Shown: positions 1 to 44,234 of the stretch, one piece after another | Layout of the letters: the number at the start of each line of letters is the position of its first letter | Numbering within the stretch: position 1 is the first letter of the stretch | From: Escherichia phage vB_EcoS_CEB_EC3a | DNA: 44,234 nucleotides | Reading direction: 5' to 3' (one strand) | Sequence record: NC_047812.1 | Translations under genes and position numbers: made by a program | Notes under the pieces: model-generated | Seen by the model: the letters and a program-made list of their open reading frames with translations, nothing else | Told to the model about the DNA's origin: nothing | Database searches by the model: none

Positions 1-404
1 CTAAGCTGACACGTAACGCCTGTAGCGCGATGTAAGCCAATGCCTATCGTTACGCTAGTTACGCGAAGCTACGCCCAGACTTACACTATAAGTGCCTAAT
101 ATATATATATATCTTCTTTCTATTATTATTATTATTATTAATATTATTGTATGTAAGTCATGTAACAGGGGTCCTGGCGATATCTATATGTTTTTTCCTA
201 TCAGTTATAGCCGAGGCTATAATTTAGGGTATGGTGGGGGTGTTTTGGGGATGTTTGCATCGTTACACGCACGACACGCTACTCACATTGAGCTATAGCT
301 GGGCTGGCATGCCATTTCACGTAACGACCCCCAAAAGTTACCAAGAATTACACTTGACTACACGTGTAAGTCGGGATATTATGGACTCAACTTAAACGAG
401 AGGA
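1..404. repeat. Noncoding iteron/AT-rich module, copy A (paralog of 26380-26770)
   Basis: About 10 copies of ACGTAAC/GTTACG-type 7-9-mers in both orientations, a (TA)n plus (ATT)n tract at 99-150, and the 22-mer ACATTGAGCTATAGCTGGGCTG at 285-306, identical to 26677-26698. ORF 92..298 translates to low-complexity sequence. Confidence 0.8.
354..382 (+). promoter_or_regulatory. Strong sigma70-type early promoter (TTGACT-17 nt-TATTAT)
   Basis: TTGACT at 354-359, a 17-nt spacer, TATTAT at 377-382, followed by the AACGAGAGGAG leader and ATG at 414. Confidence 0.7.
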
Positions 405-413
405 GTGATAGAG

Positions 414-893
414 ATGAGCGAGAAGGTAACATTAGGCCAAGTGATTCGTGAGATGGTAAAAGCAGCGCTTAAGTCTGAGGATAAGCAGATCAGCGTGACA
501 CTCAACAAGATTGAGAGCCTTATTGGTGCCGAAGATGGTGGCCTACACAAGCTTAAGAGCTCATACATCTATAATACAACGGCTCGCATGCCTGAATTGA
601 GAGATGCAGGACTGAAGGCAACTCACCATTATGATGAAGAAAGGGGTATTAATGAATTTACTGGGAGTGAGATACTTGGAGACAAGAAGCTGGTTATCAA
701 ACTGATTCCAGGCTCGGCAAACATTGGAATCAGGAAGAAGACCAACGACGCGATCAAGAATGAGGCAATCACTGAGTTCAAGGCGAAGATTTCTAAGGTG
801 ATGCCAGACCTTTCTGAGTATGAGGGTGAAGCGCTTGCGGCAGCGATGAAGGCCATTAAAGATTACCGATTAATTATTGAGGAGATTAAATAA
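414..893 (+). CDS. Hypothetical early protein (159 aa)
   Basis: ORF track 405..893 starts at GTG. ATG 414 sits 8 nt after AGGAG (401-405). First gene behind the consensus promoter. Confidence 0.75.
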   Translation: MSEKVTLGQVIREMVKAALKSEDKQISVTLNKIESLIGAEDGGLHKLKSSYIYNTTARMPELRDAGLKATHHYDEERGINEFTGSEILGDKKLVIKLIPGSANIGIRKKTNDAIKNEAITEFKAKISKVMPDLSEYEGEALAAAMKAIKDYRLIIEEIK

Positions 894-1414
894 TGTTTGA
901 CTTTAAAGACAAACTAACAAGCGAGCAGATCATCAATATTGCACGTGCTGATGGTTATCCACTATTGCGAGTTGCAATCAATGCCAATGGATATCGTAGC
1001 TAAAATAAGTTCTGGGGTCAGCCTGATGCGTCAGAAGTATACAAAGATGAGGCGCTTGGGGTTCTGATTAAGCTAATCATGAAAATGGCAAGGAACGGCA
1101 AAGGAGTTGTCGGCATCAGATATCTATATGAAGGTGCTCGCAAGCTGAAACCATTTGCTGGGCGCGATGGAATGATGCTAGTGATCAAGGACAAGCTAAT
1201 TCCAGAGCTCGATAAGATGAATGTTACCTGTCTAATTGGAGATAAGGTTTACGTCAACCCTGCCTTGACGGATTTAAGCTGGCAACCAAACTTCAAAACT
1301 TACGAAGGTGAGCATGCTAGTAGACTACCATACCACTTGCGGTACAGTGAGGGTGAAGTGGAGATGGCTGTCGAGTTCTACCGGAAAGCTAAATCACTCC
1401 TGAACGGTGAATAG
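893..1414 (+). pseudogene. Internally deleted, nonsense-interrupted paralog of the 527-aa ATPase (40729..42312)
   Basis: One reading frame. MFDFKDKLTSEQIINIARADGYPLLRVAINANGYRS then TAA (1001-1003), then ...ARNGKGVVGIRYLYEGARKLKPF...CLIGDKVYVNP. These match the N-terminus (MFDFNEDKLSVEQ...RVAINANGYRQ) and C-terminus (GKNGKGVVGIRSLYEAARKVKPF...CLIGDKVYINP) of the full gene. The Walker core is missing. Confidence 0.7.
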
Positions 1415-1454
1415 CACGGATTGCTAAACAATGGATCGGGTAGTCAGCTATAAT
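1412..1454 (+). promoter_or_regulatory. Dyad-promoter module (TAGCACGGATTGCTA-22 nt-TATAAT)
   Basis: Core 1412-1426, 22-nt spacer, TATAAT 1449-1454, leader TACCACATCGACAAC. Confidence 0.65.
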
Positions 1455-1478
1455 TACCACATCGACAACAAAGAGGAA

Positions 1479-1685
1479 ATGAAGATGAAAACTATGATTA
1501 TCGAAGATTTCGCAGGTGACATCACTGAGGTGTCTGCTTCAGTATATTACGACGGCATCGTGAGCATTGACATTGACACGGATAACTTAGGCGATGAAAT
1601 TACTATGTCTCACTATACACCAGAGCAAGCGCGCAAACTGGCGGCGGCATTAATCATGGCGGCGGAAGAGTCAGAGAAGCAATGA
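1479..1685 (+). CDS. Hypothetical small early protein (68 aa)
   Basis: ORF 1431..1685 overlaps its own -10 box. ATG 1479 follows AAGAGGAA. Confidence 0.7.
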   Translation: MKMKTMIIEDFAGDITEVSASVYYDGIVSIDIDTDNLGDEITMSHYTPEQARKLAAALIMAAEESEKQ

Positions 1686-1698
1686 ATGAGAAATTATA

Positions 1699-1917
1699 AT
1701 GCAAGTATATACGAATAGTAATGGCGTAGAGTATTGTGTTGTTTACGGAGTGGTTCTTCGCACTGTTGGTGGCCTCGGGATCATCAACATTTCAGTGATC
1801 AAGCCTGAATCACTGGTGAAAGGAATCCAGGCCGGAATCTTCAGCTTTCACTCAACGCTGACGGCTAAGCAGTATGTTACCCTCGCCAACGCGGTTAAGT
1901 ACGGTTTTATCAAATAG
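1699..1917 (+). CDS. Hypothetical small early protein (72 aa)
   Basis: ORF track. The stop TAG is the first triplet of the next dyad module. Confidence 0.6.
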   Translation: MQVYTNSNGVEYCVVYGVVLRTVGGLGIINISVIKPESLVKGIQAGIFSFHSTLTAKQYVTLANAVKYGFIK

Positions 1918-1958
1918 CACTTTTTGTTAAAAAGGGGATTCATCCTGACTGGTGTAAT
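1915..1958 (+). promoter_or_regulatory. Dyad-promoter module, variant half-site (TAGCACTTTTTGTTA-23 nt-TGTAAT)
   Basis: Core 1915-1929, TGTAAT 1953-1958, leader CCCCACATCAACCAAAC. Confidence 0.45.
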
Positions 1959-2110
1959 CCCCACATCAACCAAACAAATGGAAGTTAAGTGACCATATAC
2001 GAACATAAATTCAGCAGTAGGGGTATTGATATGCTCCTGCACTATTTAGACGAAAAATACGCAAATCTCATGCTTAAGGCGCATGGTGGAACAATAACGA
2101 GGATTGAGAT

Positions 2111-2371
2111 ATGAGCAAGTACGACCGCGAGATTATTGGTATTGATGGCACAGTAACAACAGTAGATGTTTATCGCGTTCTTGATGCGTTCAGCGTATCT
2201 GACCCAGCCACTCAGCATGCGGTAAAGAAGATGCTTTGTATGGGGTTGCGTGGACACAAGGATTACATAACCGACCTTAACGACTCAATCGAGTCATTAC
2301 AGAAAGCCAAGGAGCTTTACGGGCAAAAGATGATTCATCAATCGGATAAATCAAATCTGCGTGGTAAATAG
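2111..2371 (+). CDS. Hypothetical early protein, DUF3310-like (86 aa)
   Basis: ORF track with SD AACGAGGA. The segment AVKKMLCMGLRGHKDYITDLNDSIESLQKA resembles the DUF3310 family by eye. Stop TAG lies in the next module. Confidence 0.65.
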   Translation: MSKYDREIIGIDGTVTTVDVYRVLDAFSVSDPATQHAVKKMLCMGLRGHKDYITDLNDSIESLQKAKELYGQKMIHQSDKSNLRGK

Positions 2372-2411
2372 CACGAATTGCTAAACCCTCTCCGCAGGGT
2401 TTTGTTATAGT
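2369..2411 (+). promoter_or_regulatory. Dyad-promoter module (TAGCACGAATTGCTA-22 nt-TGtTATAGT)
   Basis: Core 2369-2383, 22-nt spacer, extended -10 at 2403-2411. Confidence 0.7.
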
Positions 2412-2440
2412 TAGTTCACACCAAACGAGAGGAAAAAAAG

Positions 2441-2671
2441 ATGATTACAATTAACCTGTCAGAGAAAGATGCGTCAACACTCAAGCAGCTTCTTTCAGGA
2501 AATCCGGTGCACACTAATGTTTATAACTTTGGTGAAGTAGAAAGGGAGGTTATCGCACAAATAAACAACCAGCAATTCGACGTAAGTGACTTCGAAAGTT
2601 CTAGACAATACGAGGCGATGAGCGTCAATGCTGCATACCTGACCAACTGGGATAAGGCGACTAATAAATGA
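2441..2671 (+). CDS. Hypothetical small early protein (76 aa)
   Basis: ORF track; SD AACGAGAGGA upstream. Confidence 0.7.
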   Translation: MITINLSEKDASTLKQLLSGNPVHTNVYNFGEVEREVIAQINNQQFDVSDFESSRQYEAMSVNAAYLTNWDKATNK

Positions 2672-2994
2672 TTTACATCCACACATATGGCGTAGGCAAG
2701 TTCGGAAAAGAGATTCATCGCACTGTTCACGATACGAAGGAATCAGCCGAAGCAGCACAAAAAGTTCTAGGCGGTGAGTTCAAGGCTTACCGCGAATCCG
2801 ATGACTCAGTTGATTGCTGGCGTGTAGAGCACATGCGAAACGTGCTTGAAAGTGAAGTATCCGAGCTTATAGACAACATGACATGTCACGGCCCAGGCGG
2901 TCCATGGGAGGAGCCAGGATCACCGGAATGGGATTGCGAAAAAGTTGAAACTATGAACAAGATTAGCGATATAATTGATGGTGTTTATCAGTGA
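2668..2994 (+). CDS. Hypothetical early protein (108 aa)
   Basis: ORF track; ATGA overlap with the upstream gene. Confidence 0.7.
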   Translation: MIYIHTYGVGKFGKEIHRTVHDTKESAEAAQKVLGGEFKAYRESDDSVDCWRVEHMRNVLESEVSELIDNMTCHGPGGPWEEPGSPEWDCEKVETMNKISDIIDGVYQ

Positions 2995-3088
2995 TTTTTT
3001 GATAAAATGATGCATCCTTAACGCCTCTTGGCAGCAGAAGGTGCTCGGTGGCACAATCAAGGTTTGCGAGATAATTAAAGAATACAAA

Positions 3089-3131
3089 TAGCACTAATTG
3101 CTAAACCATCATTGGGGTAATTTGTTATAGT
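3089..3131 (+). promoter_or_regulatory. Dyad-promoter module (TAGCACTAATTGCTA-22 nt-TGtTATAGT)
   Basis: Core 3089-3103, TATAGT 3126-3131. Confidence 0.7.
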
Positions 3132-3161
3132 TACCACACCCAAACTAACGAGGTTATAAGA

Positions 3162-3266
3162 ATGAGTGAATTAATTAAAACTATCGCGGACTATCCATTT
3201 GCTTCGCTTTTTCTTGCTCTTGCAATATATGAAATTGTAAAGATTATTGTAAAATGTATTAAATAG
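3162..3266 (+). CDS. Small hydrophobic peptide (34 aa, one predicted TM helix)
   Basis: Hand-translated MSELIKTIADYPFASLFLALAIYEIVKIIVKCIK. SD AACGAGG; stop TAG in the next module. Below the ORF-track size cutoff. Confidence 0.6.
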   Translation: MSELIKTIADYPFASLFLALAIYEIVKIIVKCIK

Positions 3267-3306
3267 CACGAATTTCTAAAACATTATCGGGGTATCTTGC
3301 TATAGT
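3264..3306 (+). promoter_or_regulatory. Dyad-promoter module (TAGCACGAATTTCTA-22 nt-TGcTATAGT)
   Basis: Core 3264-3278, TATAGT 3301-3306. Confidence 0.65.
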
Positions 3307-3336
3307 TACCCCATCAAAACGAAACAGGAAGCAGAA

Positions 3337-3516
3337 ATGAAATTTCAACAAGGCGAGCCAAAGCTACAAGCCAACCACTTCGACGGCTACGCAACATTCA
3401 TCATTGCTCAGGCTTTCGGAATGCGTGAAGACCCACAGGTTCACACCATTCACATGACTGAAGAGCAGGCCCGAGAGTTGGCATACGAAATTCTAGAGCA
3501 ATTGAATAAGATTTAA
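3337..3516 (+). CDS. Hypothetical small early protein (59 aa)
   Basis: Hand-translated MKFQQGEPKLQANHFDGYATFIIAQAFGMRED...; SD CAGGAAGC. Confidence 0.65.
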   Translation: MKFQQGEPKLQANHFDGYATFIIAQAFGMREDPQVHTIHMTEEQARELAYEILEQLNKI

Positions 3517-3567
3517 CGCGCACAAAACGCATTCTTACGAACAATAATTTAAGTAAGGTGATTAATC

Positions 3568-3693
3568 ATGGAAGTGCAAGAGAGCGCCGTAGAGTGGTGC
3601 AAGAGAATGCAGGACGAAGCTAAGACGGGTGAAGAGGCGATGGCTTACTACGAGATGGCGCAAATGTGGATGGAACGGGAGAAGAAAGAATGA
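3568..3693 (+). CDS. Hypothetical small protein (41 aa)
   Basis: Hand-translated MEVQESAVEWCKRMQDEAKTGEEAMAYYEMAQMWMEREKKE; SD AAGGTG. Confidence 0.5.
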   Translation: MEVQESAVEWCKRMQDEAKTGEEAMAYYEMAQMWMEREKKE

Positions 3694-3833
3694 GTTTCAC
3701 TGAATACGTGATCGCATGCGAGCGACTGGTCTTTGATATGAAAACCTTCCACTGGTTCATCATTAAGGATTTAATCAAGCCTTATAAGCAGGGCGTTACG
3801 CCGGAGCGGTTTGTTAAGTCATTTTATAAATAG
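3690..3833 (+). CDS. Hypothetical small protein (47 aa)
   Basis: ATGA overlap with the upstream ORF; stop TAG is in the next module. Confidence 0.5.
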   Translation: MSFTEYVIACERLVFDMKTFHWFIIKDLIKPYKQGVTPERFVKSFYK

Positions 3834-3873
3834 CACGAATTGCTCAACGCAGTCGACACGGATGGCATATAAT
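3831..3873 (+). promoter_or_regulatory. Dyad-promoter module (TAGCACGAATTGCTC-22 nt-TATAAT)
   Basis: Core 3831-3845, TATAAT 3868-3873. Confidence 0.65.
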
Positions 3874-3903
3874 CACCTTACCAACACAACGAGAGATTGA
3901 GAC

Positions 3904-4044
3904 ATGAAGAACACATATAAATTTTATTATGAAGAAGAGTTTGTGGATGATTTAATTTACTTCAATGAGAAATATGGCGACGAGTTCGTCTGCAATGGGG
4001 ATGAAATGGAAGTGACTGCAAGCTTCAGTAGGGGGTTGAATTAA
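3904..4044 (+). CDS. Hypothetical small acidic protein (46 aa)
   Basis: Hand-translated MKNTYKFYYEEEFVDDLIYFNEKYGDEF...; SD AACGAGAGA. Confidence 0.55.
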   Translation: MKNTYKFYYEEEFVDDLIYFNEKYGDEFVCNGDEMEVTASFSRGLN

Positions 4045-4283
4045 TGTTCGGATTATCAGAAGCGCACTTTAACGCAGTTAAACGTCAGGCTGCAAAGTTG
4101 AACGAAGAGTACAGCAAGTTATCGCCAAAGCAGCGCAAGGATGATAAGCAGGTTGCAGCATTGATTTCGAAGATGTGGGAGCCAGTTTTTACAATCATTA
4201 GTCGGGACCGTTTTGTTTGGACTAGCGGATATCTTAAGGGACGTGTTGGTCATGACGAGAATGGGAATAGCCTTTATGAGTAA
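4044..4283 (+). CDS. Hypothetical early protein (79 aa)
   Basis: ORF track; TAATG overlap with the upstream gene. Confidence 0.7.
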   Translation: MFGLSEAHFNAVKRQAAKLNEEYSKLSPKQRKDDKQVAALISKMWEPVFTIISRDRFVWTSGYLKGRVGHDENGNSLYE

Positions 4284-4383
4284 GTTCATCGATTGCGTTA
4301 TTTACACGCTATGCGTAGCGCTGGCTTCGGCTTCGGTTATGTTAATCATTGCGGCGATTATGATGATGTTGGGGTATGTATGA
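4276..4383 (+). CDS. Small hydrophobic peptide (35 aa)
   Basis: Hand-translated MSKFIDCVIYTLCVALASASVMLIIAAIMMMLGYV; overlaps the upstream stop. Confidence 0.4.
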   Translation: MSKFIDCVIYTLCVALASASVMLIIAAIMMMLGYV

Positions 4384-4445
4384 GTGAGTTAACAATCTGG
4401 TTTATCGCGGGGCTGATTACTTGGGCTTACTTTTTAATCGTTTAG
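4380..4445 (+). CDS. Small hydrophobic peptide (21 aa)
   Basis: Hand-translated MSELTIWFIAGLITWAYFLIV; ATGA coupling to the previous micro-ORF. Confidence 0.3.
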   Translation: MSELTIWFIAGLITWAYFLIV

Positions 4446-4466
4446 ATGGAGATTGTTAAAAAGAGC

Positions 4467-4495
4467 TTGCATCACTGACCGGAATTATCTAATAT
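4467..4495 (+). promoter_or_regulatory. Sigma70-type promoter for the RNA gene cluster (TTGCAT-17 nt-TAATAT)
   Basis: TTGCAT 4467-4472, 17-nt spacer, TAATAT 4490-4495. Confidence 0.6.
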
Positions 4496-4504
4496 TAACC
4501 ACGT

Positions 4505-4661
4505 AGACAAACGAGGCCACCAGGTGGCAACGGCGCACGGAGCGCAACTACTAAGTCCGTTGCTCATTAAGTAGCGTAGGCGGCATTAAGACCTAGCGCA
4601 AATAGGCAGATTAACCGGCTGTATCAGGCAGCCCCGGAGCCGTAACCGGGAATCATCAAAA
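4505..4661 (+). ncRNA. Structured ~150-nt leader/unknown RNA preceding the tRNAs
   Basis: No credible ORF. Palindrome GCCACCAGGTGGC, 7-bp stem GCAACGG...CCGTTGC (4528-4564) enclosing GCGC-acgga-GCGC, direct repeats CATTAAG..TAGCG, hairpin CCCGG-agccgtaa-CCGGG. Confidence 0.3.
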
Positions 4662-4736
4662 GCTCTGCTAGCTCAACAGGACAGCAGCAACGACCTTCTA
4701 AGTCGTAGGTTACTGGTTCGAATCCAGTGCGGAGCG
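4662..4736 (+). tRNA. tRNA-Arg (anticodon UCU)
   Basis: Hand-folded cloverleaf. 7-bp acceptor GCTCTGC/GCGGAGC, anticodon stem ACGAC/GTCGT with loop CTTCTAA, T arm ACTGG-TTCGAAT-CCAGT, CCA encoded at 4737-4739. Confidence 0.85.
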
Positions 4737-4745
4737 CCAAATTAA

Positions 4746-4844
4746 CGTCGCGTTGCTAATGTTGGTTAAAGGGTGGAGCTTATACCTCCATAAAGCAATC
4801 TCCAGATAAGAGATGTAACGCAGGTTCGATTCCTGCCGCGACGA
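4746..4844 (+). tRNA. Aberrant 99-nt tRNA-like gene (possible Ile anticodon UAU or GAU; may be a pseudo-tRNA)
   Basis: Perfect 7-bp acceptor CGTCGCG/CGCGACG, canonical T arm GCAGG-TTCGATT-CCTGC, CCA encoded. The D region is poor, and two competing anticodon hairpins exist (TGGAG-CTTATAC-CTCCA and ATCTC-CAGATAA-GAGAT). Confidence 0.5.
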
Positions 4845-4862
4845 CCAATAAAGGAGTTCATT

Positions 4863-5045
4863 ATGTGGGATGTGAAGTTGTCCATTCGCTTAATGGGCCG
4901 CTCGTGCAAGAATTGCACTCAAGATTATATCGCGTCAGTTGCCGCAATCAGCGCTGAGGATGCGGTAGCGAAAGTAAAGGATATGTCAGGCGCTGACCCT
5001 GACACCCACAAATTCCTGGTAGCTTACGTTCGTGAGCAAAAGTAA
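4863..5045 (+). CDS. Hypothetical protein (60 aa)
   Basis: ORF track; SD AAAGGAG 6 nt upstream. Confidence 0.65.
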   Translation: MWDVKLSIRLMGRSCKNCTQDYIASVAAISAEDAVAKVKDMSGADPDTHKFLVAYVREQK

Positions 5046-5058
5046 AAAGTGTTATACC

Positions 5059-5085
5059 CTCGTTAAGTTTCGTTTCTCTCGTTGT
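5059..5085 (+). ncRNA. Anti-leader segment complementary to the shared early-gene leader/SD
   Basis: CTCGTTAAGTTTCGTTTCTCTCGTTG is the reverse complement of CAACGAGAGAAACGAAACTTAACGAG, i.e. the motifs AACGAGAG, GAAACGAAAC and TTAACGAG found in the module leaders. It lies directly upstream of terminator 5091-5113. Confidence 0.35.
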
Positions 5086-5090
5086 TTTTA

Positions 5091-5113
5091 GCCCTCGCTT
5101 GAGGGCTTTTTTT
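5091..5113 (+). terminator. Intrinsic terminator
   Basis: GCCCTC-gctt-GAGGGC followed by T7. Confidence 0.8.
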
Positions 5114-5124
5114 CGTCTGCAATA

Positions 5125-5133
5125 TGGTATAAT
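5125..5133 (+). promoter_or_regulatory. Extended -10 promoter (TGgTATAAT) for the packaging/head operon
   Basis: TGGTATAAT lies 24 nt upstream of the terS ATG; SD AAGGAGG. Confidence 0.5.
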
Positions 5134-5156
5134 CTGACCTCAACAAAGGAGGATTT

Positions 5157-5663
5157 ATGAGCAAAGCAGCATTAAAGATGGGCGAGGGAAATTTCAAGGC
5201 GCTCTACAACAAGAAGTATGGCGATATTGCTATGGTGGCAATCAACCGCAAGTACACGCCGGAAGAGGTATTTGACTTTGCCGTTCGATACTTCTCCTGG
5301 GCTGAGAGTGAGGCAATCAAAGCCATTGAGACGGCGGCATTCCATGGAGTTGTCAGTGAAAACCTTGTACACAAGCCTAGGGTGTTCACATTAACCGGGC
5401 TGGCGCTATTTATGGGTGTTAACATCAATAGATTCGCTCGGTGGCGTACTGAGGCTGGGTACTCTGATGTGATGGAATTCATTGATAGCGTAATCTACGA
5501 GCAGAAATATCAGCTTGGCGTTGCGGGTATCATCAACTCCACAATCGTTGGTAAAGAACTTGGCATTGATAAGCCGCAGGAGATTACCATTAGCAACAAC
5601 TCAACAGCTAACGATGTTGACAGTATGAAGGAAGCTCTGGAATCTGTAATTAGCAAGCTATAA
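5157..5663 (+). CDS. terS: Terminase small subunit
   Basis: 168 aa immediately upstream of TerL. HTH-like segment FTLTGLALFMGVNINRFARWR, typical of small terminases. Confidence 0.75.
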   Translation: MSKAALKMGEGNFKALYNKKYGDIAMVAINRKYTPEEVFDFAVRYFSWAESEAIKAIETAAFHGVVSENLVHKPRVFTLTGLALFMGVNINRFARWRTEAGYSDVMEFIDSVIYEQKYQLGVAGIINSTIVGKELGIDKPQEITISNNSTANDVDSMKEALESVISKL

Positions 5664-5680
5664 CAATAAGAGGGTATAAC

Positions 5681-7246
5681 ATGTCTTTAGTATGGGAAGA
5701 AATGACCATTCAGGAAAAGATGGCCGTTAAGGCGATATCAGAACACAGCTTCGAGGGTTTCCTTCGTTGCTGGTTCCAGATTACACAAGGCGAGCGATAC
5801 ATCCCTAACTGGCATCACAAGTACTTGTGCAGAATCATTGATGAGATTATCGCAGGAGATCGCAAGGACACCATCATTAACATAGCACCAGGCAGCGGAA
5901 AGACGGAAATTGCCTCAATCCACTTCCCGGCCTATTCGATGGTTAAGCTTAGGAAGGTGCGCAACCTTAACATCTCTTTTGCTGACTCCCTGGTTAAGCG
6001 TAACTCGAAGCGAGTACGTGACCTTATCAAGTCTCAAGAATTTCAGTCACTCTGGCCATGCAAATTTGGCACCTGCAAAGACGATGAGCTTCAGGTTCTT
6101 GATGAGAGTGGCAAGGTTAGATTTGAGTCAATATCAAAGGCGGCTGGAGGCCAGATTACTGGCGCTCGCGGTGGGTACATAACCGAAACATACAGCGGAG
6201 CCGTTCTTTTGGATGACTTTGACAAACCCGCAGATATGTTATCAGCAGTGTACCGCTCGAATAATCACGTAATGCTTAAAAATACGATTCGCTCACGTCG
6301 AGCCAGTTCTGTAAAAGGCAAAGCGACACCAATCATTTCGATACAGCAGCGGCTTCACGTCAATGACTCAACCTATTTCATGATGGAAGGCGGCATGGGT
6401 ATCGAATTCGATTTGATTAAGATACCAGCATTAGTTACTGAGGATTACCTAGACACACTACCTGAATGGATTAAAGAACAGTTTGAAGAGGATGTCCTTA
6501 GTAGTGAATACATAGAGCGCGATGGAGTAAGGTATTACAGCTACTTCCCTAAAAAGGAGTCAGTCAATGACTTGGTTGCGATGTGGGATAGTGACCCTTA
6601 CACCTTCCTTAGTCAGTATCAACAAGAACCAGTAGCTCTAGGTGGCAACCTTATTAACGTAGATTGGTTCCAGCGCCTTAGCGACACGTTCAGACCTCCA
6701 GCTAAGTACGATTATAGATTTATAACTTGCGATACAGCTATGACTACAAAAAGTTATAGTGACTTCTCTGTCCTTCAATTGTGGGGTTATAAAGATGCTA
6801 AGATTTACCTTATTGACCAGCGCAGGGGGAAATGGGAAGCGCCCGAGTTAGAGGCAGAGTTAATCGATTTCGAGAAGAAATCAAGGGCAACCAGTCAATC
6901 GGATGGTATCCTCCGAAAGATTATCATCGAGAAGAAAGCATCTGGAATCGGACTCATTCAATCAGCAAGTCGAGTCATGAGAACGCCAGTGGAACCTTAT
7001 GTTCCTGATAATGACAAGTTAACAAGGGTGATGAGTGCGCTGCCACAGATTAAGGCTGGTAACGTAGTTCTTCCTGAGTCTGCGCCGTGGTTAAGCGGAT
7101 TGCTTACTGAGATTGCGGCATTTACCGCTGACGACAGCCATAATCACGACGACCAAATTGATACCATGACAATGGCTATCAACCTGGTTCTGAACATTGC
7201 GGATGATCCTAAGTCGAGACTGATGCGCATAGCGGGAATGAAATAG
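5681..7246 (+). CDS. terL: Terminase large subunit
   Basis: 521 aa; Walker A PGSGKTE, Walker B-like VLLDDFDK, C-terminal nuclease-like acidic motifs (HDDQIDT). Position upstream of the portal gene. Confidence 0.9.
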   Translation: MSLVWEEMTIQEKMAVKAISEHSFEGFLRCWFQITQGERYIPNWHHKYLCRIIDEIIAGDRKDTIINIAPGSGKTEIASIHFPAYSMVKLRKVRNLNISFADSLVKRNSKRVRDLIKSQEFQSLWPCKFGTCKDDELQVLDESGKVRFESISKAAGGQITGARGGYITETYSGAVLLDDFDKPADMLSAVYRSNNHVMLKNTIRSRRASSVKGKATPIISIQQRLHVNDSTYFMMEGGMGIEFDLIKIPALVTEDYLDTLPEWIKEQFEEDVLSSEYIERDGVRYYSYFPKKESVNDLVAMWDSDPYTFLSQYQQEPVALGGNLINVDWFQRLSDTFRPPAKYDYRFITCDTAMTTKSYSDFSVLQLWGYKDAKIYLIDQRRGKWEAPELEAELIDFEKKSRATSQSDGILRKIIIEKKASGIGLIQSASRVMRTPVEPYVPDNDKLTRVMSALPQIKAGNVVLPESAPWLSGLLTEIAAFTADDSHNHDDQIDTMTMAINLVLNIADDPKSRLMRIAGMK

Positions 7247-7286
7247 CACAAATTGCTAAACACTAAAGCCACGGATGGCGTATAGT
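7244..7286 (+). promoter_or_regulatory. Dyad-promoter module (TAGCACAAATTGCTA-22 nt-TATAGT)
   Basis: Core 7244-7258 contains the terL stop; TATAGT 7281-7286. Confidence 0.65.
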
Positions 7287-7315
7287 TACTTCACACAAAC
7301 GAGAGGAGAAGAAAG

Positions 7316-7648
7316 ATGAAGGCAGTATTTAAAGGTTATAAAAAAGCTGGTTGTTTGGAATTTACTATTGGTAAGATTTATGAGCTATCAACGGCAACTG
7401 AGGCTTTCGGATTCTTAAAAGTGACTGATGACGATGGATTTAATGGAGTAATTATCCCAGGTGACACCTATGATTTCGAGGTGCTGATTCCAGATGAATT
7501 TATCAATAAAAAAAAGCAATTTAAATATTACATTAATGGCGAAGTGGTTACTAAGACAAAGTTCGATGATACGCTGTTATGCGTCAAGGATTTTAAATCT
7601 GATGGCATTGACACATCATCAATCAAGTTCGAAGTAAAATTCGAGTAA
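7316..7648 (+). CDS. Hypothetical protein (110 aa), moron between terL and portal
   Basis: ORF track. Has its own module promoter and its own terminator, and looks visibly AT-rich. Confidence 0.7.
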   Translation: MKAVFKGYKKAGCLEFTIGKIYELSTATEAFGFLKVTDDDGFNGVIIPGDTYDFEVLIPDEFINKKKQFKYYINGEVVTKTKFDDTLLCVKDFKSDGIDTSSIKFEVKFE

Positions 7649-7670
7649 CCACAAAAGCTATGATAAACTA

Positions 7671-7692
7671 GCCCCTACATGGGGCTTTTTTT
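7671..7692 (+). terminator. Intrinsic terminator
   Basis: GCCCC-tacat-GGGGC followed by T7. Confidence 0.8.
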
Positions 7693-7705
7693 ATTGGAGA
7701 AAAAC

Positions 7706-8974
7706 ATGGTCAAGACAGACAGCTACGCCAATATCTTTCTCGGCGGCAGTGATGGTAGTGAGATTTACGGAAGTTTACAGAATCAAGCGCCTACAATTCT
7801 GGCTTCTCTTTATGCGGATAACGCGCTGGTGCGTAGAATTATCGACACAATCCCGGAGACGGCATTGGCGGCAGGGTTCCACATTGATGGTATTGATGAT
7901 GAGCCAGCATTTTGGTCGCGCTGGGACTACTTAGAGCTAACAAAACACATCAATGAAGCCTGGTCGTGGGCTAGATTGTTCGGAGGCTCTGCAATTGTTG
8001 CTATCGTTAAGGATAATAGAGCATTAACAAGTCCTGTCAGAGAAGGTGCAGAACTTGAAACGGTACGCGTTTACGACCGCACACAAGTAAAAGTACAAAC
8101 TCGAGAGGAGAATCCACGCAACGCACGTTTTGGTAATCCGCTAACCTATCGCATCACCACTAATGAGAGCGATATGTTCTACGATGTGCATTACAGTCGC
8201 ATTCACATCATTGACGGAGAGCGAATCCCTAACGCAATGCGTCGGCAGAATGATGGCTGGGGTCGCAGCGTTCTCTCCAGTGACATTCTTGACTCAATCA
8301 AGGATTACACCAACTGCGAAAGGCTGGCGACTCAACTGCTCAAGCGTAAACAGCAAGCGGTTTGGAAAGTCAAGGACCTGGCATTGCTTTGTGATGATAG
8401 TGAAGGAGTTGGCGCGGCTCGTTTACGTCTCGCTCAAGTTGATAACAACAGCGGAGTTGGTCAGGCAATTGGCATTGATGCGGAATCGGAAGAATACAGC
8501 ATTCTGAACTCTGATATTGGTGGGATTGATGCGTTCCTGGATAAGAAGTTCGACAGAATAGTTGCTCTGAGTGGTATTCATGAAATAATCCTGAAGAACA
8601 AGAACGTCGGCGGCTTATCATCAAGCCAGAATACAGCGCTTGATACATTCCATAAGTTAGTCGATCGCAAGCGTAACGCTGAGCTACTGCCGATTCTAGG
8701 GTTCCTGATTCCGTTCATTTCAGACGAGCAAGAATGGTCAGTTGAGTTTAATCCCTTAGCTCATGAGTCAGGCAAGGATAAAGCTGAGATTCTGGAGAAG
8801 AACGTAAGCAGCATTGCGACGCTAATTGCATCTGGCGCCATGGATAAGAACGAAGCACGTGATACACTACGCACTATCGCACCAGAGATTAAGATTGGTG
8901 ATAATGATATTCAGGCCGAGGAATCGGAGTTAATTACAGAGACAGAGGTTGTTAATGAAGAAATTGCGATATGA
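7706..8974 (+). CDS. Portal protein
   Basis: ORF 7679..8974 begins inside the terminator. ATG 7706 follows GGAGAAAAAC. 422 aa, placed between terL and the protease/scaffold gene. Confidence 0.8.
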   Translation: MVKTDSYANIFLGGSDGSEIYGSLQNQAPTILASLYADNALVRRIIDTIPETALAAGFHIDGIDDEPAFWSRWDYLELTKHINEAWSWARLFGGSAIVAIVKDNRALTSPVREGAELETVRVYDRTQVKVQTREENPRNARFGNPLTYRITTNESDMFYDVHYSRIHIIDGERIPNAMRRQNDGWGRSVLSSDILDSIKDYTNCERLATQLLKRKQQAVWKVKDLALLCDDSEGVGAARLRLAQVDNNSGVGQAIGIDAESEEYSILNSDIGGIDAFLDKKFDRIVALSGIHEIILKNKNVGGLSSSQNTALDTFHKLVDRKRNAELLPILGFLIPFISDEQEWSVEFNPLAHESGKDKAEILEKNVSSIATLIASGAMDKNEARDTLRTIAPEIKIGDNDIQAEESELITETEVVNEEIAI

Positions 8975-10043
8975 CAGTGCGAAGGTGAAAGCCAGATTTG
9001 ATGAAAACGGCTTTCTGGTTGATACCCCTATCGTTGCGCGTATCGGGGTGCAAACCTATTACCTTCCAGACGGCACGGAACGGAGAGAATTTAGACCAGC
9101 CTCAGAGGTCTTTAAGCCTGATTCTCTGGCTAGTTATCAGGGTAAGCCAATTACATTAGGTCATGTGTTTGTTAACTCAGATAATGCTAAAGAGGTCGTT
9201 GTAGGCGCGGTATCTGGCTCAGCGATGCGCGAAGATTCAAATGTGATTGTTCCACTAACTGTTTACGACAAGGAATCAATCGAGAAGGCCAAAAATGGAA
9301 TTGCTGGTGAGCTGTCTGTTGGGTACTCAACTGTTGACGTTGAGTCTAAAGGATGGGGCAGTAACGAAACTGGTGAGTATAAGCTAGATGGCGAGTATCA
9401 ATCACAGGATGAAATTCCTTCTGACTGGGTTAGATTCGATGCGTTGCAAACTGAAATTAAAGTAAACCATGTCGCGCTGGTATACAAAGGGAGAGCCCAA
9501 GTAGCAAAGTTAAATTTTGACGCTCAACAGGAAAACCCGTATACTACTGACGTTGATATCAATAAAGAGGATAAACAGGAAATGATTAAGATTAAACTCG
9601 ACGGCGCGAAGGAATTTGAAGTCGCCCCGGAAGTCGCTTCTCACATCGAAGCGCTGAACGCAAAGGCTGACACCGCAATCGCAGAGCGCGATTCTCTGAA
9701 AGCTAAAGTAGATGCAATGCCAGCTGAAATCGAAGCTGCCGTTGCTAAAGCGAAAGCTGATGCTGATGCCCTAGCCGCTCTGGTTGCTGTTGCTGCTGAG
9801 GCTGGTGTTAAGGCTGACGGTCTGGATGCTAAAGGCATTAAAGTTTCTTACGTTAAAGAAGTCTCCGGTCTTGATGTTAGTGAGAAGTCTGACGCATACA
9901 TCGACGCGGCATTCGACATTGCCAAAGAATCTGATAAAATGGCTGAAGTGCGTAAAGCGACTACCGCTTCCGACAAATCTGACAGCGCCGATGAGCCTAA
10001 GAAATTAGACCCGCGTGCTCGTTTAGCTAAAATTAAGAAATAA
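8955..10043 (+). CDS. Prohead protease/scaffold-like protein (DUF2213-like N-terminus, Ala/Lys/Asp-rich coiled-coil C-terminus)
   Basis: ATG 8955 sits 6 nt after AGAGG. Synteny: portal, this gene, then capsid. The C-terminus is AEIEAAVAKAKADADALAALVAVAAEAG. Confidence 0.6.
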   Translation: MKKLRYDSAKVKARFDENGFLVDTPIVARIGVQTYYLPDGTERREFRPASEVFKPDSLASYQGKPITLGHVFVNSDNAKEVVVGAVSGSAMREDSNVIVPLTVYDKESIEKAKNGIAGELSVGYSTVDVESKGWGSNETGEYKLDGEYQSQDEIPSDWVRFDALQTEIKVNHVALVYKGRAQVAKLNFDAQQENPYTTDVDINKEDKQEMIKIKLDGAKEFEVAPEVASHIEALNAKADTAIAERDSLKAKVDAMPAEIEAAVAKAKADADALAALVAVAAEAGVKADGLDAKGIKVSYVKEVSGLDVSEKSDAYIDAAFDIAKESDKMAEVRKATTASDKSDSADEPKKLDPRARLAKIKK

Positions 10044-10055
10044 GGAGTTATAAAC

Positions 10056-10568
10056 ATGGCAATTCGTTCCGTAGCACTGGCTGGTATGGTTTCTGATACT
10101 TCTCTGTATAACATCGACGGCGCTTGTGTAGTTGGTGGTGCAACAGCAATTCCGGCTGGCACTGTTGTTGGTGTAACGGCTGCTCAGCCTGTAGATGGAC
10201 ACAAAGTTGTTGGCCTCCCTGCTGTAACTGGTACACCAGTTAAACCTTATGGTGTTGTTGTTAAATCTCATTACGAGACTCCAGATGGCACAGCTCGCGT
10301 AAATGAAGCAGTTAACGTAATGACTCATGGTCGCATCTGGGTTCGCACAAGTCTCACTTCTGCACCTGCATTTGGTGCTCCAGTTCTGGTATCTAAAAAA
10401 GGATTGGTTGAAGAAGCAGGAGCGGTCGCAACTGGTTGGACTTTTGCTGGTGGTTATGTGTCCGCTTATGCAGGTGGAGCCGACCCAATTAAGCAAGGTG
10501 AAAGCGTTGATGGCGCACTAGTTGAAGTCCAGCTTATCCAGTCCGCAAACTCAACTGTCGCAGCTTAA
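10056..10568 (+). CDS. Putative head decoration/capsid accessory protein
   Basis: 170 aa, Gly/Val/Ala-rich, directly upstream of the major capsid gene; SD AAGGAG. Confidence 0.45.
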   Translation: MAIRSVALAGMVSDTSLYNIDGACVVGGATAIPAGTVVGVTAAQPVDGHKVVGLPAVTGTPVKPYGVVVKSHYETPDGTARVNEAVNVMTHGRIWVRTSLTSAPAFGAPVLVSKKGLVEEAGAVATGWTFAGGYVSAYAGGADPIKQGESVDGALVEVQLIQSANSTVAA

Positions 10569-10586
10569 TAGCCAAGACATATAAAG

Positions 10587-10606
10587 CCTCCTTCGGGAGG
10601 TTTTTT
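10587..10606 (+). terminator. Intrinsic terminator
   Basis: CCTCC-ttcg-GGAGG followed by T6. Confidence 0.8.
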
Positions 10607-10625
10607 ATTGCCTATCATCTCATCA

Positions 10626-10653
10626 TTGCGTGGTCTAAAAACTCGTGTATAAT
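10626..10653 (+). promoter_or_regulatory. Putative sigma70 promoter for the major capsid gene (TTGCGT-16 nt-TATAAT)
   Basis: TTGCGT 10626-10631, TATAAT 10648-10653. Confidence 0.45.
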
Positions 10654-10691
10654 GAACCCGTAGACACCTAACTGAAAAGGAACAATAAAGA

Positions 10692-11636
10692 ATGGCCATT
10701 AAATTTGATGCAGAACAAGCAAAAATCACCGCTCACCTCGAGCAAATGGGCGTAGAGAAAGCCGATGCCGCTGGCATCTGGACCGTTAAGCAGCTTACCG
10801 CTACTCTGAATCGTGCTTACGAAAAAGAATACCCGGATAACTCCGTTGTTAATATCTTCCCTGTAAGTAACGAAATCCCAAGTCACGCAAAATACTTTGA
10901 ATACCCGGAATTCGATGGCGTAGGTATTGCTCAAATTATCGCTGATTACTCTGATGACCTGCCGCTGGTTGATGCTTTCATGACTGAGAAGCAAGGTAAA
11001 GTGTTCCGTTTCGGTAACGCATTCCTAATTTCTACTGATGAAATTAAAGCGGGCGCCGCAACTGGTCAGTCTCTGTCAACTCGCAAACAGGCTCTGGCTT
11101 TCGAAGCGCACGACAACCTGCTGGATAAACTGGTTTGGTCTGGTTCCACTCCTCACGGTATCGTAAGCGTATTCGATCAGCCTAACATCAACAACGTTGT
11201 TGCAACGCCAGACTGGAGCGAGCCGCTTAACGCAGTCAATGACGTAACCGCGATGATTGATGCAGTTGAGACTTCAACTCAGGGTATCCATCATGTGACT
11301 GATATTCTACTTCCGGCATCCTCTCGTCGAGTAATGCAGCGCCTGGTTCCGAACACAACCCTGAGCTATGGTGAGTTGTTCACTCGTAACAACCCTGGCC
11401 TGACTATTCGTTTCCTGCAGTTCCTGGATAACTACGATGGCGCAGGTGGTAAAGCCGCTCTGGCGTTTGAGAAAAACCCGCTGAACATGTCTATCGAGAT
11501 TCCAGAAGCTACAAATGTACTTCCTGGTCAACCGAAAGATTTGCACTTTAAGTACCCGGTAACTTCTAAAGCGACAGGTTTGATTGTTTATCGTCCTCTT
11601 ACGATGGCTGTAATCAAAGGAATCACCTTCGCGTAA
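10692..11636 (+). CDS. Major capsid protein
   Basis: 314 aa, bracketed by a strong terminator on each side (high-expression unit), at the position of the capsid gene in T1-like head modules. Confidence 0.8.
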   Translation: MAIKFDAEQAKITAHLEQMGVEKADAAGIWTVKQLTATLNRAYEKEYPDNSVVNIFPVSNEIPSHAKYFEYPEFDGVGIAQIIADYSDDLPLVDAFMTEKQGKVFRFGNAFLISTDEIKAGAATGQSLSTRKQALAFEAHDNLLDKLVWSGSTPHGIVSVFDQPNINNVVATPDWSEPLNAVNDVTAMIDAVETSTQGIHHVTDILLPASSRRVMQRLVPNTTLSYGELFTRNNPGLTIRFLQFLDNYDGAGGKAALAFEKNPLNMSIEIPEATNVLPGQPKDLHFKYPVTSKATGLIVYRPLTMAVIKGITFA

Positions 11637-11642
11637 TAAATC

Positions 11643-11664
11643 GCCCTCTTCGGAGGGCTTTTTT
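11643..11664 (+). terminator. Intrinsic terminator
   Basis: GCCCTC-ttcg-GAGGGC followed by T6. Confidence 0.8.
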
Positions 11665-11728
11665 ACGTCTGTACCAAATGGATTTGTTCGGTTATAATCA
11701 CTCAATCAGATAAACAAAGGAGACAAAA

Positions 11729-11974
11729 ATGATTCGTTTAGAACACACTGGAGCTTGCCTTATCGTTTACAAAGGTGAGAAATATTTGCCTGGTGACACT
11801 TTCGAGGTTGATGTAATTTGCGACGGGCTCAAGCGTTTAATCGCAGAGGGTAAACTCACCATTGAGGGTGACACCAAAGCAACCAAACAAATCGCGCAAG
11901 AAGTTGTTAGCAAGAAAAAGCGCAAAGAACCGAAAACCATCTCCGAGGCTGAGACTGGTAACGAGTACAAATAA
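11729..11974 (+). CDS. Hypothetical head-module protein (81 aa)
   Basis: ORF track; SD AAGGAG. Confidence 0.65.
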   Translation: MIRLEHTGACLIVYKGEKYLPGDTFEVDVICDGLKRLIAEGKLTIEGDTKATKQIAQEVVSKKKRKEPKTISEAETGNEYK

Positions 11975-12015
11975 CAAACAGGGCGCTTCGGCGTCCTTTA
12001 TTGTATGGGGCTAAT

Positions 12016-12417
12016 ATGAATGATGCAATTTTGGCGTTTATGCGCTCTCTTGTTCCTGCACTCAAAGCGGTGGATGACGAATCAATTAATGTATGGATTG
12101 ATTTGGCACGTCTATACGTATGCGAAAGCAAGTTTGGCGCAGACAAAGATAAGGCCGTAGGACTTTACGCACTACACCTGATGCTTGCTGATGGCGCATT
12201 TAAGGGTGAGAATGAAGGGCTGGAAACATACAGCCGTAGAATGGCAAGTTATGCACTGAGCGGTGAATTCTCTATCACTTATGATAACCAATCAGCAATC
12301 CAGGGTGACTTATCATCTTCCTCATGGGGCCGAATGTACAAGGCACTTCTCCGCAAGAAAGGTGGCGGCTTTGGATTGATTACTTCCGCTACTGGCGGTG
12401 GGTGCGGTTGCCGATGA
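12016..12417 (+). CDS. Putative head-tail connector/adaptor protein
   Basis: ORF 12001 starts at TTG; ATG 12016 is preferred. Assigned by position in the head-completion cluster. Confidence 0.5.
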   Translation: MNDAILAFMRSLVPALKAVDDESINVWIDLARLYVCESKFGADKDKAVGLYALHLMLADGAFKGENEGLETYSRRMASYALSGEFSITYDNQSAIQGDLSSSSWGRMYKALLRKKGGGFGLITSATGGGCGCR

Positions 12418-12785
12418 ACTACAACGAAATCGAATCAATTACTCGCGCTGGCATTAACTTCTTTAGTGATGCCAATGGCGTTTATGATATGAGTACCGGC
12501 GCTGGATATGTTGAGATTATCAACGGCGTTGAAGTAGAGGTTCCTTCGCAGACATTCCATCTAAAAGGCTTGGTGCGAGAAATCAAGACGCGCGATATCG
12601 ATGGTGAGTTTATCCAGTTTGGCGATAAACGAGGAATCTTCACGGCCCAGGTAGAAATCAAGCAGGGTTATCAGATTAAAGTTGATGGCGAGACTTTTGT
12701 TGTTGTTGACCCGCGCCCAGTTAAACCAACCGGCACAGTCGTTGGTTATAGGCCGATTCTTCGTAGGGTGGCTACTTATGGCTAG
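12414..12785 (+). CDS. Putative head-closure/head-tail joining protein
   Basis: ATG 12414 overlaps the upstream TGA (ATGA). Same frame as ORF 12324..12785. Confidence 0.5.
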   Translation: MNYNEIESITRAGINFFSDANGVYDMSTGAGYVEIINGVEVEVPSQTFHLKGLVREIKTRDIDGEFIQFGDKRGIFTAQVEIKQGYQIKVDGETFVVVDPRPVKPTGTVVGYRPILRRVATYG

Positions 12786-13215
12786 AAATATTGGAAGCGT
12801 GGCTACTTTTGAGAAATCTATTGCTGACTGGATTAACAGAGCAGATAAGGGATTTGAAATTGTAGTCGCCAACACGGTTACCAAGACAGCCAACGCAATT
12901 GTGGACTTATCCCCGGTCGATACTGGTAGGTTCAAGGCTAACTGGCAAATCACCGCAAACTCACCAGCTCAGCAATCACTGAATGAGTACGATCAGACTG
13001 GTGGGCAGACAAAAACATATCTCGCCAGACAGGCTAGAGCGGTCGCTAACTCAAAAGCTACGAGTGTTATTTATATAACCAACCGACTTGATTACGCAGC
13101 AGATCTTGAGTACGGAGCTTCAAATCAGGCTCCAGCTGGCGTTTTGGGAGTGGTGCAAGCAAGGTTGGGCAGGTATTTCCAGGAAGCGGTAGAGGAGGCT
13201 CGTCGTGCAATATGA
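12778..13215 (+). CDS. HK97 gp10-like tail-completion/neck protein
   Basis: ATG 12778 overlaps the upstream stop. The motif SPVDTGRFKANW is typical of the HK97 gp10 family. Confidence 0.6.
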   Translation: MARNIGSVATFEKSIADWINRADKGFEIVVANTVTKTANAIVDLSPVDTGRFKANWQITANSPAQQSLNEYDQTGGQTKTYLARQARAVANSKATSVIYITNRLDYAADLEYGASNQAPAGVLGVVQARLGRYFQEAVEEARRAI

Positions 13216-13606
13216 ATTATCATTAGCAGCAAGGAAATTCGTCGACGATTTGTTGGTAAATGAATTTCCGGTCAGGTATCCAGTTGCGTGGGAGAATTGT
13301 AAGTTTACCCCCCCTGCCGATGGCTCAATCTGGCTTAAGTACGACTATACAGAGGTTGACACCGTAACCTACGGATTAAGCAGGAAGTGCAAATACTACG
13401 TAGGCATGGTTCAAATTTCAGTATTCTTCAGTCCTGGTACTGGAATTGACAGGCCCAGACATATCGCTAATCAATTGGCAGAATCTATCGTTGATGGTAC
13501 AATGCTTGACAGCGGGACCATTTATGAGTCTGGAGTTGTTAACCCCGTTATCAAATCCAAGTCTGGGTGGTTTATCCCGGTTCGTTTTTATGTTCGTCTA
13601 GACTAA
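13205..13606 (+). CDS. Putative tail terminator protein
   Basis: GTG start 6 nt after GAGGAGG. 133 aa, immediately upstream of the tail tube gene. Confidence 0.5.
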   Translation: MQYELSLAARKFVDDLLVNEFPVRYPVAWENCKFTPPADGSIWLKYDYTEVDTVTYGLSRKCKYYVGMVQISVFFSPGTGIDRPRHIANQLAESIVDGTMLDSGTIYESGVVNPVIKSKSGWFIPVRFYVRLD

Positions 13607-13621
13607 CAAAAGGAAAAATAC

Positions 13622-14278
13622 ATGGCTCATTTATCAAACGGCACCCAGGTGTTCGTAGAAGGCTCTCGCGGAACTGCAATTGACGTAACTGCAATTTCTA
13701 ATGCAGCTAAACCAGTTTTAACCGTATCTAGCGCATCTGGCCTGGCTAAGGGTGACTACCTTCTTTTTACCGCATCCAGCTCAACTCTCCTGAGTGACAA
13801 GCAGGTGCGAGTAACTAAAGTTTCTGGCACGGAGGTAACAGTTGAAGGTATTGATACCTCAAGCACTACCAAATTCCCTGCTGGTTTAACTGGTGAGGTT
13901 GTCAAGATTACTTCATGGTTCGAAGTTCCGTGCGTTCAGGATGTTTCAACTGATGGCGGCGAGCAGCAGTTCGTTAACTTCCAGTGTCTTTCAGACGACC
14001 GTGAACAGCAGATTCCGACTTATAAATCTGCGGTAACTAACACCTTCACCTTTGCTCATGAGTACACTAACCCGGTTTATCCGGTTCTGCGTAACTATGA
14101 TGAGTCAGGCCAGGTTGTTGCTATTCGCCTGTTCGTACCTCGCGCCCAGGAAATGCGCTTGCAGTCTGGCACTATCGCTTTCAACGACACCCCTACTATT
14201 GGTGTTAACGAAATCGAAACGGTATCCATCGCAGTATCAATTCGTGGTCGCCTGTCCTCTGTGGCGGCTGAAGTTTAA
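13622..14278 (+). CDS. Major tail (tube) protein
   Basis: 218 aa; followed by a strong terminator and then the chaperone/tape-measure genes. Confidence 0.75.
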   Translation: MAHLSNGTQVFVEGSRGTAIDVTAISNAAKPVLTVSSASGLAKGDYLLFTASSSTLLSDKQVRVTKVSGTEVTVEGIDTSSTTKFPAGLTGEVVKITSWFEVPCVQDVSTDGGEQQFVNFQCLSDDREQQIPTYKSAVTNTFTFAHEYTNPVYPVLRNYDESGQVVAIRLFVPRAQEMRLQSGTIAFNDTPTIGVNEIETVSIAVSIRGRLSSVAAEV

Positions 14279-14286
14279 AACACAAA

Positions 14287-14306
14287 CCCTCTTCGGAGGG
14301 TTTTTT
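14287..14306 (+). terminator. Intrinsic terminator
   Basis: CCCTC-ttcg-GAGGG followed by T6. Confidence 0.8.
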
Positions 14307-14312
14307 ATTGCA

Positions 14313-14355
14313 TAGCACTTTTTGCTAAAGCGTTAATCCAATCTTCCTGTATAGT
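14313..14355 (+). promoter_or_regulatory. Dyad-promoter module (TAGCACTTTTTGCTA-22 nt-TATAGT)
   Basis: Core 14313-14327, TATAGT 14350-14355, leader TAACTCATCGAAACGAAATGAGAG. Confidence 0.65.
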
Positions 14356-14388
14356 TAACTCATCGAAACGAAATGAGAGATTAAAGAA

Positions 14389-14637
14389 ATGAATAACGTT
14401 AAAAACATCATCAAGCTTGCTGCAGTTCTGGTTGCTTTTTATGCAGTGGTTCAGATTGTTAACCCAACTGGTGAGGCTGATGCAAATATCAAGGCAAACA
14501 AATATACTGTTGAGTTCGCTAAAGCTGAGCGAGCATGCCAGGAACTTGTAGGTGGTAAAGTTGACCAAATCATGAAATATGGCAAAGAGGTCTGCAAGGA
14601 CTCGGCTGCTAATATTGCAAAAGAAAACACTAAGTAA
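14389..14637 (+). CDS. Small secreted/membrane-anchored protein (82 aa), moron inside the tail module
   Basis: N-terminus MNNVKNIIKLAAVLVAFYAVVQIV looks like a signal or anchor sequence. Has its own module promoter. Confidence 0.7.
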   Translation: MNNVKNIIKLAAVLVAFYAVVQIVNPTGEADANIKANKYTVEFAKAERACQELVGGKVDQIMKYGKEVCKDSAANIAKENTK

Positions 14638-14676
14638 TAGAATACATACTCACAAACAATAAGAGGATTAACAAAA

Positions 14677-14991
14677 ATGGCAAAGTTCAAACTTTCACTG
14701 GCGGCACTGCCAGACTTCAAGCTACCAGTAAAATTCAAGCTGGCTAACGACCAGGATGTAGAGGTTATTTTTACAGTTAAGCACAAGAAGACTTCTGAAC
14801 TTCAGGAATTGCTTAACAAGGAAGACTTGAGCACCAAAGAGCTTATTATGGCAATTGCTTCTGATTGGGATTTGGAAGAGGAATACAACGAGGATAACGT
14901 TAATGAGTTCTCCGACCTGTTCCCAGCTTCAACCGTTGCACTGACCACGGCTTATATGCAAGCACTTGCTGGTCAGCGAGTAAAAAACTAA
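14677..14991 (+). CDS. Tail assembly chaperone (lambda gpG analog)
   Basis: 104 aa, directly upstream of the tape measure gene. Ends at the slippery site. Confidence 0.75.
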   Translation: MAKFKLSLAALPDFKLPVKFKLANDQDVEVIFTVKHKKTSELQELLNKEDLSTKELIMAIASDWDLEEEYNEDNVNEFSDLFPASTVALTTAYMQALAGQRVKN

Positions 14992-15311
14992 AACGAGCGG
15001 TGTATCTACAGTACCAGTCAGAGCCAACTGATGCCGAACTGGAAGCTATTGGGATGCGCCGCTCTGATTACGAAGACGAAGAGCCTGAAGTTTTAAACTT
15101 CGACGAAAACATGATGAAAGCGTGGGACATTTATTGTTCAATGGCTACGCAGTGGAGAGTCGGAGCTAACGGAGCTACAGGGATGGATTACAACGTGCTA
15201 AATTTCCTCTTTAGAGTGTATAATGTCTCTGAAGAAGAATTGGTGCTCAGCGATTTACGCATCCTTGAAGCTAAGGCTCTTGAGATGATGGATAACCTGA
15301 GAAAAAAATAA
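14677..15311 (+). CDS. Tail assembly chaperone frameshift product (lambda gpGT analog)
   Basis: A -1 slip on A_AAA_AAC (14982-14988) joins the G frame to ORF 15000..15311, which has no ATG of its own. Confidence 0.65.
14982..14988 (+). promoter_or_regulatory. Programmed -1 ribosomal frameshift heptamer A_AAA_AAC
   Basis: X_XXY_YYZ heptamer in the zero frame (gtA AAA AAC taa). The -1 frame stays open to 15311. Confidence 0.65.
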
Positions 15312-15330
15312 CCCGCTTCGGCGGGTTTTC
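15311..15330 (+). terminator. Intrinsic terminator (weak U-tract)
   Basis: ACCCGC-ttcg-GCGGGT followed by TTTTC. Confidence 0.55.
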
Positions 15331-15346
15331 TATTATGGAGGCTTAG

Positions 15347-18325
15347 ATGGCAACAAATGAATTAGCCGGAATCACACTAGCCGTAGACGTATCTCAGGTA
15401 GACAGGGGTACGCAATCCCTACAGAAGTTCAGACAGGCCAACCAGCAAGCCGCTTCCGGTATTAGTGAGTTCGTCAATGCTGAGCAGGTTGCGAAAAACC
15501 AGGCTAGAGATACCGCTCACGCACTTGCTGAGCAACAAGCATCTTTAGCTAAATTGCAAACTGCTATTGATCCAACTGCGGCAAAGTTCCGTAAGCTGCA
15601 AGAGGCGGCTGTAGGACTTGATAAGGCATTTGCTGCTGGCGTAGTTCCTGATGAGGAGTTTTTCCGATTAGGTGAGGCCCTTGAAACGCAGAACGCAAAA
15701 CTTGCTCGCTCTCGTGCGGCACTAACTGAGGAGGGTAGAGCAGCCGCGCAAGCTGCAAAAGATAAAGCAAAAGCAAAGGCTGAAGCGGATAGGTTCATTG
15801 CATCACTTGAGCGACAGGCTCAAGCAGCGACATTGACGCGTGAGGAGTACTTAAAGTTACAGGCTGCTCAGCTTGGCGTAAGCTCTCAGGCAGCACCTAT
15901 TATTGACAGAATCGCAGAGGCTTCAGAGAGGGCTAATGTTCAATTAGCAAACCAAAGTAAGGCGTTTCTGAGATCAGGATTAAGTGCCGGTCAATACAGG
16001 AATGCTATCAGGATGCTTCCGGCACAGATAACTGATATTACCACGTCATTAGCTAGCGGCATGCCTGTTTGGCTTATTGCAATCCAGCAGGGTGGGCAGA
16101 TTAAGGATAGCTTTGGCGGTATTGGCAACACATTTAGATTCGCGCTTTCAGCCTTAAATCCATTCAATGTTGCTGTTGGTGTTTTGGGTGGGGCGCTTGT
16201 AGCTCTTGGTGTTGGTGCGGCTCAGGCTGAAAGTGAATTCAGGGCGTTAAACTCCGCAATTGCGTTCTCCAACAACTCTACAATAGCATCAATCTCGCAG
16301 GTTAGAGAGTTGGTTAGCTCCGTATCTGATGCTACTGGCGCCACCAGGGGCCTTGTAACCAGCATCGCAACAAGCCTTGTGGAGCAAGGAAACCTTACGC
16401 TAACGCAGATTGACAAGATTACCAAATCGACAGCTAGATGGGCGCAGTTGACAGGTAAAGATGCGAAGGAAATTACTGGTTACTACAACCAGATTGCAAG
16501 CGACCCAATTCAGGGCTTAGTTGATTTGGATAAGCGCTTTAACTTCCTCACTAAGGGGCAGTTGACGACAATCGAAAACCTAAGAAAGACAAAGGGAGAA
16601 GTTGAGGCCGTTACTGCTGCGATTGATATTTTCAGCAAGTCGCAGGAAGCAAACCTTAACGACATTGCAGCGCAGTTAACTCCACTTGAGTTGGCCTGGA
16701 ATGATTTTAGAAAGTACATCTCTGATATCTGGGATGCAATTAGTCGTAGAACGGTTGGGGCGCTTAACCTTTTTGTTGACGTAATCGCCGGAACAATTGA
16801 GCAGATCAGGGTATTCATTAACCAGGGTGATGTGCTGATTGGTGAATTCGTAATTAGCGCAACCCAGGCATTGCAGAACATTCCTGGTCTTGACGGCGTT
16901 GGTGATGATGTTATCAAGGGTCAGCAAAAGATTATCGATGCGGCTAAGAAACAAAACCTTGAGCTAGAAAAGTCTATCAGGGAGCGAGATGCAAGAATCA
17001 GGGAAGGAGAGCTTGGTTACGTTACTCGCAGGGAAAATCAGAATACGAATGAGCAATCGGGTACTGATGAGGAATTTGCGAAAAGGAGGAAGGCACTTAA
17101 GGAAGAGCTTGACGCGATCAAGAAGAATAGGAAAGAGGAAAATGGGAGGGTTAAGGAGCAAAGAGATTTAACAATTGGTTATGAATCTGGTGTCCTAGCG
17201 CTTCAGGCCCAGCTCAAGGTGCTTCAGGAAAATAGGGATATTGGCGCAGTAATAAGCAATGAGCGCAAGCAGTATCTTCAGGAGGAGGCCAAATTCAGGA
17301 TTCTTGAGCAGAGACAACTTGATGGCTCAATTACCAAAGAGCAAGCAAGACTTCTCATTGAAAAGGATAAAGTTCTTGAGTTAGCCAGACAGAAGGCTGA
17401 GCTAGGTGATCAGATTGTTTTGCAGGAGCGAGCTAATAAGTTAGCTGAAGATAACCGCAAGAAGATTCTTCAGATTAACAATGAGGCAAGTAACATTGAT
17501 TTGGGTGCTGGTTTATCATCTCGCGAGCAGCAGAGAGCCAAAGAGATTCAGGCTCTTCAATCCAATCAGGTTAATGCTGGTGGTTCTGTTGATGATGTTG
17601 ATTTTCAGCAATTACTGGAAGCAAGAAAGGAATACTACAAGCAGGAGGATAATCTTAGGTCAGACTGGCAATCCGGTGTAACATCCACTCTCGACGACTT
17701 GACAGAGAAGTACACTGACTACAACCAGATTGCTAAGGACTTAACTGTTGCGGCATTCGATGGAATTACAGAACAGATTACAAACCTTGTAACCACTGGT
17801 GAGACTAATTTCAGAGATTTCACAGCAAGCATCCTCAAAATGATTGCGAAGATTGCAACTCAGTTACTTTTGGTTAAGGCTATAGAATCAACATTAACTA
17901 GTTTTGGCGGTGGGGGAGGTAATGCGTTTGGCTCTTTTGCATCTGCTATAGGCTTTGCTGGTGGCGGTTACACTGGTGATGGTGGGAAGTATCAGCCAGC
18001 AGGTACGGTTCATCGCGGGGAGTTTGTATTCACAAAAGAAGCTACAAGCCGAATAGGTGTCAAAAACCTTTATGCGCTAATGAAGGGTTACGCAAACGGC
18101 GGCGCGGTTGGTGGTCCTTCAGGATATGCAAATGGCGGCTTGGTTTCTGGTGGTTCAGATGTTAATGTTAGCGGAATTACTGTTAACGTCAATGGTGGCG
18201 TTGGTAGCGACCCAGAGCATGCCAAAGCATTGCAGAGCGGCGTCAAGGCTATCGTAGCGGAAGAAATTGCTCAGTCTTTCCAGCAGGGTGGGCGTGCTTA
18301 TGCTTACCTTCGCGGATTCAACTAA
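15347..18325 (+). CDS. Tape measure protein
   Basis: 992 aa; the second-largest ORF of the tail block (after the 1141-aa gpJ-like gene), at the canonical tape-measure position after the G/GT chaperones. Coiled-coil N-terminal and central regions, hydrophobic segments, Gly-rich C-terminus. Confidence 0.9.
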   Translation: MATNELAGITLAVDVSQVDRGTQSLQKFRQANQQAASGISEFVNAEQVAKNQARDTAHALAEQQASLAKLQTAIDPTAAKFRKLQEAAVGLDKAFAAGVVPDEEFFRLGEALETQNAKLARSRAALTEEGRAAAQAAKDKAKAKAEADRFIASLERQAQAATLTREEYLKLQAAQLGVSSQAAPIIDRIAEASERANVQLANQSKAFLRSGLSAGQYRNAIRMLPAQITDITTSLASGMPVWLIAIQQGGQIKDSFGGIGNTFRFALSALNPFNVAVGVLGGALVALGVGAAQAESEFRALNSAIAFSNNSTIASISQVRELVSSVSDATGATRGLVTSIATSLVEQGNLTLTQIDKITKSTARWAQLTGKDAKEITGYYNQIASDPIQGLVDLDKRFNFLTKGQLTTIENLRKTKGEVEAVTAAIDIFSKSQEANLNDIAAQLTPLELAWNDFRKYISDIWDAISRRTVGALNLFVDVIAGTIEQIRVFINQGDVLIGEFVISATQALQNIPGLDGVGDDVIKGQQKIIDAAKKQNLELEKSIRERDARIREGELGYVTRRENQNTNEQSGTDEEFAKRRKALKEELDAIKKNRKEENGRVKEQRDLTIGYESGVLALQAQLKVLQENRDIGAVISNERKQYLQEEAKFRILEQRQLDGSITKEQARLLIEKDKVLELARQKAELGDQIVLQERANKLAEDNRKKILQINNEASNIDLGAGLSSREQQRAKEIQALQSNQVNAGGSVDDVDFQQLLEARKEYYKQEDNLRSDWQSGVTSTLDDLTEKYTDYNQIAKDLTVAAFDGITEQITNLVTTGETNFRDFTASILKMIAKIATQLLLVKAIESTLTSFGGGGGNAFGSFASAIGFAGGGYTGDGGKYQPAGTVHRGEFVFTKEATSRIGVKNLYALMKGYANGGAVGGPSGYANGGLVSGGSDVNVSGITVNVNGGVGSDPEHAKALQSGVKAIVAEEIAQSFQQGGRAYAYLRGFN

Positions 18326-18355
18326 TTAACGGGGCTTCGGCCCCTAAGGATTTTT

Positions 18356-18706
18356 ATGGCTATTGATACTTTTAACTGGTGCACGCAAATCCAGGGTGGA
18401 TCAGCATCTTTCAGTAACACCAACAACGTGCGAATTGTTAGCTTTGGCAATGGTTTTGAGCAAAGAGGAACAGGAGGCTACCGCAGTAATAAACGCAGCT
18501 ACCAGATGACCTACACTAACAAGGATTGGCGGGAGGTTATGGATTTCTGCTTCAACCACATCATTACCCCGTTCTTCTGGACAACTCCGCAGGGTGATAC
18601 ATCAATGTTTGTGATTCAACAGGATAGTATTAGCGTGACACCAGTCAGTAAGGAAGTTCAGACTGTAAACATGCAATTCGTGGAAGTATTTAGCTCAATG
18701 CGTTAA
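18356..18706 (+). CDS. Minor tail protein, lambda gpM-like
   Basis: 116 aa, first gene after the tape measure. M-L-K-I-J order is conserved. Confidence 0.75.
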   Translation: MAIDTFNWCTQIQGGSASFSNTNNVRIVSFGNGFEQRGTGGYRSNKRSYQMTYTNKDWREVMDFCFNHIITPFFWTTPQGDTSMFVIQQDSISVTPVSKEVQTVNMQFVEVFSSMR

Positions 18707-18711
18707 ACTAG

Positions 18712-18731
18712 GCCCCATTAGGGGCTTTTTT
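18712..18731 (+). terminator. Intrinsic terminator/attenuator
   Basis: GCCCC-atta-GGGGC followed by T6. Confidence 0.7.
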
Positions 18732-18744
18732 ATTGGAGAAAATC

Positions 18745-19500
18745 ATGTTAAGTCCAAAGTTTGAAAATCAGTTGCAAAGTCTTTTCCCAGGCGAGATTGT
18801 GACTCTAATCCAGGTTGACGGAACCTCATTTGGCTCTCTCGTTTATTCGTTCCACAATGAGAACATTTCATACACGCCAGAGGAAATCATGCTAGCCCAG
18901 ATGAATGGGGAGCCGCTACCAGAGAAGACTATTACATTTCGCGGTGAAGAGTATGGCCCTAGACCTTTCGGTATATCTGGCATCAATATGACCTCTGACG
19001 GCAAGGCCAACAAAGTTACACTAACAGTATCAAACGTAGACCAGCGCATTAGCGCCTTGATTCGAACATACAACGGACTTGTTAAAGCTAAGGTTACCAT
19101 CTGGATTACTACGCGAGATAACATCAATGAAGACGGGAGTATTGCTGATGGAGATTATCGCAAATTCGTTTACTTCATTGAGCGACCTAAGCAGGTTGAT
19201 TACAAAACTGCGTCATTTGAGCTTAGTAGCCCGATGGATATGGATGGCATTTATATCCCAGCGAGACTTGTTCAGTCTGTTTGCTACTGGGCTTCTAGGG
19301 GTTGGTATCGTAGCGGGAATGGGTGTGCTTATGCTGGAAATAGATACTTTAATAAGGATGATGAGCCAGTGGCAGATCCTTCATTAGACTTCTGTGCAGG
19401 AACTGTTAACAGTTGCAAGCTTAGATTTGGTGAGAATAATCAGTTAGATTTTGGCGGCTGCGCTGCCGCAAGCCTTCAGGCTAAAGCCAACCAGAGTTAA
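18745..19500 (+). CDS. Minor tail protein, lambda gpL-like
   Basis: ATG 18745 follows GGAGAAAATC. The C-terminal Cys cluster (CYW...GNGC...C..TVNSC) resembles the gpL Fe-S ligands. Confidence 0.8.
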   Translation: MLSPKFENQLQSLFPGEIVTLIQVDGTSFGSLVYSFHNENISYTPEEIMLAQMNGEPLPEKTITFRGEEYGPRPFGISGINMTSDGKANKVTLTVSNVDQRISALIRTYNGLVKAKVTIWITTRDNINEDGSIADGDYRKFVYFIERPKQVDYKTASFELSSPMDMDGIYIPARLVQSVCYWASRGWYRSGNGCAYAGNRYFNKDDEPVADPSLDFCAGTVNSCKLRFGENNQLDFGGCAAASLQAKANQS

Positions 19501-19510
19501 GGGGAAATAA

Positions 19511-20269
19511 ATGTTAACACCAAAAGTTAAACTGGAAATATTCAAGCACGCAAAAGAGGTTTACCCGCATGAGTGCTGTGGAGTTGTCACGCAGAAGGGT
19601 CGGGCCCAGAAGTATCACAGAATCACCAATGCAAGCAAAGATCCTGAGAATGAATTCATCCTTGACTCAAATGAGTATGCAGATATTCTCTTTGAGTTGG
19701 CTCACAATGAATCTATTGTTTACGTAGTTCACTCTCACACTGGTGATGGTGCCACAACAAGACCCAGTCCTGCGGATATCTGTAGCTGTAACGAGTGCGA
19801 GATTCCTTACGTTATCGTAAGCATCCCAGAGGGAGATATGCGGATTCTTGAGCCATCAACCATGCCTCTGATTGGTCGACCCTGGGGCCTTGGTAGCTTT
19901 GATTGCTGGGGATTAGTCATGGAATTTCACAAGAAATACGGCGTAAAAATGAATGACTACCGCGTTAATTACCCGTGGTGGGAGAAGCGGTACAATGAAA
20001 ATATCTATGACGACAATTGGATTAAGGAAGGATTTGAGCTGGTAAAAAATTCAGATATTCCGATTGGCTCAATGATTATGATGCAGGTGCAAAGTGAGGT
20101 TACAAACCACGCTGGAATCTACATTGGCAACAACAGATTCATTCATCACCTTTATGGTAAAATGAGCTCAGTTGATATCTACTCCGATTACTGGCGAGAG
20201 CGCACTGTGCGAATCGTTCGCCATAAGGATTTACCAGAGGATGTAATTTATGACCCAGAAACTGATTGA
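19511..20269 (+). CDS. Tail tip protein, lambda gpK-like (JAB/MPN + NlpC/P60)
   Basis: JAMM motif HSHTGDGATTRPSPAD. NlpC/P60-like Cys (FDCWGLV) and downstream His. Confidence 0.85.
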   Translation: MLTPKVKLEIFKHAKEVYPHECCGVVTQKGRAQKYHRITNASKDPENEFILDSNEYADILFELAHNESIVYVVHSHTGDGATTRPSPADICSCNECEIPYVIVSIPEGDMRILEPSTMPLIGRPWGLGSFDCWGLVMEFHKKYGVKMNDYRVNYPWWEKRYNENIYDDNWIKEGFELVKNSDIPIGSMIMMQVQSEVTNHAGIYIGNNRFIHHLYGKMSSVDIYSDYWRERTVRIVRHKDLPEDVIYDPETD

Positions 20270-20822
20270 TATTAAGTTAGGCCTGTCTCTAGGTCGCAAG
20301 TTTGGCAAGCTTCATCAGATGGCAGTGAATAGCGTACCCGAGGCGATGCGAGCTCTTTGCTCCCAGATTCCAGCCTTCAAGGAGTTCATGAATAGCCATG
20401 TAGGGCAAAACACAAGGTACGCCGTTTTCGTTGATGGCAAAAATGTGAACGAACATCGAATCTCTGATTTCAGTGCCGTTCAGGAGATACGCATCTTGCC
20501 AATCCCGCAAGGCCGAAAGTCAGGCGGTTTGTTTCAAACAATTTTGGGTGCCGCGCTTATCACGGTAGGTATCTTCACTGGTCAGATTTATCTTGTCGGC
20601 GCTGGCGTTTCCCTAGCTGCGGGTGGTATTGCTCAGCTGTTATCACCGCAAGCAACTGGATTGAAGACTCAGAACAACCAAACAAGCAACCGTGCATCAT
20701 ACGCATTCGGATCCGCTGTAAACACAGTGGCCGCTGGATATCCAGTCTGCCTACCATATGGCTATCGAACGGTTGGCGGCTCGGTGTTTAGTGCTGGCAG
20801 CTACGCCGAAGACAATGCTTAA
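20250..20822 (+). CDS. Tail assembly protein, lambda gpI-like
   Basis: 190 aa, overlaps the end of gpK. Gly-rich hydrophobic central segment. Confidence 0.75.
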   Translation: MTQKLIDIKLGLSLGRKFGKLHQMAVNSVPEAMRALCSQIPAFKEFMNSHVGQNTRYAVFVDGKNVNEHRISDFSAVQEIRILPIPQGRKSGGLFQTILGAALITVGIFTGQIYLVGAGVSLAAGGIAQLLSPQATGLKTQNNQTSNRASYAFGSAVNTVAAGYPVCLPYGYRTVGGSVFSAGSYAEDNA

Positions 20823-20830
20823 ATATCATA

Positions 20831-20851
20831 CCCGCCTAGTGCGGGTTTTTT
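20831..20851 (+). terminator. Intrinsic terminator/attenuator
   Basis: CCCGC-ctagt-GCGGG followed by T6. Confidence 0.7.
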
Positions 20852-20863
20852 ATTTAGTGTAGA

Positions 20864-23800
20864 ATGGCACAAATGATCAAAACAAACATGAGGCTTCGTG
20901 ATATGGCTGAAGAGATTAAGATTTATGGTGCTAAGGGTGGTAGCCAGAAGCAGCACCAACCAGTGGAGCAGGAAGACAACCTCATTTCACTAAACAAGGT
21001 TAAGGTTTTGCTTGCTGTCGCTGACGGAGAGGTGGATTCAAACTTCTCAATGAAGGATTTATACCTTGCTGACGTTCCCGTGCAAAACCAGGATGGTAGC
21101 TACAACTACGAAGGTGTTCGCGCTGAGTTCCGTGCTGGCACGCAGTATCAGGAATATATCGCTGGTCTTGATGGTGCCAACTCAGAGATTCAGGCTTCCA
21201 GAGAAATCACGAACGATACCCCGTACATCATTGCGGTTAACAATACTCAGCTATCAGCGATTCGAATTAAGCTATTTTGGCCTCGACTAGTTAAACAAGA
21301 GAGTAACGGTGACCTGAATGGTATAACTTGCGAGTATGCAATTGACCTTTCCGTTAATGGTGGTGCTTACCAGGAATACACTCGCGGAGTTGCTAACGGG
21401 AAGACCACTACAGGTTACGACCGCAGCATTCGCGTGAACCTTCCTGCAGAGTTTGATAGCGCATTGGTTCGCATCCGTAAGATTACAGCAGATTCAACAA
21501 GTAGCACGCTGGTTAACGGAATGCAGATTACAACCTATCAGGAAGTAATCGACGCTAAATTCCGCTATCCGCTTACGGCACTTGTTTATGTTGAGTTCGG
21601 CTCTGACTTGTTCCCTAACGGCATCCCGACAATCTCAATCAAGAAGCGATGGAAGTTAATTCAGGTCCCAACGAACTATGATCCTGAGACTAGAACCTAC
21701 AGCGGCACGTGGAATGGCCTGTTCAAAATGGCGTGGTCAAACAACCCTGCCTGGGTTCTTTATGACTTAGTGACAAACCGCCGATATGGTCTTGATCAGC
21801 GAGAGCTTGGTGTAGAGATTGATAAATGGGGACTGTATGAAGCTGCGCAATTCTGCGACCAGATGGTGCCGGATGGTAAGGGTGGAATGGAACCGCGATA
21901 TCTATGCGACATGGTTGTACAGAACAAGGTTGAGGCCTACACACTAATTCGTGACATTTGCTCAATCTTTCGTGGACTGACTTTCTATGATGGAGAAAAG
22001 ATTGGTATCGTGGTTGATAAACCTCGCAATCCATCTTACATCTTCACTAATGATAACGTTGTAAACGGATTATTCAGCCGCACTTTTGCCAGCGATAAAA
22101 GCCTTTACACTACGGCAAACGTTCAGTTTGATGATGTGGAGAACAACTATCAGCAGGATGTTGAGCCAGTATTTGAGCTCGAGGCTACTCGCCGATTTGG
22201 TTTTAACCCGGTCGACCTAACGGCAATTGGATGTACGCGAAGAAGTGAAGCAAACAGACGCGGAAGATGGCTACTGAAAACCAACCTGAGAAGCGAAACT
22301 ATCAGCTTCACTACCGGGTTGGAAGGCATGATTCCGATGATTGGTGAGGTTATTGCGGTTAATGACGCTGCATGGTCGAGCAACTACCAGTTAAACCTTT
22401 CCGGTCGTATTGAATCAGTTCAGGGATTGCAGGTTTTCACCCCGTTCAAAGTTGACGCGGCACCGGGTGACAGAATTCTTCTGAACAAGCCTGACGGAAG
22501 CCCGGAAGCAAGAACTATCGCCAGCGTTTCGGAAGATGGTAGAACTATCAACCTGAATACTGCTTTTAGTTTTGTAGCTCAGCCTGACACTGTATTCGCA
22601 ATCGATAAGGATAATCTGGCGCTTCAGCAGTATGTTGTGACCGGGATTCAAAAAGCAGATTCTGATGGTTCGGATTCATTCCAGTATACGATTACCGCGG
22701 TGGAGTATGACCCGAACAAGTATGACGAGATTGACTACGGCGTTAACATTGTTGACCGTCCAACTTCAATTGTGGAACCTGACAGATTATCGCCACCAGA
22801 AAACCTGACCGTGTCAAGTTATAGTAAGGTTGTTCAGGGCTTGTCGGTTGAGACGATGGTTATCGGATGGGATAAGGCTCCATACGCTAAAACCTACAAT
22901 GTTCAATGGAGGAAAGAAAATGGTAACTGGATTAACGTACCCAGAACAGCAAGTACAGAGGTTGATATCGAAGGTATTTACGCAGGAATCTATGACGTTA
23001 GGGTTCGCAGCGTATCAGATACTGAAAACGTGTCTGCCTGGTCTGACATTGTAACTGTATCACTAACTGGCAAGATTGGTCGTCCCTCTGCACCTACGGT
23101 TATCACGGCATCAAATGATGAAGTATTTGGTATCCGTGTTAAGTGGGGTTTCCCTGATGGCTCTGGCGATACTGCTTATACTGAACTTCAGCAGGTTGCT
23201 GATAATGGTGATGGTACATACAATCCTGATAACGCAAGTTTGCTTACGTTACTTCCGTACCCAGCCTATGAATACTGGCATACGCCAATTCAGCCAGGCA
23301 AGGTTATCTGGTATCGCGCAAGATTGATTGACAGAATCGGAAATACGTCTGATTGGTCTAATTTCTCAAGAGGCATGAGTACTGACGACGCCAACATTAT
23401 CAATGATTACATCAAGGTTGATATTGAGGGTTCTGAAGGATTCAAATACCTCGAGCAGAATGCGATTCAAAAGAATCAGGACATTCAGAATCAGGCAGAG
23501 TCAATTCTTGAGAACGCATTAGCTAATGACACTGATGTTCGTCGCATGACTAAGGAGAATGGCAAACGTAAGGCTGAATATGTTCAGGCGGTGAATCTCA
23601 TAGCTGATGAAACTCAGGCGCGTGTAGAAGCTCTAACGCAGCTTAAGGCGCAAATTGATGATGAGGTCGTTGCATCAATTACTGAAGTTCAGACAGCGTT
23701 AGCAACCGAGACGGAGGCAAGAACTACATCCGACACTCAGCTATCAGCAAGAATTGGTGATAACGAGGCAGCGTTAAACCAGAAGCTGGACGCTTTTGCT

Positions 23801-24289
23801 AACGCCACATCGACTGGCGTACAGTACGGGATTAGCCTTGGCCTGAAATACAATGGGCAGACTTATTCATCCGGGATGAGCATGGAGCTTGTTGGCACCG
23901 GTGGGAATGTTCGCAGCCAGTTCATTTTTGATGCAAACAGATTCGCGATCAGTAACGGCATTGGCTCTGGTTCCGGTCAGTGGCAGCTCCCCTTCGTTGT
24001 CGAGAACGGAAACGTAATCATCCAGAGCGCAGTAATCGGTGATGGTTCAATCAGTAACGCGAAGATTGGTAACTTTATTCAGTCAAATAACTATGTGGCA
24101 GGAACTACAGGCTGGAGGATTGATAAATCAGGAAGTGCAGAGCTAAGCAACGCCACTGTAAGAGGTAATCTTTACGCTAACAATGGTAACTTCGCATTCA
24201 ACGGAACCAATAACACTGTTCAGATTAACAACAATGGAATTACGGTAAACTTACCGAACGGAGGTAGAGTTGTAGTTGGAGTGTGGTAA
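20864..24289 (+). CDS. Central tail fibre/host specificity protein, lambda gpJ-like
   Basis: 1141 aa, last gene of the M-L-K-I-J cluster. Contains FN3-like repeats and a coiled-coil region. Confidence 0.9.
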   Translation: MAQMIKTNMRLRDMAEEIKIYGAKGGSQKQHQPVEQEDNLISLNKVKVLLAVADGEVDSNFSMKDLYLADVPVQNQDGSYNYEGVRAEFRAGTQYQEYIAGLDGANSEIQASREITNDTPYIIAVNNTQLSAIRIKLFWPRLVKQESNGDLNGITCEYAIDLSVNGGAYQEYTRGVANGKTTTGYDRSIRVNLPAEFDSALVRIRKITADSTSSTLVNGMQITTYQEVIDAKFRYPLTALVYVEFGSDLFPNGIPTISIKKRWKLIQVPTNYDPETRTYSGTWNGLFKMAWSNNPAWVLYDLVTNRRYGLDQRELGVEIDKWGLYEAAQFCDQMVPDGKGGMEPRYLCDMVVQNKVEAYTLIRDICSIFRGLTFYDGEKIGIVVDKPRNPSYIFTNDNVVNGLFSRTFASDKSLYTTANVQFDDVENNYQQDVEPVFELEATRRFGFNPVDLTAIGCTRRSEANRRGRWLLKTNLRSETISFTTGLEGMIPMIGEVIAVNDAAWSSNYQLNLSGRIESVQGLQVFTPFKVDAAPGDRILLNKPDGSPEARTIASVSEDGRTINLNTAFSFVAQPDTVFAIDKDNLALQQYVVTGIQKADSDGSDSFQYTITAVEYDPNKYDEIDYGVNIVDRPTSIVEPDRLSPPENLTVSSYSKVVQGLSVETMVIGWDKAPYAKTYNVQWRKENGNWINVPRTASTEVDIEGIYAGIYDVRVRSVSDTENVSAWSDIVTVSLTGKIGRPSAPTVITASNDEVFGIRVKWGFPDGSGDTAYTELQQVADNGDGTYNPDNASLLTLLPYPAYEYWHTPIQPGKVIWYRARLIDRIGNTSDWSNFSRGMSTDDANIINDYIKVDIEGSEGFKYLEQNAIQKNQDIQNQAESILENALANDTDVRRMTKENGKRKAEYVQAVNLIADETQARVEALTQLKAQIDDEVVASITEVQTALATETEARTTSDTQLSARIGDNEAALNQKLDAFANATSTGVQYGISLGLKYNGQTYSSGMSMELVGTGGNVRSQFIFDANRFAISNGIGSGSGQWQLPFVVENGNVIIQSAVIGDGSISNAKIGNFIQSNNYVAGTTGWRIDKSGSAELSNATVRGNLYANNGNFAFNGTNNTVQINNNGITVNLPNGGRVVVGVW

Positions 24290-24295
24290 ATGATT

Positions 24296-24318
24296 AGGCC
24301 CCTTTCGGGGCCTTTTCT
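24296..24318. terminator. Bidirectional intrinsic terminator
   Basis: AGGCCCC-tttc-GGGGCCT with T-runs, between convergent gpJ and RBP genes. Confidence 0.75.
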
Positions 24319-24319
24319 T

Positions 24320-25282
24320 TTAGTAGAAGTTTGGAATAAATGGAAGTGCCATTGATATGTTTGTGTCGAAAGGGAACCGGGCGCCAGTCTGGGTTGAATA
24401 GTTACCTATTACAGAGCCAGGAACAGCCCTAACAGAGCCTCCAGACATGCAAATGCCCTTGTATCGCAAGTTGTTATACCCTCCAGTAACTCTAGTCGTA
24501 GCGCCACATCTAAGAAGCGGGAAGAATCCACCATTTATTGACTGATATACATTGCTTATTTGTATAAATCCACTAAGTACAAATGGTCGCCTAACGCTGG
24601 AGAAAACAATCTGACCAGAGCTATTTGACATTGTAAGACCGGGTCCAGCTACTGGAGGTTCATTCCTGAATATCACCAACTGAACGTAAGTGCTTGCCGC
24701 CACGTCATCTATGCCACCATAGTTTACATCACGGCACCATATCGTACTGCCATCACTCTCCAGAGACACATTTGGGTTATCCCACTTACCAAATGGTATT
24801 CCGCTAACTGGTAGCGACGCTGCCCCGTTAACCTGTATACCTCCAACCCATGCTGCTGACATTAGTCTCGAGTTGCTTGATATAGCAAGGAAGTCAGTTG
24901 AGTTCTCAATGAGTATCCCTGGACTTGATGAAGATGAAGCCGGTAGTATCTCAAAGCAATTCCCAGCAAAGTCAATTATTCGACCTCTGGCACCATTGAA
25001 GTTGCTGAGCGTTATCCTACCAGTGCCGTCATTTACCTTTTGAAACCCGTTCATGTAATAAACTTCGGGTATAACATCATAAGCGTCAACGTGGACCGCC
25101 TTCGTTGGTAGGCAGAAAGCCGTAGAGCCAGGGGACATTGTCAATCCAAAATCCCAAGAACTTGCTGGGGTTGAAAGTCCATTGGTATTTATTGATCCAG
25201 TCACAGCAGGTGCCCTTAACCCTGCCGTAATCTCCATAGCTGGTCTTCCGTCATTGAGGTCAATCAATATACCCTGAGGCAT
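24320..25282 (-). CDS. Putative terminal receptor-binding protein (RBP)
   Basis: ATG 25282 overlaps the lipoprotein stop (TAATG), with AGGAG 9 nt upstream. 320 aa, inverted downstream of gpJ and paired with a lipoprotein, as in T5 pb5/llp and T1-like RBP loci. Confidence 0.6.
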   Translation of the reverse strand: MPQGILIDLNDGRPAMEITAGLRAPAVTGSINTNGLSTPASSWDFGLTMSPGSTAFCLPTKAVHVDAYDVIPEVYYMNGFQKVNDGTGRITLSNFNGARGRIIDFAGNCFEILPASSSSSPGILIENSTDFLAISSNSRLMSAAWVGGIQVNGAASLPVSGIPFGKWDNPNVSLESDGSTIWCRDVNYGGIDDVAASTYVQLVIFRNEPPVAGPGLTMSNSSGQIVFSSVRRPFVLSGFIQISNVYQSINGGFFPLLRCGATTRVTGGYNNLRYKGICMSGGSVRAVPGSVIGNYSTQTGARFPFDTNISMALPFIPNFY

Positions 25283-25524
25283 TATTTCCACTCCTTACTG
25301 CCGTGATCTGCAACAGAACCGCCGTAACCGCCACCAGTGGCCTTAATTCCATCGTATCGCACATCAACTTCACCAGCTGGTACAATCACACCATTTTTCC
25401 ATTTAGCTACGCACACGCCGTTTGCTTGGGTTGCACACCATCCATCAGGTCGAGGACCTGAAGAACAACCTACCATCATGATTACTGCTGCGGCGATGAT
25501 TGCTGATTTGATTAAGTTAGTCAT
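25282..25524 (-). CDS. Superinfection-exclusion lipoprotein (Llp/Cor-like)
   Basis: 80 aa. Signal peptide plus lipobox MMVGC|S. Adjacent to the RBP. Confidence 0.7.
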
Positions 25525-25563
25525 TTTGAATTCCTCATTAAGTTGTTTCGTTTCGATGTGGTA

Positions 25564-25606
25564 ATAGTATCGAATCCTTGCGATCAGTGTTTAGCAATTA
25601 GTGCTA
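25564..25606 (-). promoter_or_regulatory. Dyad-promoter module (minus strand) driving lipoprotein and RBP
   Basis: Core 25592-25606, 22-nt spacer, TACTAT (plus-strand ATAGTA 25564-25569), leader TACCACATCGAAACGAAAC. Confidence 0.65.
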
Positions 25607-26251
25607 TTTCTTTTCGAGTAACATCTTGATGTCAATGCCGAGATTATTTTCAATCAATCCAGTCAGTGCATCCGTCTTTTCTTTAAGGGCAAAACACTGA
25701 GCTTCATACTTAAATCTTTCCTCCATCTCGTCAGAGCGACTAACCCAGCACTGGCGAGCCTCGCAAGCCAGCATGTCGAGTTTTTCATCGGTATTCTTAT
25801 CCATGAGTAAGATCTCATTTATTCTTTGCTCTGCAACAATGCGCTGACTAAGGTGTGCATTTTGCGCATTAGCCACACCAAGCATCATTCGCACTTCTTT
25901 TAACTCATCAATGCTTACCATCTGGCTGATTACTTCTTCTTGTTTTTTAACTAATTGCTCAAGCTCATGAAGTCGACGGATAACTTTGTGTCGAAGCACG
26001 ACGCTGTAGCCAGTGATTAGCGTTTCGGTGAGTTCCTTGTTGAGTAAAATCTCAGATGTATAGCCTCGATTGTCTGTAAGTAGTTGATAATCATAATGAC
26101 CCAAATCTGGGGCATCGTTATAATGTAACAATTCATTGATCATTTCCTTTGTGTCGCGAACGACGTGATCATGACGTTTCCCGGTTAACTCTGCGATTTC
26201 CTTTGTGCTCATCATGGTTTTTGGTTGTTCTTTGTACAATTCAATGTTCAT
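25604..26251 (-). CDS. Rha-family phage regulatory protein
   Basis: N-terminus MSTKEIAELTGKRHDHVVRDTKEMI matches the Rha signature. ATG 26251 is preferred because SD AAGAGAG lies 6 nt upstream. Stop TAG is in the next module. Confidence 0.7.
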   Translation of the reverse strand: MNIELYKEQPKTMMSTKEIAELTGKRHDHVVRDTKEMINELLHYNDAPDLGHYDYQLLTDNRGYTSEILLNKELTETLITGYSVVLRHKVIRRLHELEQLVKKQEEVISQMVSIDELKEVRMMLGVANAQNAHLSQRIVAEQRINEILLMDKNTDEKLDMLACEARQCWVSRSDEMEERFKYEAQCFALKEKTDALTGLIENNLGIDIKMLLEKK

Positions 26252-26322
26252 TTTCATCTCTCTTTGGTTTTGTGATACGAAATTTTCGTAGCACAAGCAG
26301 CACCATTGCCGCCATGCGCCTA

Positions 26323-26365
26323 AATATAACTAAAGATAGTCAGTTGTCTTTAGCAATTAGTGCTA
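26323..26365 (-). promoter_or_regulatory. Dyad-promoter module (minus strand) driving rha
   Basis: Core 26351-26365, 22-nt spacer, TATATT (plus-strand AATATA 26323-26328). Confidence 0.6.
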
Positions 26366-26379
26366 TTTATCGCCAATTT

Positions 26380-26770
26380 CACCATAAATCACGGTTACAC
26401 GTAACCGATGTAACTCTATGTATACAATATCATCCGCGGAAAATGATATACGCGCTGTTACGCCAATTTACGCATTGGTTACATTAAAATATCTATATAT
26501 ATCAACCTTTTACTCTTATTATTATTATTATATATATTACTGTGTATATCATGTAACTACTTCTATAGAGTGTTCCGGTTATAATTTTAATATCATGTGG
26601 ATTTATACAGTATTGCGTGGCAACTATACCAACGCACCCTCAGCCAGGAATGGTATACACGATATACACGACGGTTACATTGAGCTATAGCTGGGCTGAG
26701 GTGCCCAAAAACGTAACGAGAGCTAATACCTACACGGAATTACGAGGATTCACACGTAACTTTAAGTCAA
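26380..26770. repeat. Noncoding iteron/AT-rich module, copy B (paralog of 1-404)
   Basis: Colinear blocks with copy A: ACACGTAAC, (TA)n, (ATT)n, TCATGTAAC, TATAAT, the 22-mer ACATTGAGCTATAGCTGGGCTG (26677-26698), then ACGTAACGA and CACACGTAAC. ORFs 26418..26690 and 26149..26487 are low-complexity artefacts. Confidence 0.8.
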
Positions 26771-26772
26771 CG

Positions 26773-26816
26773 ATTGGCAAAACCAATTGGACTTGTTGCG
26801 ATGCCGAATATATAGT
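26773..26816 (+). promoter_or_regulatory. Variant dyad-promoter (ATTGGCAAAACCAAT-23 nt-TATAGT) for the recombination operon
   Basis: A different 5-N5-5 palindrome (26773-26787) occupies the position of the TAGCA dyad. TATAGT 26811-26816, leader TACCTCATCGAAAGC. Confidence 0.55.
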
Positions 26817-26853
26817 TACCTCATCGAAAGCAAGCAACCAGAGAGATATAGAA

Positions 26854-27048
26854 ATGACCTACTACATTATCAAAGAGAAAAACAATGCACTGTTCGGCGA
26901 CTGCTACTTTGGCGGGCCTGCTGGATACACCACAGATAAGAATGAGGCAGACCGATTCGATACCAAAGAAGAAGCCAGAGATGTTCTGACCGGGTACTTC
27001 ACTGAGGAAGATTTGAAGTCTGTTAAAGTGGTTAAGGTCAAGGGGTAA
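26854..27048 (+). CDS. Hypothetical protein (64 aa)
   Basis: ATG 26854 follows AGAGAGATATAGAA. The longer ORF 26617..27048 runs through the promoter and iterons. Confidence 0.65.
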   Translation: MTYYIIKEKNNALFGDCYFGGPAGYTTDKNEADRFDTKEEARDVLTGYFTEEDLKSVKVVKVKG

Positions 27049-27051
27049 GTT

Positions 27052-28017
27052 ATGAGCTTTACTGTTTACACACGAGAAGAACTATCAAACTCTGAGTACC
27101 ACTCTGAGACTGATCACATCTCCGGTAGCTCGCTTGTCGAGATTATCCATGGTTCGCCAGCTAAGTGGAAATTCAAACAGCGCAATAATGATAGTAAGGC
27201 TCTTAAATTTGGCACGCTGTCACATACTTACATCCTAGAAGGTGACATGTTTGATAAAGAATTCCTTCGAGCCACAGACCTTGACGCGATTGAAGGCTTA
27301 ATTACAAGCCAGACCGGATTATCGGCAGCGCTGAAAAAAGTTGGCGTTGCTGGCACGTCTGGGAAGGGCTATAGCGAACTTGTAGAGATGATGTATCGCT
27401 CCGGTGAGGATTGGCCTGTTAAGTGGCTAATTGAACAGCAGGAGAGTGCTCAGGCGCTTGTGGAGGGTAGGGAGCTAGTTAGCGCGGCAGACTATGACAA
27501 AGTGGTGGCGATGCGTGAGGTTCTTTGTAATATTCCAGCATATAATGCAATAGTGAACAGCGAGACAGCGCAGAAAGAGCTATCAATCTTTGGTGAGATT
27601 CTCGGCGTCGGCGTGAAGATTCGAATTGACCACGTTGATGTTGTTGATGGTGTGGTGTGTATTACCGATCTGAAAACGACAGCCAGCGCATCACCTCAGG
27701 AGTTTGGGAGACTTGCATTCAAGCATGGGTATCTTGCAAAAATGGCTCTACAGCACGATGTTTTTGTTATGGCTTTTAATGAAAAAAGAAAAACAAAAGT
27801 AAGGCTACTTGCAATCGAGAAAGAGGAGCCTTACCTACCAATGCTTTACAACATTACAGAAGAGCAACTGAAGGTTGGTCGCAGAATGTATTTAGAGGCG
27901 CTTGCCACTTACAAAAAGTGCAAAGAGAATGATGTGTGGCCCGGTTATGCAATGGGCGCAACAGAGATCGACCTAGATGTTCCTGAGTGGGATATGAGGA
28001 AGTATAAAGAAATTTAA
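27052..28017 (+). CDS. PD-(D/E)XK (RecE/RecB-like) recombination exonuclease
   Basis: 321 aa with IRIDHVD...ITDLKTT (D...D-x-K) nuclease core. Directly upstream of an ERF annealase. Confidence 0.7.
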   Translation: MSFTVYTREELSNSEYHSETDHISGSSLVEIIHGSPAKWKFKQRNNDSKALKFGTLSHTYILEGDMFDKEFLRATDLDAIEGLITSQTGLSAALKKVGVAGTSGKGYSELVEMMYRSGEDWPVKWLIEQQESAQALVEGRELVSAADYDKVVAMREVLCNIPAYNAIVNSETAQKELSIFGEILGVGVKIRIDHVDVVDGVVCITDLKTTASASPQEFGRLAFKHGYLAKMALQHDVFVMAFNEKRKTKVRLLAIEKEEPYLPMLYNITEEQLKVGRRMYLEALATYKKCKENDVWPGYAMGATEIDLDVPEWDMRKYKEI

Positions 28018-28018
28018 A

Positions 28019-28061
28019 TAGCACGAATCGCTAAAGACAAAATTAAAAGGTGGGGTATGAT
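28019..28061 (+). promoter_or_regulatory. Dyad-promoter module (TAGCACGAATCGCTA-22 nt-TATGAT)
   Basis: Core 28019-28033, TATGAT 28056-28061. Confidence 0.55.
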
Positions 28062-28090
28062 TACCCAATCAACAACGAACGAGGTTAAAG

Positions 28091-28741
28091 ATGCAAATTT
28101 CAGAATCATGCAAATCAATTTTAAACGCGCTACACACTGCCAAGTCGCTATTTGCGAAGGCTGAAAAGTCGAAGCAGAACTCGCACCTAAAGAACAGATA
28201 CAGTACTCTTGATGATGTTCTTGCTGCTGTGGAGCCTGGCCTTGAAGAATGTGGTCTTGTAATGTTTCAGAGCGTAATTGATAGCGAAGATACTGGACTA
28301 TTAAAGGTTGAGACAAAGTTATTCCATGCGGAGTCAGGTGAGTGGGTTAGCTTCTTAATGATTGTCCCAATCAGCAAGAATGACGCTCAAGGTTACGGAT
28401 CAGCATTAACATACGCTCGACGTTACGGAATCACAGCGGCATTAGGACTTAGCCAGGCAGATGATGATGGAAATCTTGCAGCGAAGGGTGTTAAGGACTT
28501 TAAGCGAGAACTTGAGAAGTGCAATACTCTTGATGAGCTTCGCAATGTCTGGAAAGATGCTAAGCAATCACTTGATGCGGCAGGATGGAAGGTCTTTGAA
28601 CCTCATATTATCGAGCGCAAAGCAGAGATAGAGGCTAATGCAGCAACTGGCTTCAACCCGGCAACACCAAAGAAAGTTGCAGAAAAAAGTAGTCCTGAAG
28701 AAAAGATTGAAGTAGAATCACAACAAATCGACACATTCTAA
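28091..28741 (+). CDS. erf: ERF-family single-strand annealing protein
   Basis: NRYSTLDDVLAAVEP...GYGSALTYARRYGITAALGL is characteristic of the ERF family. Confidence 0.75.
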   Translation: MQISESCKSILNALHTAKSLFAKAEKSKQNSHLKNRYSTLDDVLAAVEPGLEECGLVMFQSVIDSEDTGLLKVETKLFHAESGEWVSFLMIVPISKNDAQGYGSALTYARRYGITAALGLSQADDDGNLAAKGVKDFKRELEKCNTLDELRNVWKDAKQSLDAAGWKVFEPHIIERKAEIEANAATGFNPATPKKVAEKSSPEEKIEVESQQIDTF

Positions 28742-28785
28742 ATTTTACGGGGCTACGGCACCAAACCAACAGAGAGATATAAAAC

Positions 28786-29217
28786 ATGCACGTAATTACT
28801 GGTCAGATTCGACGCGCTCCATTCACTAAGGAAGGTCAGAATGCTAATGGTACCTGGAAAATGTTCGCGGTTGATTTGAGTGAGCGATACAAAGATAAAG
28901 ATGGTCAGACTCAGTATAATAACTATCGCGCCGTCTTTTTCGCTAAAGAGTCAATGCTAGATTGGTACAATGAGGCATTTCAAGAGGGTAAAGTTGTTAG
29001 CGTTAGCGCTGAAAGTTTATCTGTAGATGTTCGTGACAAAGATGGTAAAACATACGTAACCATTAATATGAATAATCCACGACTTGAGTTTAGCCAGCGT
29101 GGCGATGGTGGTGGTCAACAACGGCAACAGCAGCGTCATCAGCCACAACAACCACAGCAACAGCAACAGCAACAACCGAAGCAGCAACAGAACTTCGAAG
29201 ATGATATTCCTTTCTAA
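28786..29217 (+). CDS. ssb: Single-stranded DNA-binding protein
   Basis: OB-fold-sized N-terminal domain, Gln/Pro-rich linker, canonical acidic tip FEDDIPF at the C-terminus. Confidence 0.85.
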   Translation: MHVITGQIRRAPFTKEGQNANGTWKMFAVDLSERYKDKDGQTQYNNYRAVFFAKESMLDWYNEAFQEGKVVSVSAESLSVDVRDKDGKTYVTINMNNPRLEFSQRGDGGGQQRQQQRHQPQQPQQQQQQQPKQQQNFEDDIPF

Positions 29218-29222
29218 AGAAA

Positions 29223-29246
29223 AGGCCCCTTTCGGGGCCTTTTTTA
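29223..29246. terminator. Bidirectional intrinsic terminator
   Basis: AGGCCCC-tttc-GGGGCCT followed by T6, between convergent ssb and fibre genes. Confidence 0.8.
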
Positions 29247-32054
29247 TGAAGCTGTATTTACCTGAAGATATGCACCATTAGTTGCACCAAACCATGCGTA
29301 AGCAGATCCGTAAGTTGTTGGGTTATCATTTAAGATGAAGTCACCCGCTCTAATTACGCACTTTTCTCCATATTTATCAGTTGGCCTTGCACTAAAACCA
29401 TAATCAACATATCTAAAACCAACCTTCGTTACGTTCTTGTTAAGAGGAAAAATCCTTAAGAAGCTAGAAGCCCTAAAGTCATTATTCCTGAAAATTCCTC
29501 CTGTAAAGTTATCCATATCAAACATTGTGGTTAAACTTGAAGCAACAGTATTCATGAACTTGTTGCCTTCATATGTCGGAGCTACTACTTCATAGCCAAC
29601 TCTTAGCTGAACAAATCCTCCATCAAGAATATTGTCCTTAATTGTTGGGTACTGACCGCCGATTGATAACGCCCCAAAGCCAGGTGTAAATTTGCAACTA
29701 TTATTACTAAATATAGTACCAACCCAACCCTGATTTGTAATATATGGCGCTTTCGTGTCTGTCATGGTGTTTCCGGTGATAATCAATCCATTCTTAGCCT
29801 GGACTCCCTCCTGGTAGCCCTGAATCGCTACTCCACCACCAATCATAATGTTATCAGCGATAAGAATATTACTTAGACCTTCGTTAACACCCCAATCACT
29901 TTCTGAATCATTTGTTATCAGTAAGTAGTGAGAAGAAGCCCTGCCAGTAGCGTCTGTAGTTATGATGCTTGTATTCCCTTTGCATATAACATTGTTTGCC
30001 GCAAAAACCTCAACAAATATACCAGAGCCTTCGTAGTAGTTATCAGTAACCGTTATGTTATTGCCAGCAGGCGTTATACGTGACTGGATAGATATTGGAT
30101 AATAGAACTTGTTGGCGTGAGCATAAGACCTTTTGCTTTTTTCGGATATTGCATAATCCTCCGCGAAAGTGTGCCATGCCCTTCCTGACTGTTTTGTTGT
30201 GTTTCCGATAAACTCTGAGTAGTCACAGTTTCTTGTGAGTAAGCAGTAGTTAGCGTTGTATCTGAAGTTTGAATCTCTAAGAGATACGAATGCATTAGAC
30301 AAACCATTAAGAGCATCGGCATTAACAAAGGCCCTCGAGGCATTAACCTCCATACGCTCAATCAAAACTGATGCGCATCCTTCAACCATAAATCCAAACC
30401 AGTCTTCTCTTGGTTTATGCGTTGTATCTAATGGTTGGATTGAGTAATCTGAAAAGTCACTATTCCAGTTGAGGCCGCTAGCTTTAAGTGTGCAATTCTT
30501 TGCGCCGAAAACAACCCTCTCAGGTGATGAACTTCCAGATATATCGATCTCAACATCATTATTGGCAAAAATATCAACATTAAGGCCATTAATGAAGAAT
30601 GCCGTCTTCCTTAATACGTTGTACTTATCATTGTACTGAATATCAGTGGAGAATGAGACTTTCAGTCTTCCAGCGCTAATTCTTACCTTCCTGTTTGTAT
30701 TGTGACCAAGGTTTATACATGCCATAACCGAGGCGTTTGATTCATTAACTCCAGACACATCATGACCAGCCCATTCGGTATGGATATCATCAACACCTCC
30801 CGTAAACCTAACCCAGCAACCATTTTCACCTGGTGATGTCTCACCCGCTCCGCTAAGGAAGTCTGAAAGCGTGGAATATGTACCATCAAATGGAACCGTT
30901 GGGCTAAAAACAGTAATCCCGTTATGTTCGCTCTTACTTACTAATGGACTCCAGTAGAACAGACCGCCACCAGAGTTTGATCCAGAAATGTAAGACCTTA
31001 CATTTGCTAAATTTTTATTCTCATTTGTTTGTTTGATTAGTTCGTAAATTGAATCAACTGAAGATAGTCCTAAATTACTCCTGGCAAGGCTTTTATCCGC
31101 AACATCAGAGAAATTCAATGATTTTTGAAAAGTCTCATTTTTTGAGTAAACATCAAGTAAACCTCTTACTCGCTGGGCGTTAGCGCCTCCAGCTTCATTT
31201 CCGCCAGGCAAGTAGATTGACTCTCTAACATAGTAATTCCTAACACCACCGGAAGTATTGTAACTGATGTGATAACGTCTAAAGTTGCCATCGATACCGG
31301 TGTAGGTTGACACTTGAATATTTCTTGATCCAGTCCCAGTTGCTCCGCCCTCTACAGATATAACAAGCGTAGCATTGCTTGGTACTTTTAATGCTTCTGG
31401 TGCATTTGTGCAAGCAGAGAAAGCAACCCTATAATGACCGCCAACAACAAAATTAAAAGTTTGGAAATCAAGTTCACTTAAAATATTGCTACCATTACCG
31501 ATACCCCAACCAGAAAGTGTAACTAGTGTTCCAGCATCACCAGCACTATTAATTGCCTCAATAGTAGCATCTCTCGCTGATGTGGTTGTATCTCTTGCAC
31601 TAACGGCAGTAGCTGCGCTCTCTGCGGCAGCAATCTGGCTAGCTAAAGCATCCGCTGCTCCTTGCACTGACTGGCTTGCCAATTGCTCAAAGCGAGGCCA
31701 ATCAAAAGAATCCTGACCAATGAAATCAATCAGGCTCTGAATGCTAGTTTCCCTACTCTGATAATAACGAAGTGTCTCCGCTACATTTTGAGCTAAACCC
31801 TGAACACTAATACCATCATGTGCAAGGATTGCATAACCAGTGCCAGCGGGAACGGTTTCACCATTAGGGTTGTATACAGCCATTGATGTGTCGCTGGTGA
31901 TTTCAGAGATAGTGTAAATCTGTACTGGCTCCGTTTTAAACACTAAAGTAGCACCAACGCGAATAAGTGTTAGTGGCATGGTCCATTGAGTGCCAACTCC
32001 AGTAACCTGACCGTTCGCTGCTAAACTGGCAGTGCCAGTATCATAAATTGCCAT
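29244..32054 (-). CDS. Lateral tail fibre/tailspike with beta-helix (depolymerase-like) domain
   Basis: Start MAIYDTGTASLAANGQVTGVGTQW (ATG 32054, SD GGAG). Conserved fibre-anchor N-terminus, then Asn/Gly-rich repeats typical of right-handed beta-helix spikes. Confidence 0.75.
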   Translation of the reverse strand: MAIYDTGTASLAANGQVTGVGTQWTMPLTLIRVGATLVFKTEPVQIYTISEITSDTSMAVYNPNGETVPAGTGYAILAHDGISVQGLAQNVAETLRYYQSRETSIQSLIDFIGQDSFDWPRFEQLASQSVQGAADALASQIAAAESAATAVSARDTTTSARDATIEAINSAGDAGTLVTLSGWGIGNGSNILSELDFQTFNFVVGGHYRVAFSACTNAPEALKVPSNATLVISVEGGATGTGSRNIQVSTYTGIDGNFRRYHISYNTSGGVRNYYVRESIYLPGGNEAGGANAQRVRGLLDVYSKNETFQKSLNFSDVADKSLARSNLGLSSVDSIYELIKQTNENKNLANVRSYISGSNSGGGLFYWSPLVSKSEHNGITVFSPTVPFDGTYSTLSDFLSGAGETSPGENGCWVRFTGGVDDIHTEWAGHDVSGVNESNASVMACINLGHNTNRKVRISAGRLKVSFSTDIQYNDKYNVLRKTAFFINGLNVDIFANNDVEIDISGSSSPERVVFGAKNCTLKASGLNWNSDFSDYSIQPLDTTHKPREDWFGFMVEGCASVLIERMEVNASRAFVNADALNGLSNAFVSLRDSNFRYNANYCLLTRNCDYSEFIGNTTKQSGRAWHTFAEDYAISEKSKRSYAHANKFYYPISIQSRITPAGNNITVTDNYYEGSGIFVEVFAANNVICKGNTSIITTDATGRASSHYLLITNDSESDWGVNEGLSNILIADNIMIGGGVAIQGYQEGVQAKNGLIITGNTMTDTKAPYITNQGWVGTIFSNNSCKFTPGFGALSIGGQYPTIKDNILDGGFVQLRVGYEVVAPTYEGNKFMNTVASSLTTMFDMDNFTGGIFRNNDFRASSFLRIFPLNKNVTKVGFRYVDYGFSARPTDKYGEKCVIRAGDFILNDNPTTYGSAYAWFGATNGAYLQVNTAS

Positions 32055-32078
32055 TGTGTAAAGTCTCCATTTGTAAAG

Positions 32079-32108
32079 TAGCACTAATTGCTAAAGTGGA
32101 TTGTATCA
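32079..32108 (-). promoter_or_regulatory. Fibre-gene promoter (TGaTACAAT) with the TAGCA dyad placed at about +1 to +15
   Basis: On the minus strand: TGATACAAT (32100-32108), 6 nt, then TAGCAATTAGTGCTA (32079-32093). This is operator-over-start geometry, unlike the other copies. Confidence 0.5.
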
Positions 32109-32120
32109 TCTTTCATGTAT

Positions 32121-32143
32121 AAAAAAACCTCCCGAAGGAGGTT
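32121..32143 (-). terminator. Intrinsic terminator after primase
   Basis: Minus strand: AACCTCC-ttcg-GGAGGTT followed by T7. Confidence 0.8.
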
Positions 32144-33065
32144 AGTCTAGTAATTCGCTTGCTTTGTATATTCGCTTTCTTATGCCTGACTTGAAAAAAT
32201 TATCATCATTTGGCATTACCACATCAAGATTGCGATCGTCAGCAACAGCGAGTAAATCAAAATCGTGGCGAGTACAAGCGACGCGTAACTTGTAGTTTCT
32301 AAGCGCATAAGCAACCATTTCCATGTTGTAGCTGGAGTGGCAAACAAGCACACAGCGGTTGCCAGTAGCAATGTGAACGCGATAGCCGTCAATGAGATTA
32401 TCGACCAGATAAGCGTACTCATCATCTTTAAAGGCGCCAATAATAGAAACAGACTGGCGAGTATAATCTTTTGCAGCATAGCTAACATCTCCATCTTCAT
32501 TGATAAACATTACATTGCACATATCATCTGATATGCCGTCACTATAAGCCATAAAGCACGGTACTGCGTGTATTAGTTCGCCTGATTTAGTCCTGCCAAC
32601 ATCAAAACCAAATTCGCTATAGATACCCTCGTATATACTGAGCGGTGTTGATTCTACTCTTTCCGTCCTTTCCATTATCTCAAGGCATCTTTCGTGGTCA
32701 ATCTGCGCGCCCATTTTATAAAGCTTAGTTCTTGATGCTTGCTTGTTTGCCTTAACTATAACCTCAATTGGTGTTAAGTTCAGCCAGTCACCAAGCAAAT
32801 TCACTGAATCGGCGAAGGACGATCCAGTGCACTTCATGACCCATCCTATACCTGAGTCACTTCCGCATTTCGAACAAACTGCCGCGCCATTTCCTTTTTC
32901 ACTGCCTATTTCGTCGGTAAATCTGAATCTGTCAGTGCCAAGGCAGTATGGGCATGGTCCGTGCTTCTTACTTAGGTGTCTATCATTCCAACCAAGTTCC
33001 TTTGCATAAAATAATTTCCACAATCCGGCCATCTTAGGTATAACTTCATTCTTATCGTAATTCAT
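32142..33065 (-). CDS. DNA primase (Zn-ribbon + Toprim-like)
   Basis: CPYCLGTDRFRF...CSKCG zinc ribbon of the P4/T7-type primase N-terminus. The acidic Toprim-like segment is C-terminal. Confidence 0.7.
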   Translation of the reverse strand: MNYDKNEVIPKMAGLWKLFYAKELGWNDRHLSKKHGPCPYCLGTDRFRFTDEIGSEKGNGAAVCSKCGSDSGIGWVMKCTGSSFADSVNLLGDWLNLTPIEVIVKANKQASRTKLYKMGAQIDHERCLEIMERTERVESTPLSIYEGIYSEFGFDVGRTKSGELIHAVPCFMAYSDGISDDMCNVMFINEDGDVSYAAKDYTRQSVSIIGAFKDDEYAYLVDNLIDGYRVHIATGNRCVLVCHSSYNMEMVAYALRNYKLRVACTRHDFDLLAVADDRNLDVVMPNDDNFFKSGIRKRIYKASELLD

Positions 33066-33541
33066 TTGCTTAACCCGTGATTTTCGTGAAAGTTGTATTT
33101 TCTCTCTGCTTCAATTCTTACTTTATACGCCTGCTCTGGAGTATCGAAGTTCCCAAGGTGTAGCTGCTTACCGTCAACCTTGATGTGAGCCTTAAATTTT
33201 CCGTGATTTAGCTTTGCCACTCCACAATAACCAGTTGTTGATAAAACGCTAAGCTTGCAATTTCTTGAGTTACCTTGATTTGTTGTTACTCTTAGGTTTT
33301 CTATTCTGTTATCTAATTTGTTATGGTTTATATGATCAATGTAGTCGCCATTTTTAAGTTCTCCATTAAACATCTCCCACACAACTCTATGTACATAAGT
33401 CCTAAAGCCATTAACAGACACTTTGTAATAGCCAGATGTAGATAGTGAGTTGCACTCATCGCCAACCTTAACACGTCTTGCAGTGCTAATCTTCCAATGC
33501 AATTTGCCATCTACATAGTAAAAATAATCATGCCAGTTCAT
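33062..33541 (-). CDS. HNH homing endonuclease with AP2 DNA-binding domain
   Basis: YIDHINHNKLDNRIENLRVTTNQGNSRN (HNH) and GKFKAHIKVDGKQLHLGNFDTPEQA (AP2). AT-rich. ATGA overlap with the primase start. Confidence 0.85.
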   Translation of the reverse strand: MNWHDYFYYVDGKLHWKISTARRVKVGDECNSLSTSGYYKVSVNGFRTYVHRVVWEMFNGELKNGDYIDHINHNKLDNRIENLRVTTNQGNSRNCKLSVLSTTGYCGVAKLNHGKFKAHIKVDGKQLHLGNFDTPEQAYKVRIEAERKYNFHENHGLSK

Positions 33542-33554
33542 TTTCTTCTCTCCA

Positions 33555-33587
33555 ATAAAAAAAGGATGTACCGATTATGGCACATCC
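33555..33587 (-). terminator. Intrinsic terminator
   Basis: Minus strand: GGATGTGCC-ataatc-GGTACATCC followed by T9. Confidence 0.7.
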
Positions 33588-33593
33588 AATTAT

Positions 33594-34067
33594 TTACTCT
33601 TTAGCTTTTCGTGCGGCTTCGTTAGCTGCCTTGATCTTTCGCCATGAGCGACACTCTGGTTTAGTTGCTAGCTCAGCCTCAGTAACAACACGCAGCATAT
33701 GACGCTTCTTGCAACGTAGAGTTAGCGGTTTCCCGTTACCGTCGAATTGCAGATCTGGTCGGCAGAATGTAGCGCGAAAACCTTCTCCATTTCGCTTATA
33801 GTAGTTGTGCGACAGCTGGGCGCCGCGCGCAGAAATCATCCCACGCTTAAACCATTCTTCTACAGCCTGAGGTGTCACCTTTAACTGCTTTGCGATATTT
33901 GCCTTTGTGCCGAAGAAATCAAGAACAATCTCCAACCGTGCGCGCAACCCAGCCCTTACCTCGTCTTTTAAAACGTAGTAGCCTGAAGGTCGTTTCCGTT
34001 GTTTTTTGTCTTCAGTACGAATGGTTCCGTTGTTCCCGTTAATTGTTCGCTTGTCTACTGCATTCAT
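33594..34067 (-). CDS. Putative HTH DNA-binding protein (157 aa)
   Basis: HTH-like segment NIAKQLKVTPQAVEEWFKRGMIS; basic termini. Confidence 0.55.
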   Translation of the reverse strand: MNAVDKRTINGNNGTIRTEDKKQRKRPSGYYVLKDEVRAGLRARLEIVLDFFGTKANIAKQLKVTPQAVEEWFKRGMISARGAQLSHNYYKRNGEGFRATFCRPDLQFDGNGKPLTLRCKKRHMLRVVTEAELATKPECRSWRKIKAANEAARKAKE

Positions 34068-34080
34068 TTCATTACCTCAA

Positions 34081-34122
34081 TAGCATTTTTTGTTAAAAGT
34101 CATTCCGATTTAATGTTATTAT
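34081..34122 (+). promoter_or_regulatory. Dyad-promoter module, variant (TAGCATTTTTTGTTA-21 nt-TATTAT) for helicase
   Basis: Core 34081-34095, TATTAT 34117-34122. Confidence 0.5.
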
Positions 34123-34168
34123 TGTACTCAATTAAACGCTACAAGACAATTTTTATAGGAATTTAGAT

Positions 34169-36163
34169 ATGTTGCCTATCGAGAAGCTGGTTGCCAACTT
34201 TGATAAAGAAAGAATTAAACAGATTCAGAAAGATTACCAGTTTGGCGAGATAACCCCTTACGAGTTCCAATGCGTTACATTTGATGCAATTGGGAAGGCT
34301 ATTGGCAAGTATGAGGCTCCATTTATCGCAGACCTCTCGGTATCTGCTGGTAAGACAATCATCCTGGCTATGATTGGTAAGCGCATGGAGCAGCTTGGGC
34401 TTCCTTATATGGTTCTTTCTCGCCAGTCAGAAATTATCAGCCAGAACTCAGAAGAGCTTCGTAATTTCGGCATCCGTAACAGCGTCTATTGCGCTGGCCT
34501 TAACGTTAAATCAGTTTATTACCCAACCATAGTTGCCAGCGAGGGTACGGCTGCTAACGGATTGTTTAAGGGGCTTGGTGACTATGTTCCGGCAGTTATC
34601 GCTATCGATGAATGTCACATGCTTGACACTATGGATATAGTTGAAGCAGAGGAGAACGAAGAAACATTTGAGCAAATGAGCACAAAGAAAGGAGAGATGG
34701 TTTTCAAGGATGGCGTTAACACTGGATTAATCGGTACTGGTCGTTCGCAATACACTCTAATCATTACAGAGATGAAACGACGTTGTCGTGAAAAGTACGG
34801 TCGGGAGCTTCGTATATTCGGCCTTACTGGTAGCCCATATCGTAACAATGACCATATCGTCGTTAGCAATCCAAACATCCGTGGGTTCTGGCGCAAAACA
34901 GTGATCCAGGTCCCAACCAATTACCTTGTTGATTTGGGATTCGTGGTACCTACTGTTTACGGTGAGGTAGGTGATTTGGGTTATGACCTTGCGGAGTTTG
35001 CGCCGGATGGCAGTGATGGTGTGAAAGATTTCAGCAAGAAAGAAATGGATGCTATGCAGGAAAAAATTCATCAAAACCAGTCCATGACTCAAAAGATTAT
35101 GCAGTTCGCAGCCAAGTTTATGGAAACTCGTAACGCAGCACTAGTAACTTGCTCAGGCAAGCGGCATTGCGAGGAAGCAGCCGCGGCGCTTCCTGATGGT
35201 GTAACCTGGGCTATAGTAACTGACTCTACTGGTGAGAAAAAGCGTCGTGAGATTCTTTCTGACGCAGCTGAAGGTAAGTATAAATTCATCTTTCAGATTG
35301 GTTGCCTCACAACCGGCGTGAACGTTCCGACATGGGACACGTCAATAATTCTTCGCAAGGTTGGTAGCATCACGTTACTGATTCAGCTTTTGGGGCGAGG
35401 TATGCGAATTCTTAAGAAGAAGCACAAGGAAATGGGAATGGTTAAGGATGATCACGTGGTGCTGGACTTCGCTGGTACTCTTGATGACATGGCGGAATTG
35501 TACTTTGACCCAATCATAGAGGAAGTGCAGGACCAGAAATTTAAGTATTCACGCAAAGTCGGCGATGAGCCAAGAATATGTCCGGCCTGTAGTTACGAGA
35601 ACTCTCCTTTTGCTCGTCGTTGCAATAACGTAATTGACGGGAAGCGTTGTGAGCATTTTTTTACATTTCGCTTATGTGAAGATATAGAGGACCCGCAGAC
35701 AAAAGTTACTATTAAGAAAGGTTGTGGTGAAAAGAATGATATCGCCGCTAAAAACTGCCGCTGCTGCGGAGAAATGCTTATTGACCCTAACGCAAAATTG
35801 TCTGGAAAGATGTATCGAAAAGGTGATTGGTTGAGAGTTTACGGATTCAGCATTGGATTAACAAAGAACCAAACTGGAATCGTTGCTCGCTATGAAATCA
35901 TGTCGCATAGTGGGGATAGGTTTGTTGCTTACGAAACTTTCTTCCCAGAGAGTGACCATCGAGTTTGCTCTGTAAAATGGAAAGCATTTTGCTCGAGTCA
36001 CATAGAGAACAGGACTGAGGCTTTTAGAATTGGCAGATTGCGTAATGCTAAGATGATTATGACTAATGCTCACCTTTTCCGTGCGCCATTAAGGATTACA
36101 CACCGTAAGAACCAGAAGTCTCAAGATATTATCGCAAACAAATCATTTACTATGGAAGACTGA
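34169..36163 (+). CDS. SF2 (DEAD/DEAH-like) ATP-dependent helicase with C-terminal zinc ribbons
   Basis: Walker A SAGKT, DECH box (AIDECH), TGSP, QLLGRGMR. The C-terminus has CPAC...C...C and CG...CRCC. Confidence 0.85.
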   Translation: MLPIEKLVANFDKERIKQIQKDYQFGEITPYEFQCVTFDAIGKAIGKYEAPFIADLSVSAGKTIILAMIGKRMEQLGLPYMVLSRQSEIISQNSEELRNFGIRNSVYCAGLNVKSVYYPTIVASEGTAANGLFKGLGDYVPAVIAIDECHMLDTMDIVEAEENEETFEQMSTKKGEMVFKDGVNTGLIGTGRSQYTLIITEMKRRCREKYGRELRIFGLTGSPYRNNDHIVVSNPNIRGFWRKTVIQVPTNYLVDLGFVVPTVYGEVGDLGYDLAEFAPDGSDGVKDFSKKEMDAMQEKIHQNQSMTQKIMQFAAKFMETRNAALVTCSGKRHCEEAAAALPDGVTWAIVTDSTGEKKRREILSDAAEGKYKFIFQIGCLTTGVNVPTWDTSIILRKVGSITLLIQLLGRGMRILKKKHKEMGMVKDDHVVLDFAGTLDDMAELYFDPIIEEVQDQKFKYSRKVGDEPRICPACSYENSPFARRCNNVIDGKRCEHFFTFRLCEDIEDPQTKVTIKKGCGEKNDIAAKNCRCCGEMLIDPNAKLSGKMYRKGDWLRVYGFSIGLTKNQTGIVARYEIMSHSGDRFVAYETFFPESDHRVCSVKWKAFCSSHIENRTEAFRIGRLRNAKMIMTNAHLFRAPLRITHRKNQKSQDIIANKSFTMED

Positions 36164-36164
36164 C

Positions 36165-36584
36165 ATGCAAATTACAGACAAAGAAGATTACATTGAGTTT
36201 TACCCAGGCCCGGTTAAGTCGTGTCCGAAAGAGGATGACGAACAAATCTTTTGCTCTGATTGGGTTAAGTATAACTACCCGGAGATGGTATTTTTCCACT
36301 GCGTAAATGAGGGGAAGAAAACCATTGGACAGGCAAGAAAGGACCAGGCTAAAGGGCTCCTTAAAGGCGTGTCAGACTGCATGTTTCTTATTCCCGAGTC
36401 TCTGAGAGGCAAATACCCTTTCGGAGCTATAGAGCTGAAGAGGGCTGGCAAAACTCAGGCTAGCCCAGTCAGTGACGAACAGAAGTCTTTCCTTAAAAGC
36501 GTAAGAGAATCAGGCGGTTTCGCTGGTGTTGCCTACGGGCGCGAGGGTTTTCTTGCGGCATTCAAAGAAATGATTTCAAAATAG
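36165..36584 (+). CDS. VRR-NUC domain nuclease
   Basis: GVSDCMFLIP...GAIELKRAGK (D...E-x-K) and size typical of VRR-NUC. Stop TAG is in the next module. Confidence 0.75.
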   Translation: MQITDKEDYIEFYPGPVKSCPKEDDEQIFCSDWVKYNYPEMVFFHCVNEGKKTIGQARKDQAKGLLKGVSDCMFLIPESLRGKYPFGAIELKRAGKTQASPVSDEQKSFLKSVRESGGFAGVAYGREGFLAAFKEMISK

Positions 36585-36624
36585 CACGAATTGCTAAAGA
36601 CGATTTTAAAAGATGCGATATAGT
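36582..36624 (+). promoter_or_regulatory. Dyad-promoter module (TAGCACGAATTGCTA-22 nt-TATAGT)
   Basis: Core 36582-36596, TATAGT 36619-36624, leader TACCACATCGAAACGAAAC. Confidence 0.7.
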
Positions 36625-36662
36625 TACCACATCGAAACGAAACACATAGAGAGAGAAACAAA

Positions 36663-36857
36663 ATGGCTACTATCTACACTGAAAAACTCTACAAGTCACG
36701 CAAAACTGGTTATGAATATGAATTAGCAATCACCGCTGAGGGTTATATTCTTGATGATGGCGAAGGTTACGCATTCGAAGTTAGCCCGACTTACAAAGAT
36801 GACCTGGAAACTGTTAAAAACGCATTCGGCGAAAAATTTGATGAGGTATCGGAATAA
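36663..36857 (+). CDS. Hypothetical protein (64 aa)
   Basis: ORF track; SD GAGAGAGA. Confidence 0.7.
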   Translation: MATIYTEKLYKSRKTGYEYELAITAEGYILDDGEGYAFEVSPTYKDDLETVKNAFGEKFDEVSE

Positions 36858-37078
36858 TGGAAATTTTTAAGTTTGAAGAGCAGTGGGATTATTTCAAAGC
36901 TATGGCTGTACAGGAACTGCATAAGTCAGGATACAAGGGAGACAAATGGTTTTTAGCTGACTGCCTAGACATGAGTTTTGAGGAAGACTACTTAAACACC
37001 GATATCGAAACATGGCGCGACCGCATGGTTGCTGATATCGAAGAAATGAAGAAAGATTGCCCAGAGGATTTTGAATAA
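36857..37078 (+). CDS. Hypothetical acidic protein (73 aa)
   Basis: ORF track; TAATG coupling. Confidence 0.65.
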   Translation: MEIFKFEEQWDYFKAMAVQELHKSGYKGDKWFLADCLDMSFEEDYLNTDIETWRDRMVADIEEMKKDCPEDFE

Positions 37079-37203
37079 TGAAAATCGTAGACAAAGAGAT
37101 GTTCGAAATTGCACAGACTTACGCAAATGATGCTGTAAAAACTGGCTCAGAATGGTCATGGATGTGTGCTAAAGAATACCTAAAAATGGCTTGCGGATTA
37201 TGA
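37078..37203 (+). CDS. Hypothetical small protein (41 aa)
   Basis: Hand-translated MKIVDKEMFEIAQTYANDAVKTGSEWSWMCAKEYLKMACGL; TAATG coupling. Confidence 0.45.
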   Translation: MKIVDKEMFEIAQTYANDAVKTGSEWSWMCAKEYLKMACGL

Positions 37204-37448
37204 TAGTTGAAACAGGACGCGCCGCTGTTTGGGCGCATTGTGGAGAGGCCGGGCTGCAAGATGACATTAAGCAGATATCCCGATTCTTTGACATAAAAGA
37301 TATCAGCGTTGTGTTCAATGGTAAATTCTCTTACATGGATGAGCGCCCAAGAAAATACGTAAGAGTTAAGCCAGGTGTCAGGATTGATGTTAACGAGTTC
37401 CTTAAATCTGAGGGATTCAAGTTTAAGATAACGAAGCCTAAGGATTAA
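37200..37448 (+). CDS. Hypothetical protein (82 aa)
   Basis: ORF 37191 starts at TTG; ATG 37200 overlaps the upstream TGA. Confidence 0.6.
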   Translation: MIVETGRAAVWAHCGEAGLQDDIKQISRFFDIKDISVVFNGKFSYMDERPRKYVRVKPGVRIDVNEFLKSEGFKFKITKPKD

Positions 37449-37450
37449 GT

Positions 37451-37702
37451 ATGTTGGGTTTAGATTTTCAGCCAGGGCATTACGATTTAGTATATGGGCA
37501 AAGTGGAGCTAAGTTTAGGGCGATACCTATTGCTGACTGGTTACCTCCTGATTATGTGGATGTTAATGCAAAAACTAAAGACGGGAAGTGGGTTCAGATT
37601 TACTACTCCCCAGCATGCGGAAACCTTTGCATGACTGACCTTGATCAGAAATTAGCAATTAGTGCGGAAGTTATCGACTACTGGTTGAAAGAAGTTGAAT
37701 GA
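37451..37702 (+). CDS. Hypothetical protein (83 aa)
   Basis: ORF track; SD AAGGA. Confidence 0.65.
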   Translation: MLGLDFQPGHYDLVYGQSGAKFRAIPIADWLPPDYVDVNAKTKDGKWVQIYYSPACGNLCMTDLDQKLAISAEVIDYWLKEVE

Positions 37703-37785
37703 AGAGCCTGATACTAGTAGCATTAGTCCCACTGTTTAGCTTTACTATCTTATACTTTATCGTAATGAATTAAGGAACTTATATA

Positions 37786-38916
37786 ATGGCAACTGCAAAA
37801 ATTACCAACGAAGAACTGCGCGAAGAACTGGCAAATGGCATGACCAACAAGGCAATCGCAGAGAAGTACGGAATGAACATTCGCAACGTTGAATTGCGTC
37901 GTAGTAAATTGGCTAAACAAGGTGAGGGGCATGGCCGTGATGTTAGTAACCTAATCCCTCAAGGTTACGCCGTTAAGGGCGTTTCTAGCTTAATTGGTGC
38001 TGATGGTGAGATCAAGCAACAGTGGGTAAAGTCTGACATTGACAAGGAGAAGCAAGAAGAAATGATGCTTCAGGCAATTCAGGCGATGACCGATGAGTTA
38101 CCACGCGAAAAAGCGAAGCCACTCAGTACGTCATCATTTGAGGACACTCTGAGCCTTTACCCTGTATTCGACCTTCACATTGGCGCAATGGCTCACCATG
38201 CTGAATGTGGCGAGAACTACAGCACTGAAATCGCCGAGCGAGTCCTTAATAGTTATTTTGATTACGCCGTTGCAAAGGCACCAAACTCCAAGAAAGCTGT
38301 ATTGCTGATTGGTGGTGACTTCCTTCACTCTGACGGAATGGAGGCGGTAACCCCAACCAGTCGTCATATTCTTGATCAGGATAGTCGATACCACAAATTG
38401 GTTTACGTAGCAGTGAGAGCGACGCGAAGAGCAATTAGTCGGATGCTTGATAAGCACGCTGAGGTTGAGGTTCAGATTATTCCTGGAAACCACGATCTTT
38501 CAGGAATGATTTGGTTGCGTGCGGCAATGGCCGCTTTCTATATGGATGAGCCTCGAGTTAATGTTGATGCGTCACCTGCTGCGCTTCACGTAACGCAGTT
38601 TGGAAAGACGCTACTTGGTTACTGTCATGGACATGAACTCAAAAAGCCTGATACCAGACTATCAACACTGGCTCGTGACCATCGTAAGGCTTTTGGTGAG
38701 TCTGAGTATGTTTACACTCATAGTGGCCATTACCACCATCAAACGATTACAGAGGGTAACTTAGGTATCGATGAGTCTCATGGTCAGCTTGGTTGTAAGG
38801 ATGCGTACAGTGCCAACGGTGGTTATCGCTCTTATCGCCAGGCGTCTGTAATCATCTACAGCCCTAAATTCGGAGAGATTGGTCGATTCACTTGCCGTCC
38901 CGAAATGTTTAGTTAA
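37786..38916 (+). CDS. N-terminal HTH fused to a calcineurin/Mre11-type metallophosphoesterase
   Basis: HTH-like MTNKAIAEKYGMNIRNVELRRSKL. Phosphoesterase motifs DLHIG, GGDFLHSDG, GNHD, GHxH-like CHGHE and SGHYHH. Confidence 0.7.
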   Translation: MATAKITNEELREELANGMTNKAIAEKYGMNIRNVELRRSKLAKQGEGHGRDVSNLIPQGYAVKGVSSLIGADGEIKQQWVKSDIDKEKQEEMMLQAIQAMTDELPREKAKPLSTSSFEDTLSLYPVFDLHIGAMAHHAECGENYSTEIAERVLNSYFDYAVAKAPNSKKAVLLIGGDFLHSDGMEAVTPTSRHILDQDSRYHKLVYVAVRATRRAISRMLDKHAEVEVQIIPGNHDLSGMIWLRAAMAAFYMDEPRVNVDASPAALHVTQFGKTLLGYCHGHELKKPDTRLSTLARDHRKAFGESEYVYTHSGHYHHQTITEGNLGIDESHGQLGCKDAYSANGGYRSYRQASVIIYSPKFGEIGRFTCRPEMFS

Positions 38917-38959
38917 TAGCACTTTTTGCCTAAAGAATGCCGTAGAAATGCGGCATAAT
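38917..38959 (+). promoter_or_regulatory. Dyad-promoter module, variant (TAGCACTTTTTGCCTA-21 nt-CATAAT)
   Basis: Core 38917-38932 (one extra base), CATAAT 38954-38959, leader TACCACATCGAAAC. Confidence 0.5.
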
Positions 38960-39000
38960 TACCACATCGAAACTAGACAAACAAAACGAGGAAACACAAA

Positions 39001-39177
39001 ATGACTAAAATGATTTTTTGCACCAAGAACAACTCCAAGACGCTGCCATTTACAGTTAACCAGCCGTACAATGCAGAGTATCAAGGTGACGGATACTACA
39101 AGATTTATGGCGACGATATGACGTGGATTTTAGCGCCGATTGATGGTTCGCTGGTTGAATTTATTATCGCAGACTAG
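39001..39177 (+). CDS. Hypothetical protein (58 aa)
   Basis: Hand-translated MTKMIFCTKNNSKTLPFTVNQPYNAEYQGDGYYKIYGDD...; SD AACGAGGAA. Confidence 0.6.
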   Translation: MTKMIFCTKNNSKTLPFTVNQPYNAEYQGDGYYKIYGDDMTWILAPIDGSLVEFIIAD

Positions 39178-39203
39178 CGCATCTAAAACATAGCTTTACA
39201 AGT

Positions 39204-39229
39204 GGGGGGCCTTTTGGCTCCCCTTTTTT
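39204..39229 (+). terminator. Intrinsic terminator
   Basis: GGGGGGCC-tttt-GGCTCCCC followed by T6. Confidence 0.75.
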
Positions 39230-39308
39230 ATGCTTCTTTTCCGAGCGGTGCTAATGTATCATTCTTTTACTAACTTAAACATTGACAAATACACAAATGG
39301 AGGATCAC

Positions 39309-39524
39309 ATGAGGGAAGTAATCAACGCTGCTACGGCGTCAACTGGAGGGGCTGCGGTAACTGGCGCGGCAACTGGTCAAATGACTATAGCAATAATCAG
39401 CCTTATCGCTCTAATCATTTTTGGTGCGTGGGGAGCTTACTGGAAGTTTAAAGATAGCCAGGCTATTCGGCGAGCGCTTGAGTCTGGCGACCTAAAAACA
39501 GCAATCAATATAAGGAGCAAATAA
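39309..39524 (+). CDS. Holin (single TM, pinholin-like candidate)
   Basis: ATG 39309 sits 5 nt after GGAGG. 71 aa with TM MTIAIISLIALIIFGAWGAYW and a charged C-terminus. Directly upstream of the endolysin. Confidence 0.7.
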   Translation: MREVINAATASTGGAAVTGAATGQMTIAIISLIALIIFGAWGAYWKFKDSQAIRRALESGDLKTAINIRSK

Positions 39525-40010
39525 ATGAAGCAAAAGCTGCTAATTAGCGCGGTTACGGCTGCGGCAATATACATCGCAGCGCCGCTTATTGAGCTCGTTG
39601 AGGGTGTGGAGAACAAGCCTTACATGGACATTGCCGGAATCCCTACAGTTTGTTCCGGTATTACTGGTCCTGACGTTGTTTGGGGTAAGACTTACAGCAA
39701 TAGTGAGTGCCGTAACCTGCTGGAGAAACACATCCAGATTCATGCTAAGTATGTTCAGGATGCAGTTACCTACCCAATCGCACCGCAGACAAGGGCAGCG
39801 TTAATCAGCTTTAGCTATAATGTTGGCGGCTCAGCGATGAGGAAGTCTACGGCTGTAAGGTTAATCAACCAGGGTAAAGTGGAGCAAGGTTGTAAGGCTT
39901 TGAGCCTTTGGAATAAAGCTACCGTTAATGGCAAGAAGGTTGTGGTTAAGGGCTTGGTAAACCGCAGGAATGAGGAGATTAAGTTATGCTTAAGCGGATT
40001 GCAGCGTTAG
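39525..40010 (+). CDS. SAR endolysin (GH24/T4-lysozyme-like)
   Basis: N-terminal weakly hydrophobic SAR segment LLISAVTAAAIYIAAPLI. Catalytic E-x8-D-x5-T in VEGVENKPYMDIAGIPT. Confidence 0.85.
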   Translation: MKQKLLISAVTAAAIYIAAPLIELVEGVENKPYMDIAGIPTVCSGITGPDVVWGKTYSNSECRNLLEKHIQIHAKYVQDAVTYPIAPQTRAALISFSYNVGGSAMRKSTAVRLINQGKVEQGCKALSLWNKATVNGKKVVVKGLVNRRNEEIKLCLSGLQR

Positions 40011-40375
40011 TAATGTGCGTAGCTTTATATGGATGTTCAGCAACATCTGCTCTGACCGGATTAATTGGCAGTAAGCCAGAGATTAGCGCTCAAGCTGGTG
40101 CAGAAAACAATAAGGTTGGTCTTGGTTTAACGAACAGGGTTGACTCAAGTAACTCCAGCGATGCCACAGTTAAGGATTCCAGCGTGGGCTCACTGGATAG
40201 TTCTAGCGGGAAAAAGACTGCTGATAATTCGATTAAGGCCTCTACAATCACTGCCGAAAAGATTGAGATTACCAATAACGACTCATCAGCGCTTCCGTGG
40301 ATTGGAACAGGAGCGATGGGTTTGCTGGTTCTGATTCTCCTTGCCTTAATCTTAAGACGTAAAAAAGCCTCCTAA
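39986..40375 (+). CDS. Unimolecular spanin (T1 gp11-like u-spanin)
   Basis: N-terminal lipobox VALYGC|S plus C-terminal TM GAMGLLVLILLALILRRKK in one 129-aa chain. Overlaps the end of the endolysin gene. Confidence 0.8.
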   Translation: MLKRIAALVMCVALYGCSATSALTGLIGSKPEISAQAGAENNKVGLGLTNRVDSSNSSDATVKDSSVGSLDSSSGKKTADNSIKASTITAEKIEITNNDSSALPWIGTGAMGLLVLILLALILRRKKAS

Positions 40376-40391
40376 TGGAGGCTATATTTTT
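40361..40391. terminator. Bidirectional intrinsic terminator
   Basis: A6-AGCCTCC-taat-GGAGGCT-atattttt, between convergent operons. Confidence 0.75.
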
Positions 40392-40725
40392 AGCTAAATA
40401 ACTCTTCGTCAGTCATTGTCCCTATGTTCATCATCTCTTTTATGTACTGGCTTTCATACCCGTTAAGCGCCTCAAAGTTGAAACCAAATGGCCTCTTCAA
40501 GCTACCCTTACTAACAAACTCACCGCACTTGCCATCAATGTATCCGGCACTCAACATCTTCGCGCAGAACTCCTTTGAAGCTGCGCTGCAAAAATCTCGA
40601 TGCGATAACCCCGCCGCCTTACTGAATCTCTGAGAGTCCTTATGCTTGTAGATGAATCGCGCCAAATGCTGGCGCGTGAAAAAGCTATAGGATTCGCAAA
40701 ACTTAAATATATCTAGCAGGAACAT
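40390..40725 (-). CDS. Hypothetical protein (111 aa)
   Basis: ORF track; last gene of the leftward operon. Confidence 0.65.
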   Translation of the reverse strand: MFLLDIFKFCESYSFFTRQHLARFIYKHKDSQRFSKAAGLSHRDFCSAASKEFCAKMLSAGYIDGKCGEFVSKGSLKRPFGFNFEALNGYESQYIKEMMNIGTMTDEELFS

Positions 40726-40728
40726 CGC

Positions 40729-42312
40729 TTACCCCAGCAGTCTAGGATTAATGTAAACTTTATCACCAATCAGGCACGTGTAGTTTTTCTCATCAAGCAT
40801 TGGCAGCAAGTGATCTTTAATCTTCGTCATTACTCCAGCCTGAGCCTCGAATGGCTTAACCTTACGAGCCGCTTCATACAATGAACGAATGCCAACTACG
40901 CCCTTACCGTTCTTACCTTGCTTGATCAGAATATCAATCAGCTTATTCATCTCGGCATTGTCGCCAGCGTGACCAGCGGCGTTAGCAGATGACAAATAAG
41001 TCTTGCTAAGTTCCTGGAACATAATTACAGCCTCTTGCATGGTTTCGAGTTCAATCTCTCTGGACTTCTGCGGACTCCCGCCATTTGGGTTAAACCAGTT
41101 ACGCACAGTGTGAAGGACCGCTGCAATCCTGATAGCCTGCTTATCAAACTTACCAAGCGCACCGCGAAGCATTGTGTGAGAATACTTACCGCCGTCAGCG
41201 AGGTGAGGCTCCATTTCCTGACGTGCTCGGTTGAGGTACTTCATCGCTGAGTTGCTTACTGTCAGCTTAACATCTTGCTCATTCATTATTTCGTGAACCA
41301 AGCGGAAGTAGTCAGCCTTCAGGCCACCATCAATAGGTTCGTAAGTTGAGTCTCCATTCTCATCAACGAATACACGTTCGCCGAGGAATGACTTCTCGCG
41401 CACAAGAAGGAAACGTTCCGATACACCGATACCACGCGCGCCAGCATTCATGATTGCATTGATTGTTTCATCCTGCGCAATTACAGAGATGCAACCCATA
41501 GCAACGAAACTCATGTTGTTTTCTGCGTTCGCACGCGCGATAGACACGTTACCCGCATCCCATGCTTTCAGTACAAGTTCGCTGTTCGTTTTCTTGGATC
41601 CGTCACCGTAGGTCATGCCAAGCAGCGAGTTCACGCTCGTCGCCTCATCCGAGATGACTGCGAAGTTGCCCTGGCGGTTGTTGATTCGAGCAAGGCCTTC
41701 AGGCGTGGTATCTGATACTGGGAATACGATATCGCACAACTTCTCCAGCTTTTCTTCCAGCTCCTCTTTCTCCTCAAAAAGTGAAGCCATCTCTGACGGG
41801 GATTTTTCCTGCTTCATCTCTTTCGATAATGTAGATAGCTTAGCCATAATCTTTTTGCGCTCACGCTTGCGCACTTCATTAAGTCGCTCAGTCTCAGTAA
41901 TCATTGGAGCAATCGAAAGTGAGTTAATGGCCGACTTACCAGTTGATGGCGGTTGGCTTGTCACGACGTAAAGAGATGTTGGCTGTTGGGTGCCATGATA
42001 CTCGACAGTAAAGCGTCCAAGCATTGCGGCAGAAATACACCCAAGGAAGTGCATATAAGCTGAAGACTCTGGAAACTGAACTGAACGAGCGATGTTAGAT
42101 GACAATTTACCAACAACATCAATATCATTTCCTAGTGAGATTACGGGGTATTTGTCATTTGCAGCATCAATCTCCACTGGTGCTTTCCAGAATGATTGAG
42201 ACTGGCGATAGCCATTGGCATTAATGGCGACTCGCAGTGGCGGGAGGTTGTCTGCGGCAGCAATTGCCATAACCTGTTCAACAGATAGTTTATCTTCGTT
42301 GAAATCAAACAT
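40729..42312 (-). CDS. Walker A/B ATPase, DUF3987-like putative replicative helicase/initiator
   Basis: 527 aa. Walker A SQPPSTGKSA, Walker B FAVISDEATS. Overall resemblance to DUF3987/primase-associated helicases, judged by eye. Confidence 0.65.
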   Translation of the reverse strand: MFDFNEDKLSVEQVMAIAAADNLPPLRVAINANGYRQSQSFWKAPVEIDAANDKYPVISLGNDIDVVGKLSSNIARSVQFPESSAYMHFLGCISAAMLGRFTVEYHGTQQPTSLYVVTSQPPSTGKSAINSLSIAPMITETERLNEVRKRERKKIMAKLSTLSKEMKQEKSPSEMASLFEEKEELEEKLEKLCDIVFPVSDTTPEGLARINNRQGNFAVISDEATSVNSLLGMTYGDGSKKTNSELVLKAWDAGNVSIARANAENNMSFVAMGCISVIAQDETINAIMNAGARGIGVSERFLLVREKSFLGERVFVDENGDSTYEPIDGGLKADYFRLVHEIMNEQDVKLTVSNSAMKYLNRARQEMEPHLADGGKYSHTMLRGALGKFDKQAIRIAAVLHTVRNWFNPNGGSPQKSREIELETMQEAVIMFQELSKTYLSSANAAGHAGDNAEMNKLIDILIKQGKNGKGVVGIRSLYEAARKVKPFEAQAGVMTKIKDHLLPMLDEKNYTCLIGDKVYINPRLLG

Positions 42313-42342
42313 TACTTCTCTCCGTGTTGTTTCTGAGCGGCC

Positions 42343-42385
42343 ATTATATCAACGACCGCTTATAATTCATTATCAATTTGTGCTA
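42343..42385 (-). promoter_or_regulatory. Dyad-promoter module, variant half-site (TAGCACAAATTGATA-22 nt-TATAAT)
   Basis: Core 42371-42385, TATAAT (plus-strand ATTATA 42343-42348). Confidence 0.6.
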
Positions 42386-42386
42386 T

Positions 42387-42806
42387 TTACAGGTACTGGG
42401 CCTCAAAATGGTACGTCTGGCAAAGAGTGTAAAATCCAACATCCTCGCTACGGTAAAGCTGCCAGGCATTGCCATCCTCATCGTAAATGTAACCTGCATT
42501 TTGTCCAAGCCCAGCATGAAGTGCCACCTGGTAACGTTTCCCCTCTTTAAAGTCTTTTTTAATCCCAGATTTGTGATTAACCTTTTTGCAGTAAAGCGTT
42601 TTGGTCTTAATGTACTTACCGCGCCCTTCCAGGTTAATCCATTTGCCATCTTTCTTGATTTGCTCAAATTCCACTTCATCAACTACACCATTAACCAATT
42701 GGTGAACCTTTTTAACGCGAGCTTTGTAGAGTACGTTTTCGTTGCTAACCCAGTTCTTTGTGGTTTTGTTCCATCCGACAGTTATCTTGCAGTAATTGAT
42801 AGTCAT
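42387..42806 (-). CDS. Hypothetical protein (139 aa)
   Basis: ORF 42387..42830. Internal ATG 42806 is preferred because of TAATG coupling and SD GAAGAG. Confidence 0.65.
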   Translation of the reverse strand: MTINYCKITVGWNKTTKNWVSNENVLYKARVKKVHQLVNGVVDEVEFEQIKKDGKWINLEGRGKYIKTKTLYCKKVNHKSGIKKDFKEGKRYQVALHAGLGQNAGYIYDEDGNAWQLYRSEDVGFYTLCQTYHFEAQYL

Positions 42807-42967
42807 TATTTTATTCTCTTCGTTGTCCACATAAATTTGTTTGGTACTGATTTGCGCACGATGCGCACCACAATCTTATCAACCTTCTGAACTAAACCGT
42901 AAATCTTCCCATCAAGTGACGCGCGGTACACTGCCTCTTCCATTGCGTCGTAAAAGTTGTCGAACAT
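42806..42967 (-). CDS. Hypothetical small protein (53 aa)
   Basis: Hand-translated MFDNFYDAMEEAVYRASLDGKIYGLVQKVDKIVVRIVRKS...; coupled at both ends. Confidence 0.55.
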   Translation of the reverse strand: MFDNFYDAMEEAVYRASLDGKIYGLVQKVDKIVVRIVRKSVPNKFMWTTKRIK

Positions 42968-43146
42968 TAAATCGCCACCTTAACCTCAAACTCTTCAATA
43001 AGGTAATAATCAGGAACATAACCAAGAGTTATATCGATATCTAAGAGTCTATTCTTTTCAAATTCAGCTAGTTCCTCTGTATCAAAAACACCAAAGATTT
43101 CAAAGCCATCATAGTTAGTATAACCATTGAGTAAGTAAACTTTCAT
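42967..43146 (-). CDS. Hypothetical small protein (59 aa)
   Basis: Hand-translated MKVYLLNGYTNYDGFEIFGVFDTEELAEFEKNRLLDIDIT...; SD GAGAGGAG and a module promoter. Confidence 0.6.
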   Translation of the reverse strand: MKVYLLNGYTNYDGFEIFGVFDTEELAEFEKNRLLDIDITLGYVPDYYLIEEFEVKVAI

Positions 43147-43175
43147 TTTTTATCTCCTCTCGTTTCGATGAAGTA

Positions 43176-43218
43176 ACTATATAACATCCGTGGCGGTGAG
43201 TTTTAGCAATTCGTGCTA
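43176..43218 (-). promoter_or_regulatory. Dyad-promoter module (minus strand)
   Basis: Core 43204-43218, 22-nt spacer, TATAGT (plus-strand ACTATA 43176-43181), leader TACTTCATCGAAACGAGAGG. Confidence 0.7.
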
Positions 43219-43364
43219 TTTCGTGCCTTCTCAATCGCCTTCAGCACAATCTCGTGAGACTCAAGCAAGTCCTCGTTGAACCAGTCTCCGCAAGGCCAGC
43301 CCTTTCCGCTATAGGCACTTATGACCTCAAGATCGAAATAATTTATCTCAGATGGTAGAAGCAT
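43203..43364 (-). CDS. Hypothetical small protein (53 aa)
   Basis: Hand-translated MLLPSEINYFDLEVISAYSGKGWPCGDWFNEDLL... Stop is the TAA of the module GCTAAA. TGATG coupling upstream. Confidence 0.5.
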   Translation of the reverse strand: MLLPSEINYFDLEVISAYSGKGWPCGDWFNEDLLESHEIVLKAIEKARNSTNC

Positions 43365-43603
43365 CACTTCACCTCGTCAAAAGTTGCAATTCCAGGAATA
43401 AACATTCCAACCTTCCAGCCTGCAATGGAAATCCATCCAGAATTGTGCTTGTGCGGTCGCTCAGCGCCATTAATCACCCACTCGTTCGGGATTGTCTTCC
43501 CGTTAATGATTAGTGGCTCAGCGTCGTATACATAGCCTTTTACGAATGGCGTTAAGACTTTCTTGTCGGTACTGGTGATGCAATTAGTGCAGCGAATTTT
43601 CAT
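43364..43603 (-). CDS. Hypothetical protein (79 aa)
   Basis: ORF track. Confidence 0.65.
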   Translation of the reverse strand: MKIRCTNCITSTDKKVLTPFVKGYVYDAEPLIINGKTIPNEWVINGAERPHKHNSGWISIAGWKVGMFIPGIATFDEVK

Positions 43604-43788
43604 AATTGAACCTCGACCTCATCCTCGAAAACTGTAGCTGGCTTACCAACTGAGTTAATAATGTCAAATGATTTAAGTTCAGTATCCCTATCAATAACAT
43701 CGTAGACCTTGCCAATGAAAAGGCCATAATCAATTTCATCTGACCCGTCCATGTCAATATCTTTAAACTTAACTAACTTGATTTTCAT
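43600..43788 (-). CDS. Hypothetical protein (62 aa)
   Basis: ORF track; ATGA coupling; SD GAGGA. Confidence 0.65.
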   Translation of the reverse strand: MKIKLVKFKDIDMDGSDEIDYGLFIGKVYDVIDRDTELKSFDIINSVGKPATVFEDEVEVQL

Positions 43789-43798
43789 ATCTCAATCC

Positions 43799-43978
43799 TC
43801 AAACAAATGGCAGGCATTCTGCGCATCCAAGCCCATCACAGCACAGAAATTCATCTTCTGACTGGAATTGCCTGGCAATGTCAATATCAATCTTGTCGAG
43901 CAGAACAAGTGCAGTGTAAATCTCATTCAACCCAATCAGTGCGCATTCGTGGCGTAACTCGTCTTTATCAATCTTCAT
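43799..43978 (-). CDS. Hypothetical Cys-rich small protein (59 aa)
   Basis: Hand-translated MKIDKDELRHECALIGLNEIYTALVLLDKIDIDIARQFQSEDEFLCCDGLGCAECLPFV; SD ACGAGGAG and a module promoter. Confidence 0.6.
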   Translation of the reverse strand: MKIDKDELRHECALIGLNEIYTALVLLDKIDIDIARQFQSEDEFLCCDGLGCAECLPFV

Positions 43979-44004
43979 ATCTATCTCCTCGTTTTGATGA
44001 GTTA

Positions 44005-44048
44005 ACTATATCCTCCATGACCCACAATGTCTTTAGCAAAAAGTGCTA
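44005..44048 (-). promoter_or_regulatory. Dyad-promoter module (minus strand) for the leftward early operon
   Basis: Core 44034-44048 (TAGCACTTTTTGCTA on minus), 23-nt spacer, TATAGT (plus-strand ACTATA 44005-44010). Confidence 0.65.
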
Positions 44049-44234
44049 TTCGTTAGATTTATTGATTGTTGCATATATTGCAATGATTATCATGACTATT
44101 GCACATATGGCAATATTGCTTCAGATGCAATGATGTTTTTGATTGTTGCGAAAAGTGAAATGAAGTTGGGAGTGAGTGAATGAAAGATGGATGGACTACC
44201 ATACAAGTTGATTTTGATTCCCGCTGAGCCATTT
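44049..44234. repeat. Noncoding cluster of short AT-rich palindromes and TTGATTGTTGC direct repeats
   Basis: ATTGCAAT, ATGATtATCAT and GCAATATTGC palindromes, TTGATTGTTGC twice, and five TTGCA/TGCAA elements. No credible ORF. Confidence 0.6.

Follow-up and report, generated by a model that had tools for sequence, protein, structure and literature searches.

In the genome of Escherichia phage vB_EcoS_CEB_EC3a (NC_047812.1; the whole stretch analysed, 44,234 nt, is called the window here), the RNA tail upstream of terS contains an 11-nt core, UCUCUCGUUGU (5075-5085), which is invariant among the sequences compared and exactly complementary to a Shine-Dalgarno (SD) region that apparently lies near the 5' end of the same transcript. 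We tentatively propose that this core may be an anti-ribosome-binding-site (anti-RBS) element which pairs over a long range or in trans and chiefly exerts feedback on the operon to which it belongs. The window represents a nearly complete genome of the Braunvirinae (Drexlerviridae, T1-like).

Results

The segment 5046-5113 (plus strand) consists of the 44-nt 3'UTR and the intrinsic terminator of a conserved gene (ORF 4863-5045, plus strand, stop codon 5043-5045), the 60-aa product of which has a CxxC motif. Homologues were found in 787 Drexlerviridae records, where they invariably directly precede terS, and no significant Pfam match was obtained for the gene. The Rho-independent terminator (5090-5113, plus strand) is the strongest terminator call within positions 1-12000. 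It comprises a GC-rich hairpin, AGCCCTC-GCTT-GAGGGCT at 5090-5107, with a 7-bp stem (5 G-C pairs) and the loop GCUU, followed by a U7 tail in which the T run extends to 5113 (7 T including the last stem base); the hairpin is placed 44 nt past the stop codon. A hairpin and T-tract stand at the same place across subfamilies (CY1, Sd1, p111, F115, Jahat, U136B) with differing stems. The 44-nt spacer between stop codon and hairpin is the longest in the window, where the others measure about -2 to 26 nt, typically 3-7 nt. Its plus strand is 68% pyrimidine, which ranks in the top 0.36% of 44-nt windows, and the U-rich GUUGUUUUU lies directly 5' of the terminator stem. Folded in isolation, the 68-nt RNA has an unpaired 5' part of 44 nt and the hairpin (-12.5 kcal/mol). 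This is the layout of a 3'UTR-type riboregulator, in which a GC hairpin with its U7 tail follows an unstructured pyrimidine tract, and it agrees with the layout that the initial annotation had described. For Hfq-binding modules a U tail of at least 6-7 nt is the threshold; the 7 U of the tail and the preceding single-stranded U-rich stretch within 44 unpaired nucleotides correspond to an Hfq-type layout. The junction AAG/UUU at 5066/5067 fits a loose RNase E motif and may be a candidate processing site.

The distal half of the 3'UTR (5046-5066, plus strand) holds the sequence TGTTATACC (5050-5058), a stretch complementary to GAGGGTATAACA in the terL start region (5050-5061 with 5670-5681) and the complement of TTAACGAGG (5058-5066). 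The proximal half, GUUUCGUUUCUCUCGUUGUUUUU (5067-5089, plus strand), holds the anti-RBS core. Read as its reverse complement, 5046-5089 resembles a leader-plus-SD region of the phage without a start codon. The 26-mer CTCGTTAAGTTTCGTTTCTCTCGTTG highlighted in the initial annotation is present and unique in the window, but spans 5059-5084 and not 5059-5085. Likewise, the extended -10-like TGTTATACC exists, but a promoter of its own for a small RNA is not indicated by it: TATACC is without the -7 T, the box was not called in the promoter scan, and it is not conserved, being altered in A110b, Msk, TR2 and CY1.

Upstream, a promoter unit at 3828-3875 (plus strand; ATAGCACgaaTTGCTCAA, then N, then TATAATCA), identified by pattern scan and sequence, belongs to the phage's TGCTAAA-N20-TATAGTTA family, members of which were found in the window, ECH1, CY1 and Sd1. 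To our knowledge, T1-like phages encode neither an RNA polymerase nor a sigma factor. The upstream half of the unit matches the 21-nt direct repeat aaATAGCACnnnTTGnTAAAA described for phage TLS and noted also in T1, Rtp and Rogue1; no function has been assigned to these repeated promoter-leader units of T1-like phages (PMC11447400). Since no plus-strand terminator was predicted between 3875 and 5090, we infer that 5113 is the end of a ~1.2-kb transcription unit which starts at the promoter unit 3841-3875 and would include three small genes, the tRNAs and the 60-aa gene. The latter follows a tRNA-Arg(UCU) gene (4662-4739, plus strand; ARAGORN, and 55.5 bits with the Rfam tRNA model) and an atypical tRNA-like element (4746-4847, plus strand), whose anticodon loop contains an insertion and whose extra arm is long. 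This element reaches 41.3 bits with the Rfam tRNA model (gathering score 29) and was called by ARAGORN only when introns were allowed ('SeC(tca)', intron of 14 nt); its counterpart is annotated as tRNA-Ile in PCEc3, and it is missing from RobRod40, 2725-N35 and ECH1. Due to a weak sigma-70-like promoter, TTGCAT-N17-TAATAT at 4468-4496, the part from the tRNAs to the 60-aa gene could also be transcribed separately. On the other side, the segment is bounded by the extended -10 promoter TGgTATAAT of terS (5125-5133, plus strand; terS, 5157-5663), which lies outside it, and CTGCAAT-N-TATAAT upstream of terS is kept family-wide.

Among leader-type sequences, the longest match to the 3'UTR is the 11-nt ACAACGAGAGA (3886-3896, plus strand), which includes the SD region of the 3904-4044 gene; the terL start region, with its 12-nt match, is considered separately below. 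It is the exact complement of 5075-5085, and the helix 3886-3896 :: 5075-5085 has 11 perfect base pairs with about -17 kcal/mol (-17.3 for the core alone). Of 72 duplex partners in the window, the leader of the 3904 gene ranks first (-27.2 kcal/mol), and the corresponding own-operon leader ranks second of 73 in CY1 and about sixth in ECH1. With 3880-5113 folded as one RNA, the predicted structure is closed by this helix with base-pair probabilities of 0.89-0.9999. Processing of the tRNAs would split such an RNA. An equivalent helix of 11-13 bp is found in 10 of 10 Braunvirinae, and two of the three leader variants turn a Watson-Crick pair into G-U. Compensatory covariation in the core-leader helix was not detected among these 10 genomes, in which both partners are nearly invariant, and pairs of core and leader from the same genome were not better than pairs across genomes. 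Extension of the helix past the 11-bp core was not significant (p = 0.08-0.09). The promoter-proximal RBS role alone could be the reason for the conservation of the leader. The core pairs perfectly with AACGAGAGA, a phage-specific extended SD, but with GGAGG only via wobble pairs. Since the strongest and best-conserved pairing is with the leader that precedes the first gene of the element's own operon, feedback or long-range cis pairing is suggested rather than the global early-to-late shut-off of translation postulated in the initial annotation, for which we found no support.

The complementarity of 5046-5089 to the leader/SD family goes beyond chance and is statistically real, as had been claimed. 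The window contains 8 copies of the 8-mer AACGAGAG where 1.22 would be expected, and none of 100 shuffles has as many; the copies lie at 395, 2424, 3888, 7298 and 26715 on the plus strand and at 5076, 18836 and 43157 on the minus strand. Occurrences lie in the start regions of genes 414-893 (395-402, plus strand, the 8-nt complement of 5076-5083), 2441-2671 (2424-2431, plus strand) and 7316-7648, a late-region virion protein by annotation (7298-7305, plus strand), and of the minus-strand gene 42967-43146 (43157-43164, minus strand). The leader sites given in the initial annotation do recur, but its coordinates were off by 1-4 nt. Its matches to GAAACGAAAC were also found, with 10/10 copies at 36634 (plus), 25545 (minus) and 5067 (minus) and a 9/10 copy at 14365, while the TTAACGAGG it had placed near 3145 in fact reads CTAACGAGG, an 8/9 match. 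Exact complementarity of at least 8 nt extends to 13-14 gene start regions compared with 4.4 +/- 2.3 in dinucleotide shuffles (p ~0.001-0.003), and complementarity of at least 10 nt to 4 genes compared with 0.4 in shuffles. In local alignments of the reverse complement to start regions, the mean of the top five was 24.0 versus 18.6 +/- 1.5 (0 of 500 shuffles), with the best alignments to the start regions of genes 3162, terL and 25282. Even the diverged tail of CY1 has matches of at least 10 nt in 5 start regions versus 0.47 (0 of 400 shuffles), new matches included.

Nevertheless, pairing with "many early mRNAs", as the initial annotation put it, is an overstatement: the exact 8-mers match five start regions, one of which belongs to a late-region gene (7316), and the hybridisation energy of the tail to start regions was no more favourable than that of same-composition shuffles (mean p = 0.07, best p = 0.2). 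Thermodynamic target prediction by duplexfold and cofold was ruled by purine/pyrimidine composition and gave no discrimination against shuffles. The match to the terL start region varies in length (window, 12 nt; ECH1, 14 nt; IME253, 13 nt). That start region is missing from Rtp, RobRod40, 2725-N35 and L021, in which the terL-complementary motif of the 3'UTR persists. A specific pairing of 5050-5061 with terL (12-14 nt) was thus rejected as a real match that is not co-conserved, in a distal half that varies at about the third-position rate.

Selection looks to be confined to the terminator-proximal half of the 3'UTR. In 5067-5089, 6 of 23 sites are variable versus 36 of 60 codon third positions (Fisher p = 0.007, a test on 23 sites of phylogenetically related sequences), and in 5046-5066 it is 12 of 21 sites versus the same third positions. 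The core UCUCUCGUUGU is invariant in 25 sequences (16 distinct phage or IMG/VR sequences and 9 metagenome contigs), even in lineages that are ~21% diverged in the adjacent gene. In TR2 and CY1, 9 nt are inserted between core and hairpin, which shows that the core does not belong to the terminator as a component at fixed distance. In Veterinaerplatzvirus, the largest clade, a G-to-U mismatch falls in the middle of the core helix and a 5+8-bp alternative remains. Of the three leader elements on which the initial annotation relied, the AACGAGAG-type core is thus invariant in relatives, but the complements of GAAACGAAAC and TTAACGAGG are not conserved. In ECH1, IME542, TR2 and CY1, the GAAACGAAAC complement is replaced by CATCTCTCTC and the leaders keep GAAACGAAAC, which is the kind of loss that the initial annotation itself had named as speaking against its model.

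A BLAST search with the 44-mer returned only the same locus of ~80 Braunvirinae and neither a source copy nor any other context. The element is absent from the other subfamilies of the Drexlerviridae, where an additional gene occupies this place and the spacer ahead of the hairpin is only 8-24 nt long. In the Rogunavirinae, the counterpart (Sd1 type) has a conserved tract, ATCTCGCAATG, for which we found no leader partner and no significant complementarity to start regions. More diverse relatives (67 IMG/VR loci, 16 loci of one metagenome scan and phage GenBank records) yielded no new variants of core or leader.

Discussion

In the mechanism that we propose, the core 5075-5085 would pair with ACAACGAGAGA, the SD-bearing leader of the first cistron of the unit, and by 8-nt complementarity possibly with four other AACGAGAG-type ribosome-binding sites. 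In cis, a long-range 5'-3' helix would form inside the unprocessed transcript. In trans, tRNA processing or RNase E cleavage would free a 3' fragment that bears the terminator. The pairing would mask SD and start codon and lower translation or stability, so that negative feedback on the own operon would be the main outcome and other AACGAGAG leaders would be affected more weakly.

Nearly as likely as such an anti-RBS element is an inert spacer, a non-functional, lineage-specific leftover beside which only the terminator is functional. Its likeness to leaders would then be due to descent from a leader and not to selection for pairing; it could be, for example, an inverted leader/RBS scrap left at the loss of the extra 76-aa gene of other subfamilies, which carry a gene at this place and 8-24 nt before the hairpin. 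The reverse complement indeed reads like a start region, with leader, TAACGAGG as SD and a TATAAC spacer, of which only the start codon is missing, and the signal resides in exact k-mers, as in homology, and not in hybridisation energy. The absence of covariation and the fact that two of the three elements of the initial annotation are not co-conserved with their proposed targets point in the same direction. With respect to variability the two halves of the tract diverge: the distal half changes at about the third-position rate, in line with a leftover, whereas the proximal half stays below it (p = 0.007) and its 11-nt core is invariant in all sequences. A mere scrap also fits poorly with the diverged CY1 tail, which is still significantly complementary to start regions through new matches, and with the BLAST search, in which the 44-mer had no source copy or other context. 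Moreover, anti-SD-like tracts in mRNA are normally selected against (PMC12697547).

The full model of the initial annotation appears unlikely. It holds that a ~50-70-nt Hfq-type small RNA, transcribed independently or processed, carries three anti-leader seeds that shut off the early cassettes at the early-to-late transition. The order of its parts (unpaired seed, hairpin, U7 tail), the U-rich stretch directly upstream of the hairpin, the true enrichment of leader complements and the location at the end of a unit with tRNAs, which requires processing, are all compatible with it. However, independent transcription finds no promoter in a -10-like box that lacks the -7 T, was not called and is not conserved. 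Two of the three seeds, the GAAACGAAAC and TTAACGAGG complements, are not maintained although the leaders are, the exact 8-mers reach only five start regions including that of a late-region gene, and the energy test was not significant. No Rfam family matched either: in a search of 4000-5400 with Rfam 15 (E up to 10), only tRNAs passed, and the best non-tRNA match, AaHKsRNA20 (24.2 bits versus a gathering score of 43, E = 0.42), was probably driven by the terminator. CpxQ, DapZ and SroC represent the 3'UTR-derived Hfq-dependent sRNA class of enterobacteria. Like MalH of this type, the phage tract has its putative seed directly upstream of the mRNA's own Rho-independent terminator with a long U tail, would arise by processing without its own promoter and is more conserved than silent sites, in the phage only in the proximal half (PMC8081044). 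A conserved candidate seed is seen in the core 5075-5085, and the remainder of the proposed seed, 5046-5066, is not conserved. In contrast to the MalH class, the phage seed is CU-rich and aimed at SDs, its best target is its own operon, and the RNA species, an RNase E site and Hfq binding are all putative.

Quite improbable is an occlusion of terS in cis, in which the anti-SD tract of a readthrough RNA pairs with the terS RBS (CAACAAAGGAGG), so that terS is translated only from transcripts of its own promoter, similar to the T4 genes e, soc and 49. The minimum free energy structure of 5040-5175 and the RNAalifold consensus do pair UCUCU/GUUG with CAAC/GGAGG, and 10 of 11 aligned sequences retain this pairing, but the helix is missing from the centroid structure, the readthrough RNA is no more stable than shuffles (z = 0.17) and the covariation term is -0.24 kcal/mol. 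The core is a perfect partner of AACGAGAGA and reaches GGAGG through wobble pairs only, and the 20 best duplex partners do not include terS. Such masking is weak and also not robust to the three genes and the second terminator which JeanPiccard, Rtp and IME253 insert between tract and terS, with the tract unchanged.

A function at the DNA level has very little probability. Three AACGA(G/A) repeats on the minus strand (AACGAGAG, AACGAAAC and AACGAGGG), 9-10 bp apart and thus roughly helically phased, might bind a phage or host protein, for example a regulator that also binds leader DNA or the terminase small subunit at a pac site beside terS. Orientation independence would account for the inverted copy, but only one of the three repeats is conserved, and the role of the motif in leaders is explained by SD function. 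The location just upstream of terS and the opening of several deposited genomes near here would suit a pac site; however, opening a genome before terS is an annotation convention, and pac of TLS has been assigned elsewhere by similarity to P22 (PMC11447400).

Three further ideas were discarded. A minus-strand gene using the RBS-like sequence has no ORF and no start codon at the right spacing (in A110b an ATG is present on the minus strand, with an ORF of only 9 codons). Descent of the 3'UTR from the terminator-promoter junction, through a tandem copy that has since decayed (CCCTCG and TTTCGT in common), was not significant (p = 0.12-0.7), and an anti-terminator hairpin between the upstream CCCUCG and the 3' arm is, judged by eye, far weaker than the terminator, its motif being mutated in Veterinaerplatzvirus.

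For an anti-RBS element, the closest parallels are anti-SD sequences far downstream in mRNAs. Distal pyrimidine-rich anti-SD-like sequences pair with and repress RBSs hundreds of nucleotides away and are otherwise depleted from genes (PMC12697547), and in Staphylococcus aureus an anti-SD in the icaR 3'UTR pairs with the 5'UTR of the same mRNA (PMC3868564). As in these cases, the pyrimidine-rich anti-SD of the phage is located far downstream, in the 3'UTR; as in icaR, the SD region that it complements, here with 11 bp, lies at the 5' end of apparently the same transcript, and the predicted outcome would be blocked initiation and faster decay. The phage differs from icaR in that the unit of this virulent phage is polycistronic and contains tRNAs, the processing of which would turn cis pairing into trans pairing, and in that the partner is a phage-specific extended SD (AACGAGAGA) common to several genes; the pairing in the phage is a prediction from sequence.

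RNAs that block ribosome-binding sites are known from other phages, such as c4 of P1/P7, sar of P22 and OOP of lambda, as are the trans-acting sRNAs PreS of lambda and VpdS of VP882 (PMC12197685). Like c4, sar and OOP, the element described here would be a phage-encoded RNA that is predicted to pair around the ribosome-binding site of a phage mRNA, and c4 is processed from the same transcript as its targets, to which the phage 3'UTR can be likened (PMC12197685). In contrast to the present case, however, these RNAs stem from temperate phages and control immunity or host genes (PMC12197685), c4 is a structured RNA with its seeds in loops, and none of the five has been reported from Drexlerviridae or from the terminator-proximal 3'UTR of a tRNA operon. 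An equivalent is annotated in none of the ~80 relatives and was not found in the literature searched, which accords with the initial annotation; our literature search also found no transcriptome or sRNA report for T1-like phages. In T4, early genes are shut off by RegB cleavage in GGAG, by the repressor RegA and by RBS-sequestering hairpins in the early e, soc and 49 transcripts. The aim proposed in the initial annotation, lowering the translation of a class of phage mRNAs via their SD regions, resembles this post-transcriptional shut-off (PMC3014915), but T4 uses proteins or local cis hairpins and not trans or long-range RNA pairing.

Finally, the element has to be distinguished from the promoter-leader repeats of T1-like phages themselves. 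Its targets belong to the family TGCTAAA-N20-TATAGTTA-CCACATCGAAACGA..SD..ATG, and it is the leader/SD part of this unit that 5046-5089 resembles when read as its reverse complement. Unlike a repeat unit, which has TTGnTAAA and TATAGTTA boxes and a start codon downstream, the element runs opposite to transcription and lacks the TTGCTAAA and TATAGTTA boxes as well as a start codon, and its minus strand contains no start codon or ORF. It is therefore not a member of the TLS direct-repeat family.

Conclusion

If the tract is inert, the region should be annotated as a 3'UTR plus terminator and not as an sRNA gene. In its most far-reaching form, which we regard as improbable, the terminator-bearing RNA from the 3' end of the tRNA-containing early operon would be a dedicated anti-leader riboregulator that pairs with the extended SD AACGAGAGA and combines feedback on its own operon with a co-ordinate turn-down of all mRNAs with AACGAGAG leaders. 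Such a riboregulator would, if real, be the first described in Drexlerviridae and a purely RNA-based counterpart of RegA/RegB of T4. A conserved anti-RBS tract directed against a leader family would offer a concrete way into the post-transcriptional control of this phage family, which is very common, and it would add a phage case to the emerging rule that anti-SD sequences at distal positions of mRNAs are potent repressors (PMC12697547).

Results

The window represents an essentially complete T1-like siphovirus genome (Drexlerviridae, subfamily Braunvirinae), and the region around 5046-5113 shares 92-97% identity with vB_EcoS_UALMA_PCEc3, Veterinaerplatzvirus isolates, RobRod40, Msk and others. 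On the plus strand, a block of small genes precedes tRNA-Arg(UCU) (4662-4739), followed by an atypical tRNA-like element (4746-4847; 41.3 bits with the Rfam tRNA model), a 60-aa gene (4863-5045), its 3'UTR tail with the terminator (5046-5113), an extended -10 promoter TGgTATAAT (5125-5133), terS (5157-5663) and terL (5681-7246). The 60-aa gene has no significant match in Pfam and lies invariably right upstream of terS in 787 Drexlerviridae records.

The tRNA-like element is overlooked by ARAGORN in default mode; allowing for introns yields the call 'tRNA-SeC(tca)', in which the anticodon loop contains a 14-nt insert and the extra arm is long. Its counterpart in PCEc3 is annotated as a 102-nt tRNA-Ile, and it is missing in RobRod40, 2725-N35 and ECH1. 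If real, its UGA anticodon deserves attention. Upstream of tRNA-Arg lies a GC-rich non-coding stretch of 216 nt (4446-4661, plus strand) without a match in Rfam, and a gap of 200-280 nt occupies this place also in RobRod40, ECH1, TR2 and Sd1. Within it are TTGTTAAAA at 4454-4462 and, at 4468-4496, a weak TTGCAT-N17-TAATAT that could be a separate promoter of the tRNA unit.

All features listed in the initial annotation are present, with coordinates shifted by 1-4 nt. The hairpin 5090-5107 with its U7 tract is the top terminator call within the first 12 kb, and a terminator at 5090-5113 is certain. The spacer of 44 nt between stop codon and hairpin is the longest of the genome, where other spacers measure about -2 to 26 nt and typically 3-7 nt. 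These 44 nt (5046-5089) are 68% pyrimidine on the plus strand, which places them in the top 0.36% of sense-strand 44-nt windows, and in the predicted fold of the isolated 68-nt RNA they are unpaired in front of the terminator hairpin. The tail belongs to no Rfam family. Its 26-mer at 5059-5084 occurs once in the window; elsewhere, the only sense-strand copy of the anti-leader 8-mer is found at 18836-18843 (CTCTCGTT), inside the minor tail gene 18745-19500.

The leader motifs complementary to the tail are over-represented in the phage, AACGAGAG with 8 occurrences versus 1.2 expected as well as GAAACGAAAC and (C/T)TAACGAGG, because a box scan finds a promoter-leader unit, TGCTAAA-N20-TATAGTTA-C(C/T)xCA(T/C)C-(G/A)AAACGA(G/A)A...SD...ATG, in at least 13 copies. 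Units end at 1456, 2413, 3133, 3308, 3875, 7288, 14357, 28063 and 36626 on the plus strand and at 44003, 43174 and 26321 on the minus strand. The unit is common to Braunvirinae and Rogunavirinae and was found in ECH1, CY1 and Sd1. At least at 3830-3848, ATAGCAC-N3 stands in front of its upstream box; together they are the direct repeat of 21 nt known from phage TLS (PMC11447400). In shorthand the unit reads TGCTAAA-N20-TATAGTTA-CCACATCGAAACGA..SD..ATG. Its TTGCTA and TATAGT are separated by 22 nt, more than a canonical -35/-10 pair allows. At 2379-2413, a terminator-like hairpin with its T run is located in the spacer that separates the TGCTAAA and -10 boxes, and CY1 (21823-21789) and Sd1 (44625-44659) show the same layout, so that the termination of one module overlaps the initiation of the next.

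The tail mirrors this repeat family, yet is not a member of it. Read in reverse, it resembles a full leader with Shine-Dalgarno sequence and spacer, without a start codon (...GAAACTTAACGAGGGTATAAcac versus CCAAACTAACGAGGTTATAAgaATG of gene 3162 and AAGAGGGTATAACATG of terL). It is complementary without mismatch over 8 nt or more to 13-14 predicted start regions, compared with 4.4 ± 2.3 in dinucleotide shuffles (p about 0.001-0.003), and over 10 nt or more to four, compared with 0.4; in local alignments of the reverse complement to start regions the top-5 mean exceeds 500 of 500 shuffles. Predicted hybridisation energies to start regions are no better than those of shuffles; good pairing with purine-rich ribosome-binding sites is expected of any CU-rich tract. 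The signal thus reflects resemblance to a sequence family. The match of the tail to the start region at the terS-terL junction spans 12 nt in the window, 13 nt in IME253 and 14 nt in ECH1, and the UTR motif is retained without that start region in Rtp, RobRod40, 2725-N35 and one IMG/VR relative.

The conservation analysis covered 16 distinct sequences of Braunvirinae, taken from phages in GenBank and from IMG/VR, and nine contigs added by one metagenome scan. In the distal half of the tail (5046-5066), 12 of 21 sites vary, approximately as at the third codon positions of the neighbouring gene (36 of 60); the TGTTATACC box and the complements of TTAACGAGG and of the terL start region all lie here. 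Only 6 of 23 sites vary in the proximal half (5067-5089; Fisher p = 0.007 versus third positions), and its core UCUCUCGUUGU (5075-5085) is invariant in all of these sequences, even in TR2 and CY1, where the 60-aa gene shows just 79% identity. Since these two carry a 9-nt insertion between core and hairpin, the core is not a fixed-distance part of the terminator.

No further copy or other context of the 44-mer was found among 50,697 phage records. Outside Braunvirinae the anti-leader is absent: behind the 60-aa gene come an extra gene of ~76 aa, whose product looks like a membrane protein, and then only 8-24 nt to the terminator. The 60-aa gene overlaps the beginning of this extra gene in p111, PH1062, F115, Jahat, U136B and Sushi (relatives' loci L022-L027; Nouzillyvirus, Tempevirinae, Webervirus). 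The ~76-aa gene does not occur in Braunvirinae or Rogunavirinae; the 44-nt tail occupies its place. Rogunavirinae of the Sd1 type carry another conserved tract, whose complementarity to start regions is not significant.

The longest leader-type match of the core is ACAACGAGAGA (3886-3896), the Shine-Dalgarno-bearing leader of gene 3904-4044, which is the first cistron behind the promoter unit 3841-3875. Because no plus-strand terminator is predicted from this unit to 5090, leader and tail appear to be opposite ends of one ~1.2-kb transcription unit. When 3880-5113 is folded as a single RNA, the predicted molecule is closed by the core-leader helix (base-pair probabilities 0.89-0.9999), with pairing that runs on over the AUG in the minimum free energy structure. 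The 11-bp core helix reaches -17.3 kcal/mol; extension beyond it is not significant (p = 0.08-0.09). As duplex partner of the tail, the gene-3904 start region ranks first of 72 in the window, its counterpart second of 73 in CY1 and about sixth in ECH1. In 10 of 10 Braunvirinae, the last promoter unit before the 60-aa gene, at a distance of 1.0-1.5 kb, carries the leader ATCAACACAACGAGAGATTGAGA or a near variant, regardless of which gene follows, and pairs with the local tail in a helix of 11-13 bp. Two of three leader substitutions turn a Watson-Crick pair into G-U, while the third (Veterinaerplatzvirus clade) creates a central mismatch with a 5+8-bp alternative. Among these ten, true covariation of leader and tail is absent, and pairs from one genome are not superior to cross-genome pairs.

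The neighbouring junctions differ between relatives. In JeanPiccard (800-1245 of its locus), IME253 and Rtp, three small genes are inserted between terminator and terS, with a consensus TTGACA promoter and 'hairpin-T7-CGTCTGCA' junction copies on both sides, the arrangement expected if modules are exchanged through recombination at the conserved terminator/promoter joint. In IME542 and JeanPiccard, an ORF of ~30 aa separates terS from its promoter. The terS-terL junction (5664-5681; equivalents in relatives' loci L001-L021) is polymorphic: in the window, ECH1 and Msk, terL directly follows the conserved GAGGGTATAAC(A)ATG start region, a small ORF is present in PCEc3, and in RobRod40, 2725-N35, Rtp and CY1 a TLS-type repeat (TATAGCACTTTTTGTTAAAAG) precedes a gene for an HNH endonuclease. 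'Pseudomonas phage PsgS01F' equals coliphage PCEc3 in length (44,679 bp) and match statistics, and several 'Campylobacter phage' GenBank records are ordinary T1-like coliphage genomes; the records concerned include PP134917.1 and MG065688.1. Their host labels are probably wrong, or the records contaminants.

Discussion

We tentatively propose, as its most likely function, that the tail is an anti-RBS element working through RNA pairing. The main target would be the first cistron of its own operon, resulting in feedback, either by a long-range 5'-3' helix within the primary transcript or in trans by a terminator-bearing 3' fragment, after RNase P/RNase E processing of the tRNAs cuts the transcript. 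The start regions of genes 414, 2441, 7316 and 42967 (minus strand) contain weaker 8-nt sites. Anti-SD-like tracts hundreds of nucleotides away from the RBS act as repressors through intramolecular pairing, and genes are otherwise depleted of them (PMC12697547), and icaR mRNA is repressed in this way from its own 3'UTR (PMC3868564); such pairing of the tail is therefore physically plausible. In its proposed action the tail would resemble the icaR-type 3'UTR anti-SD (PMC3868564) and 3'UTR-derived sRNAs such as MalH (PMC8081044), and among phages it recalls RBS-blocking RNAs such as P1/P7 c4 (PMC12197685).

Nearly as likely, the tail would be an inert lineage-specific spacer derived from a scrap of inverted leader/RBS sequence, and the terminator alone would matter. 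The third-position variation rate of the distal half, the homology-like rather than thermodynamic signal, the absent covariation and the lack of the tail in other subfamilies support this origin. The anti-RBS reading is purely computational, and it is by inference that we go from a conserved complement to a regulator.

The model of the initial annotation, an Hfq-dependent RNA with its own promoter and three seeds for global early shut-off, is unlikely. Its -10 box TGTTATACC lacks the -7 T, yields no promoter call and is not conserved. By the initial annotation's own criterion, the element that would pair with GAAACGAAAC is refuted: the complementary GUUUCGUUUC segment is replaced by (U)UUCAUCUCUC in ECH1, IME542, TR2 and CY1, while the leaders retain GAAACGAAAC. 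The observation of an anti-leader stands; its interpretation holds in part, narrowed to the 11-nt core and the own-operon leader. We consider cis masking of terS in readthrough RNA improbable and a DNA-level protein site or pac element the least probable, and origin as a decayed duplicate of the terminator junction was rejected.

No relative examined carries a comparable annotation, and the literature searched reports no comparable element in Drexlerviridae. A simple test of the anti-RBS element could open up post-transcriptional control in a phage family whose gene timing is unexplained.

Follow-up and report, generated by a model that had tools for sequence, protein, structure and literature searches.

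Two paralogous non-coding modules in a T1-like genome

The window analysed here, a stretch of 44,234 nucleotides (NC_047812.1), is the complete genome of Escherichia phage vB_EcoS_CEB_EC3a, a T1-like (Drexlerviridae) coliphage. Between its leftward Rha-family gene and its rightward recombination operon lies a non-coding module built of short repeats around an AT-rich core, which we call module B. T1 belongs to the classic set of seven T phages, and few coliphages and Klebsiella phages are commoner than the Drexlerviridae, which turn up as laboratory contaminants, as members of the BASEL collection and as therapy candidates. The features at the locus are as follows.

25604-26251 (-): Rha-family gene, left neighbour of module B
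26346-26368 (-): 21-nt promoter-associated repeat of the T1 family (AAATAGCACTAATTGCTAAAGAC on the minus strand), serving the Rha gene
26385-26775: module B (copy B), non-coding, intergenic
26393-26447 (+): left arm, with head-to-head GTTACAC and ACGTAAC, then ATGTAAC and ATGTATAC at 9-10-bp steps
26448-26484 (+): phased repeat array, aTACGC, tTACGC, tTACGC, tTACAT
26485-26549 (no strand): AT-rich core, (TA)n and (TTA)n, candidate DNA unwinding element
26500-26512: IHF consensus TATCAACCTTTTA within the core
26550-26557 (-): right-flank repeat CATGTAAC
26572-26612 (+): block GGTTATAATTTTAATATCATGTGGATTTATACAGTAT, including TATAAT (26580-26585)
26654-26760 (+): auxiliary repeat cluster with variable spacers between repeats
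26654-26680: within the cluster, two ATACAC and GTTACAT
26711-26760: within the cluster, ACGTAAC (26711-26717), CTACAC, ATTAC and ACGTAAC (26754-26760)
26677-26698: 22-mer ACATTGAGCTATAGCTGGGCTG common to both modules (285-306 in module A)
26773-26816 (+): sigma-70-type promoter of the recombination operon, TGGACT-17-TATAGT (boxes 26788-26816)

The gene and promoter context bore out an earlier sequence-only reading, which had placed this copy between the leftward rha promoter and the rightward recombination operon. The 21-nt repeat at 26346-26368 forms the left border of the module, and to the right follow, in order, the promoter, a 64-aa ORF and the genes for exonuclease VIII, ERF and SSB. 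That promoter flanks module B and is outside the module proper; an inverted repeat (ATTGG-N5-CCAAT) overlaps its -35 element, and it lacks the 21-nt repeat that precedes most other transcription units. Cumulative GC skew tracks gene orientation, and an origin signal is absent from it.

All of the short motifs that had been listed for copy B are present: GTTACGCC (starting at 26457/8), ATTTACGC, GGTTACAT (26477-26484), ACGTAACGA (26711-26719) and CACACGTAAC (26751-26760). The palindrome said to open the module, GGTTAC-AC-GTAACC at 26393-26406, is also there, its 6-nt arms being perfect inverted repeats around a centre, AC, that is not self-complementary, but its left arm varies: GTATAC or ATATAC replaces GGTTAC in many relatives, and the invariant core is TACrCGTAACCGATGTAAC. 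The left arm of the module ends with a conserved spacer containing CCGCGG. The four repeats of the array follow an exact 10-bp period, all directed at the AT-rich core, and the right-flank repeat is inverted relative to them, so that the repeats of module B converge on the core.

The paralogue, module A, is found at the packaging end.

9-372 (+): module A (copy A), colinear in alignment with 26397-26768
11-17 (-), 49-55 (+), 58-64 (+), 160-166 (-), 262-268 (+), 319-325 (-): repeats of module A
97-156: AT-rich core of module A
218-223: TATAAT of module A
354-382: promoter to the right of module A, TTGACT-17-TATTAT, without the 21-nt repeat
414-893: DUF7174 gene beyond that promoter
44134-44234 (+): stretch of GATTG/GATGG repeats just left of A, found at the copy-A site only

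The two modules align with a score of 144, compared with 28.1±3.7 (maximum 41) in 200 shuffles, in line with the description of copy B as a second copy of A that has diverged and carries indels. The distance from TATAAT to the 22-mer does differ between the copies, although the values given for it, 62 nt in A and 92 nt in B, were each one too high (61 and 91). The repeats are strongly concentrated in the modules: 15 of the 41 copies of GTTACRY in the genome fall inside the 771 bp of A and B, where 0.46 were expected, a 33-fold excess over the genome rate. Module B has nine exact GTTACRY sites and about four degenerate ones, and module A has six. GTAAC/GTTAC (16 observed versus 1.9 expected, p about 3e-10) and ACACG (10 versus 0.48) were likewise enriched.

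We consider it extremely improbable that module B encodes a product, be it a small protein from the AT-rich ORFs or a structured RNA or leader running from the TATAAT at 26580. Several close relatives do keep 26418..26690 and 26617..27048 as open frames, some records annotate these as CDS, the family phrog_35664 was built on the long ORF call, and the TATAAT block is kept in Braunvirinae. However, variable sites in the 26418..26690 frame are spread over the three codon positions without bias (31/34/34), frameshifts or stop codons interrupt the homologous ORF in ES, IME542, p111, Rogue1, AHP24 and ACG-M12, and the translation is low-complexity poly-Tyr/Ile. Codon-position counts and frameshifts thus rule out the coding hypothesis, as had been supposed of the AT-rich ORF calls, and the public CDS annotations over this region are spurious; the genuine gene on the downstream side (phrog_5247) has its start at 26854. 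Neither a known RNA family nor a conserved RNA structure was found: Rfam gave no match in the region and tRNAs only elsewhere, and RNAalifold, for 11 sequences of the right half, gave only -9.9 kcal/mol over 200 nt with an unfavourable covariation term (+0.28). A sigma-70 scan found no usable -35 element, and no convincing promoter, for the TATAAT at 26580.

Conservation of the repeats and instability of the cores

In 132 phage records, copy B occupies the same position ahead of the exonuclease/ERF/SSB operon, and a paralogous A lies at the packaging end of every whole genome checked (n=6: vB_EcoS_CEB_EC3a, Msk, 12397V, T1, TLS and a Klebsiella phage). Among 16 orthologues of B, the repeat columns of the phased array had an entropy of 0.03, as against 0.88 for the spacers (Mann-Whitney p = 6e-6), and the conserved islands in the right half of the module are all TTAC-core motifs. 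The earlier proposal that selection acts on short blocks rather than on a product therefore holds for the array repeats and the TTAC islands, but the left arm (mean column entropy 0.23 in 16 orthologues including Rogunavirinae and Guelphvirus) and the AT-rich core (0.22 in 16 orthologues) are conserved as long blocks. Over the core region as a whole (26393-26560, ~170 bp), entropy was 0.22-0.39 across subfamilies, compared with 0.90 for the neighbouring promoter and 5'UTR. The block at 26572-26612 is not conserved in Rogue1 and ACG-M12.

The layout is constant across lineages and the repeat is lineage-specific: GTTACRY in vB_EcoS_CEB_EC3a, rTTACr together with GATTAACAC in T1, GTGAACA in TLS and ATCTTAC in the Klebsiella phage. 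Within genomes, A and B aligned with scores of 144, 123, 145 and 188 in four lineages (shuffles about 30±5), whereas across subfamilies orthologues from vB_EcoS_CEB_EC3a and T1 scored 56-98, below the paralogues. Lineage-specific repeats and paralogues that are closer than orthologues are both expected if the modules co-evolve with a cognate binding protein. We found no homology between the module and E. coli chromosomes, plasmids or any plasmid record; matches of a core 20-mer in bacterial genomes were merely scattered and roughly as many as chance would give, apart from one contig of phage size, and IMG/VR yielded few loci beyond the GenBank phages.

The cores stand out by their duplex stability. 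By nearest-neighbour dG, no 60-bp window of the genome is less stable than core A (z = 5.7), and core B comes second (z = 5.3), with third place at z = 3.6. The cores also hold the two lowest ranks for stability among 60-bp windows in T1, Msk, 12397V and the Klebsiella phage, and across all five phages their z values are 4.5-5.8, as against at most 3.8 for third place. Repeats on both sides aim at the core in all eight modules drawn out (A and B of vB_EcoS_CEB_EC3a, Msk, 12397V and T1) and, by inspection, in the Klebsiella phage as well, with only one or two repeats immediately right of the core in A and B of vB_EcoS_CEB_EC3a. The IHF consensus in core B occurs only twice in the genome and is absent from module A of this phage.

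A candidate initiator and the replication-origin reading

Taken together, module B and its paralogue would most likely be a cis-acting protein-binding DNA element that serves as a phage replication origin, and judging from the sequence we put the probability that A and B are paired origins at about 0.5. The replication function implied by the word 'iteron', which the sequence-only reading had used for the repeats, seems plausible, the more so because the phage encodes an initiator-type protein with predicted MCM-like and winged-helix domains. Two proteins are candidate partners.

40729-42312 (-): DUF3987 protein, predicted MCM-like AAA+ helicase, candidate trans-acting partner
32142-33065 (-): separate primase with a zinc ribbon of the primase-helicase type (Pfam PF08273, phrog_510)

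The DUF3987 protein has a predicted C-terminal winged-helix domain (about residues 450-527), and its helicase fold matches 5dgk, 7ola and 8tch; a sequence search of the PDB with the helicase found nothing, and a single-sequence AlphaFold model was unusable (pLDDT 37). The primase is the likely partner of this helicase. Lineages with different repeats have a winged helix that is less conserved than the AAA+ core (59% versus 78% in TLS, 38% versus 72% in the Klebsiella phage), whereas in lineages with the same repeats the winged helix does not diverge faster (97-100%). This hints, weakly, at covariation between winged helix and repeats, a signal that comes from few lineages and follows phylogeny, in a C-terminal domain of a sort that often evolves fast anyway. 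Whole-protein identities of the replication and recombination proteins among vB_EcoS_CEB_EC3a, T1 and TLS were uninformative for picking the repeat binder. General scans of the proteins placed none in the gp38-type origin-binding, DnaB-type helicase or loader families. The single plasmid match of the helicase, CP124687, is a 49.6-kb T1-like genome.

We infer the identity of the binder, melting, initiation and the division of labour between A and B as follows. The converging GTTACRY repeats around the AT-rich core would be bound by a sequence-specific phage protein, the best candidate being the winged helix at the C-terminus of the MCM-like DUF3987 helicase. Binding would take place on one face of the helix, given the 10-bp phasing, possibly aided by IHF bending in core B, and would melt the core, where the duplex is weaker than anywhere else in the genome. 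The helicase may then load itself, one ring per side, with the separate phage primase priming and the host polymerase III replisome taking over. A and B may act like oriL and oriR of SPP1, either as alternative origins or as an origin and an initiator-bound site of fork stalling, and a stalled fork could be handed to the products of the adjacent exonuclease/ERF/SSB genes to yield concatemers for packaging.

Several observations count against an origin. The modules are not directly downstream of the helicase gene (A is ~2 kb 5' of it and B ~14 kb away), module A adjoins the packaging cut zone, and the IHF site of B is missing from A in this phage. Both modules also lie immediately upstream of promoters that are among the few without the 21-nt repeat (354-382 and 26788-26816), so a purely transcriptional role fits their positions equally well. 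No DnaA boxes (TTWTNCACA) were found in the whole genome, and neither module contains GATC (one expected, and no cluster), which excludes only an oriC-like origin. A lambda-type origin, with iterons inside the initiator gene, was rejected, both modules being intergenic and non-coding.

Known systems offer partial parallels. Origins of the SaPI Rep type have 6-12 penta- or hexanucleotide repeats that run in opposite directions on the two sides of an AT-rich region (PMC9371898). The modules resemble those of SaPI and SCCmec elements (Rep, Cch) in their many 5-7-nt repeats of opposite orientation around a central AT-rich region, and in the element-encoded hexameric, MCM-like AAA+ helicase with a C-terminal winged helix, predicted here, alongside a separate primase. 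They differ in that they belong to a virulent Gram-negative siphophage rather than a staphylococcal island, are not immediately downstream of the helicase gene, come as two paralogous copies per genome, and have a greater length (about 380 bp) that takes in an auxiliary repeat cluster. [quoted passage not shown] The likeness lies in two similarly organised sites of repeats and unwinding element per genome, with the AT-rich islands as the strongest compositional outliers, and in the accompanying recombination toolkit. However, the MCM-like protein of the present phage has no relation to the gp38 initiator, the DnaB-type helicase or the loader of SPP1; oriL is embedded in the initiator gene, whereas the present modules are intergenic; and there is no sequence similarity.

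The annotation of the T1 primase notes a similarity to P4-type alpha proteins. The satellite phage P4 likewise has two separated cis sites, ori and crr, with the same octamer repeats, which are bound by the C-terminal domain of the primase-helicase; alpha is a single SF3 primase-helicase polypeptide, and crr consists of two 120-bp direct repeats and lacks an unwinding element of its own. In contrast, both copies here have the full repeat-core-repeat layout. For T1-like genomes only one repeat family had been described before, the 21-nt intergenic repeat aaATAGCACnnnTTGnTAAAA known from TLS (PMC11447400). It differs from the modules in sequence and in number (15 or more copies versus 2), and it lies ~76 nt upstream of start codons, along the direction of transcription, with no AT-rich core at its centre. 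The TLS paper found no iterons and makes no mention of modules A and B (PMC11447400), and no origin has been identified in the T1-like family (TLS, PMC11447400; SU57, PMC7718038).

Papers up to 2024 state that neither origin nor iterons could be found in Drexlerviridae. Two candidate sites (~170-380 bp), a repeat consensus per lineage and a candidate initiator are now available, and they allow direct cloning, footprinting, deletion and marker-frequency designs. The family's DUF3987 'helicase' can be flagged as MCM-like, with a predicted winged helix of the origin-binding type, a prediction that would tie a virulent enterobacterial phage to the self-loading helicases of SaPI and SCCmec. A bolder and rather doubtful extension is that T1-like phages have two paralogous origins opened by an MCM-like self-loading helicase, which would read lineage-specific 5-7-nt repeats through its winged helix; one copy would fire while the other, initiator-bound, would stall the fork and so bring about recombination-driven concatemer synthesis through exo/ERF/SSB, and A would also couple replication to the packaging site. 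If this were true, such a helicase, reading the repeats at paired origins, would parallel double-hexamer MCM loading in a bacterial virus.

Competing readings and the packaging end

The positions of the modules also suit an early-promoter control region, a reading that we hold to be unlikely yet worth serious attention. The repeats would be operators for a phage regulator (e.g. the Cro-like HTH protein at 33594-34067, or Rha) that switches the activator-independent rightward promoters at 354-382 and 26788-26816 together with divergent leftward ones, and the AT-rich core would be an upstream enhancer, supercoil-sensitive or bent by IHF. Both modules do lie in divergent-promoter intergenic regions, each before a good sigma-70 promoter without the 21-nt repeat that marks 15 or more other units, their repeats reach to about 30 bp from the -35 elements, and B carries the IHF consensus; in the Klebsiella phage the exo/ERF operon is inverted with respect to A, yet the orientation of B to that operon is unchanged. 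However, the most conserved part of the module (left arm, array and core) is 240-400 bp upstream of the promoter, which is itself far less conserved (entropy 0.90 versus 0.22), and Rogue1 and ACG-M12 keep the distal core though the promoter-proximal half has diverged. That the modules hold the two least stable sites of the genome in five phages is also unusual for operators. Another protein-bound cis site that does not initiate, such as a fork barrier, a recombination hotspot feeding exo/ERF/SSB or a nucleoid or membrane attachment site, draws on the same protein-binding evidence as an origin, on the constant position of B directly upstream of the recombination operon and on the proposal that SPP1 oriR is a fork barrier (PMC6316719). 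It explains duplex instability and convergent repeats less well than an origin does, and we regard it as distinctly unlikely, although the two are inseparable by sequence alone.

Packaging provides a further explanation, in which the repeats would be binding sites for the small terminase and the modules pac recognition or packaging-enhancer sites. Module A begins ~35 nt right of the position equivalent to the terminus mapped by PhageTerm in phage MSK, with several record starts clustering there, and the annotated terminal repeat of T1 starts about 215 nt left of the T1 A core. P1 and SPP1 pac sites have phased short repeats around a central region, a layout that the modules resemble. ATATA repeats were, as relayed in PMC8421802, once proposed as a pac feature of T1, which would also favour packaging. 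On the other hand, B has the same architecture without a reported terminus, PhageTerm giving one forward terminus in MSK, and B is far better conserved than A (132 versus 26 records), the opposite of what would be expected for a packaging-end element. The stretch at 44134-44234, moreover, is highly conserved among vB_EcoS_CEB_EC3a, 12397V and Msk while their A modules diverge; its conservation, and its absence at B, make it a better pac candidate than the modules, for which we judge a packaging role to be very unlikely.

That stretch is probably the true pac site. It matches the zone where the DNA of relatives is cut for packaging and is without an equivalent at B; its counts of GATTG/GATGG are above the genome-wide rate, with none of these repeats left of B. 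The PhageTerm terminus of MSK, at 36,862 in the forward direction (PMC8421802), maps to ~44199 in vB_EcoS_CEB_EC3a, and the records of SU57, Rao1, ZL19 and vB_EcoS_CEB_EC3a start within about 45 bp of the equivalent position. Copy A thus abuts the packaging cut, with the terminus zone ~35 nt to its left, as placed from the literature and record starts only. The location of copy A next to the cut, and the family-wide occurrence of the two-copy layout, had both escaped the earlier reading.

Layout and conservation of module B

At 44,234 bp, the window comprises the entire genome of a T1-like siphophage (Drexlerviridae, Braunvirinae-type) whose gene order is that of T1. The region of module B, the repeat-plus-AT-rich element at 26385-26775, is 86-93% identical to that of Escherichia phages IME253, TR3, Rao1, ZL19 and AugustePiccard and of the Veterinaerplatzvirus group.

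Gene map of the window
Ahead of TerS: small early genes
5157-5663: TerS (P22 gp3-like)
5681-7246: TerL
Up to 24289: structural genes
After the structural genes, leftward: lipoprotein/Rha block
27052-28017: exonuclease VIII
28091-28741: ERF
28786-29217: SSB
Beyond SSB: tail fibre, Cro-like regulator, SF2 helicase, VRR-NUC and lysis genes
32142-33065, minus strand: primase
40729-42312, minus strand: DUF3987 helicase
End of the gene order, near the DUF3987 helicase, leftward: small genes

Near-identical GC hairpins, AGGCCCCTTTCGGGGCCTTTT, lie at both convergent gene-block junctions (24289-24316 and 29216-29243) and are probably bidirectional terminators. Directly after tRNA-Arg(TCT) (4662-4739), a second, tRNA-like Rfam match at 4746-4844 (41 bits, 99 nt; no ARAGORN call) could be a tRNA that is degenerate or has a long variable arm.

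Module B begins directly after a 21-nt promoter-associated repeat (26346-68) of the leftward Rha gene.

Features of module B (entropy, column entropy among orthologues; low values, conserved)
26393-26447: left arm, repeats oriented > < < plus GTATAC in 9-10-bp steps; entropy 0.23
26448-26484: phased array, four TACGC/TACAT units at exact 10-bp spacing, all pointing rightward
26485-26549: AT-rich core; entropy 0.22
Directly right of the core: inverted repeat CATGTAAC
Right of CATGTAAC: TATAAT block, its conservation limited to Braunvirinae-like phages
26610-26654: variable spacer
26654-26760: auxiliary cluster, with TTAC-core motifs and a 22-mer common to module A as conserved islands
26788-26816: sigma-70-type promoter of the recombination operon, next after the module

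All motifs named in the sequence-only reading were found where it had placed them. Its reading of A and B as two copies of one module also held: 9-372 and 26397-26768 are colinear in the same orientation (score 144, versus 28.1±3.7 for shuffles), with identical repeat order and orientation. The distance from TATAAT to the 22-mer (26677-98 in B, 285-306 in A) is indeed longer in B, but measures 61 nt in A and 91 nt in B rather than 62 and 92. The near-palindrome described at 26393-26406 is present as part of the left arm, but its left half varies among relatives; phylogenetic footprinting gave TACrCGTAACCGATGTAAC as the invariant core. Of the 41 genomic occurrences of the short repeat GTTACRY, counting both strands, 15 lie inside the 771 bp of A and B (0.46 expected), and ACACG and TACACG are enriched 20-40-fold.

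The units of the phased array show almost no variation (column entropy 0.03), in contrast to the freely varying spacers (0.88; p = 6e-6). The distal 170 bp of B, from the left arm to CATGTAAC, persists in Rogunavirinae and Guelphvirus despite divergence of the promoter-proximal half there, and its conservation exceeds that of the promoter and 5'UTR (entropy 0.90). The core of B contains an IHF consensus match (26500-26512); there are just two such matches genome-wide. No other site in the genome is as unstable as the cores of A (z = 5.7) and B (z = 5.3) when nearest-neighbour free energies are computed over 60-bp windows; next in rank is a site at 3.6. The two modules likewise hold the top two ranks for instability in T1, 12397V, Msk and a Klebsiella T1-like phage.

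That module B yields a gene product is highly improbable, despite CDS calls across it. The AT-rich ORF 26418..26690 had been judged noncoding from its translation, and an alignment of 18 orthologous regions agrees, with variable sites spread 31/34/34 over codon positions; the frame is disrupted by 1- or 2-nt indels or stops in ES, IME542, p111, Rogue1, AHP24 and ACG-M12. The genuine downstream gene is a 64-aa ORF (26854-27048). The calls over B, namely this AT-rich ORF and a 143-aa extension (26617-27048), in records such as PP069512.1, are spurious and database-propagated, and phrog_35664 was seeded by over-long 143-aa annotations of the 64-aa gene. Rfam gave no match in the module B region, and RNAalifold gave -9.9 kcal/mol over 200 nt in its right half, with no covariation support.

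Paired modules across the family

Module B has a constant location in 132 phage records; BLAST picks up module A in just 26. In the whole genomes of 12397V and Msk, BLAST did not detect A, yet a second module with the same core and repeats lies 17-19 kb away. Paired paralogous modules at sites equivalent to A and B are found in T1 (about 120-540 and 29900-30340), TLS (5' region and 28715-29100) and Klebsiella phage PV893054.1 (about 8985 and about 41619), with A-B scores inside each genome of 123, 145 and 188, respectively, against about 30-37±5 for shuffles. Across subfamilies, paralogues resemble each other more than orthologues do (window-T1 comparisons, 56-98). The repeats differ by lineage (GTTACRY in the window, rTTACr plus GATTAACAC in T1, GTGAACA in TLS, ATCTTAC in the Klebsiella phage), but the layout, with repeats converging on an AT-rich core, is constant. 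This is the pattern expected of cis sites that co-evolve with a sequence-specific protein of the phage, perhaps with occasional conversion between module copies.

In PV893054.1, A and B are mutually inverted, B having turned round along with the exo/ERF operon relative to TerS and the helicase. Three records, PP134917.1 ('Pseudomonas phage PsgS01F', 99.5% identical to the window across module A), MG065688.1 ('Campylobacter phage A110b') and CP124687.1 (a Paraclostridium 'plasmid'), are T1-like coliphage-type genomes, and their host or replicon labels look doubtful.

Promoters and the packaging end

A 21-nt T1-family repeat, AAATAGCACnAATTGCTAAA, already described for TLS (PMC11447400), has at least 15 sites in the window and is followed about 22 nt later by TATAGTTACCACATCGAAACGA.

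Examples of 21-nt repeat sites
1409, 2366, 3086, 3261, 3828, 7241, 28016, 36579: plus strand
25587, 26346, 43199, 44029: minus strand

Its TTGCTA was ruled out as a -35 element, the 22-nt gap being too long. Because the promoters adjoining modules A and B are those without the repeat, the distribution suggests a split between early (repeat-less) and activator-dependent (repeat-bearing) promoters. The promoter after A has a perfect palindrome, TACACGTGTA, in its spacer (359-368), and the one after B has an inverted repeat, ATTGG-N5-CCAAT, over its -35 (26773-26787), of which relatives keep the arms while the loop varies; both look like operators.

For MSK, one forward PhageTerm terminus was reported, at 36,862 (PMC8421802). 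Aligned to the window, this cut, between GGACTA and CCATAC, falls at ~44199, with position 1 about 35 nt and the A core about 128 nt to its right. The SU57 record start was chosen from PhageTerm (PMC7718038), and the SU57, Rao1, ZL19 and window records all start within about 45 bp of the MSK-equivalent terminus; the annotated T1 terminal repeat starts about 215 nt left of the T1 A core. Copy A thus adjoins the pac cut. The stretch 44134-44234 carries GATTG/GATGG repeats, with TTGCA-N5-TGCAA palindromes ahead. The A modules of the window, 12397V and Msk differ, yet this stretch is highly conserved in all three, and nothing equivalent exists at B. We therefore favour it over the shared module as the probable pac site; the TerS gene lies about 4.8 kb downstream of it. 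The three palindromes, operator-like in form, lie within 44069-44130 (at 44069, 44116 and, imperfect, about 44097) and recur in the opening 60 nt of the T1 record; they may be an operator of the Cro-like regulator or a pac component.

Candidate origins and a candidate helicase partner

The best-supported reading, with a probability of about 0.5, is that A and B would be paired replication origins, or an origin and an initiator-bound auxiliary site. SPP1 oriL/oriR offer a documented parallel: in that phage, about 13 kb separates two sites of similar repeat-plus-unwinding-element design, and the second has been proposed to stall forks, which then pass to exonuclease, annealing protein, SSB and a junction nuclease (PMC6316719). 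The main rival reading, though itself unlikely, makes the modules a control region of the two promoters without the 21-nt repeat; the positions of the modules fit this, but neither the conservation gradient nor the extreme duplex instability does. We consider it less probable still that the modules are a non-initiating fork barrier or recombination site, which sequence alone does not distinguish from an origin. A packaging role for the shared module, next to the cut as copy A is, seems slightly more doubtful again, as no terminus has been reported at B and the separate pac-like stretch exists solely at the copy-A site.

The 2024 TLS paper found no iterons anywhere in that genome (PMC11447400), and the SU57 origin was not found (PMC7718038). 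The module architecture itself is already known; T1-like paired modules appear new, with no prior description of them or of an MCM-like DUF3987 protein in the literature searched, which did not include the T1 and Rtp genome papers. The modules make a long-standing question about the classic phage T1 directly testable.

The DUF3987 protein is a candidate partner of the modules and a predicted MCM-like helicase: its AlphaFold2 model is confident (pLDDT 89, pTM 0.86; 24-sequence alignment), and the top 49 Foldseek matches in the PDB are all MCM subunits. SaPI Reps and Cch are self-loading initiator-helicases that work with a separate primase; through a C-terminal winged helix they recognise 6-12 iterons of five or six nucleotides, which flank an AT-rich region in opposite orientations (PMC9371898). 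The T1-like modules share this iteron/AT-rich layout, and the phage has a separate primase. Among phages with the GTTACRY repeats in common, the predicted winged helix of the DUF3987 protein is 97-100% identical. Identity in the winged helix versus the AAA+ core is 59% versus 78% for TLS, 38% versus 72% for the Klebsiella phage and 49% versus 60% for T1, a suggestive, if phylogenetically confounded, sign that the winged helix outpaces the core in divergence where repeats differ.

Follow-up and report, generated by a model that had tools for sequence, protein, structure and literature searches.

Three described systems are among the closest comparisons for the promoter considered here. The first is the 21-nt direct repeat aaATAGCACnnnTTGnTAAAA of T1-like phages, which Kropinski and colleagues found at 21 places in phage TLS and which also occurs in T1, Rtp and Rogue1; roles as a stoperator, an enhancer site or an UP-like element have been suggested for it (PMC11447400). 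The repeat is directional, with its strongest conservation at ATAGCAC and TAAAA (PMC11447400), and because it is conserved mainly at these two blocks, it may not be a symmetric dyad operator at all. The second is the promoter of T1 gene 29 (exonuclease), which drives exo-erf-ssb from the right-hand end of the intergenic region between cor and exo. The third is the E. coli PdhR box of the pdhR, cyoA, ndh, grcA and lldP operators, with the consensus (A)ATTGGTnnnACCAAT(T) given together with a table of sites (PMC7660256). According to Anzai et al., PdhR binds tightly only where the core GGTnnnACC is present (PMC7660256). Scored against the consensus here, most of the gSELEX targets match at 7-11 of 14 positions.

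The stretch of DNA analysed here (the window, 44,234 nucleotides) is an Rtp-like siphophage genome (Drexlerviridae, Braunvirinae), complete or nearly so. Its recombination region is 86-92% identical to those of vB_Ec-G8, UALMA_PCEc3, Rtp and Veterinaerplatzvirus isolates, and its gene order agrees with that of Rtp and T1. The features of this region are as follows.

up to 24289, tail genes
24320-26296, minus strand, genes for a Cor-type lipoprotein, a membrane protein and a Rha-domain protein
between these minus-strand genes and the 64-aa open reading frame, intergenic region of 557 bp
26297-26770, no strand, iteron-rich and AT-rich intergenic region, with an AT-rich core of about 100 bp (26480-26600) and two tandem copies of TATACACGA
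26772-26788, no strand, 17-mer GATTGGCaaaACCAATT, which agrees with the PdhR box of E. coli (AATTGGTnnnACCAATT) at 12 of 14 positions
26773-26787, no strand, candidate operator palindrome, about -50 to -36 counted from the predicted start site
26787-26792, plus strand, alternative -35-like hexamer TTGGAC (18-bp spacer), overlapping the right arm of the palindrome
26788-26793, plus strand, -35-like hexamer TGGACT (17-bp spacer), abutting the right arm
26811-26816, plus strand, -10 hexamer TATAGT of the phage promoter family
26817-26830, plus strand, initial transcribed (leader) motif of the family, TACCTCATCGAAAG
26840-26845, plus strand, purine-rich ribosome-binding site (AGAGAG), separated from the ATG by 8 nt and kept in all relatives
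26854-27048, plus strand, first gene of the operon, encoding a 64-aa protein with no Pfam match
27052-28017, plus strand, exonuclease VIII-like PDDEXK nuclease (DUF3799, by Pfam; relatives are annotated as exonuclease VIII)
28019-28061, plus strand, next promoter module, with a TAGCAC element (TAGCACGAATCGCTA) and the -10 hexamer TATGAT, driving Erf and the SSB-like gene
28091-28741, Erf, downstream of the TATGAT promoter module
28786-29217, SSB-like gene, downstream of the same module

The first-pass annotation had described positions 26854-29217 as a recombination operon, composed of a small gene, an exonuclease gene and then ERF/SSB behind a separate module. The palindrome that it had placed at the head of this operon, ATTGG-CAAAA-CCAAT (ATTGGCAAAACCAAT), was found to be exact, with perfect 5-N5-5 symmetry and a gap of 23 nt to TATAGT, within a promoter region that reads cgATTGGCAAAACCAATTGGACTtgttgcgatgccgaataTATAGTtacctcatcgaaagcaagcaaccAGAGAGatatagaaATG. 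The pair TGGACT-17-TATAGT matches the sigma70 -35 and -10 hexamers at 9 of 12 positions, both hexamers are conserved in relatives, and the palindrome touches the -35-like hexamer. From the position of the -10 hexamer, we infer a start site near A26823, followed by the ATG of the 64-aa open reading frame at 26854. A host-sigma70-type promoter of this kind would drive the 64-aa gene and the exonuclease gene, with read-through into Erf and the SSB-like gene being likely. In Rtp, RefSeq annotates a 132-aa gene, rtp46 (28260-28658), the 5' part of which runs through the promoter and the palindrome; the pattern of conservation, together with the conserved ribosome-binding site and ATG, indicates that the real gene is the 64-aa open reading frame. 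The place of the 64-aa gene before an exonuclease gene recalls that of gam-type nuclease inhibitors.

Comparison with the other promoters of the window placed this locus within a family while setting it apart in a single element. Promoter cores were collected from all intergenic regions of the window with a position weight matrix (PWM) on the -10 hexamer and leader, which identified 14 cores. The core at 26811 (-10 TATAGT and leader TACCnCATCGAAAC) scored 30.6, within the family range of 18-33. In 13 of the 14 promoters, the core is preceded by AAATAGCACnnnTTGCTAAA, ending 22-23 nt upstream of the -10 hexamer; at 26811 alone this TAGCAC element is absent and the ATTGG palindrome ATTGGCAAAACCAAT stands in its place. 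The recombination promoter thus keeps the family -10 and leader, as had been proposed, and carries a different, conserved palindrome at the same distance. Being the sole natural exception to the ATAGCAC repeat, it also offers a ready contrast for studying the role of that repeat. Sequences of the form TAGCA-N5-TGCTA (at most one mismatch) occur 20 times in the window, against 1.9 expected. None of the TAGCAC-type promoters has a TTG-containing -35 hexamer, but 5 of the 13 reach 4/6 through TAAACA or AAGACA, so we do not regard the promoter at 26811 as the only one with a -35-like hexamer.

The annotation had further described the two elements as having the same geometry and different half-sites. 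The distance to the -10 hexamer is indeed alike, and both elements occupy the same place relative to the same -10 and leader. However, the TAGCA element corresponds to the published directional repeat (PMC11447400), which is asymmetrically conserved, whereas the palindrome is symmetric, and the comparison may therefore be one of unlike things. The sequences of the two are unrelated, with 6-7 of 18 positions matching in register, close to chance, and we rejected homology between them.

Several further features of the promoter family were observed. A perfect TAGCACTAATTGCTA element lies at 32079-32093, between the primase terminator and the start codon of the tail-fibre gene, and unlike the other copies it is followed by no family -10 or leader on either strand. 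A spacer motif, CACGGATGG or ACGGATG, lies just upstream of the -10 hexamer in the family promoters at 3868, 7281 and 43181 and also in the Rogunavirus version of the recombination promoter (loci L021-L025), and may be an additional promoter element. In the region 34068-34168, a sigma70-type promoter on the minus strand (TTGTCT-17-TACAAT, 34149 to 34121) would drive the gene of a Cro-like helix-turn-helix (HTH) protein (33594-34067). A degenerate TAGCA element at 34081-34095 would then lie in the transcribed leader of this gene, 13 nt before its ribosome-binding site; relative to the divergent helicase promoter, the element stands where the upstream element usually does. This placement is that of an autoregulatory switch, which makes the Cro-like protein (of the T1 gp23 family) a candidate reader of the ATAGCAC repeat.

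To assess conservation, the region upstream of the 64-aa gene was gathered from GenBank phages and from metagenome and SRA contigs. The contigs were found through the 64-aa protein, so the sampling is unbiased as to the palindrome; a search of IMG/VR with the same protein returned 6 loci only, all duplicates of GenBank phages. In total, 30 distinct promoter sequences from Braunvirinae and Rogunavirinae aligned without gaps over the stretch that starts 4 nt before the palindrome and ends at the -10 hexamer, and the distance between the palindrome and the -10 hexamer was 23 nt in all 30. The palindrome is conserved among these relatives: it is perfect in 14 of the 30 sequences, 12 others retain 4 of its 5 pairs, and the remaining 4 (JeanPiccard, AugustePiccard, ERR11525811 and SCS31) retain 3. 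The information content of the alignment (maximum 2 bits per column, n = 30) was distributed as follows.

left arm, 2, 2, 0.65, 1.79 and 2 bits, mean 1.69
N5 spacer, A-rich, mean 1.13 bits
right arm, 1.09, 2, 1.09, 2 and 2 bits, mean 1.64
-35-like hexamer, mean 1.48 bits
promoter spacer, about 0.37 bits
-10 hexamer, mean 1.47 bits

By mean bits, the arms of the palindrome are the best-conserved part of the promoter. Mirror symmetry runs through their profile, with no variation at A1/T15 and T2/A14, variation at both positions 3 and 13, and none or almost none at G4/C12. C12 never varies despite lying outside any -35 hexamer, and position 11 is C in 24 of 30 sequences; G18 and A19, within the -35-like hexamer, are likewise invariant. 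Between Braunvirinae and Rogunavirinae (Rogue1, Jk06, AKS96, e4/1c, Sf12 and phiEB49 were compared), the DNA upstream is unrelated, and similarity starts exactly at the left arm, AATAGGCAAAACCAATTGGATAA; in Rogue1, the DNA upstream of the palindrome is the end of a Rha-domain gene. The conservation of the arms, their mirror symmetry and the fixed distance of 23 nt are the footprint expected of a dimeric-protein operator abutting the -35-like hexamer TGGACT, and the palindrome is probably the operator of a symmetric dimeric protein. The second specificity proposed by the annotation is the most economical reading of the mirror-symmetric conservation, and is likely.

The lineages in which the palindrome has decayed bear on a different, possible but rather doubtful explanation, namely that the conserved block is an intrinsic promoter element with no dedicated regulator, formed by the -35 hexamer (TTGGAC or TGGACT) together with an upstream surface that RNA polymerase (alpha-CTD or sigma region 4), or the factor reading the ATAGCAC repeat, would contact. 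The palindromy would then be a by-product of CCAATTGG and ATTGG...ATTGG. In most of the decayed lineages AT.GG...ATTGGAC is kept, in several of them without the ACC or CCAAT half, which equally fits a direct repeat ATnGG-N8-ATTGG or an element centred on the -35 hexamer. Specifically, AT.GG (positions 1-5) and ATTGGA (14-19) outlast CCAAT in SCS31, JGI_Ga0565124, ERZ27264790 and JeanPiccard; in two phages of the Piccard clade the sequence is weakened to ATATGAC, and the second block (14-19) of AugustePiccard and ERR11525811 reads ATATGA. An intrinsic element would also be in keeping with the fairly conserved, A-rich N5 spacer and with the Rogunavirinae sequence AATAGGCA, which lies in register with AATAGCAC of the family repeat, although the match to the TAGCAC element as a whole is the near-chance one given above. 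The T1 promoter at the orthologous position lends further weight, since its plain TTGACT-N16-TATAAT, with no palindrome, 64-aa gene or family leader, indicates that unmodified host polymerase alone can serve this position. On the other hand, C12 and C11 lie outside both the -35 hexamer and the direct repeat, the profile is mirror-symmetric, and conservation is higher in the arms than in the -35 and -10 hexamers themselves. UP elements, as reportedly defined by Estrem and colleagues in 1999, are A/T-rich, extend from -57 to -38 and have the proximal subsite AAAAAARNR. The phage sequence GGCAAAACC fits this description poorly, as positions -46 to -38 read GCAAAACCA, flanked by the invariant GG and CC, and an UP element was therefore rejected.

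Perfect 5-N5-5 palindromes are common in this DNA, with 68 in the window against 45 ± 6 in shuffled sequences (11 of the 68 are TAGCA), so the argument for an operator rests on position and conservation and not on the existence of the palindrome. A perfect palindrome within 1 nt on either side of the dyad position would arise by chance with a frequency of about 3/1024. ATTGG-N5-CCAAT occurs once in the window, and the search for further copies that had been suggested yielded a single site per genome. That the palindrome is a site of the origin region, for a replication or architectural protein and only incidentally near a promoter, or a chance palindrome at a mosaic junction, is in our judgement very unlikely. 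It does lie at the right edge of a GTAAC-iteron, AT-rich region whose architecture is conserved in T1, and its left edge coincides with the similarity boundary between the two subfamilies. However, T1 has the origin-like region and no palindrome, the conservation is far above chance level, and the 23 nt to the -10 hexamer is exact in 30/30 sequences, whereas the spacing from the iterons is variable and in Rogunavirinae a gene lies upstream instead.

The annotation had left the reader of the palindrome as either a paralogous regulator or a host factor. Scans of about 40 phage proteins against Pfam, and of three against PHROGs, revealed neither a GntR/FadR-type protein nor a second HTH paralogue; the only DNA-binding candidates were the Cro-like HTH protein (33594-34067, the homologue of T1 gp23 and Rtp52) and the Rha-domain protein. 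The latter is absent or different in relatives, leaving the Cro-like protein as the only conserved HTH protein. When the phyletic profiles of 55 window proteins were compared across Rtp, Rogue1, T1 and JeanPiccard, a single 86-aa open reading frame (2111-2371) was present in Rtp and Rogue1 and missing from T1 and JeanPiccard; its product was rejected as the reader, as it is widespread among phages and occurs in 770 unrelated records. The 64-aa protein itself, which Braunvirinae and Rogunavirinae have and T1 lacks, was confidently modelled with AF2 (pLDDT 86) as a small beta-beta-alpha-beta alpha/beta fold. The model had no PDB match and no DNA-binding fold, which led us to reject autoregulation by the first gene product.

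Taken against these results, an operator of a yet unrecognised phage-encoded regulator, a small open reading frame that would give the recombination genes their own timing, appears unlikely. About 30 small proteins have no family assignment, the 5-N5-5 arrangement places the half-site centres 10 bp apart, as suits the binding of an HTH dimer, and the palindrome and the 64-aa gene are both found in the two subfamilies and both missing from T1. Yet the 64-aa gene persists in lineages with a decayed box, the adjacent Rha-domain gene is variable or absent, the sole phyletic match is the widespread one, and each genome has one site. Because there is no GntR-type protein, no HTH paralogue and no phyletically matching phage gene, a host factor is better supported than a phage factor, and of the two options in the annotation the paralogous regulator is the one that lost ground.

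Among host regulators, the best fit was PdhR. The half-sites and the spacing of the palindrome are those of the PdhR box: both are 15/17-bp palindromes with identical outer ATTGG/CCAAT and an N5 spacer, the ACC half of the core is intact in the window site, and the site overlaps a promoter in a manner compatible with repression. The window site matches AATTGGTnnnACCAATT at 12 of 14 positions, where known bound sites match at 7-14 of 14. The match rises to 13 of 14 in four lineages (the 12469II clade, PsgS01F, AN_ECEAS/ES and ERR6086948) and is 12 of 14 in the Rogunavirinae boxes; decay of the box has brought it down to 11 of 14 in ERR15156807, ERZ27264790 and SCS31 and to 8-9 in JGI_Ga0565124 and the Piccard clade. 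In TR2 the box is kept. Within the core, the window site (GGCaaaACC) has 5 of the 6 positions of GGTnnnACC. The bound lldP site AATTGGccctACCAATT carries the same T-to-C change (GGC), as does the bound msrP site, which has the 11-mer TGGCAAAACCA in common with the window site (PMC7660256). Across the 30 sequences, the core T is retained in 6 and replaced by C in 22, and this position is therefore not under the selection that PdhR binding would predict.

The phage box differs from its E. coli counterparts in other respects as well, as it lies on the genome of a virulent phage and is missing from some phage lineages. A PWM built from the gSELEX PdhR sites gave the window site 12.5 bits, the third best score in the window and not above background; the best, 14.2 bits, was reached by 24% of shuffled sequences, and at least one 17-mer with two or fewer mismatches to the PdhR box occurred in 22% of shuffles. 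The resemblance was recognised after the fact, and we estimate the chance that an arbitrary 5-N5-5 palindrome fits some E. coli regulator consensus at a few per cent. The LldR box (AAnTGGTCnGACCAnTT) and the general motif of FadR-subfamily GntR proteins belong, like the phage site, to the TGG...CCA class of palindromes. LldR itself was rejected as a worse fit than PdhR, as its box requires TGGTC-n-GACCA whereas the phage site reads TGGCA-a-AACCA, and the IHF consensus matched the palindrome poorly on direct reading. No known RNA families were found in 26250-26900. Our literature search returned no paper on the ATTGG palindrome or linking PdhR to T1-like phages, and no T1 or Rtp start sites.

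Combining the PdhR-box match with the lack of a phage reader among the proteins scanned and with the plain T1 promoter at the orthologous position, our best overall explanation, held tentatively and at somewhat less than even confidence, is that the palindrome is a dimeric-protein operator read by a host FadR-subfamily GntR regulator, with PdhR as the best fit, acting as a repressor. That the reader is specifically PdhR or a close paralogue is a possibility we hold with distinct reserve. Protein binding, PdhR as the binder and the direction of the effect are all part of this proposal. At low pyruvate, the PdhR that the cell already contains would bind the box as phage DNA enters and impede access of RNA polymerase, and pyruvate would release it. 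More generally, any symmetric protein bound there would contact sigma region 4 or the alpha-CTD. Repression by occlusion would be the simplest result, with class-II-type activation as a less simple possibility.

The separate temporal control of the recombination genes that the annotation had proposed is conjectural, and a PdhR-type reader would give metabolic control instead. We raise, as a quite speculative proposal, that virulent coliphages of the Rtp- and Rogue1-like groups have acquired a PdhR operator at the promoter of their recombination/early operon, either as a pyruvate checkpoint or else as a decoy for PdhR. In the checkpoint version, the operon of a lytic phage would be coupled to the pyruvate level of its host. 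In the decoy version, hundreds of replicated copies would titrate the scarce PdhR, so that pyruvate dehydrogenase and respiration would be derepressed and would fuel phage production. If PdhR does read the palindrome, it would show clearly that a strictly virulent phage can link one of its early operons to a sensor of host central metabolism, and the experimental handle would be simple, namely the addition of pyruvate and hosts with a pdhR deletion. If PdhR is not the reader, the palindrome would be an ordinary lineage-specific promoter element.

The annotation had also placed the palindrome at the edge of an iteron module, and this context proved real. GTAAC/GTTAC occurs in 10 copies within 26297-26853, where stretches of that length average 1.5, a 6-fold enrichment that is the densest in the genome. 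The T1 interval between cor and the exonuclease gene (29851-30377) has the same architecture, with GTAAC repeats and an AT-rich core, and the region 26297-26770 is a candidate replication origin for which we found no earlier description. A second GTAAC-rich stretch lies at positions 1-557 of the window.

Finally, the segment behind the recombination promoter is an insertion hot-spot in relatives, with the insertions lying between the promoter, the 64-aa gene and the exonuclease gene. Genes for HNH homing endonucleases are inserted in ERZ27264790, DTL and Sf12, Rha-domain genes are inserted behind the promoter in loci L032-L037, and an extra small gene of about 63-66 aa is inserted in TR2, where it lies behind the promoter, and in JeanPiccard. 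The segments concerned are 1-600 in L040, 1088-1538 in L008, 699-1159 in L024, 885-1072 in L010 and 892-1083 in L007.

Follow-up and report, generated by a model that had tools for sequence, protein, structure and literature searches.

The tail fibre gene and its leader

The DNA analysed here, called the window below, is the whole stretch of 44,234 nucleotides of Escherichia phage vB_EcoS_CEB_EC3a (NC_047812.1), a T1-like phage of the Rtp type in the Drexlerviridae. Its minus strand carries a tail fibre gene of 936 aa (29244..32054; ATG at 32054-32052), which matched phrog_24092, tail fiber protein, with E = 0 and whose counterpart in relatives is annotated as a tail fiber protein. Read directly on the minus strand, the sequence upstream runs from the primase stop codon (TAA, 32144-32142) through a terminator, the extended -10 element TGaTACAAT, 6 nt and the 15-mer TAGCAATTAGTGCTA to a GGAG and the fibre ATG, and this is the layout that had been described in the first-pass annotation.

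The intrinsic terminator 3' of the primase gene was identified by a terminator scan and by direct reading as AACCTCCTTCGGGAGGTT followed by TTTTTAT (32143-32126), with the stem AACCTCC/GGAGGTT, the loop TTCG and a T-tract (T7). The extended -10 of the predicted fibre promoter is TGATACAAT (32108-32100), and the promoter has no -35, that position being taken by the T-tract of the terminator. A 6-nt spacer (32099-32094) leads to the 15-mer (32093-32079), and the Shine-Dalgarno GGAG of the fibre gene (32068-32065) belongs to a block conserved in fibre-leader alignment A1. The 15-mer lies within a 20-bp marbox-like box, GTAGCACTAATTGCTAAAGT (32078..32097), which is forward on the plus strand and hence inverted with respect to the fibre gene. 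This box begins 2 nt past the conserved extended -10, stops 24 nt short of the ATG and, with a transcript start predicted from the -10 element to lie 7 nt after it, it would span about -4 to +16.

Among 78 relatives, nearly all have an equivalent terminator and a conserved -10 upstream of the fibre gene; TGnTAnnnT precedes the gene in 66 of them and a plain -10 in 11. Given the strong terminator and the conserved extended -10, the fibre gene is unlikely to depend solely on read-through from the primase operon.

Forward copies at cassette and early promoters

The motif recurs throughout the window, with 24 matches at three or fewer mismatches against 1.67 expected. Seventeen to eighteen copies are associated with promoters, every one of them co-directional with the gene downstream. 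The 15-mer of these copies ends 22 nt before a TATAGT- or TATAAT-like -10, which agrees with the first-pass annotation, where the other 17 copies were placed with their centres near -42. From the end of the 20-mer box the distance is 17-19 nt: of 18 copies, all forward, 15 have a gap of 18 nt and the others one of 17 or 19 nt. The -10 hexamers of these promoters agree at 4-6 of 6 positions, and the -35 position holds AAACAA-like sequence without TTG. The same promoter architecture is found in T1.

On the plus strand, forward boxes are located at 1411..1430 (ATAGCACGGATTGCTAAACA, 18 nt, TATAAT, start codon 1485), 1914..1933 (ATAGCACTTTTTGTTAAAAA, 19 nt, TGTAAT), 2368..2387 (ATAGCACGAATTGCTAAACC, 18 nt, TGtTATAGT, start codon 2441), 3088..3107 (ATAGCACTAATTGCTAAACC, 18 nt, TGtTATAGT, start codon 3162), 3263..3282 (ATAGCACGAATTTCTAAAAC, 18 nt, TGcTATAGT, start codon 3337) and 3830..3849 (ATAGCACGAATTGCTCAACG, 18 nt, TATAAT, start codon 3904). 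Two further boxes sit inside the late region: the one at 7243..7262 (ATAGCACAAATTGCTAAACA, 18 nt, TATAGT, start codon 7316) serves a small inserted gene that separates terminase from portal, and the one at 14312..14331 (ATAGCACTTTTTGCTAAAGC, 18 nt, TATAGT, start codon 14389) serves another small gene, which follows the major tail protein. An Erf-like gene with its start codon at 28091 is preceded by the box at 28018..28037 (ATAGCACGAATCGCTAAAGA, 18 nt, TATGAT), and a helicase gene by the box at 34080..34099 (ATAGCATTTTTTGTTAAAAG, 17 nt, TGtTATTAT), which is at the same time inverted in the leader of the divergent gene for a Cro-like regulator. The remaining plus-strand boxes are at 36581..36600 (ATAGCACGAATTGCTAAAGA, 18 nt, TATAGT, start codon 36663) and, in degenerate form, at 38916..38935 (ATAGCACTTTTTGCCTAAAG, 18 nt, CATAAT, start codon 39001).

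Boxes that are forward on the minus strand are located at 25588..25607 (ATAGCACTAATTGCTAAACA, 18 nt, TACTAT, start codon 25524), 26347..26366 (ATAGCACTAATTGCTAAAGA, 18 nt, TATATT), 42367..42386 (the degenerate ATAGCACAAATTGATAATGA, 18 nt, TGaTATAAT, start codon 42312, a helicase), 43200..43219 (ATAGCACGAATTGCTAAAAC, 18 nt, TATAGT, start codon 43146) and 44030..44049 (ATAGCACTTTTTGCTAAAGA, 19 nt, TATAGT, start codon 43978).

The forward copies are centred at about -41 of their promoters and the fibre copy at about +6, a contrast in geometry that had been pointed out before. It had been suggested that this could amount to a switch encoded by site position alone. The contrast in position stands, but the inversion of the fibre copy had been overlooked, all promoter copies being forward.

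Two bacterial promoter elements were considered for the repeat and rejected. Were TTGCTA a sigma-70 -35, every copy would have 22 nt between it and the -10, where a spacer of 16-18 nt is required. The sigma-54 consensus is TGGCAC-N5-TTGCW, with the GG and GC elements 10 nt apart and the transcript start about 12 nt downstream. The phage element has a spacer of N3 instead of N5 and AG instead of GG, and a conserved sigma-70 -10 follows it at a fixed distance.

Match to the marbox of MarA, SoxS and Rob

The marbox is an asymmetric 20-bp site bound by a monomer of the AraC-family proteins MarA, SoxS or Rob (RamA in other enterics), and its consensus has been published as the 20-mer AYNGCACNNWNNRYYAAAYN (PMC2064960) and as the 15-mer GCAHWWWWTGYYAAA (PMC6900184). 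In the window, the 15-mer consensus has nine perfect matches against 0.0 in Markov shuffles, and the 20-mer consensus has 15 matches at one mismatch or fewer where 0.77 would be expected. Positions 32081-32095, within the fibre copy, match GCAHWWWWTGYYAAA perfectly. All 14 specified marbox positions agree with the phage box, the variable positions 8 and 9 of the phage copies being N positions of the consensus and position 10, always A or T, being its W. The box of the mar operon, ATGCCACGTTTTGCTAAATC, is identical to the phage box ATAGCACTTTTTGCTAAAGC at 16 of 20 positions, with GCA...TGCTAAA as the common core.

The element had been described as a dyad, a description that its asymmetry contradicts. 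The repeat is oriented by a conserved C (position 6) and T (position 10) and by conserved flanks, aaA...AAAc, none of which is symmetric in any copy in the window; only the 5-bp arms are symmetric in vB_EcoS_CEB_EC3a. The TTGTTA variants that are common in T1 and TLS break even the symmetry of the arms. The GCA...TGC symmetry is built into the marbox consensus itself (PMC6900184).

A 21-nt direct repeat of the Drexlerviridae, aaATAGCACnnnTTGnTAAAA, has been reported in the TLS re-annotation paper as DR1-18 of TLS and is also present in T1, Rtp and Rogue1. The TLS copies run along transcription about 76 nt before start codons and come in GAA, TTT and AAA subtypes; a stoperator, an enhancer site or an UP element were suggested by the authors of that paper, in which no link is drawn between the repeat and the marbox. 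The plus strand at the fibre copy reads aagTAGCACTAATTGCTAAAGt, which matches the TLS sequence. The repeat of the present phage is the same element, and all copies except the fibre one share its orientation and its distance of about 76 nt. The fibre copy, being inverted and separated from the start codon by just 24 nt, falls outside the published description. Judged by sequence, the repeat is probably an asymmetric near-consensus marbox with no true dyad, which would be a new reading of the published Drexlerviridae repeat.

No homologue of MarA, SoxS or the N-terminus of Rob was detected in the window by tblastn and hmmsearch with approximate query sequences (best E 0.27-0.67), and a phage-encoded MarA-like protein was rejected as the binder. 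Relatives of vB_EcoS_CEB_EC3a infect E. coli, which encodes MarA, SoxS and Rob. Without stress, cells contain little MarA and SoxS and most of their Rob is inactive, and T1-like phages grow well even so, which is a point against dependence on these regulators. Geometry alone does not name the factor, because the marbox consensus is degenerate and dimeric activators, too, can work from a class II position near -41. The literature searched, which did not include the original T1 and Rtp genome papers, contained no paper tying MarA, SoxS, Rob or marboxes to T1-like phages. A variable-gap motif scan of viral contigs returned almost entirely unrelated noise and was left out of the results.

The fibre copy among relatives

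The inverted box is kept in the fibre leader of 42 of the 78 relatives, and a forward box is found there in none. About half of the relatives, TLS among them, lack the box, so the site is dispensable. In an alignment of fibre leaders from 12 diverged lineages the sole invariant blocks are TGnTAnAAT and the inverted box, and G24, T26 and A27 of the extended -10 are invariant in alignment A1. Information content in the box-anchored alignment is 1.7 bits per position within the box, a value that anchoring inflates, against 0.56-0.58 in the flanks.

The distance of the box past the -10 varies among relatives and is 6, 7, 12 or 15 nt. With these spacings the box lies on differing helical faces, a pattern that would suit steric blocking better than a phased activating contact. 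Further inverted boxes precede late genes, namely the major head protein gene in T1 and TLS and the tail chaperone gene in T1. The uniform inverted orientation may reflect common descent instead of selection.

Other roles of the inverted fibre box were tried. On the plus strand no usable -10 lies 17-20 nt from the box, the hexamers present, TGTATA and GTATAA, not being conserved in relatives, and TATAAA at 20 nt is the A-tract of the terminator and likewise not conserved; an antisense class II promoter was rejected. In a class I role, the transcript start would land inside the fibre ORF.

Comparison with known systems

MarA, SoxS and Rob are documented activators of promoters whose -35 is overlapped by a forward box (class II), and documented repressors of others, such as pbpG, where the box covers core promoter elements. 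In the literature, class II promoters are marked by a canonical -10, the lack of a recognisable -35 and a forward box, such boxes clustering around -41. The cassette copies share these features, having a forward box over the -35 position, a centre near -41, a micF-like gap, a canonical -10 and no -35. The fibre copy has another layout, as it is inverted relative to its gene and downstream of the gene's -10.

The micF promoter is a structurally solved class II promoter of MarA, SoxS and Rob with its site at about -41. Measured in E. coli, it consists of the box ACAGCACTGAATGTCAAAAC, 18 nt and TAGAAT, compared with ATAGCACGAATTGCTAAACC, 18 nt and TATAGT in the phage, with a forward marbox over the -35 position in both. 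The likeness covers the cassette copies and not the fibre copy, and dependence of the phage promoters on the regulators is predicted from it. The phage promoters differ from micF in forming a set of about 17 near-identical, near-consensus boxes within 44 kb of a virulent phage, whereas host boxes are degenerate. A class II rule of 18-19 bp was reportedly formulated by Martin et al. in 1999. The box of marRAB points the other way and precedes a good -35 (class I), a geometry found in no phage copy.

Repression has precedents as well. MarA, SoxS and Rob directly repress pbpG via a box in the promoter spacer, and the Grainger screen counts as candidate repression sites all boxes, whatever their orientation, that have their centre between -35 and +25. 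Position and orientation matter in such cases, and the same protein family acts negatively when the box is within the polymerase footprint. The boxes known to repress lie over the -35 or the spacer, whereas the fibre box is downstream of the -10 and over the predicted transcript start, where repression would be expected by analogy. Marbox-mediated repression is also known at purA, hdeA and rob.

Among phages, lambda cI (OR/PRM) and phi29 p4 are single proteins that activate from near -42 (cI) or from further upstream (p4) and repress when they overlap a promoter. These are phage-encoded dimers or multimers on symmetric or multiple sites, whereas a host monomer on an asymmetric site is likely here.

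A proposed host factor acting in both directions

The sequence match, the geometry, the inversion and the conservation across lineages were read directly from the DNA. The explanation we tentatively favour, while giving it somewhat less than an even chance, is that the repeat is a marbox through which host Rob, MarA or SoxS turns the cassette promoters on and holds the fibre promoter down by steric means. The forward box would replace the -35 at about 17 promoters, and the bound regulator would contact RNA polymerase and activate in class II fashion. The fibre gene would have as its only promoter the extended -10 without a -35 directly after the primase terminator, and a regulator on the inverted fibre box would be unable to make the class II contact. 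Because a bound fibre box would lie inside the polymerase footprint, fibre transcription would most likely be lowered, by steric occlusion or blocked promoter escape, and a near-consensus marbox at the transcript start would be expected to be occupied whenever the factor is present. One host factor would in this manner drive the cassette promoters and damp the fibre promoter. Late relief could come from replication of the phage DNA, which would multiply the boxes and titrate the factor.

That one factor has opposite effects at the two kinds of site had been proposed in the first-pass annotation, and it is made plausible by the marbox match and the MarA/SoxS/Rob precedents. The clean early/late split that went with the proposal is not supported, as forward boxes occur in the late region too (7243 and 14312).

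Alternative explanations

The box may instead be bound by a phage protein that activates from about -41, represses the fibre gene and autoregulates. The most obvious candidate is the Cro-like HTH "transcriptional regulator" of 157 aa encoded at 33594..34067 on the minus strand (PF14549 P22_Cro, 27 bits, below cutoff; phrog_2856, 1e-84), whose synthesis would come first, from a sigma-70 promoter of its own that needs no box. Its gene is conserved in the family (phrog_2856; T1 ST23), its promoter is canonical (TTGTCT-17-TACAAT) with no forward box, and its leader contains an inverted box. The 5-bp symmetric arms of the Rtp-type box favour a phage binder, and dimeric activators at class II positions, lambda cI and CRP among them, likewise have their sites centred near -41/-42. 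However, the element is asymmetric, flanked left and right by A-rich sequence on one and the same strand and with C7 and T11 not symmetric, and the TTGTTA variants of T1 and TLS break the dyad yet fit the RYY positions of the marbox. The box core is invariant among Rtp-type phages, T1 and TLS, whereas the regulator is 52% identical to T1 ST23 and has a different predicted recognition helix. With all 14 marbox agreements left to coincidence as well, we consider a phage binder unlikely. It is decidedly unlikely that the fibre box has no effect of its own, being a cassette-promoter leftover or a recombination linker for swaps of fibre modules next to a constitutive promoter. This would suit the roughly half of relatives, including TLS, that have the terminator and extended -10 without the box, the mosaic structure of fibre genes past a conserved N-terminus, and an origin of all inverted copies in one event. 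The box is nevertheless invariant where both flanks have diverged beyond recognition, and it has outlasted indels that placed it anywhere from 6 to 15 nt away from the -10.

Activation of the fibre promoter from downstream, or service to another promoter, is improbable. Some AraC-family regulators, such as Rns, do activate from sites downstream of the transcript start. In Salmonella, a reverse-orientation box at the class II position activates yadG. Helical phasing, on the other hand, is not kept among lineages with spacings of 6, 7, 12 and 15 nt to the -10; for another promoter, neither the window nor the relatives offer a -10 at class II distance on the plus strand, and a class I position would start the transcript within the fibre ORF. 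That no specific protein is involved, the element being UP-like or an L5-type "stoperator", was proposed by the authors of the TLS re-annotation and would go with the A-rich flanks; we regard it as very improbable, since the conserved core, in contrast to an UP element, contains G and C and is position-specific (GCAC...TGCT), the -10 follows at a fixed 18 nt, a constancy for which a stoperator has no need, and the phage is virulent and without an immunity repressor. Finally, a 5-bp stem of -3 kcal/mol is possible within the 15-mer, and the dyad might work in RNA as a 5'-terminal hairpin stabilising the fibre mRNA. In its leader context this hairpin has z = -0.5, and 53 of 200 shuffles fold as well or better; it does not form in T1-type or L148-type leaders, compensatory changes are absent and the TAACA...TGCTA variants break the stem, which makes a role in RNA implausible.

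Implications for T1-like phages

The marbox reading gives a concrete factor for a conserved Drexlerviridae repeat whose function was left open in the literature searched. A wider reading, which we hold to be doubtful although possible, is that T1-like phages have built their transcription programme largely on the host MarA/SoxS/Rob regulon. About 17 near-perfect class II marboxes would then drive early and accessory genes, inverted boxes would be off-switches of structural genes (the fibre gene, and in T1 also the major head and tail-chaperone genes), and replicating phage DNA would bring about the shift from early to late by titrating a limited, fixed supply of host activator. Phage development would on this wider reading be tuned by antibiotic, oxidative or bile stress.

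If the marbox reading is true, the inverted fibre box would be a compact case in which activation or repression is set purely by the position and orientation of a site for one host factor. A whole family of common coliphages, which includes notorious laboratory contaminants and several phage-therapy candidates, would sense the multiple-antibiotic-resistance and oxidative-stress state of the host. Mutations in mar or sox, which are frequent in resistant clinical isolates, would alter phage gene expression, as would salicylate, bile salts or redox drugs, with a bearing on phage-antibiotic combinations.

Marbox-like repeat at phage promoters

The 15-mer repeat is found 24 times in the window at up to three mismatches, against 1.67 matches expected. 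With weak and intragenic matches removed, 17-18 copies lie upstream of genes, each co-directional with its gene, and the distances from -10 to start codon are very uniform (29-33 nt). The end of the 15-mer is constantly 22 nt ahead of a TATAGT/TATAAT-type -10, which agrees with the first-pass annotation, where these copies were centered near -42. In gene direction, all promoter copies read aaA-TAGCAC-NNW-TTGCTA-AAc. Position 6 is C and position 10 is T throughout, and the flanks of every copy are A-rich on one strand.

With one left and four right flanking bases, the repeat becomes ATAGCAC-NNW-TTGCTAAAC-N and matches both the 20-bp consensus for MarA/SoxS/Rob sites, AYNGCACNNWNNRYYAAAYN (PMC2064960), and its ChIP-derived form, GCAHWWWWTGYYAAA (PMC6900184), the marbox consensus being degenerate. 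The window contains nine perfect matches to the 15-mer consensus, the fibre copy among them (0.0 in Markov shuffles), and 15 matches to the 20-mer consensus at no more than one mismatch (0.77 expected). The variable positions of the phage copies (GAA, TTT, AAA, and TAA subtypes) correspond to the consensus N-N-W, the third always being A or T. The mar operon box of E. coli MG1655, ATGCCACGTTTTGCTAAATC, is identical to the phage box ATAGCACTTTTTGCTAAAGC at 16 of 20 positions.

The promoter layout points the same way. [quoted passage not shown] In the class II micF promoter, the box ACAGCACTGAATGTCAAAAC is followed after exactly 18 nt by TAGAAT; the same 18-nt gap is present in 15 of the 18 phage copies (17 or 19 nt in the remainder), where the -35 position is AAACAA-like and lacks TTG. 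T1 has this box/-10 architecture at a dozen promoters. On balance, the box probably works as a MarA/SoxS/Rob site. A search of the window for a phage-encoded MarA/SoxS/Rob homologue gave none, which leaves the host as the presumed source of the factor.

The repeat had earlier been described as a dyad. This did not hold up, as the element is asymmetric and its apparent symmetry is lost in the TTGTTA variants often seen in T1 and TLS, which still satisfy RYY. Since the GCA...TGC symmetry is inherent in the marbox consensus, the "dyad" is a by-product of an optimal marbox and no evidence for a dimer.

In all forward copies, a unit of about 75 bp comprising box, -10, and 5' UTR is repeated whole, not the box alone, and past the -10 the cassettes have a conserved transcribed leader in common (TATAGT-TAcCACATCgAAACGA-(gagg), for example 1449-1485, 2406-2441, and 36619-36663). 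Several boxes hold the TAG stop of the upstream gene at positions 2-4 (1412-1414, 1915-1917, 2369-2371, 7244-7246, 36582-36584, and 25606-25604), which may explain the constant A at consensus "N" position 3 in the phage. Several promoters also carry a short G+C-rich hairpin between box and -10 (2388-2405, 7263-7280, and 43182-43199; e.g., ccctctccgcaggg and gccacggatggc). The forward boxes of the late region, at 7243 and 14312, stand ahead of small inserted genes, not core structural genes.

The predicted fibre promoter

Read on the minus strand, the region ahead of the fibre gene has the stop codon of the primase (32144-32142), an intrinsic terminator (32143-32126) made up of a 7-bp G+C-rich stem, a TTCG loop, and T7, an extended -10, TGATACAAT (32108-32100), the 15-mer TAGCAATTAGTGCTA (32093-32079) six nt beyond it, GGAG (32068-32065), and the ATG (32054-32052) of a 936-aa ORF encoding the tail fibre protein (phrog_24092, E = 0). 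The extended -10, 6-nt gap, and 15-mer reported in the first-pass annotation are thus confirmed. Here the repeat reads forward on the plus strand and is thus inverted relative to the fibre gene, pointing away from it. Past the box on that strand there is no usable -10, with only TGTATA or GTATAA at 18-19 nt, so the fibre copy is an orphan box that sits past the fibre -10 and ahead of the ribosome-binding site. TATAAA at 20 nt was rejected as a plus-strand -10, being the A-tract of the terminator and unconserved in relatives. Assuming a start about 7 nt past TACAAT, the 20-bp box (32078-32097) covers about -4 to +16.

Eighty Drexlerviridae loci with a conserved fibre N-terminus and upstream sequence, 78 of them full-length, were compared, including those of T1 (L177), Rtp (L139), and TLS (L163). 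Between terminator and fibre start, TGnTAnnnT was present in 66 of the 78 full-length loci and plain C/TATAAT in 11. A leader box occurred in 42 of the 78, inverted in every case and never forward. It follows the -10 by 6 nt in 13 loci (Rtp-type and others), by 7 nt in 15 (T1-type), by 12 nt in 13, and by 15 nt in one, and in the other lineages it would extend as far as +24 from the predicted start. When 12 diverged leaders were aligned with MAFFT without guidance, the extended -10 and TTAnCAA...TGCTA were the only invariant blocks, and the flanks were unalignable. Information content was 1.7 bits per position in the box versus 0.56-0.58 in the flanks, a contrast inflated by the use of the box pattern as anchor. 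The leader box is missing from TLS-type and several other lineages, which keep forward boxes elsewhere; the fibre site is therefore optional. Common descent, and not selection, may account for its uniform inverted orientation.

Other boxes and motifs

In T1 (L214, 15067-15086) and TLS (DR7, 15044-15024), the major head protein gene is preceded by an inverted box, after which comes a hairpin with CATAAT in its loop, and T1 has another inverted box in the tail chaperone gene leader (18831-18850), past a terminator and TGTAAAAT. Neither is present in the window. A partial inverted box, AAATTAGCAATTAGTGCGGA (37649-37668, two mismatches), lies within the ORF at 37451-37702, about 120 nt ahead of the exonuclease gene; with no -10 upstream of it, this copy is likely to be a relic.

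Another degenerate forward box, GCCGCACGAAAAGCTAAAGA (33617 to 33598), is followed after 18 nt by TGnCATAAT, which occupies the loop of a terminator hairpin (33587-33564) just ahead of an inserted HNH endonuclease gene (33062-33541). The 33564-33617 region resembles a promoter-in-stem-loop cassette carried with a mobile gene. Near the right end, 62 bp (44069-44130) contain three true TTGCA-N5-TGCAA-type dyads (TTGCATATATTGCAA, TTGCACATATGGCAA, and TTGCTTCAGATGCAA), a motif distinct from the box, which could be an operator for the phage regulator or an end-related site.

Candidate binding factors and alternatives

The helicase promoter has a class II layout on the plus strand (box 34080-34099, 17 nt, TGtTATTAT at 34114-34122). 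Divergent from it is the minus-strand promoter of a Cro-like regulator (TTGTCT-17-TACAAT, 34149 to 34121), its -10 hexamer overlapping that of the helicase promoter on the other strand; the helicase box is inverted in the regulator gene leader. The 34080-34149 region looks like a built-in either/or switch, a second site at which an occupied box would be expected to favour one promoter over the other. This layout is found in T1 too (box 36444-36463).

The main rival to a host factor is that this Cro-like regulator (33594-34067) would itself bind the box, and with its ordinary sigma-70 promoter it could be made first. However, the box is asymmetric, and its core does not vary among the Rtp, T1, and TLS types, whereas the regulator is 52% identical and differs in its recognition-helix region. 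The 2024 TLS re-annotation had already reported the motif, as a 21-nt direct repeat, aaATAGCACnnnTTGnTAAAA, with 21 copies that are oriented with transcription and lie some 76 nt ahead of start codons; it named T1, Rtp, and Rogue1 as further carriers and suggested a stoperator, enhancer-binding site, or UP element. A UP element or stoperator does not explain the G/C-specific core or the fixed 18-nt gap.

For the fibre copy, an RNA 5' hairpin is a weak alternative, as its predicted stability is -3 kcal/mol (z = -0.5 in context) and it is absent from T1-type and TAACA-type leaders. Loss of the box in half of the family would suit a neutral relic or recombination linker, which is hard to square with a box that stays invariant amid diverged flanks.

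Proposed regulation and novelty

[quoted passage not shown] Relative to the predicted start, all fibre box positions across lineages are within the open-complex footprint. Among repressed genes, the cited literature also lists purA, hdeA, and rob. Class II activation from the fibre box was rejected for wrong orientation and wrong side, and class I activation would place the transcript start inside the ORF. The distance to the -10 shifts by half helical turns between lineages, from which we infer steric hindrance, not phased contact.

In the favoured model, the fibre promoter without a regulator would be a constitutive extended -10 promoter, which host Rob, MarA, or SoxS would damp while activating the cassette promoters. 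Rob is the constitutively abundant member of the family; unstressed cells contain little MarA or SoxS. The full model, repression at the fibre promoter included, is put forward tentatively, with slightly less than even confidence. Timing could plausibly, if speculatively, come from titration of the host factor by boxes multiplying on replicating phage DNA.

The window is that of an Rtp-type, T1-like siphophage, 94.6% identical to vB_EcoS_UALMA_PCEc3 and PsgS01F and also related to ACG-M12 and DTL, with gene order as in those records. The "Pseudomonas phage PsgS01F" record equals Escherichia phage vB_EcoS_UALMA_PCEc3 in length (44,679 bp) and match statistics, and for a T1-like coliphage a Pseudomonas host seems questionable.

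Neither the repeat itself nor this kind of regulatory logic is new. A literature search, leaving aside the original T1 and Rtp genome papers, found no paper linking marboxes or MarA/SoxS/Rob to T1-like phages. Three points appear to be new: that the repeat is identified as a marbox, that a phage is proposed to carry a class II regulon, and that an inverted box, conserved in the T1 and Rtp types, covers the predicted fibre start.
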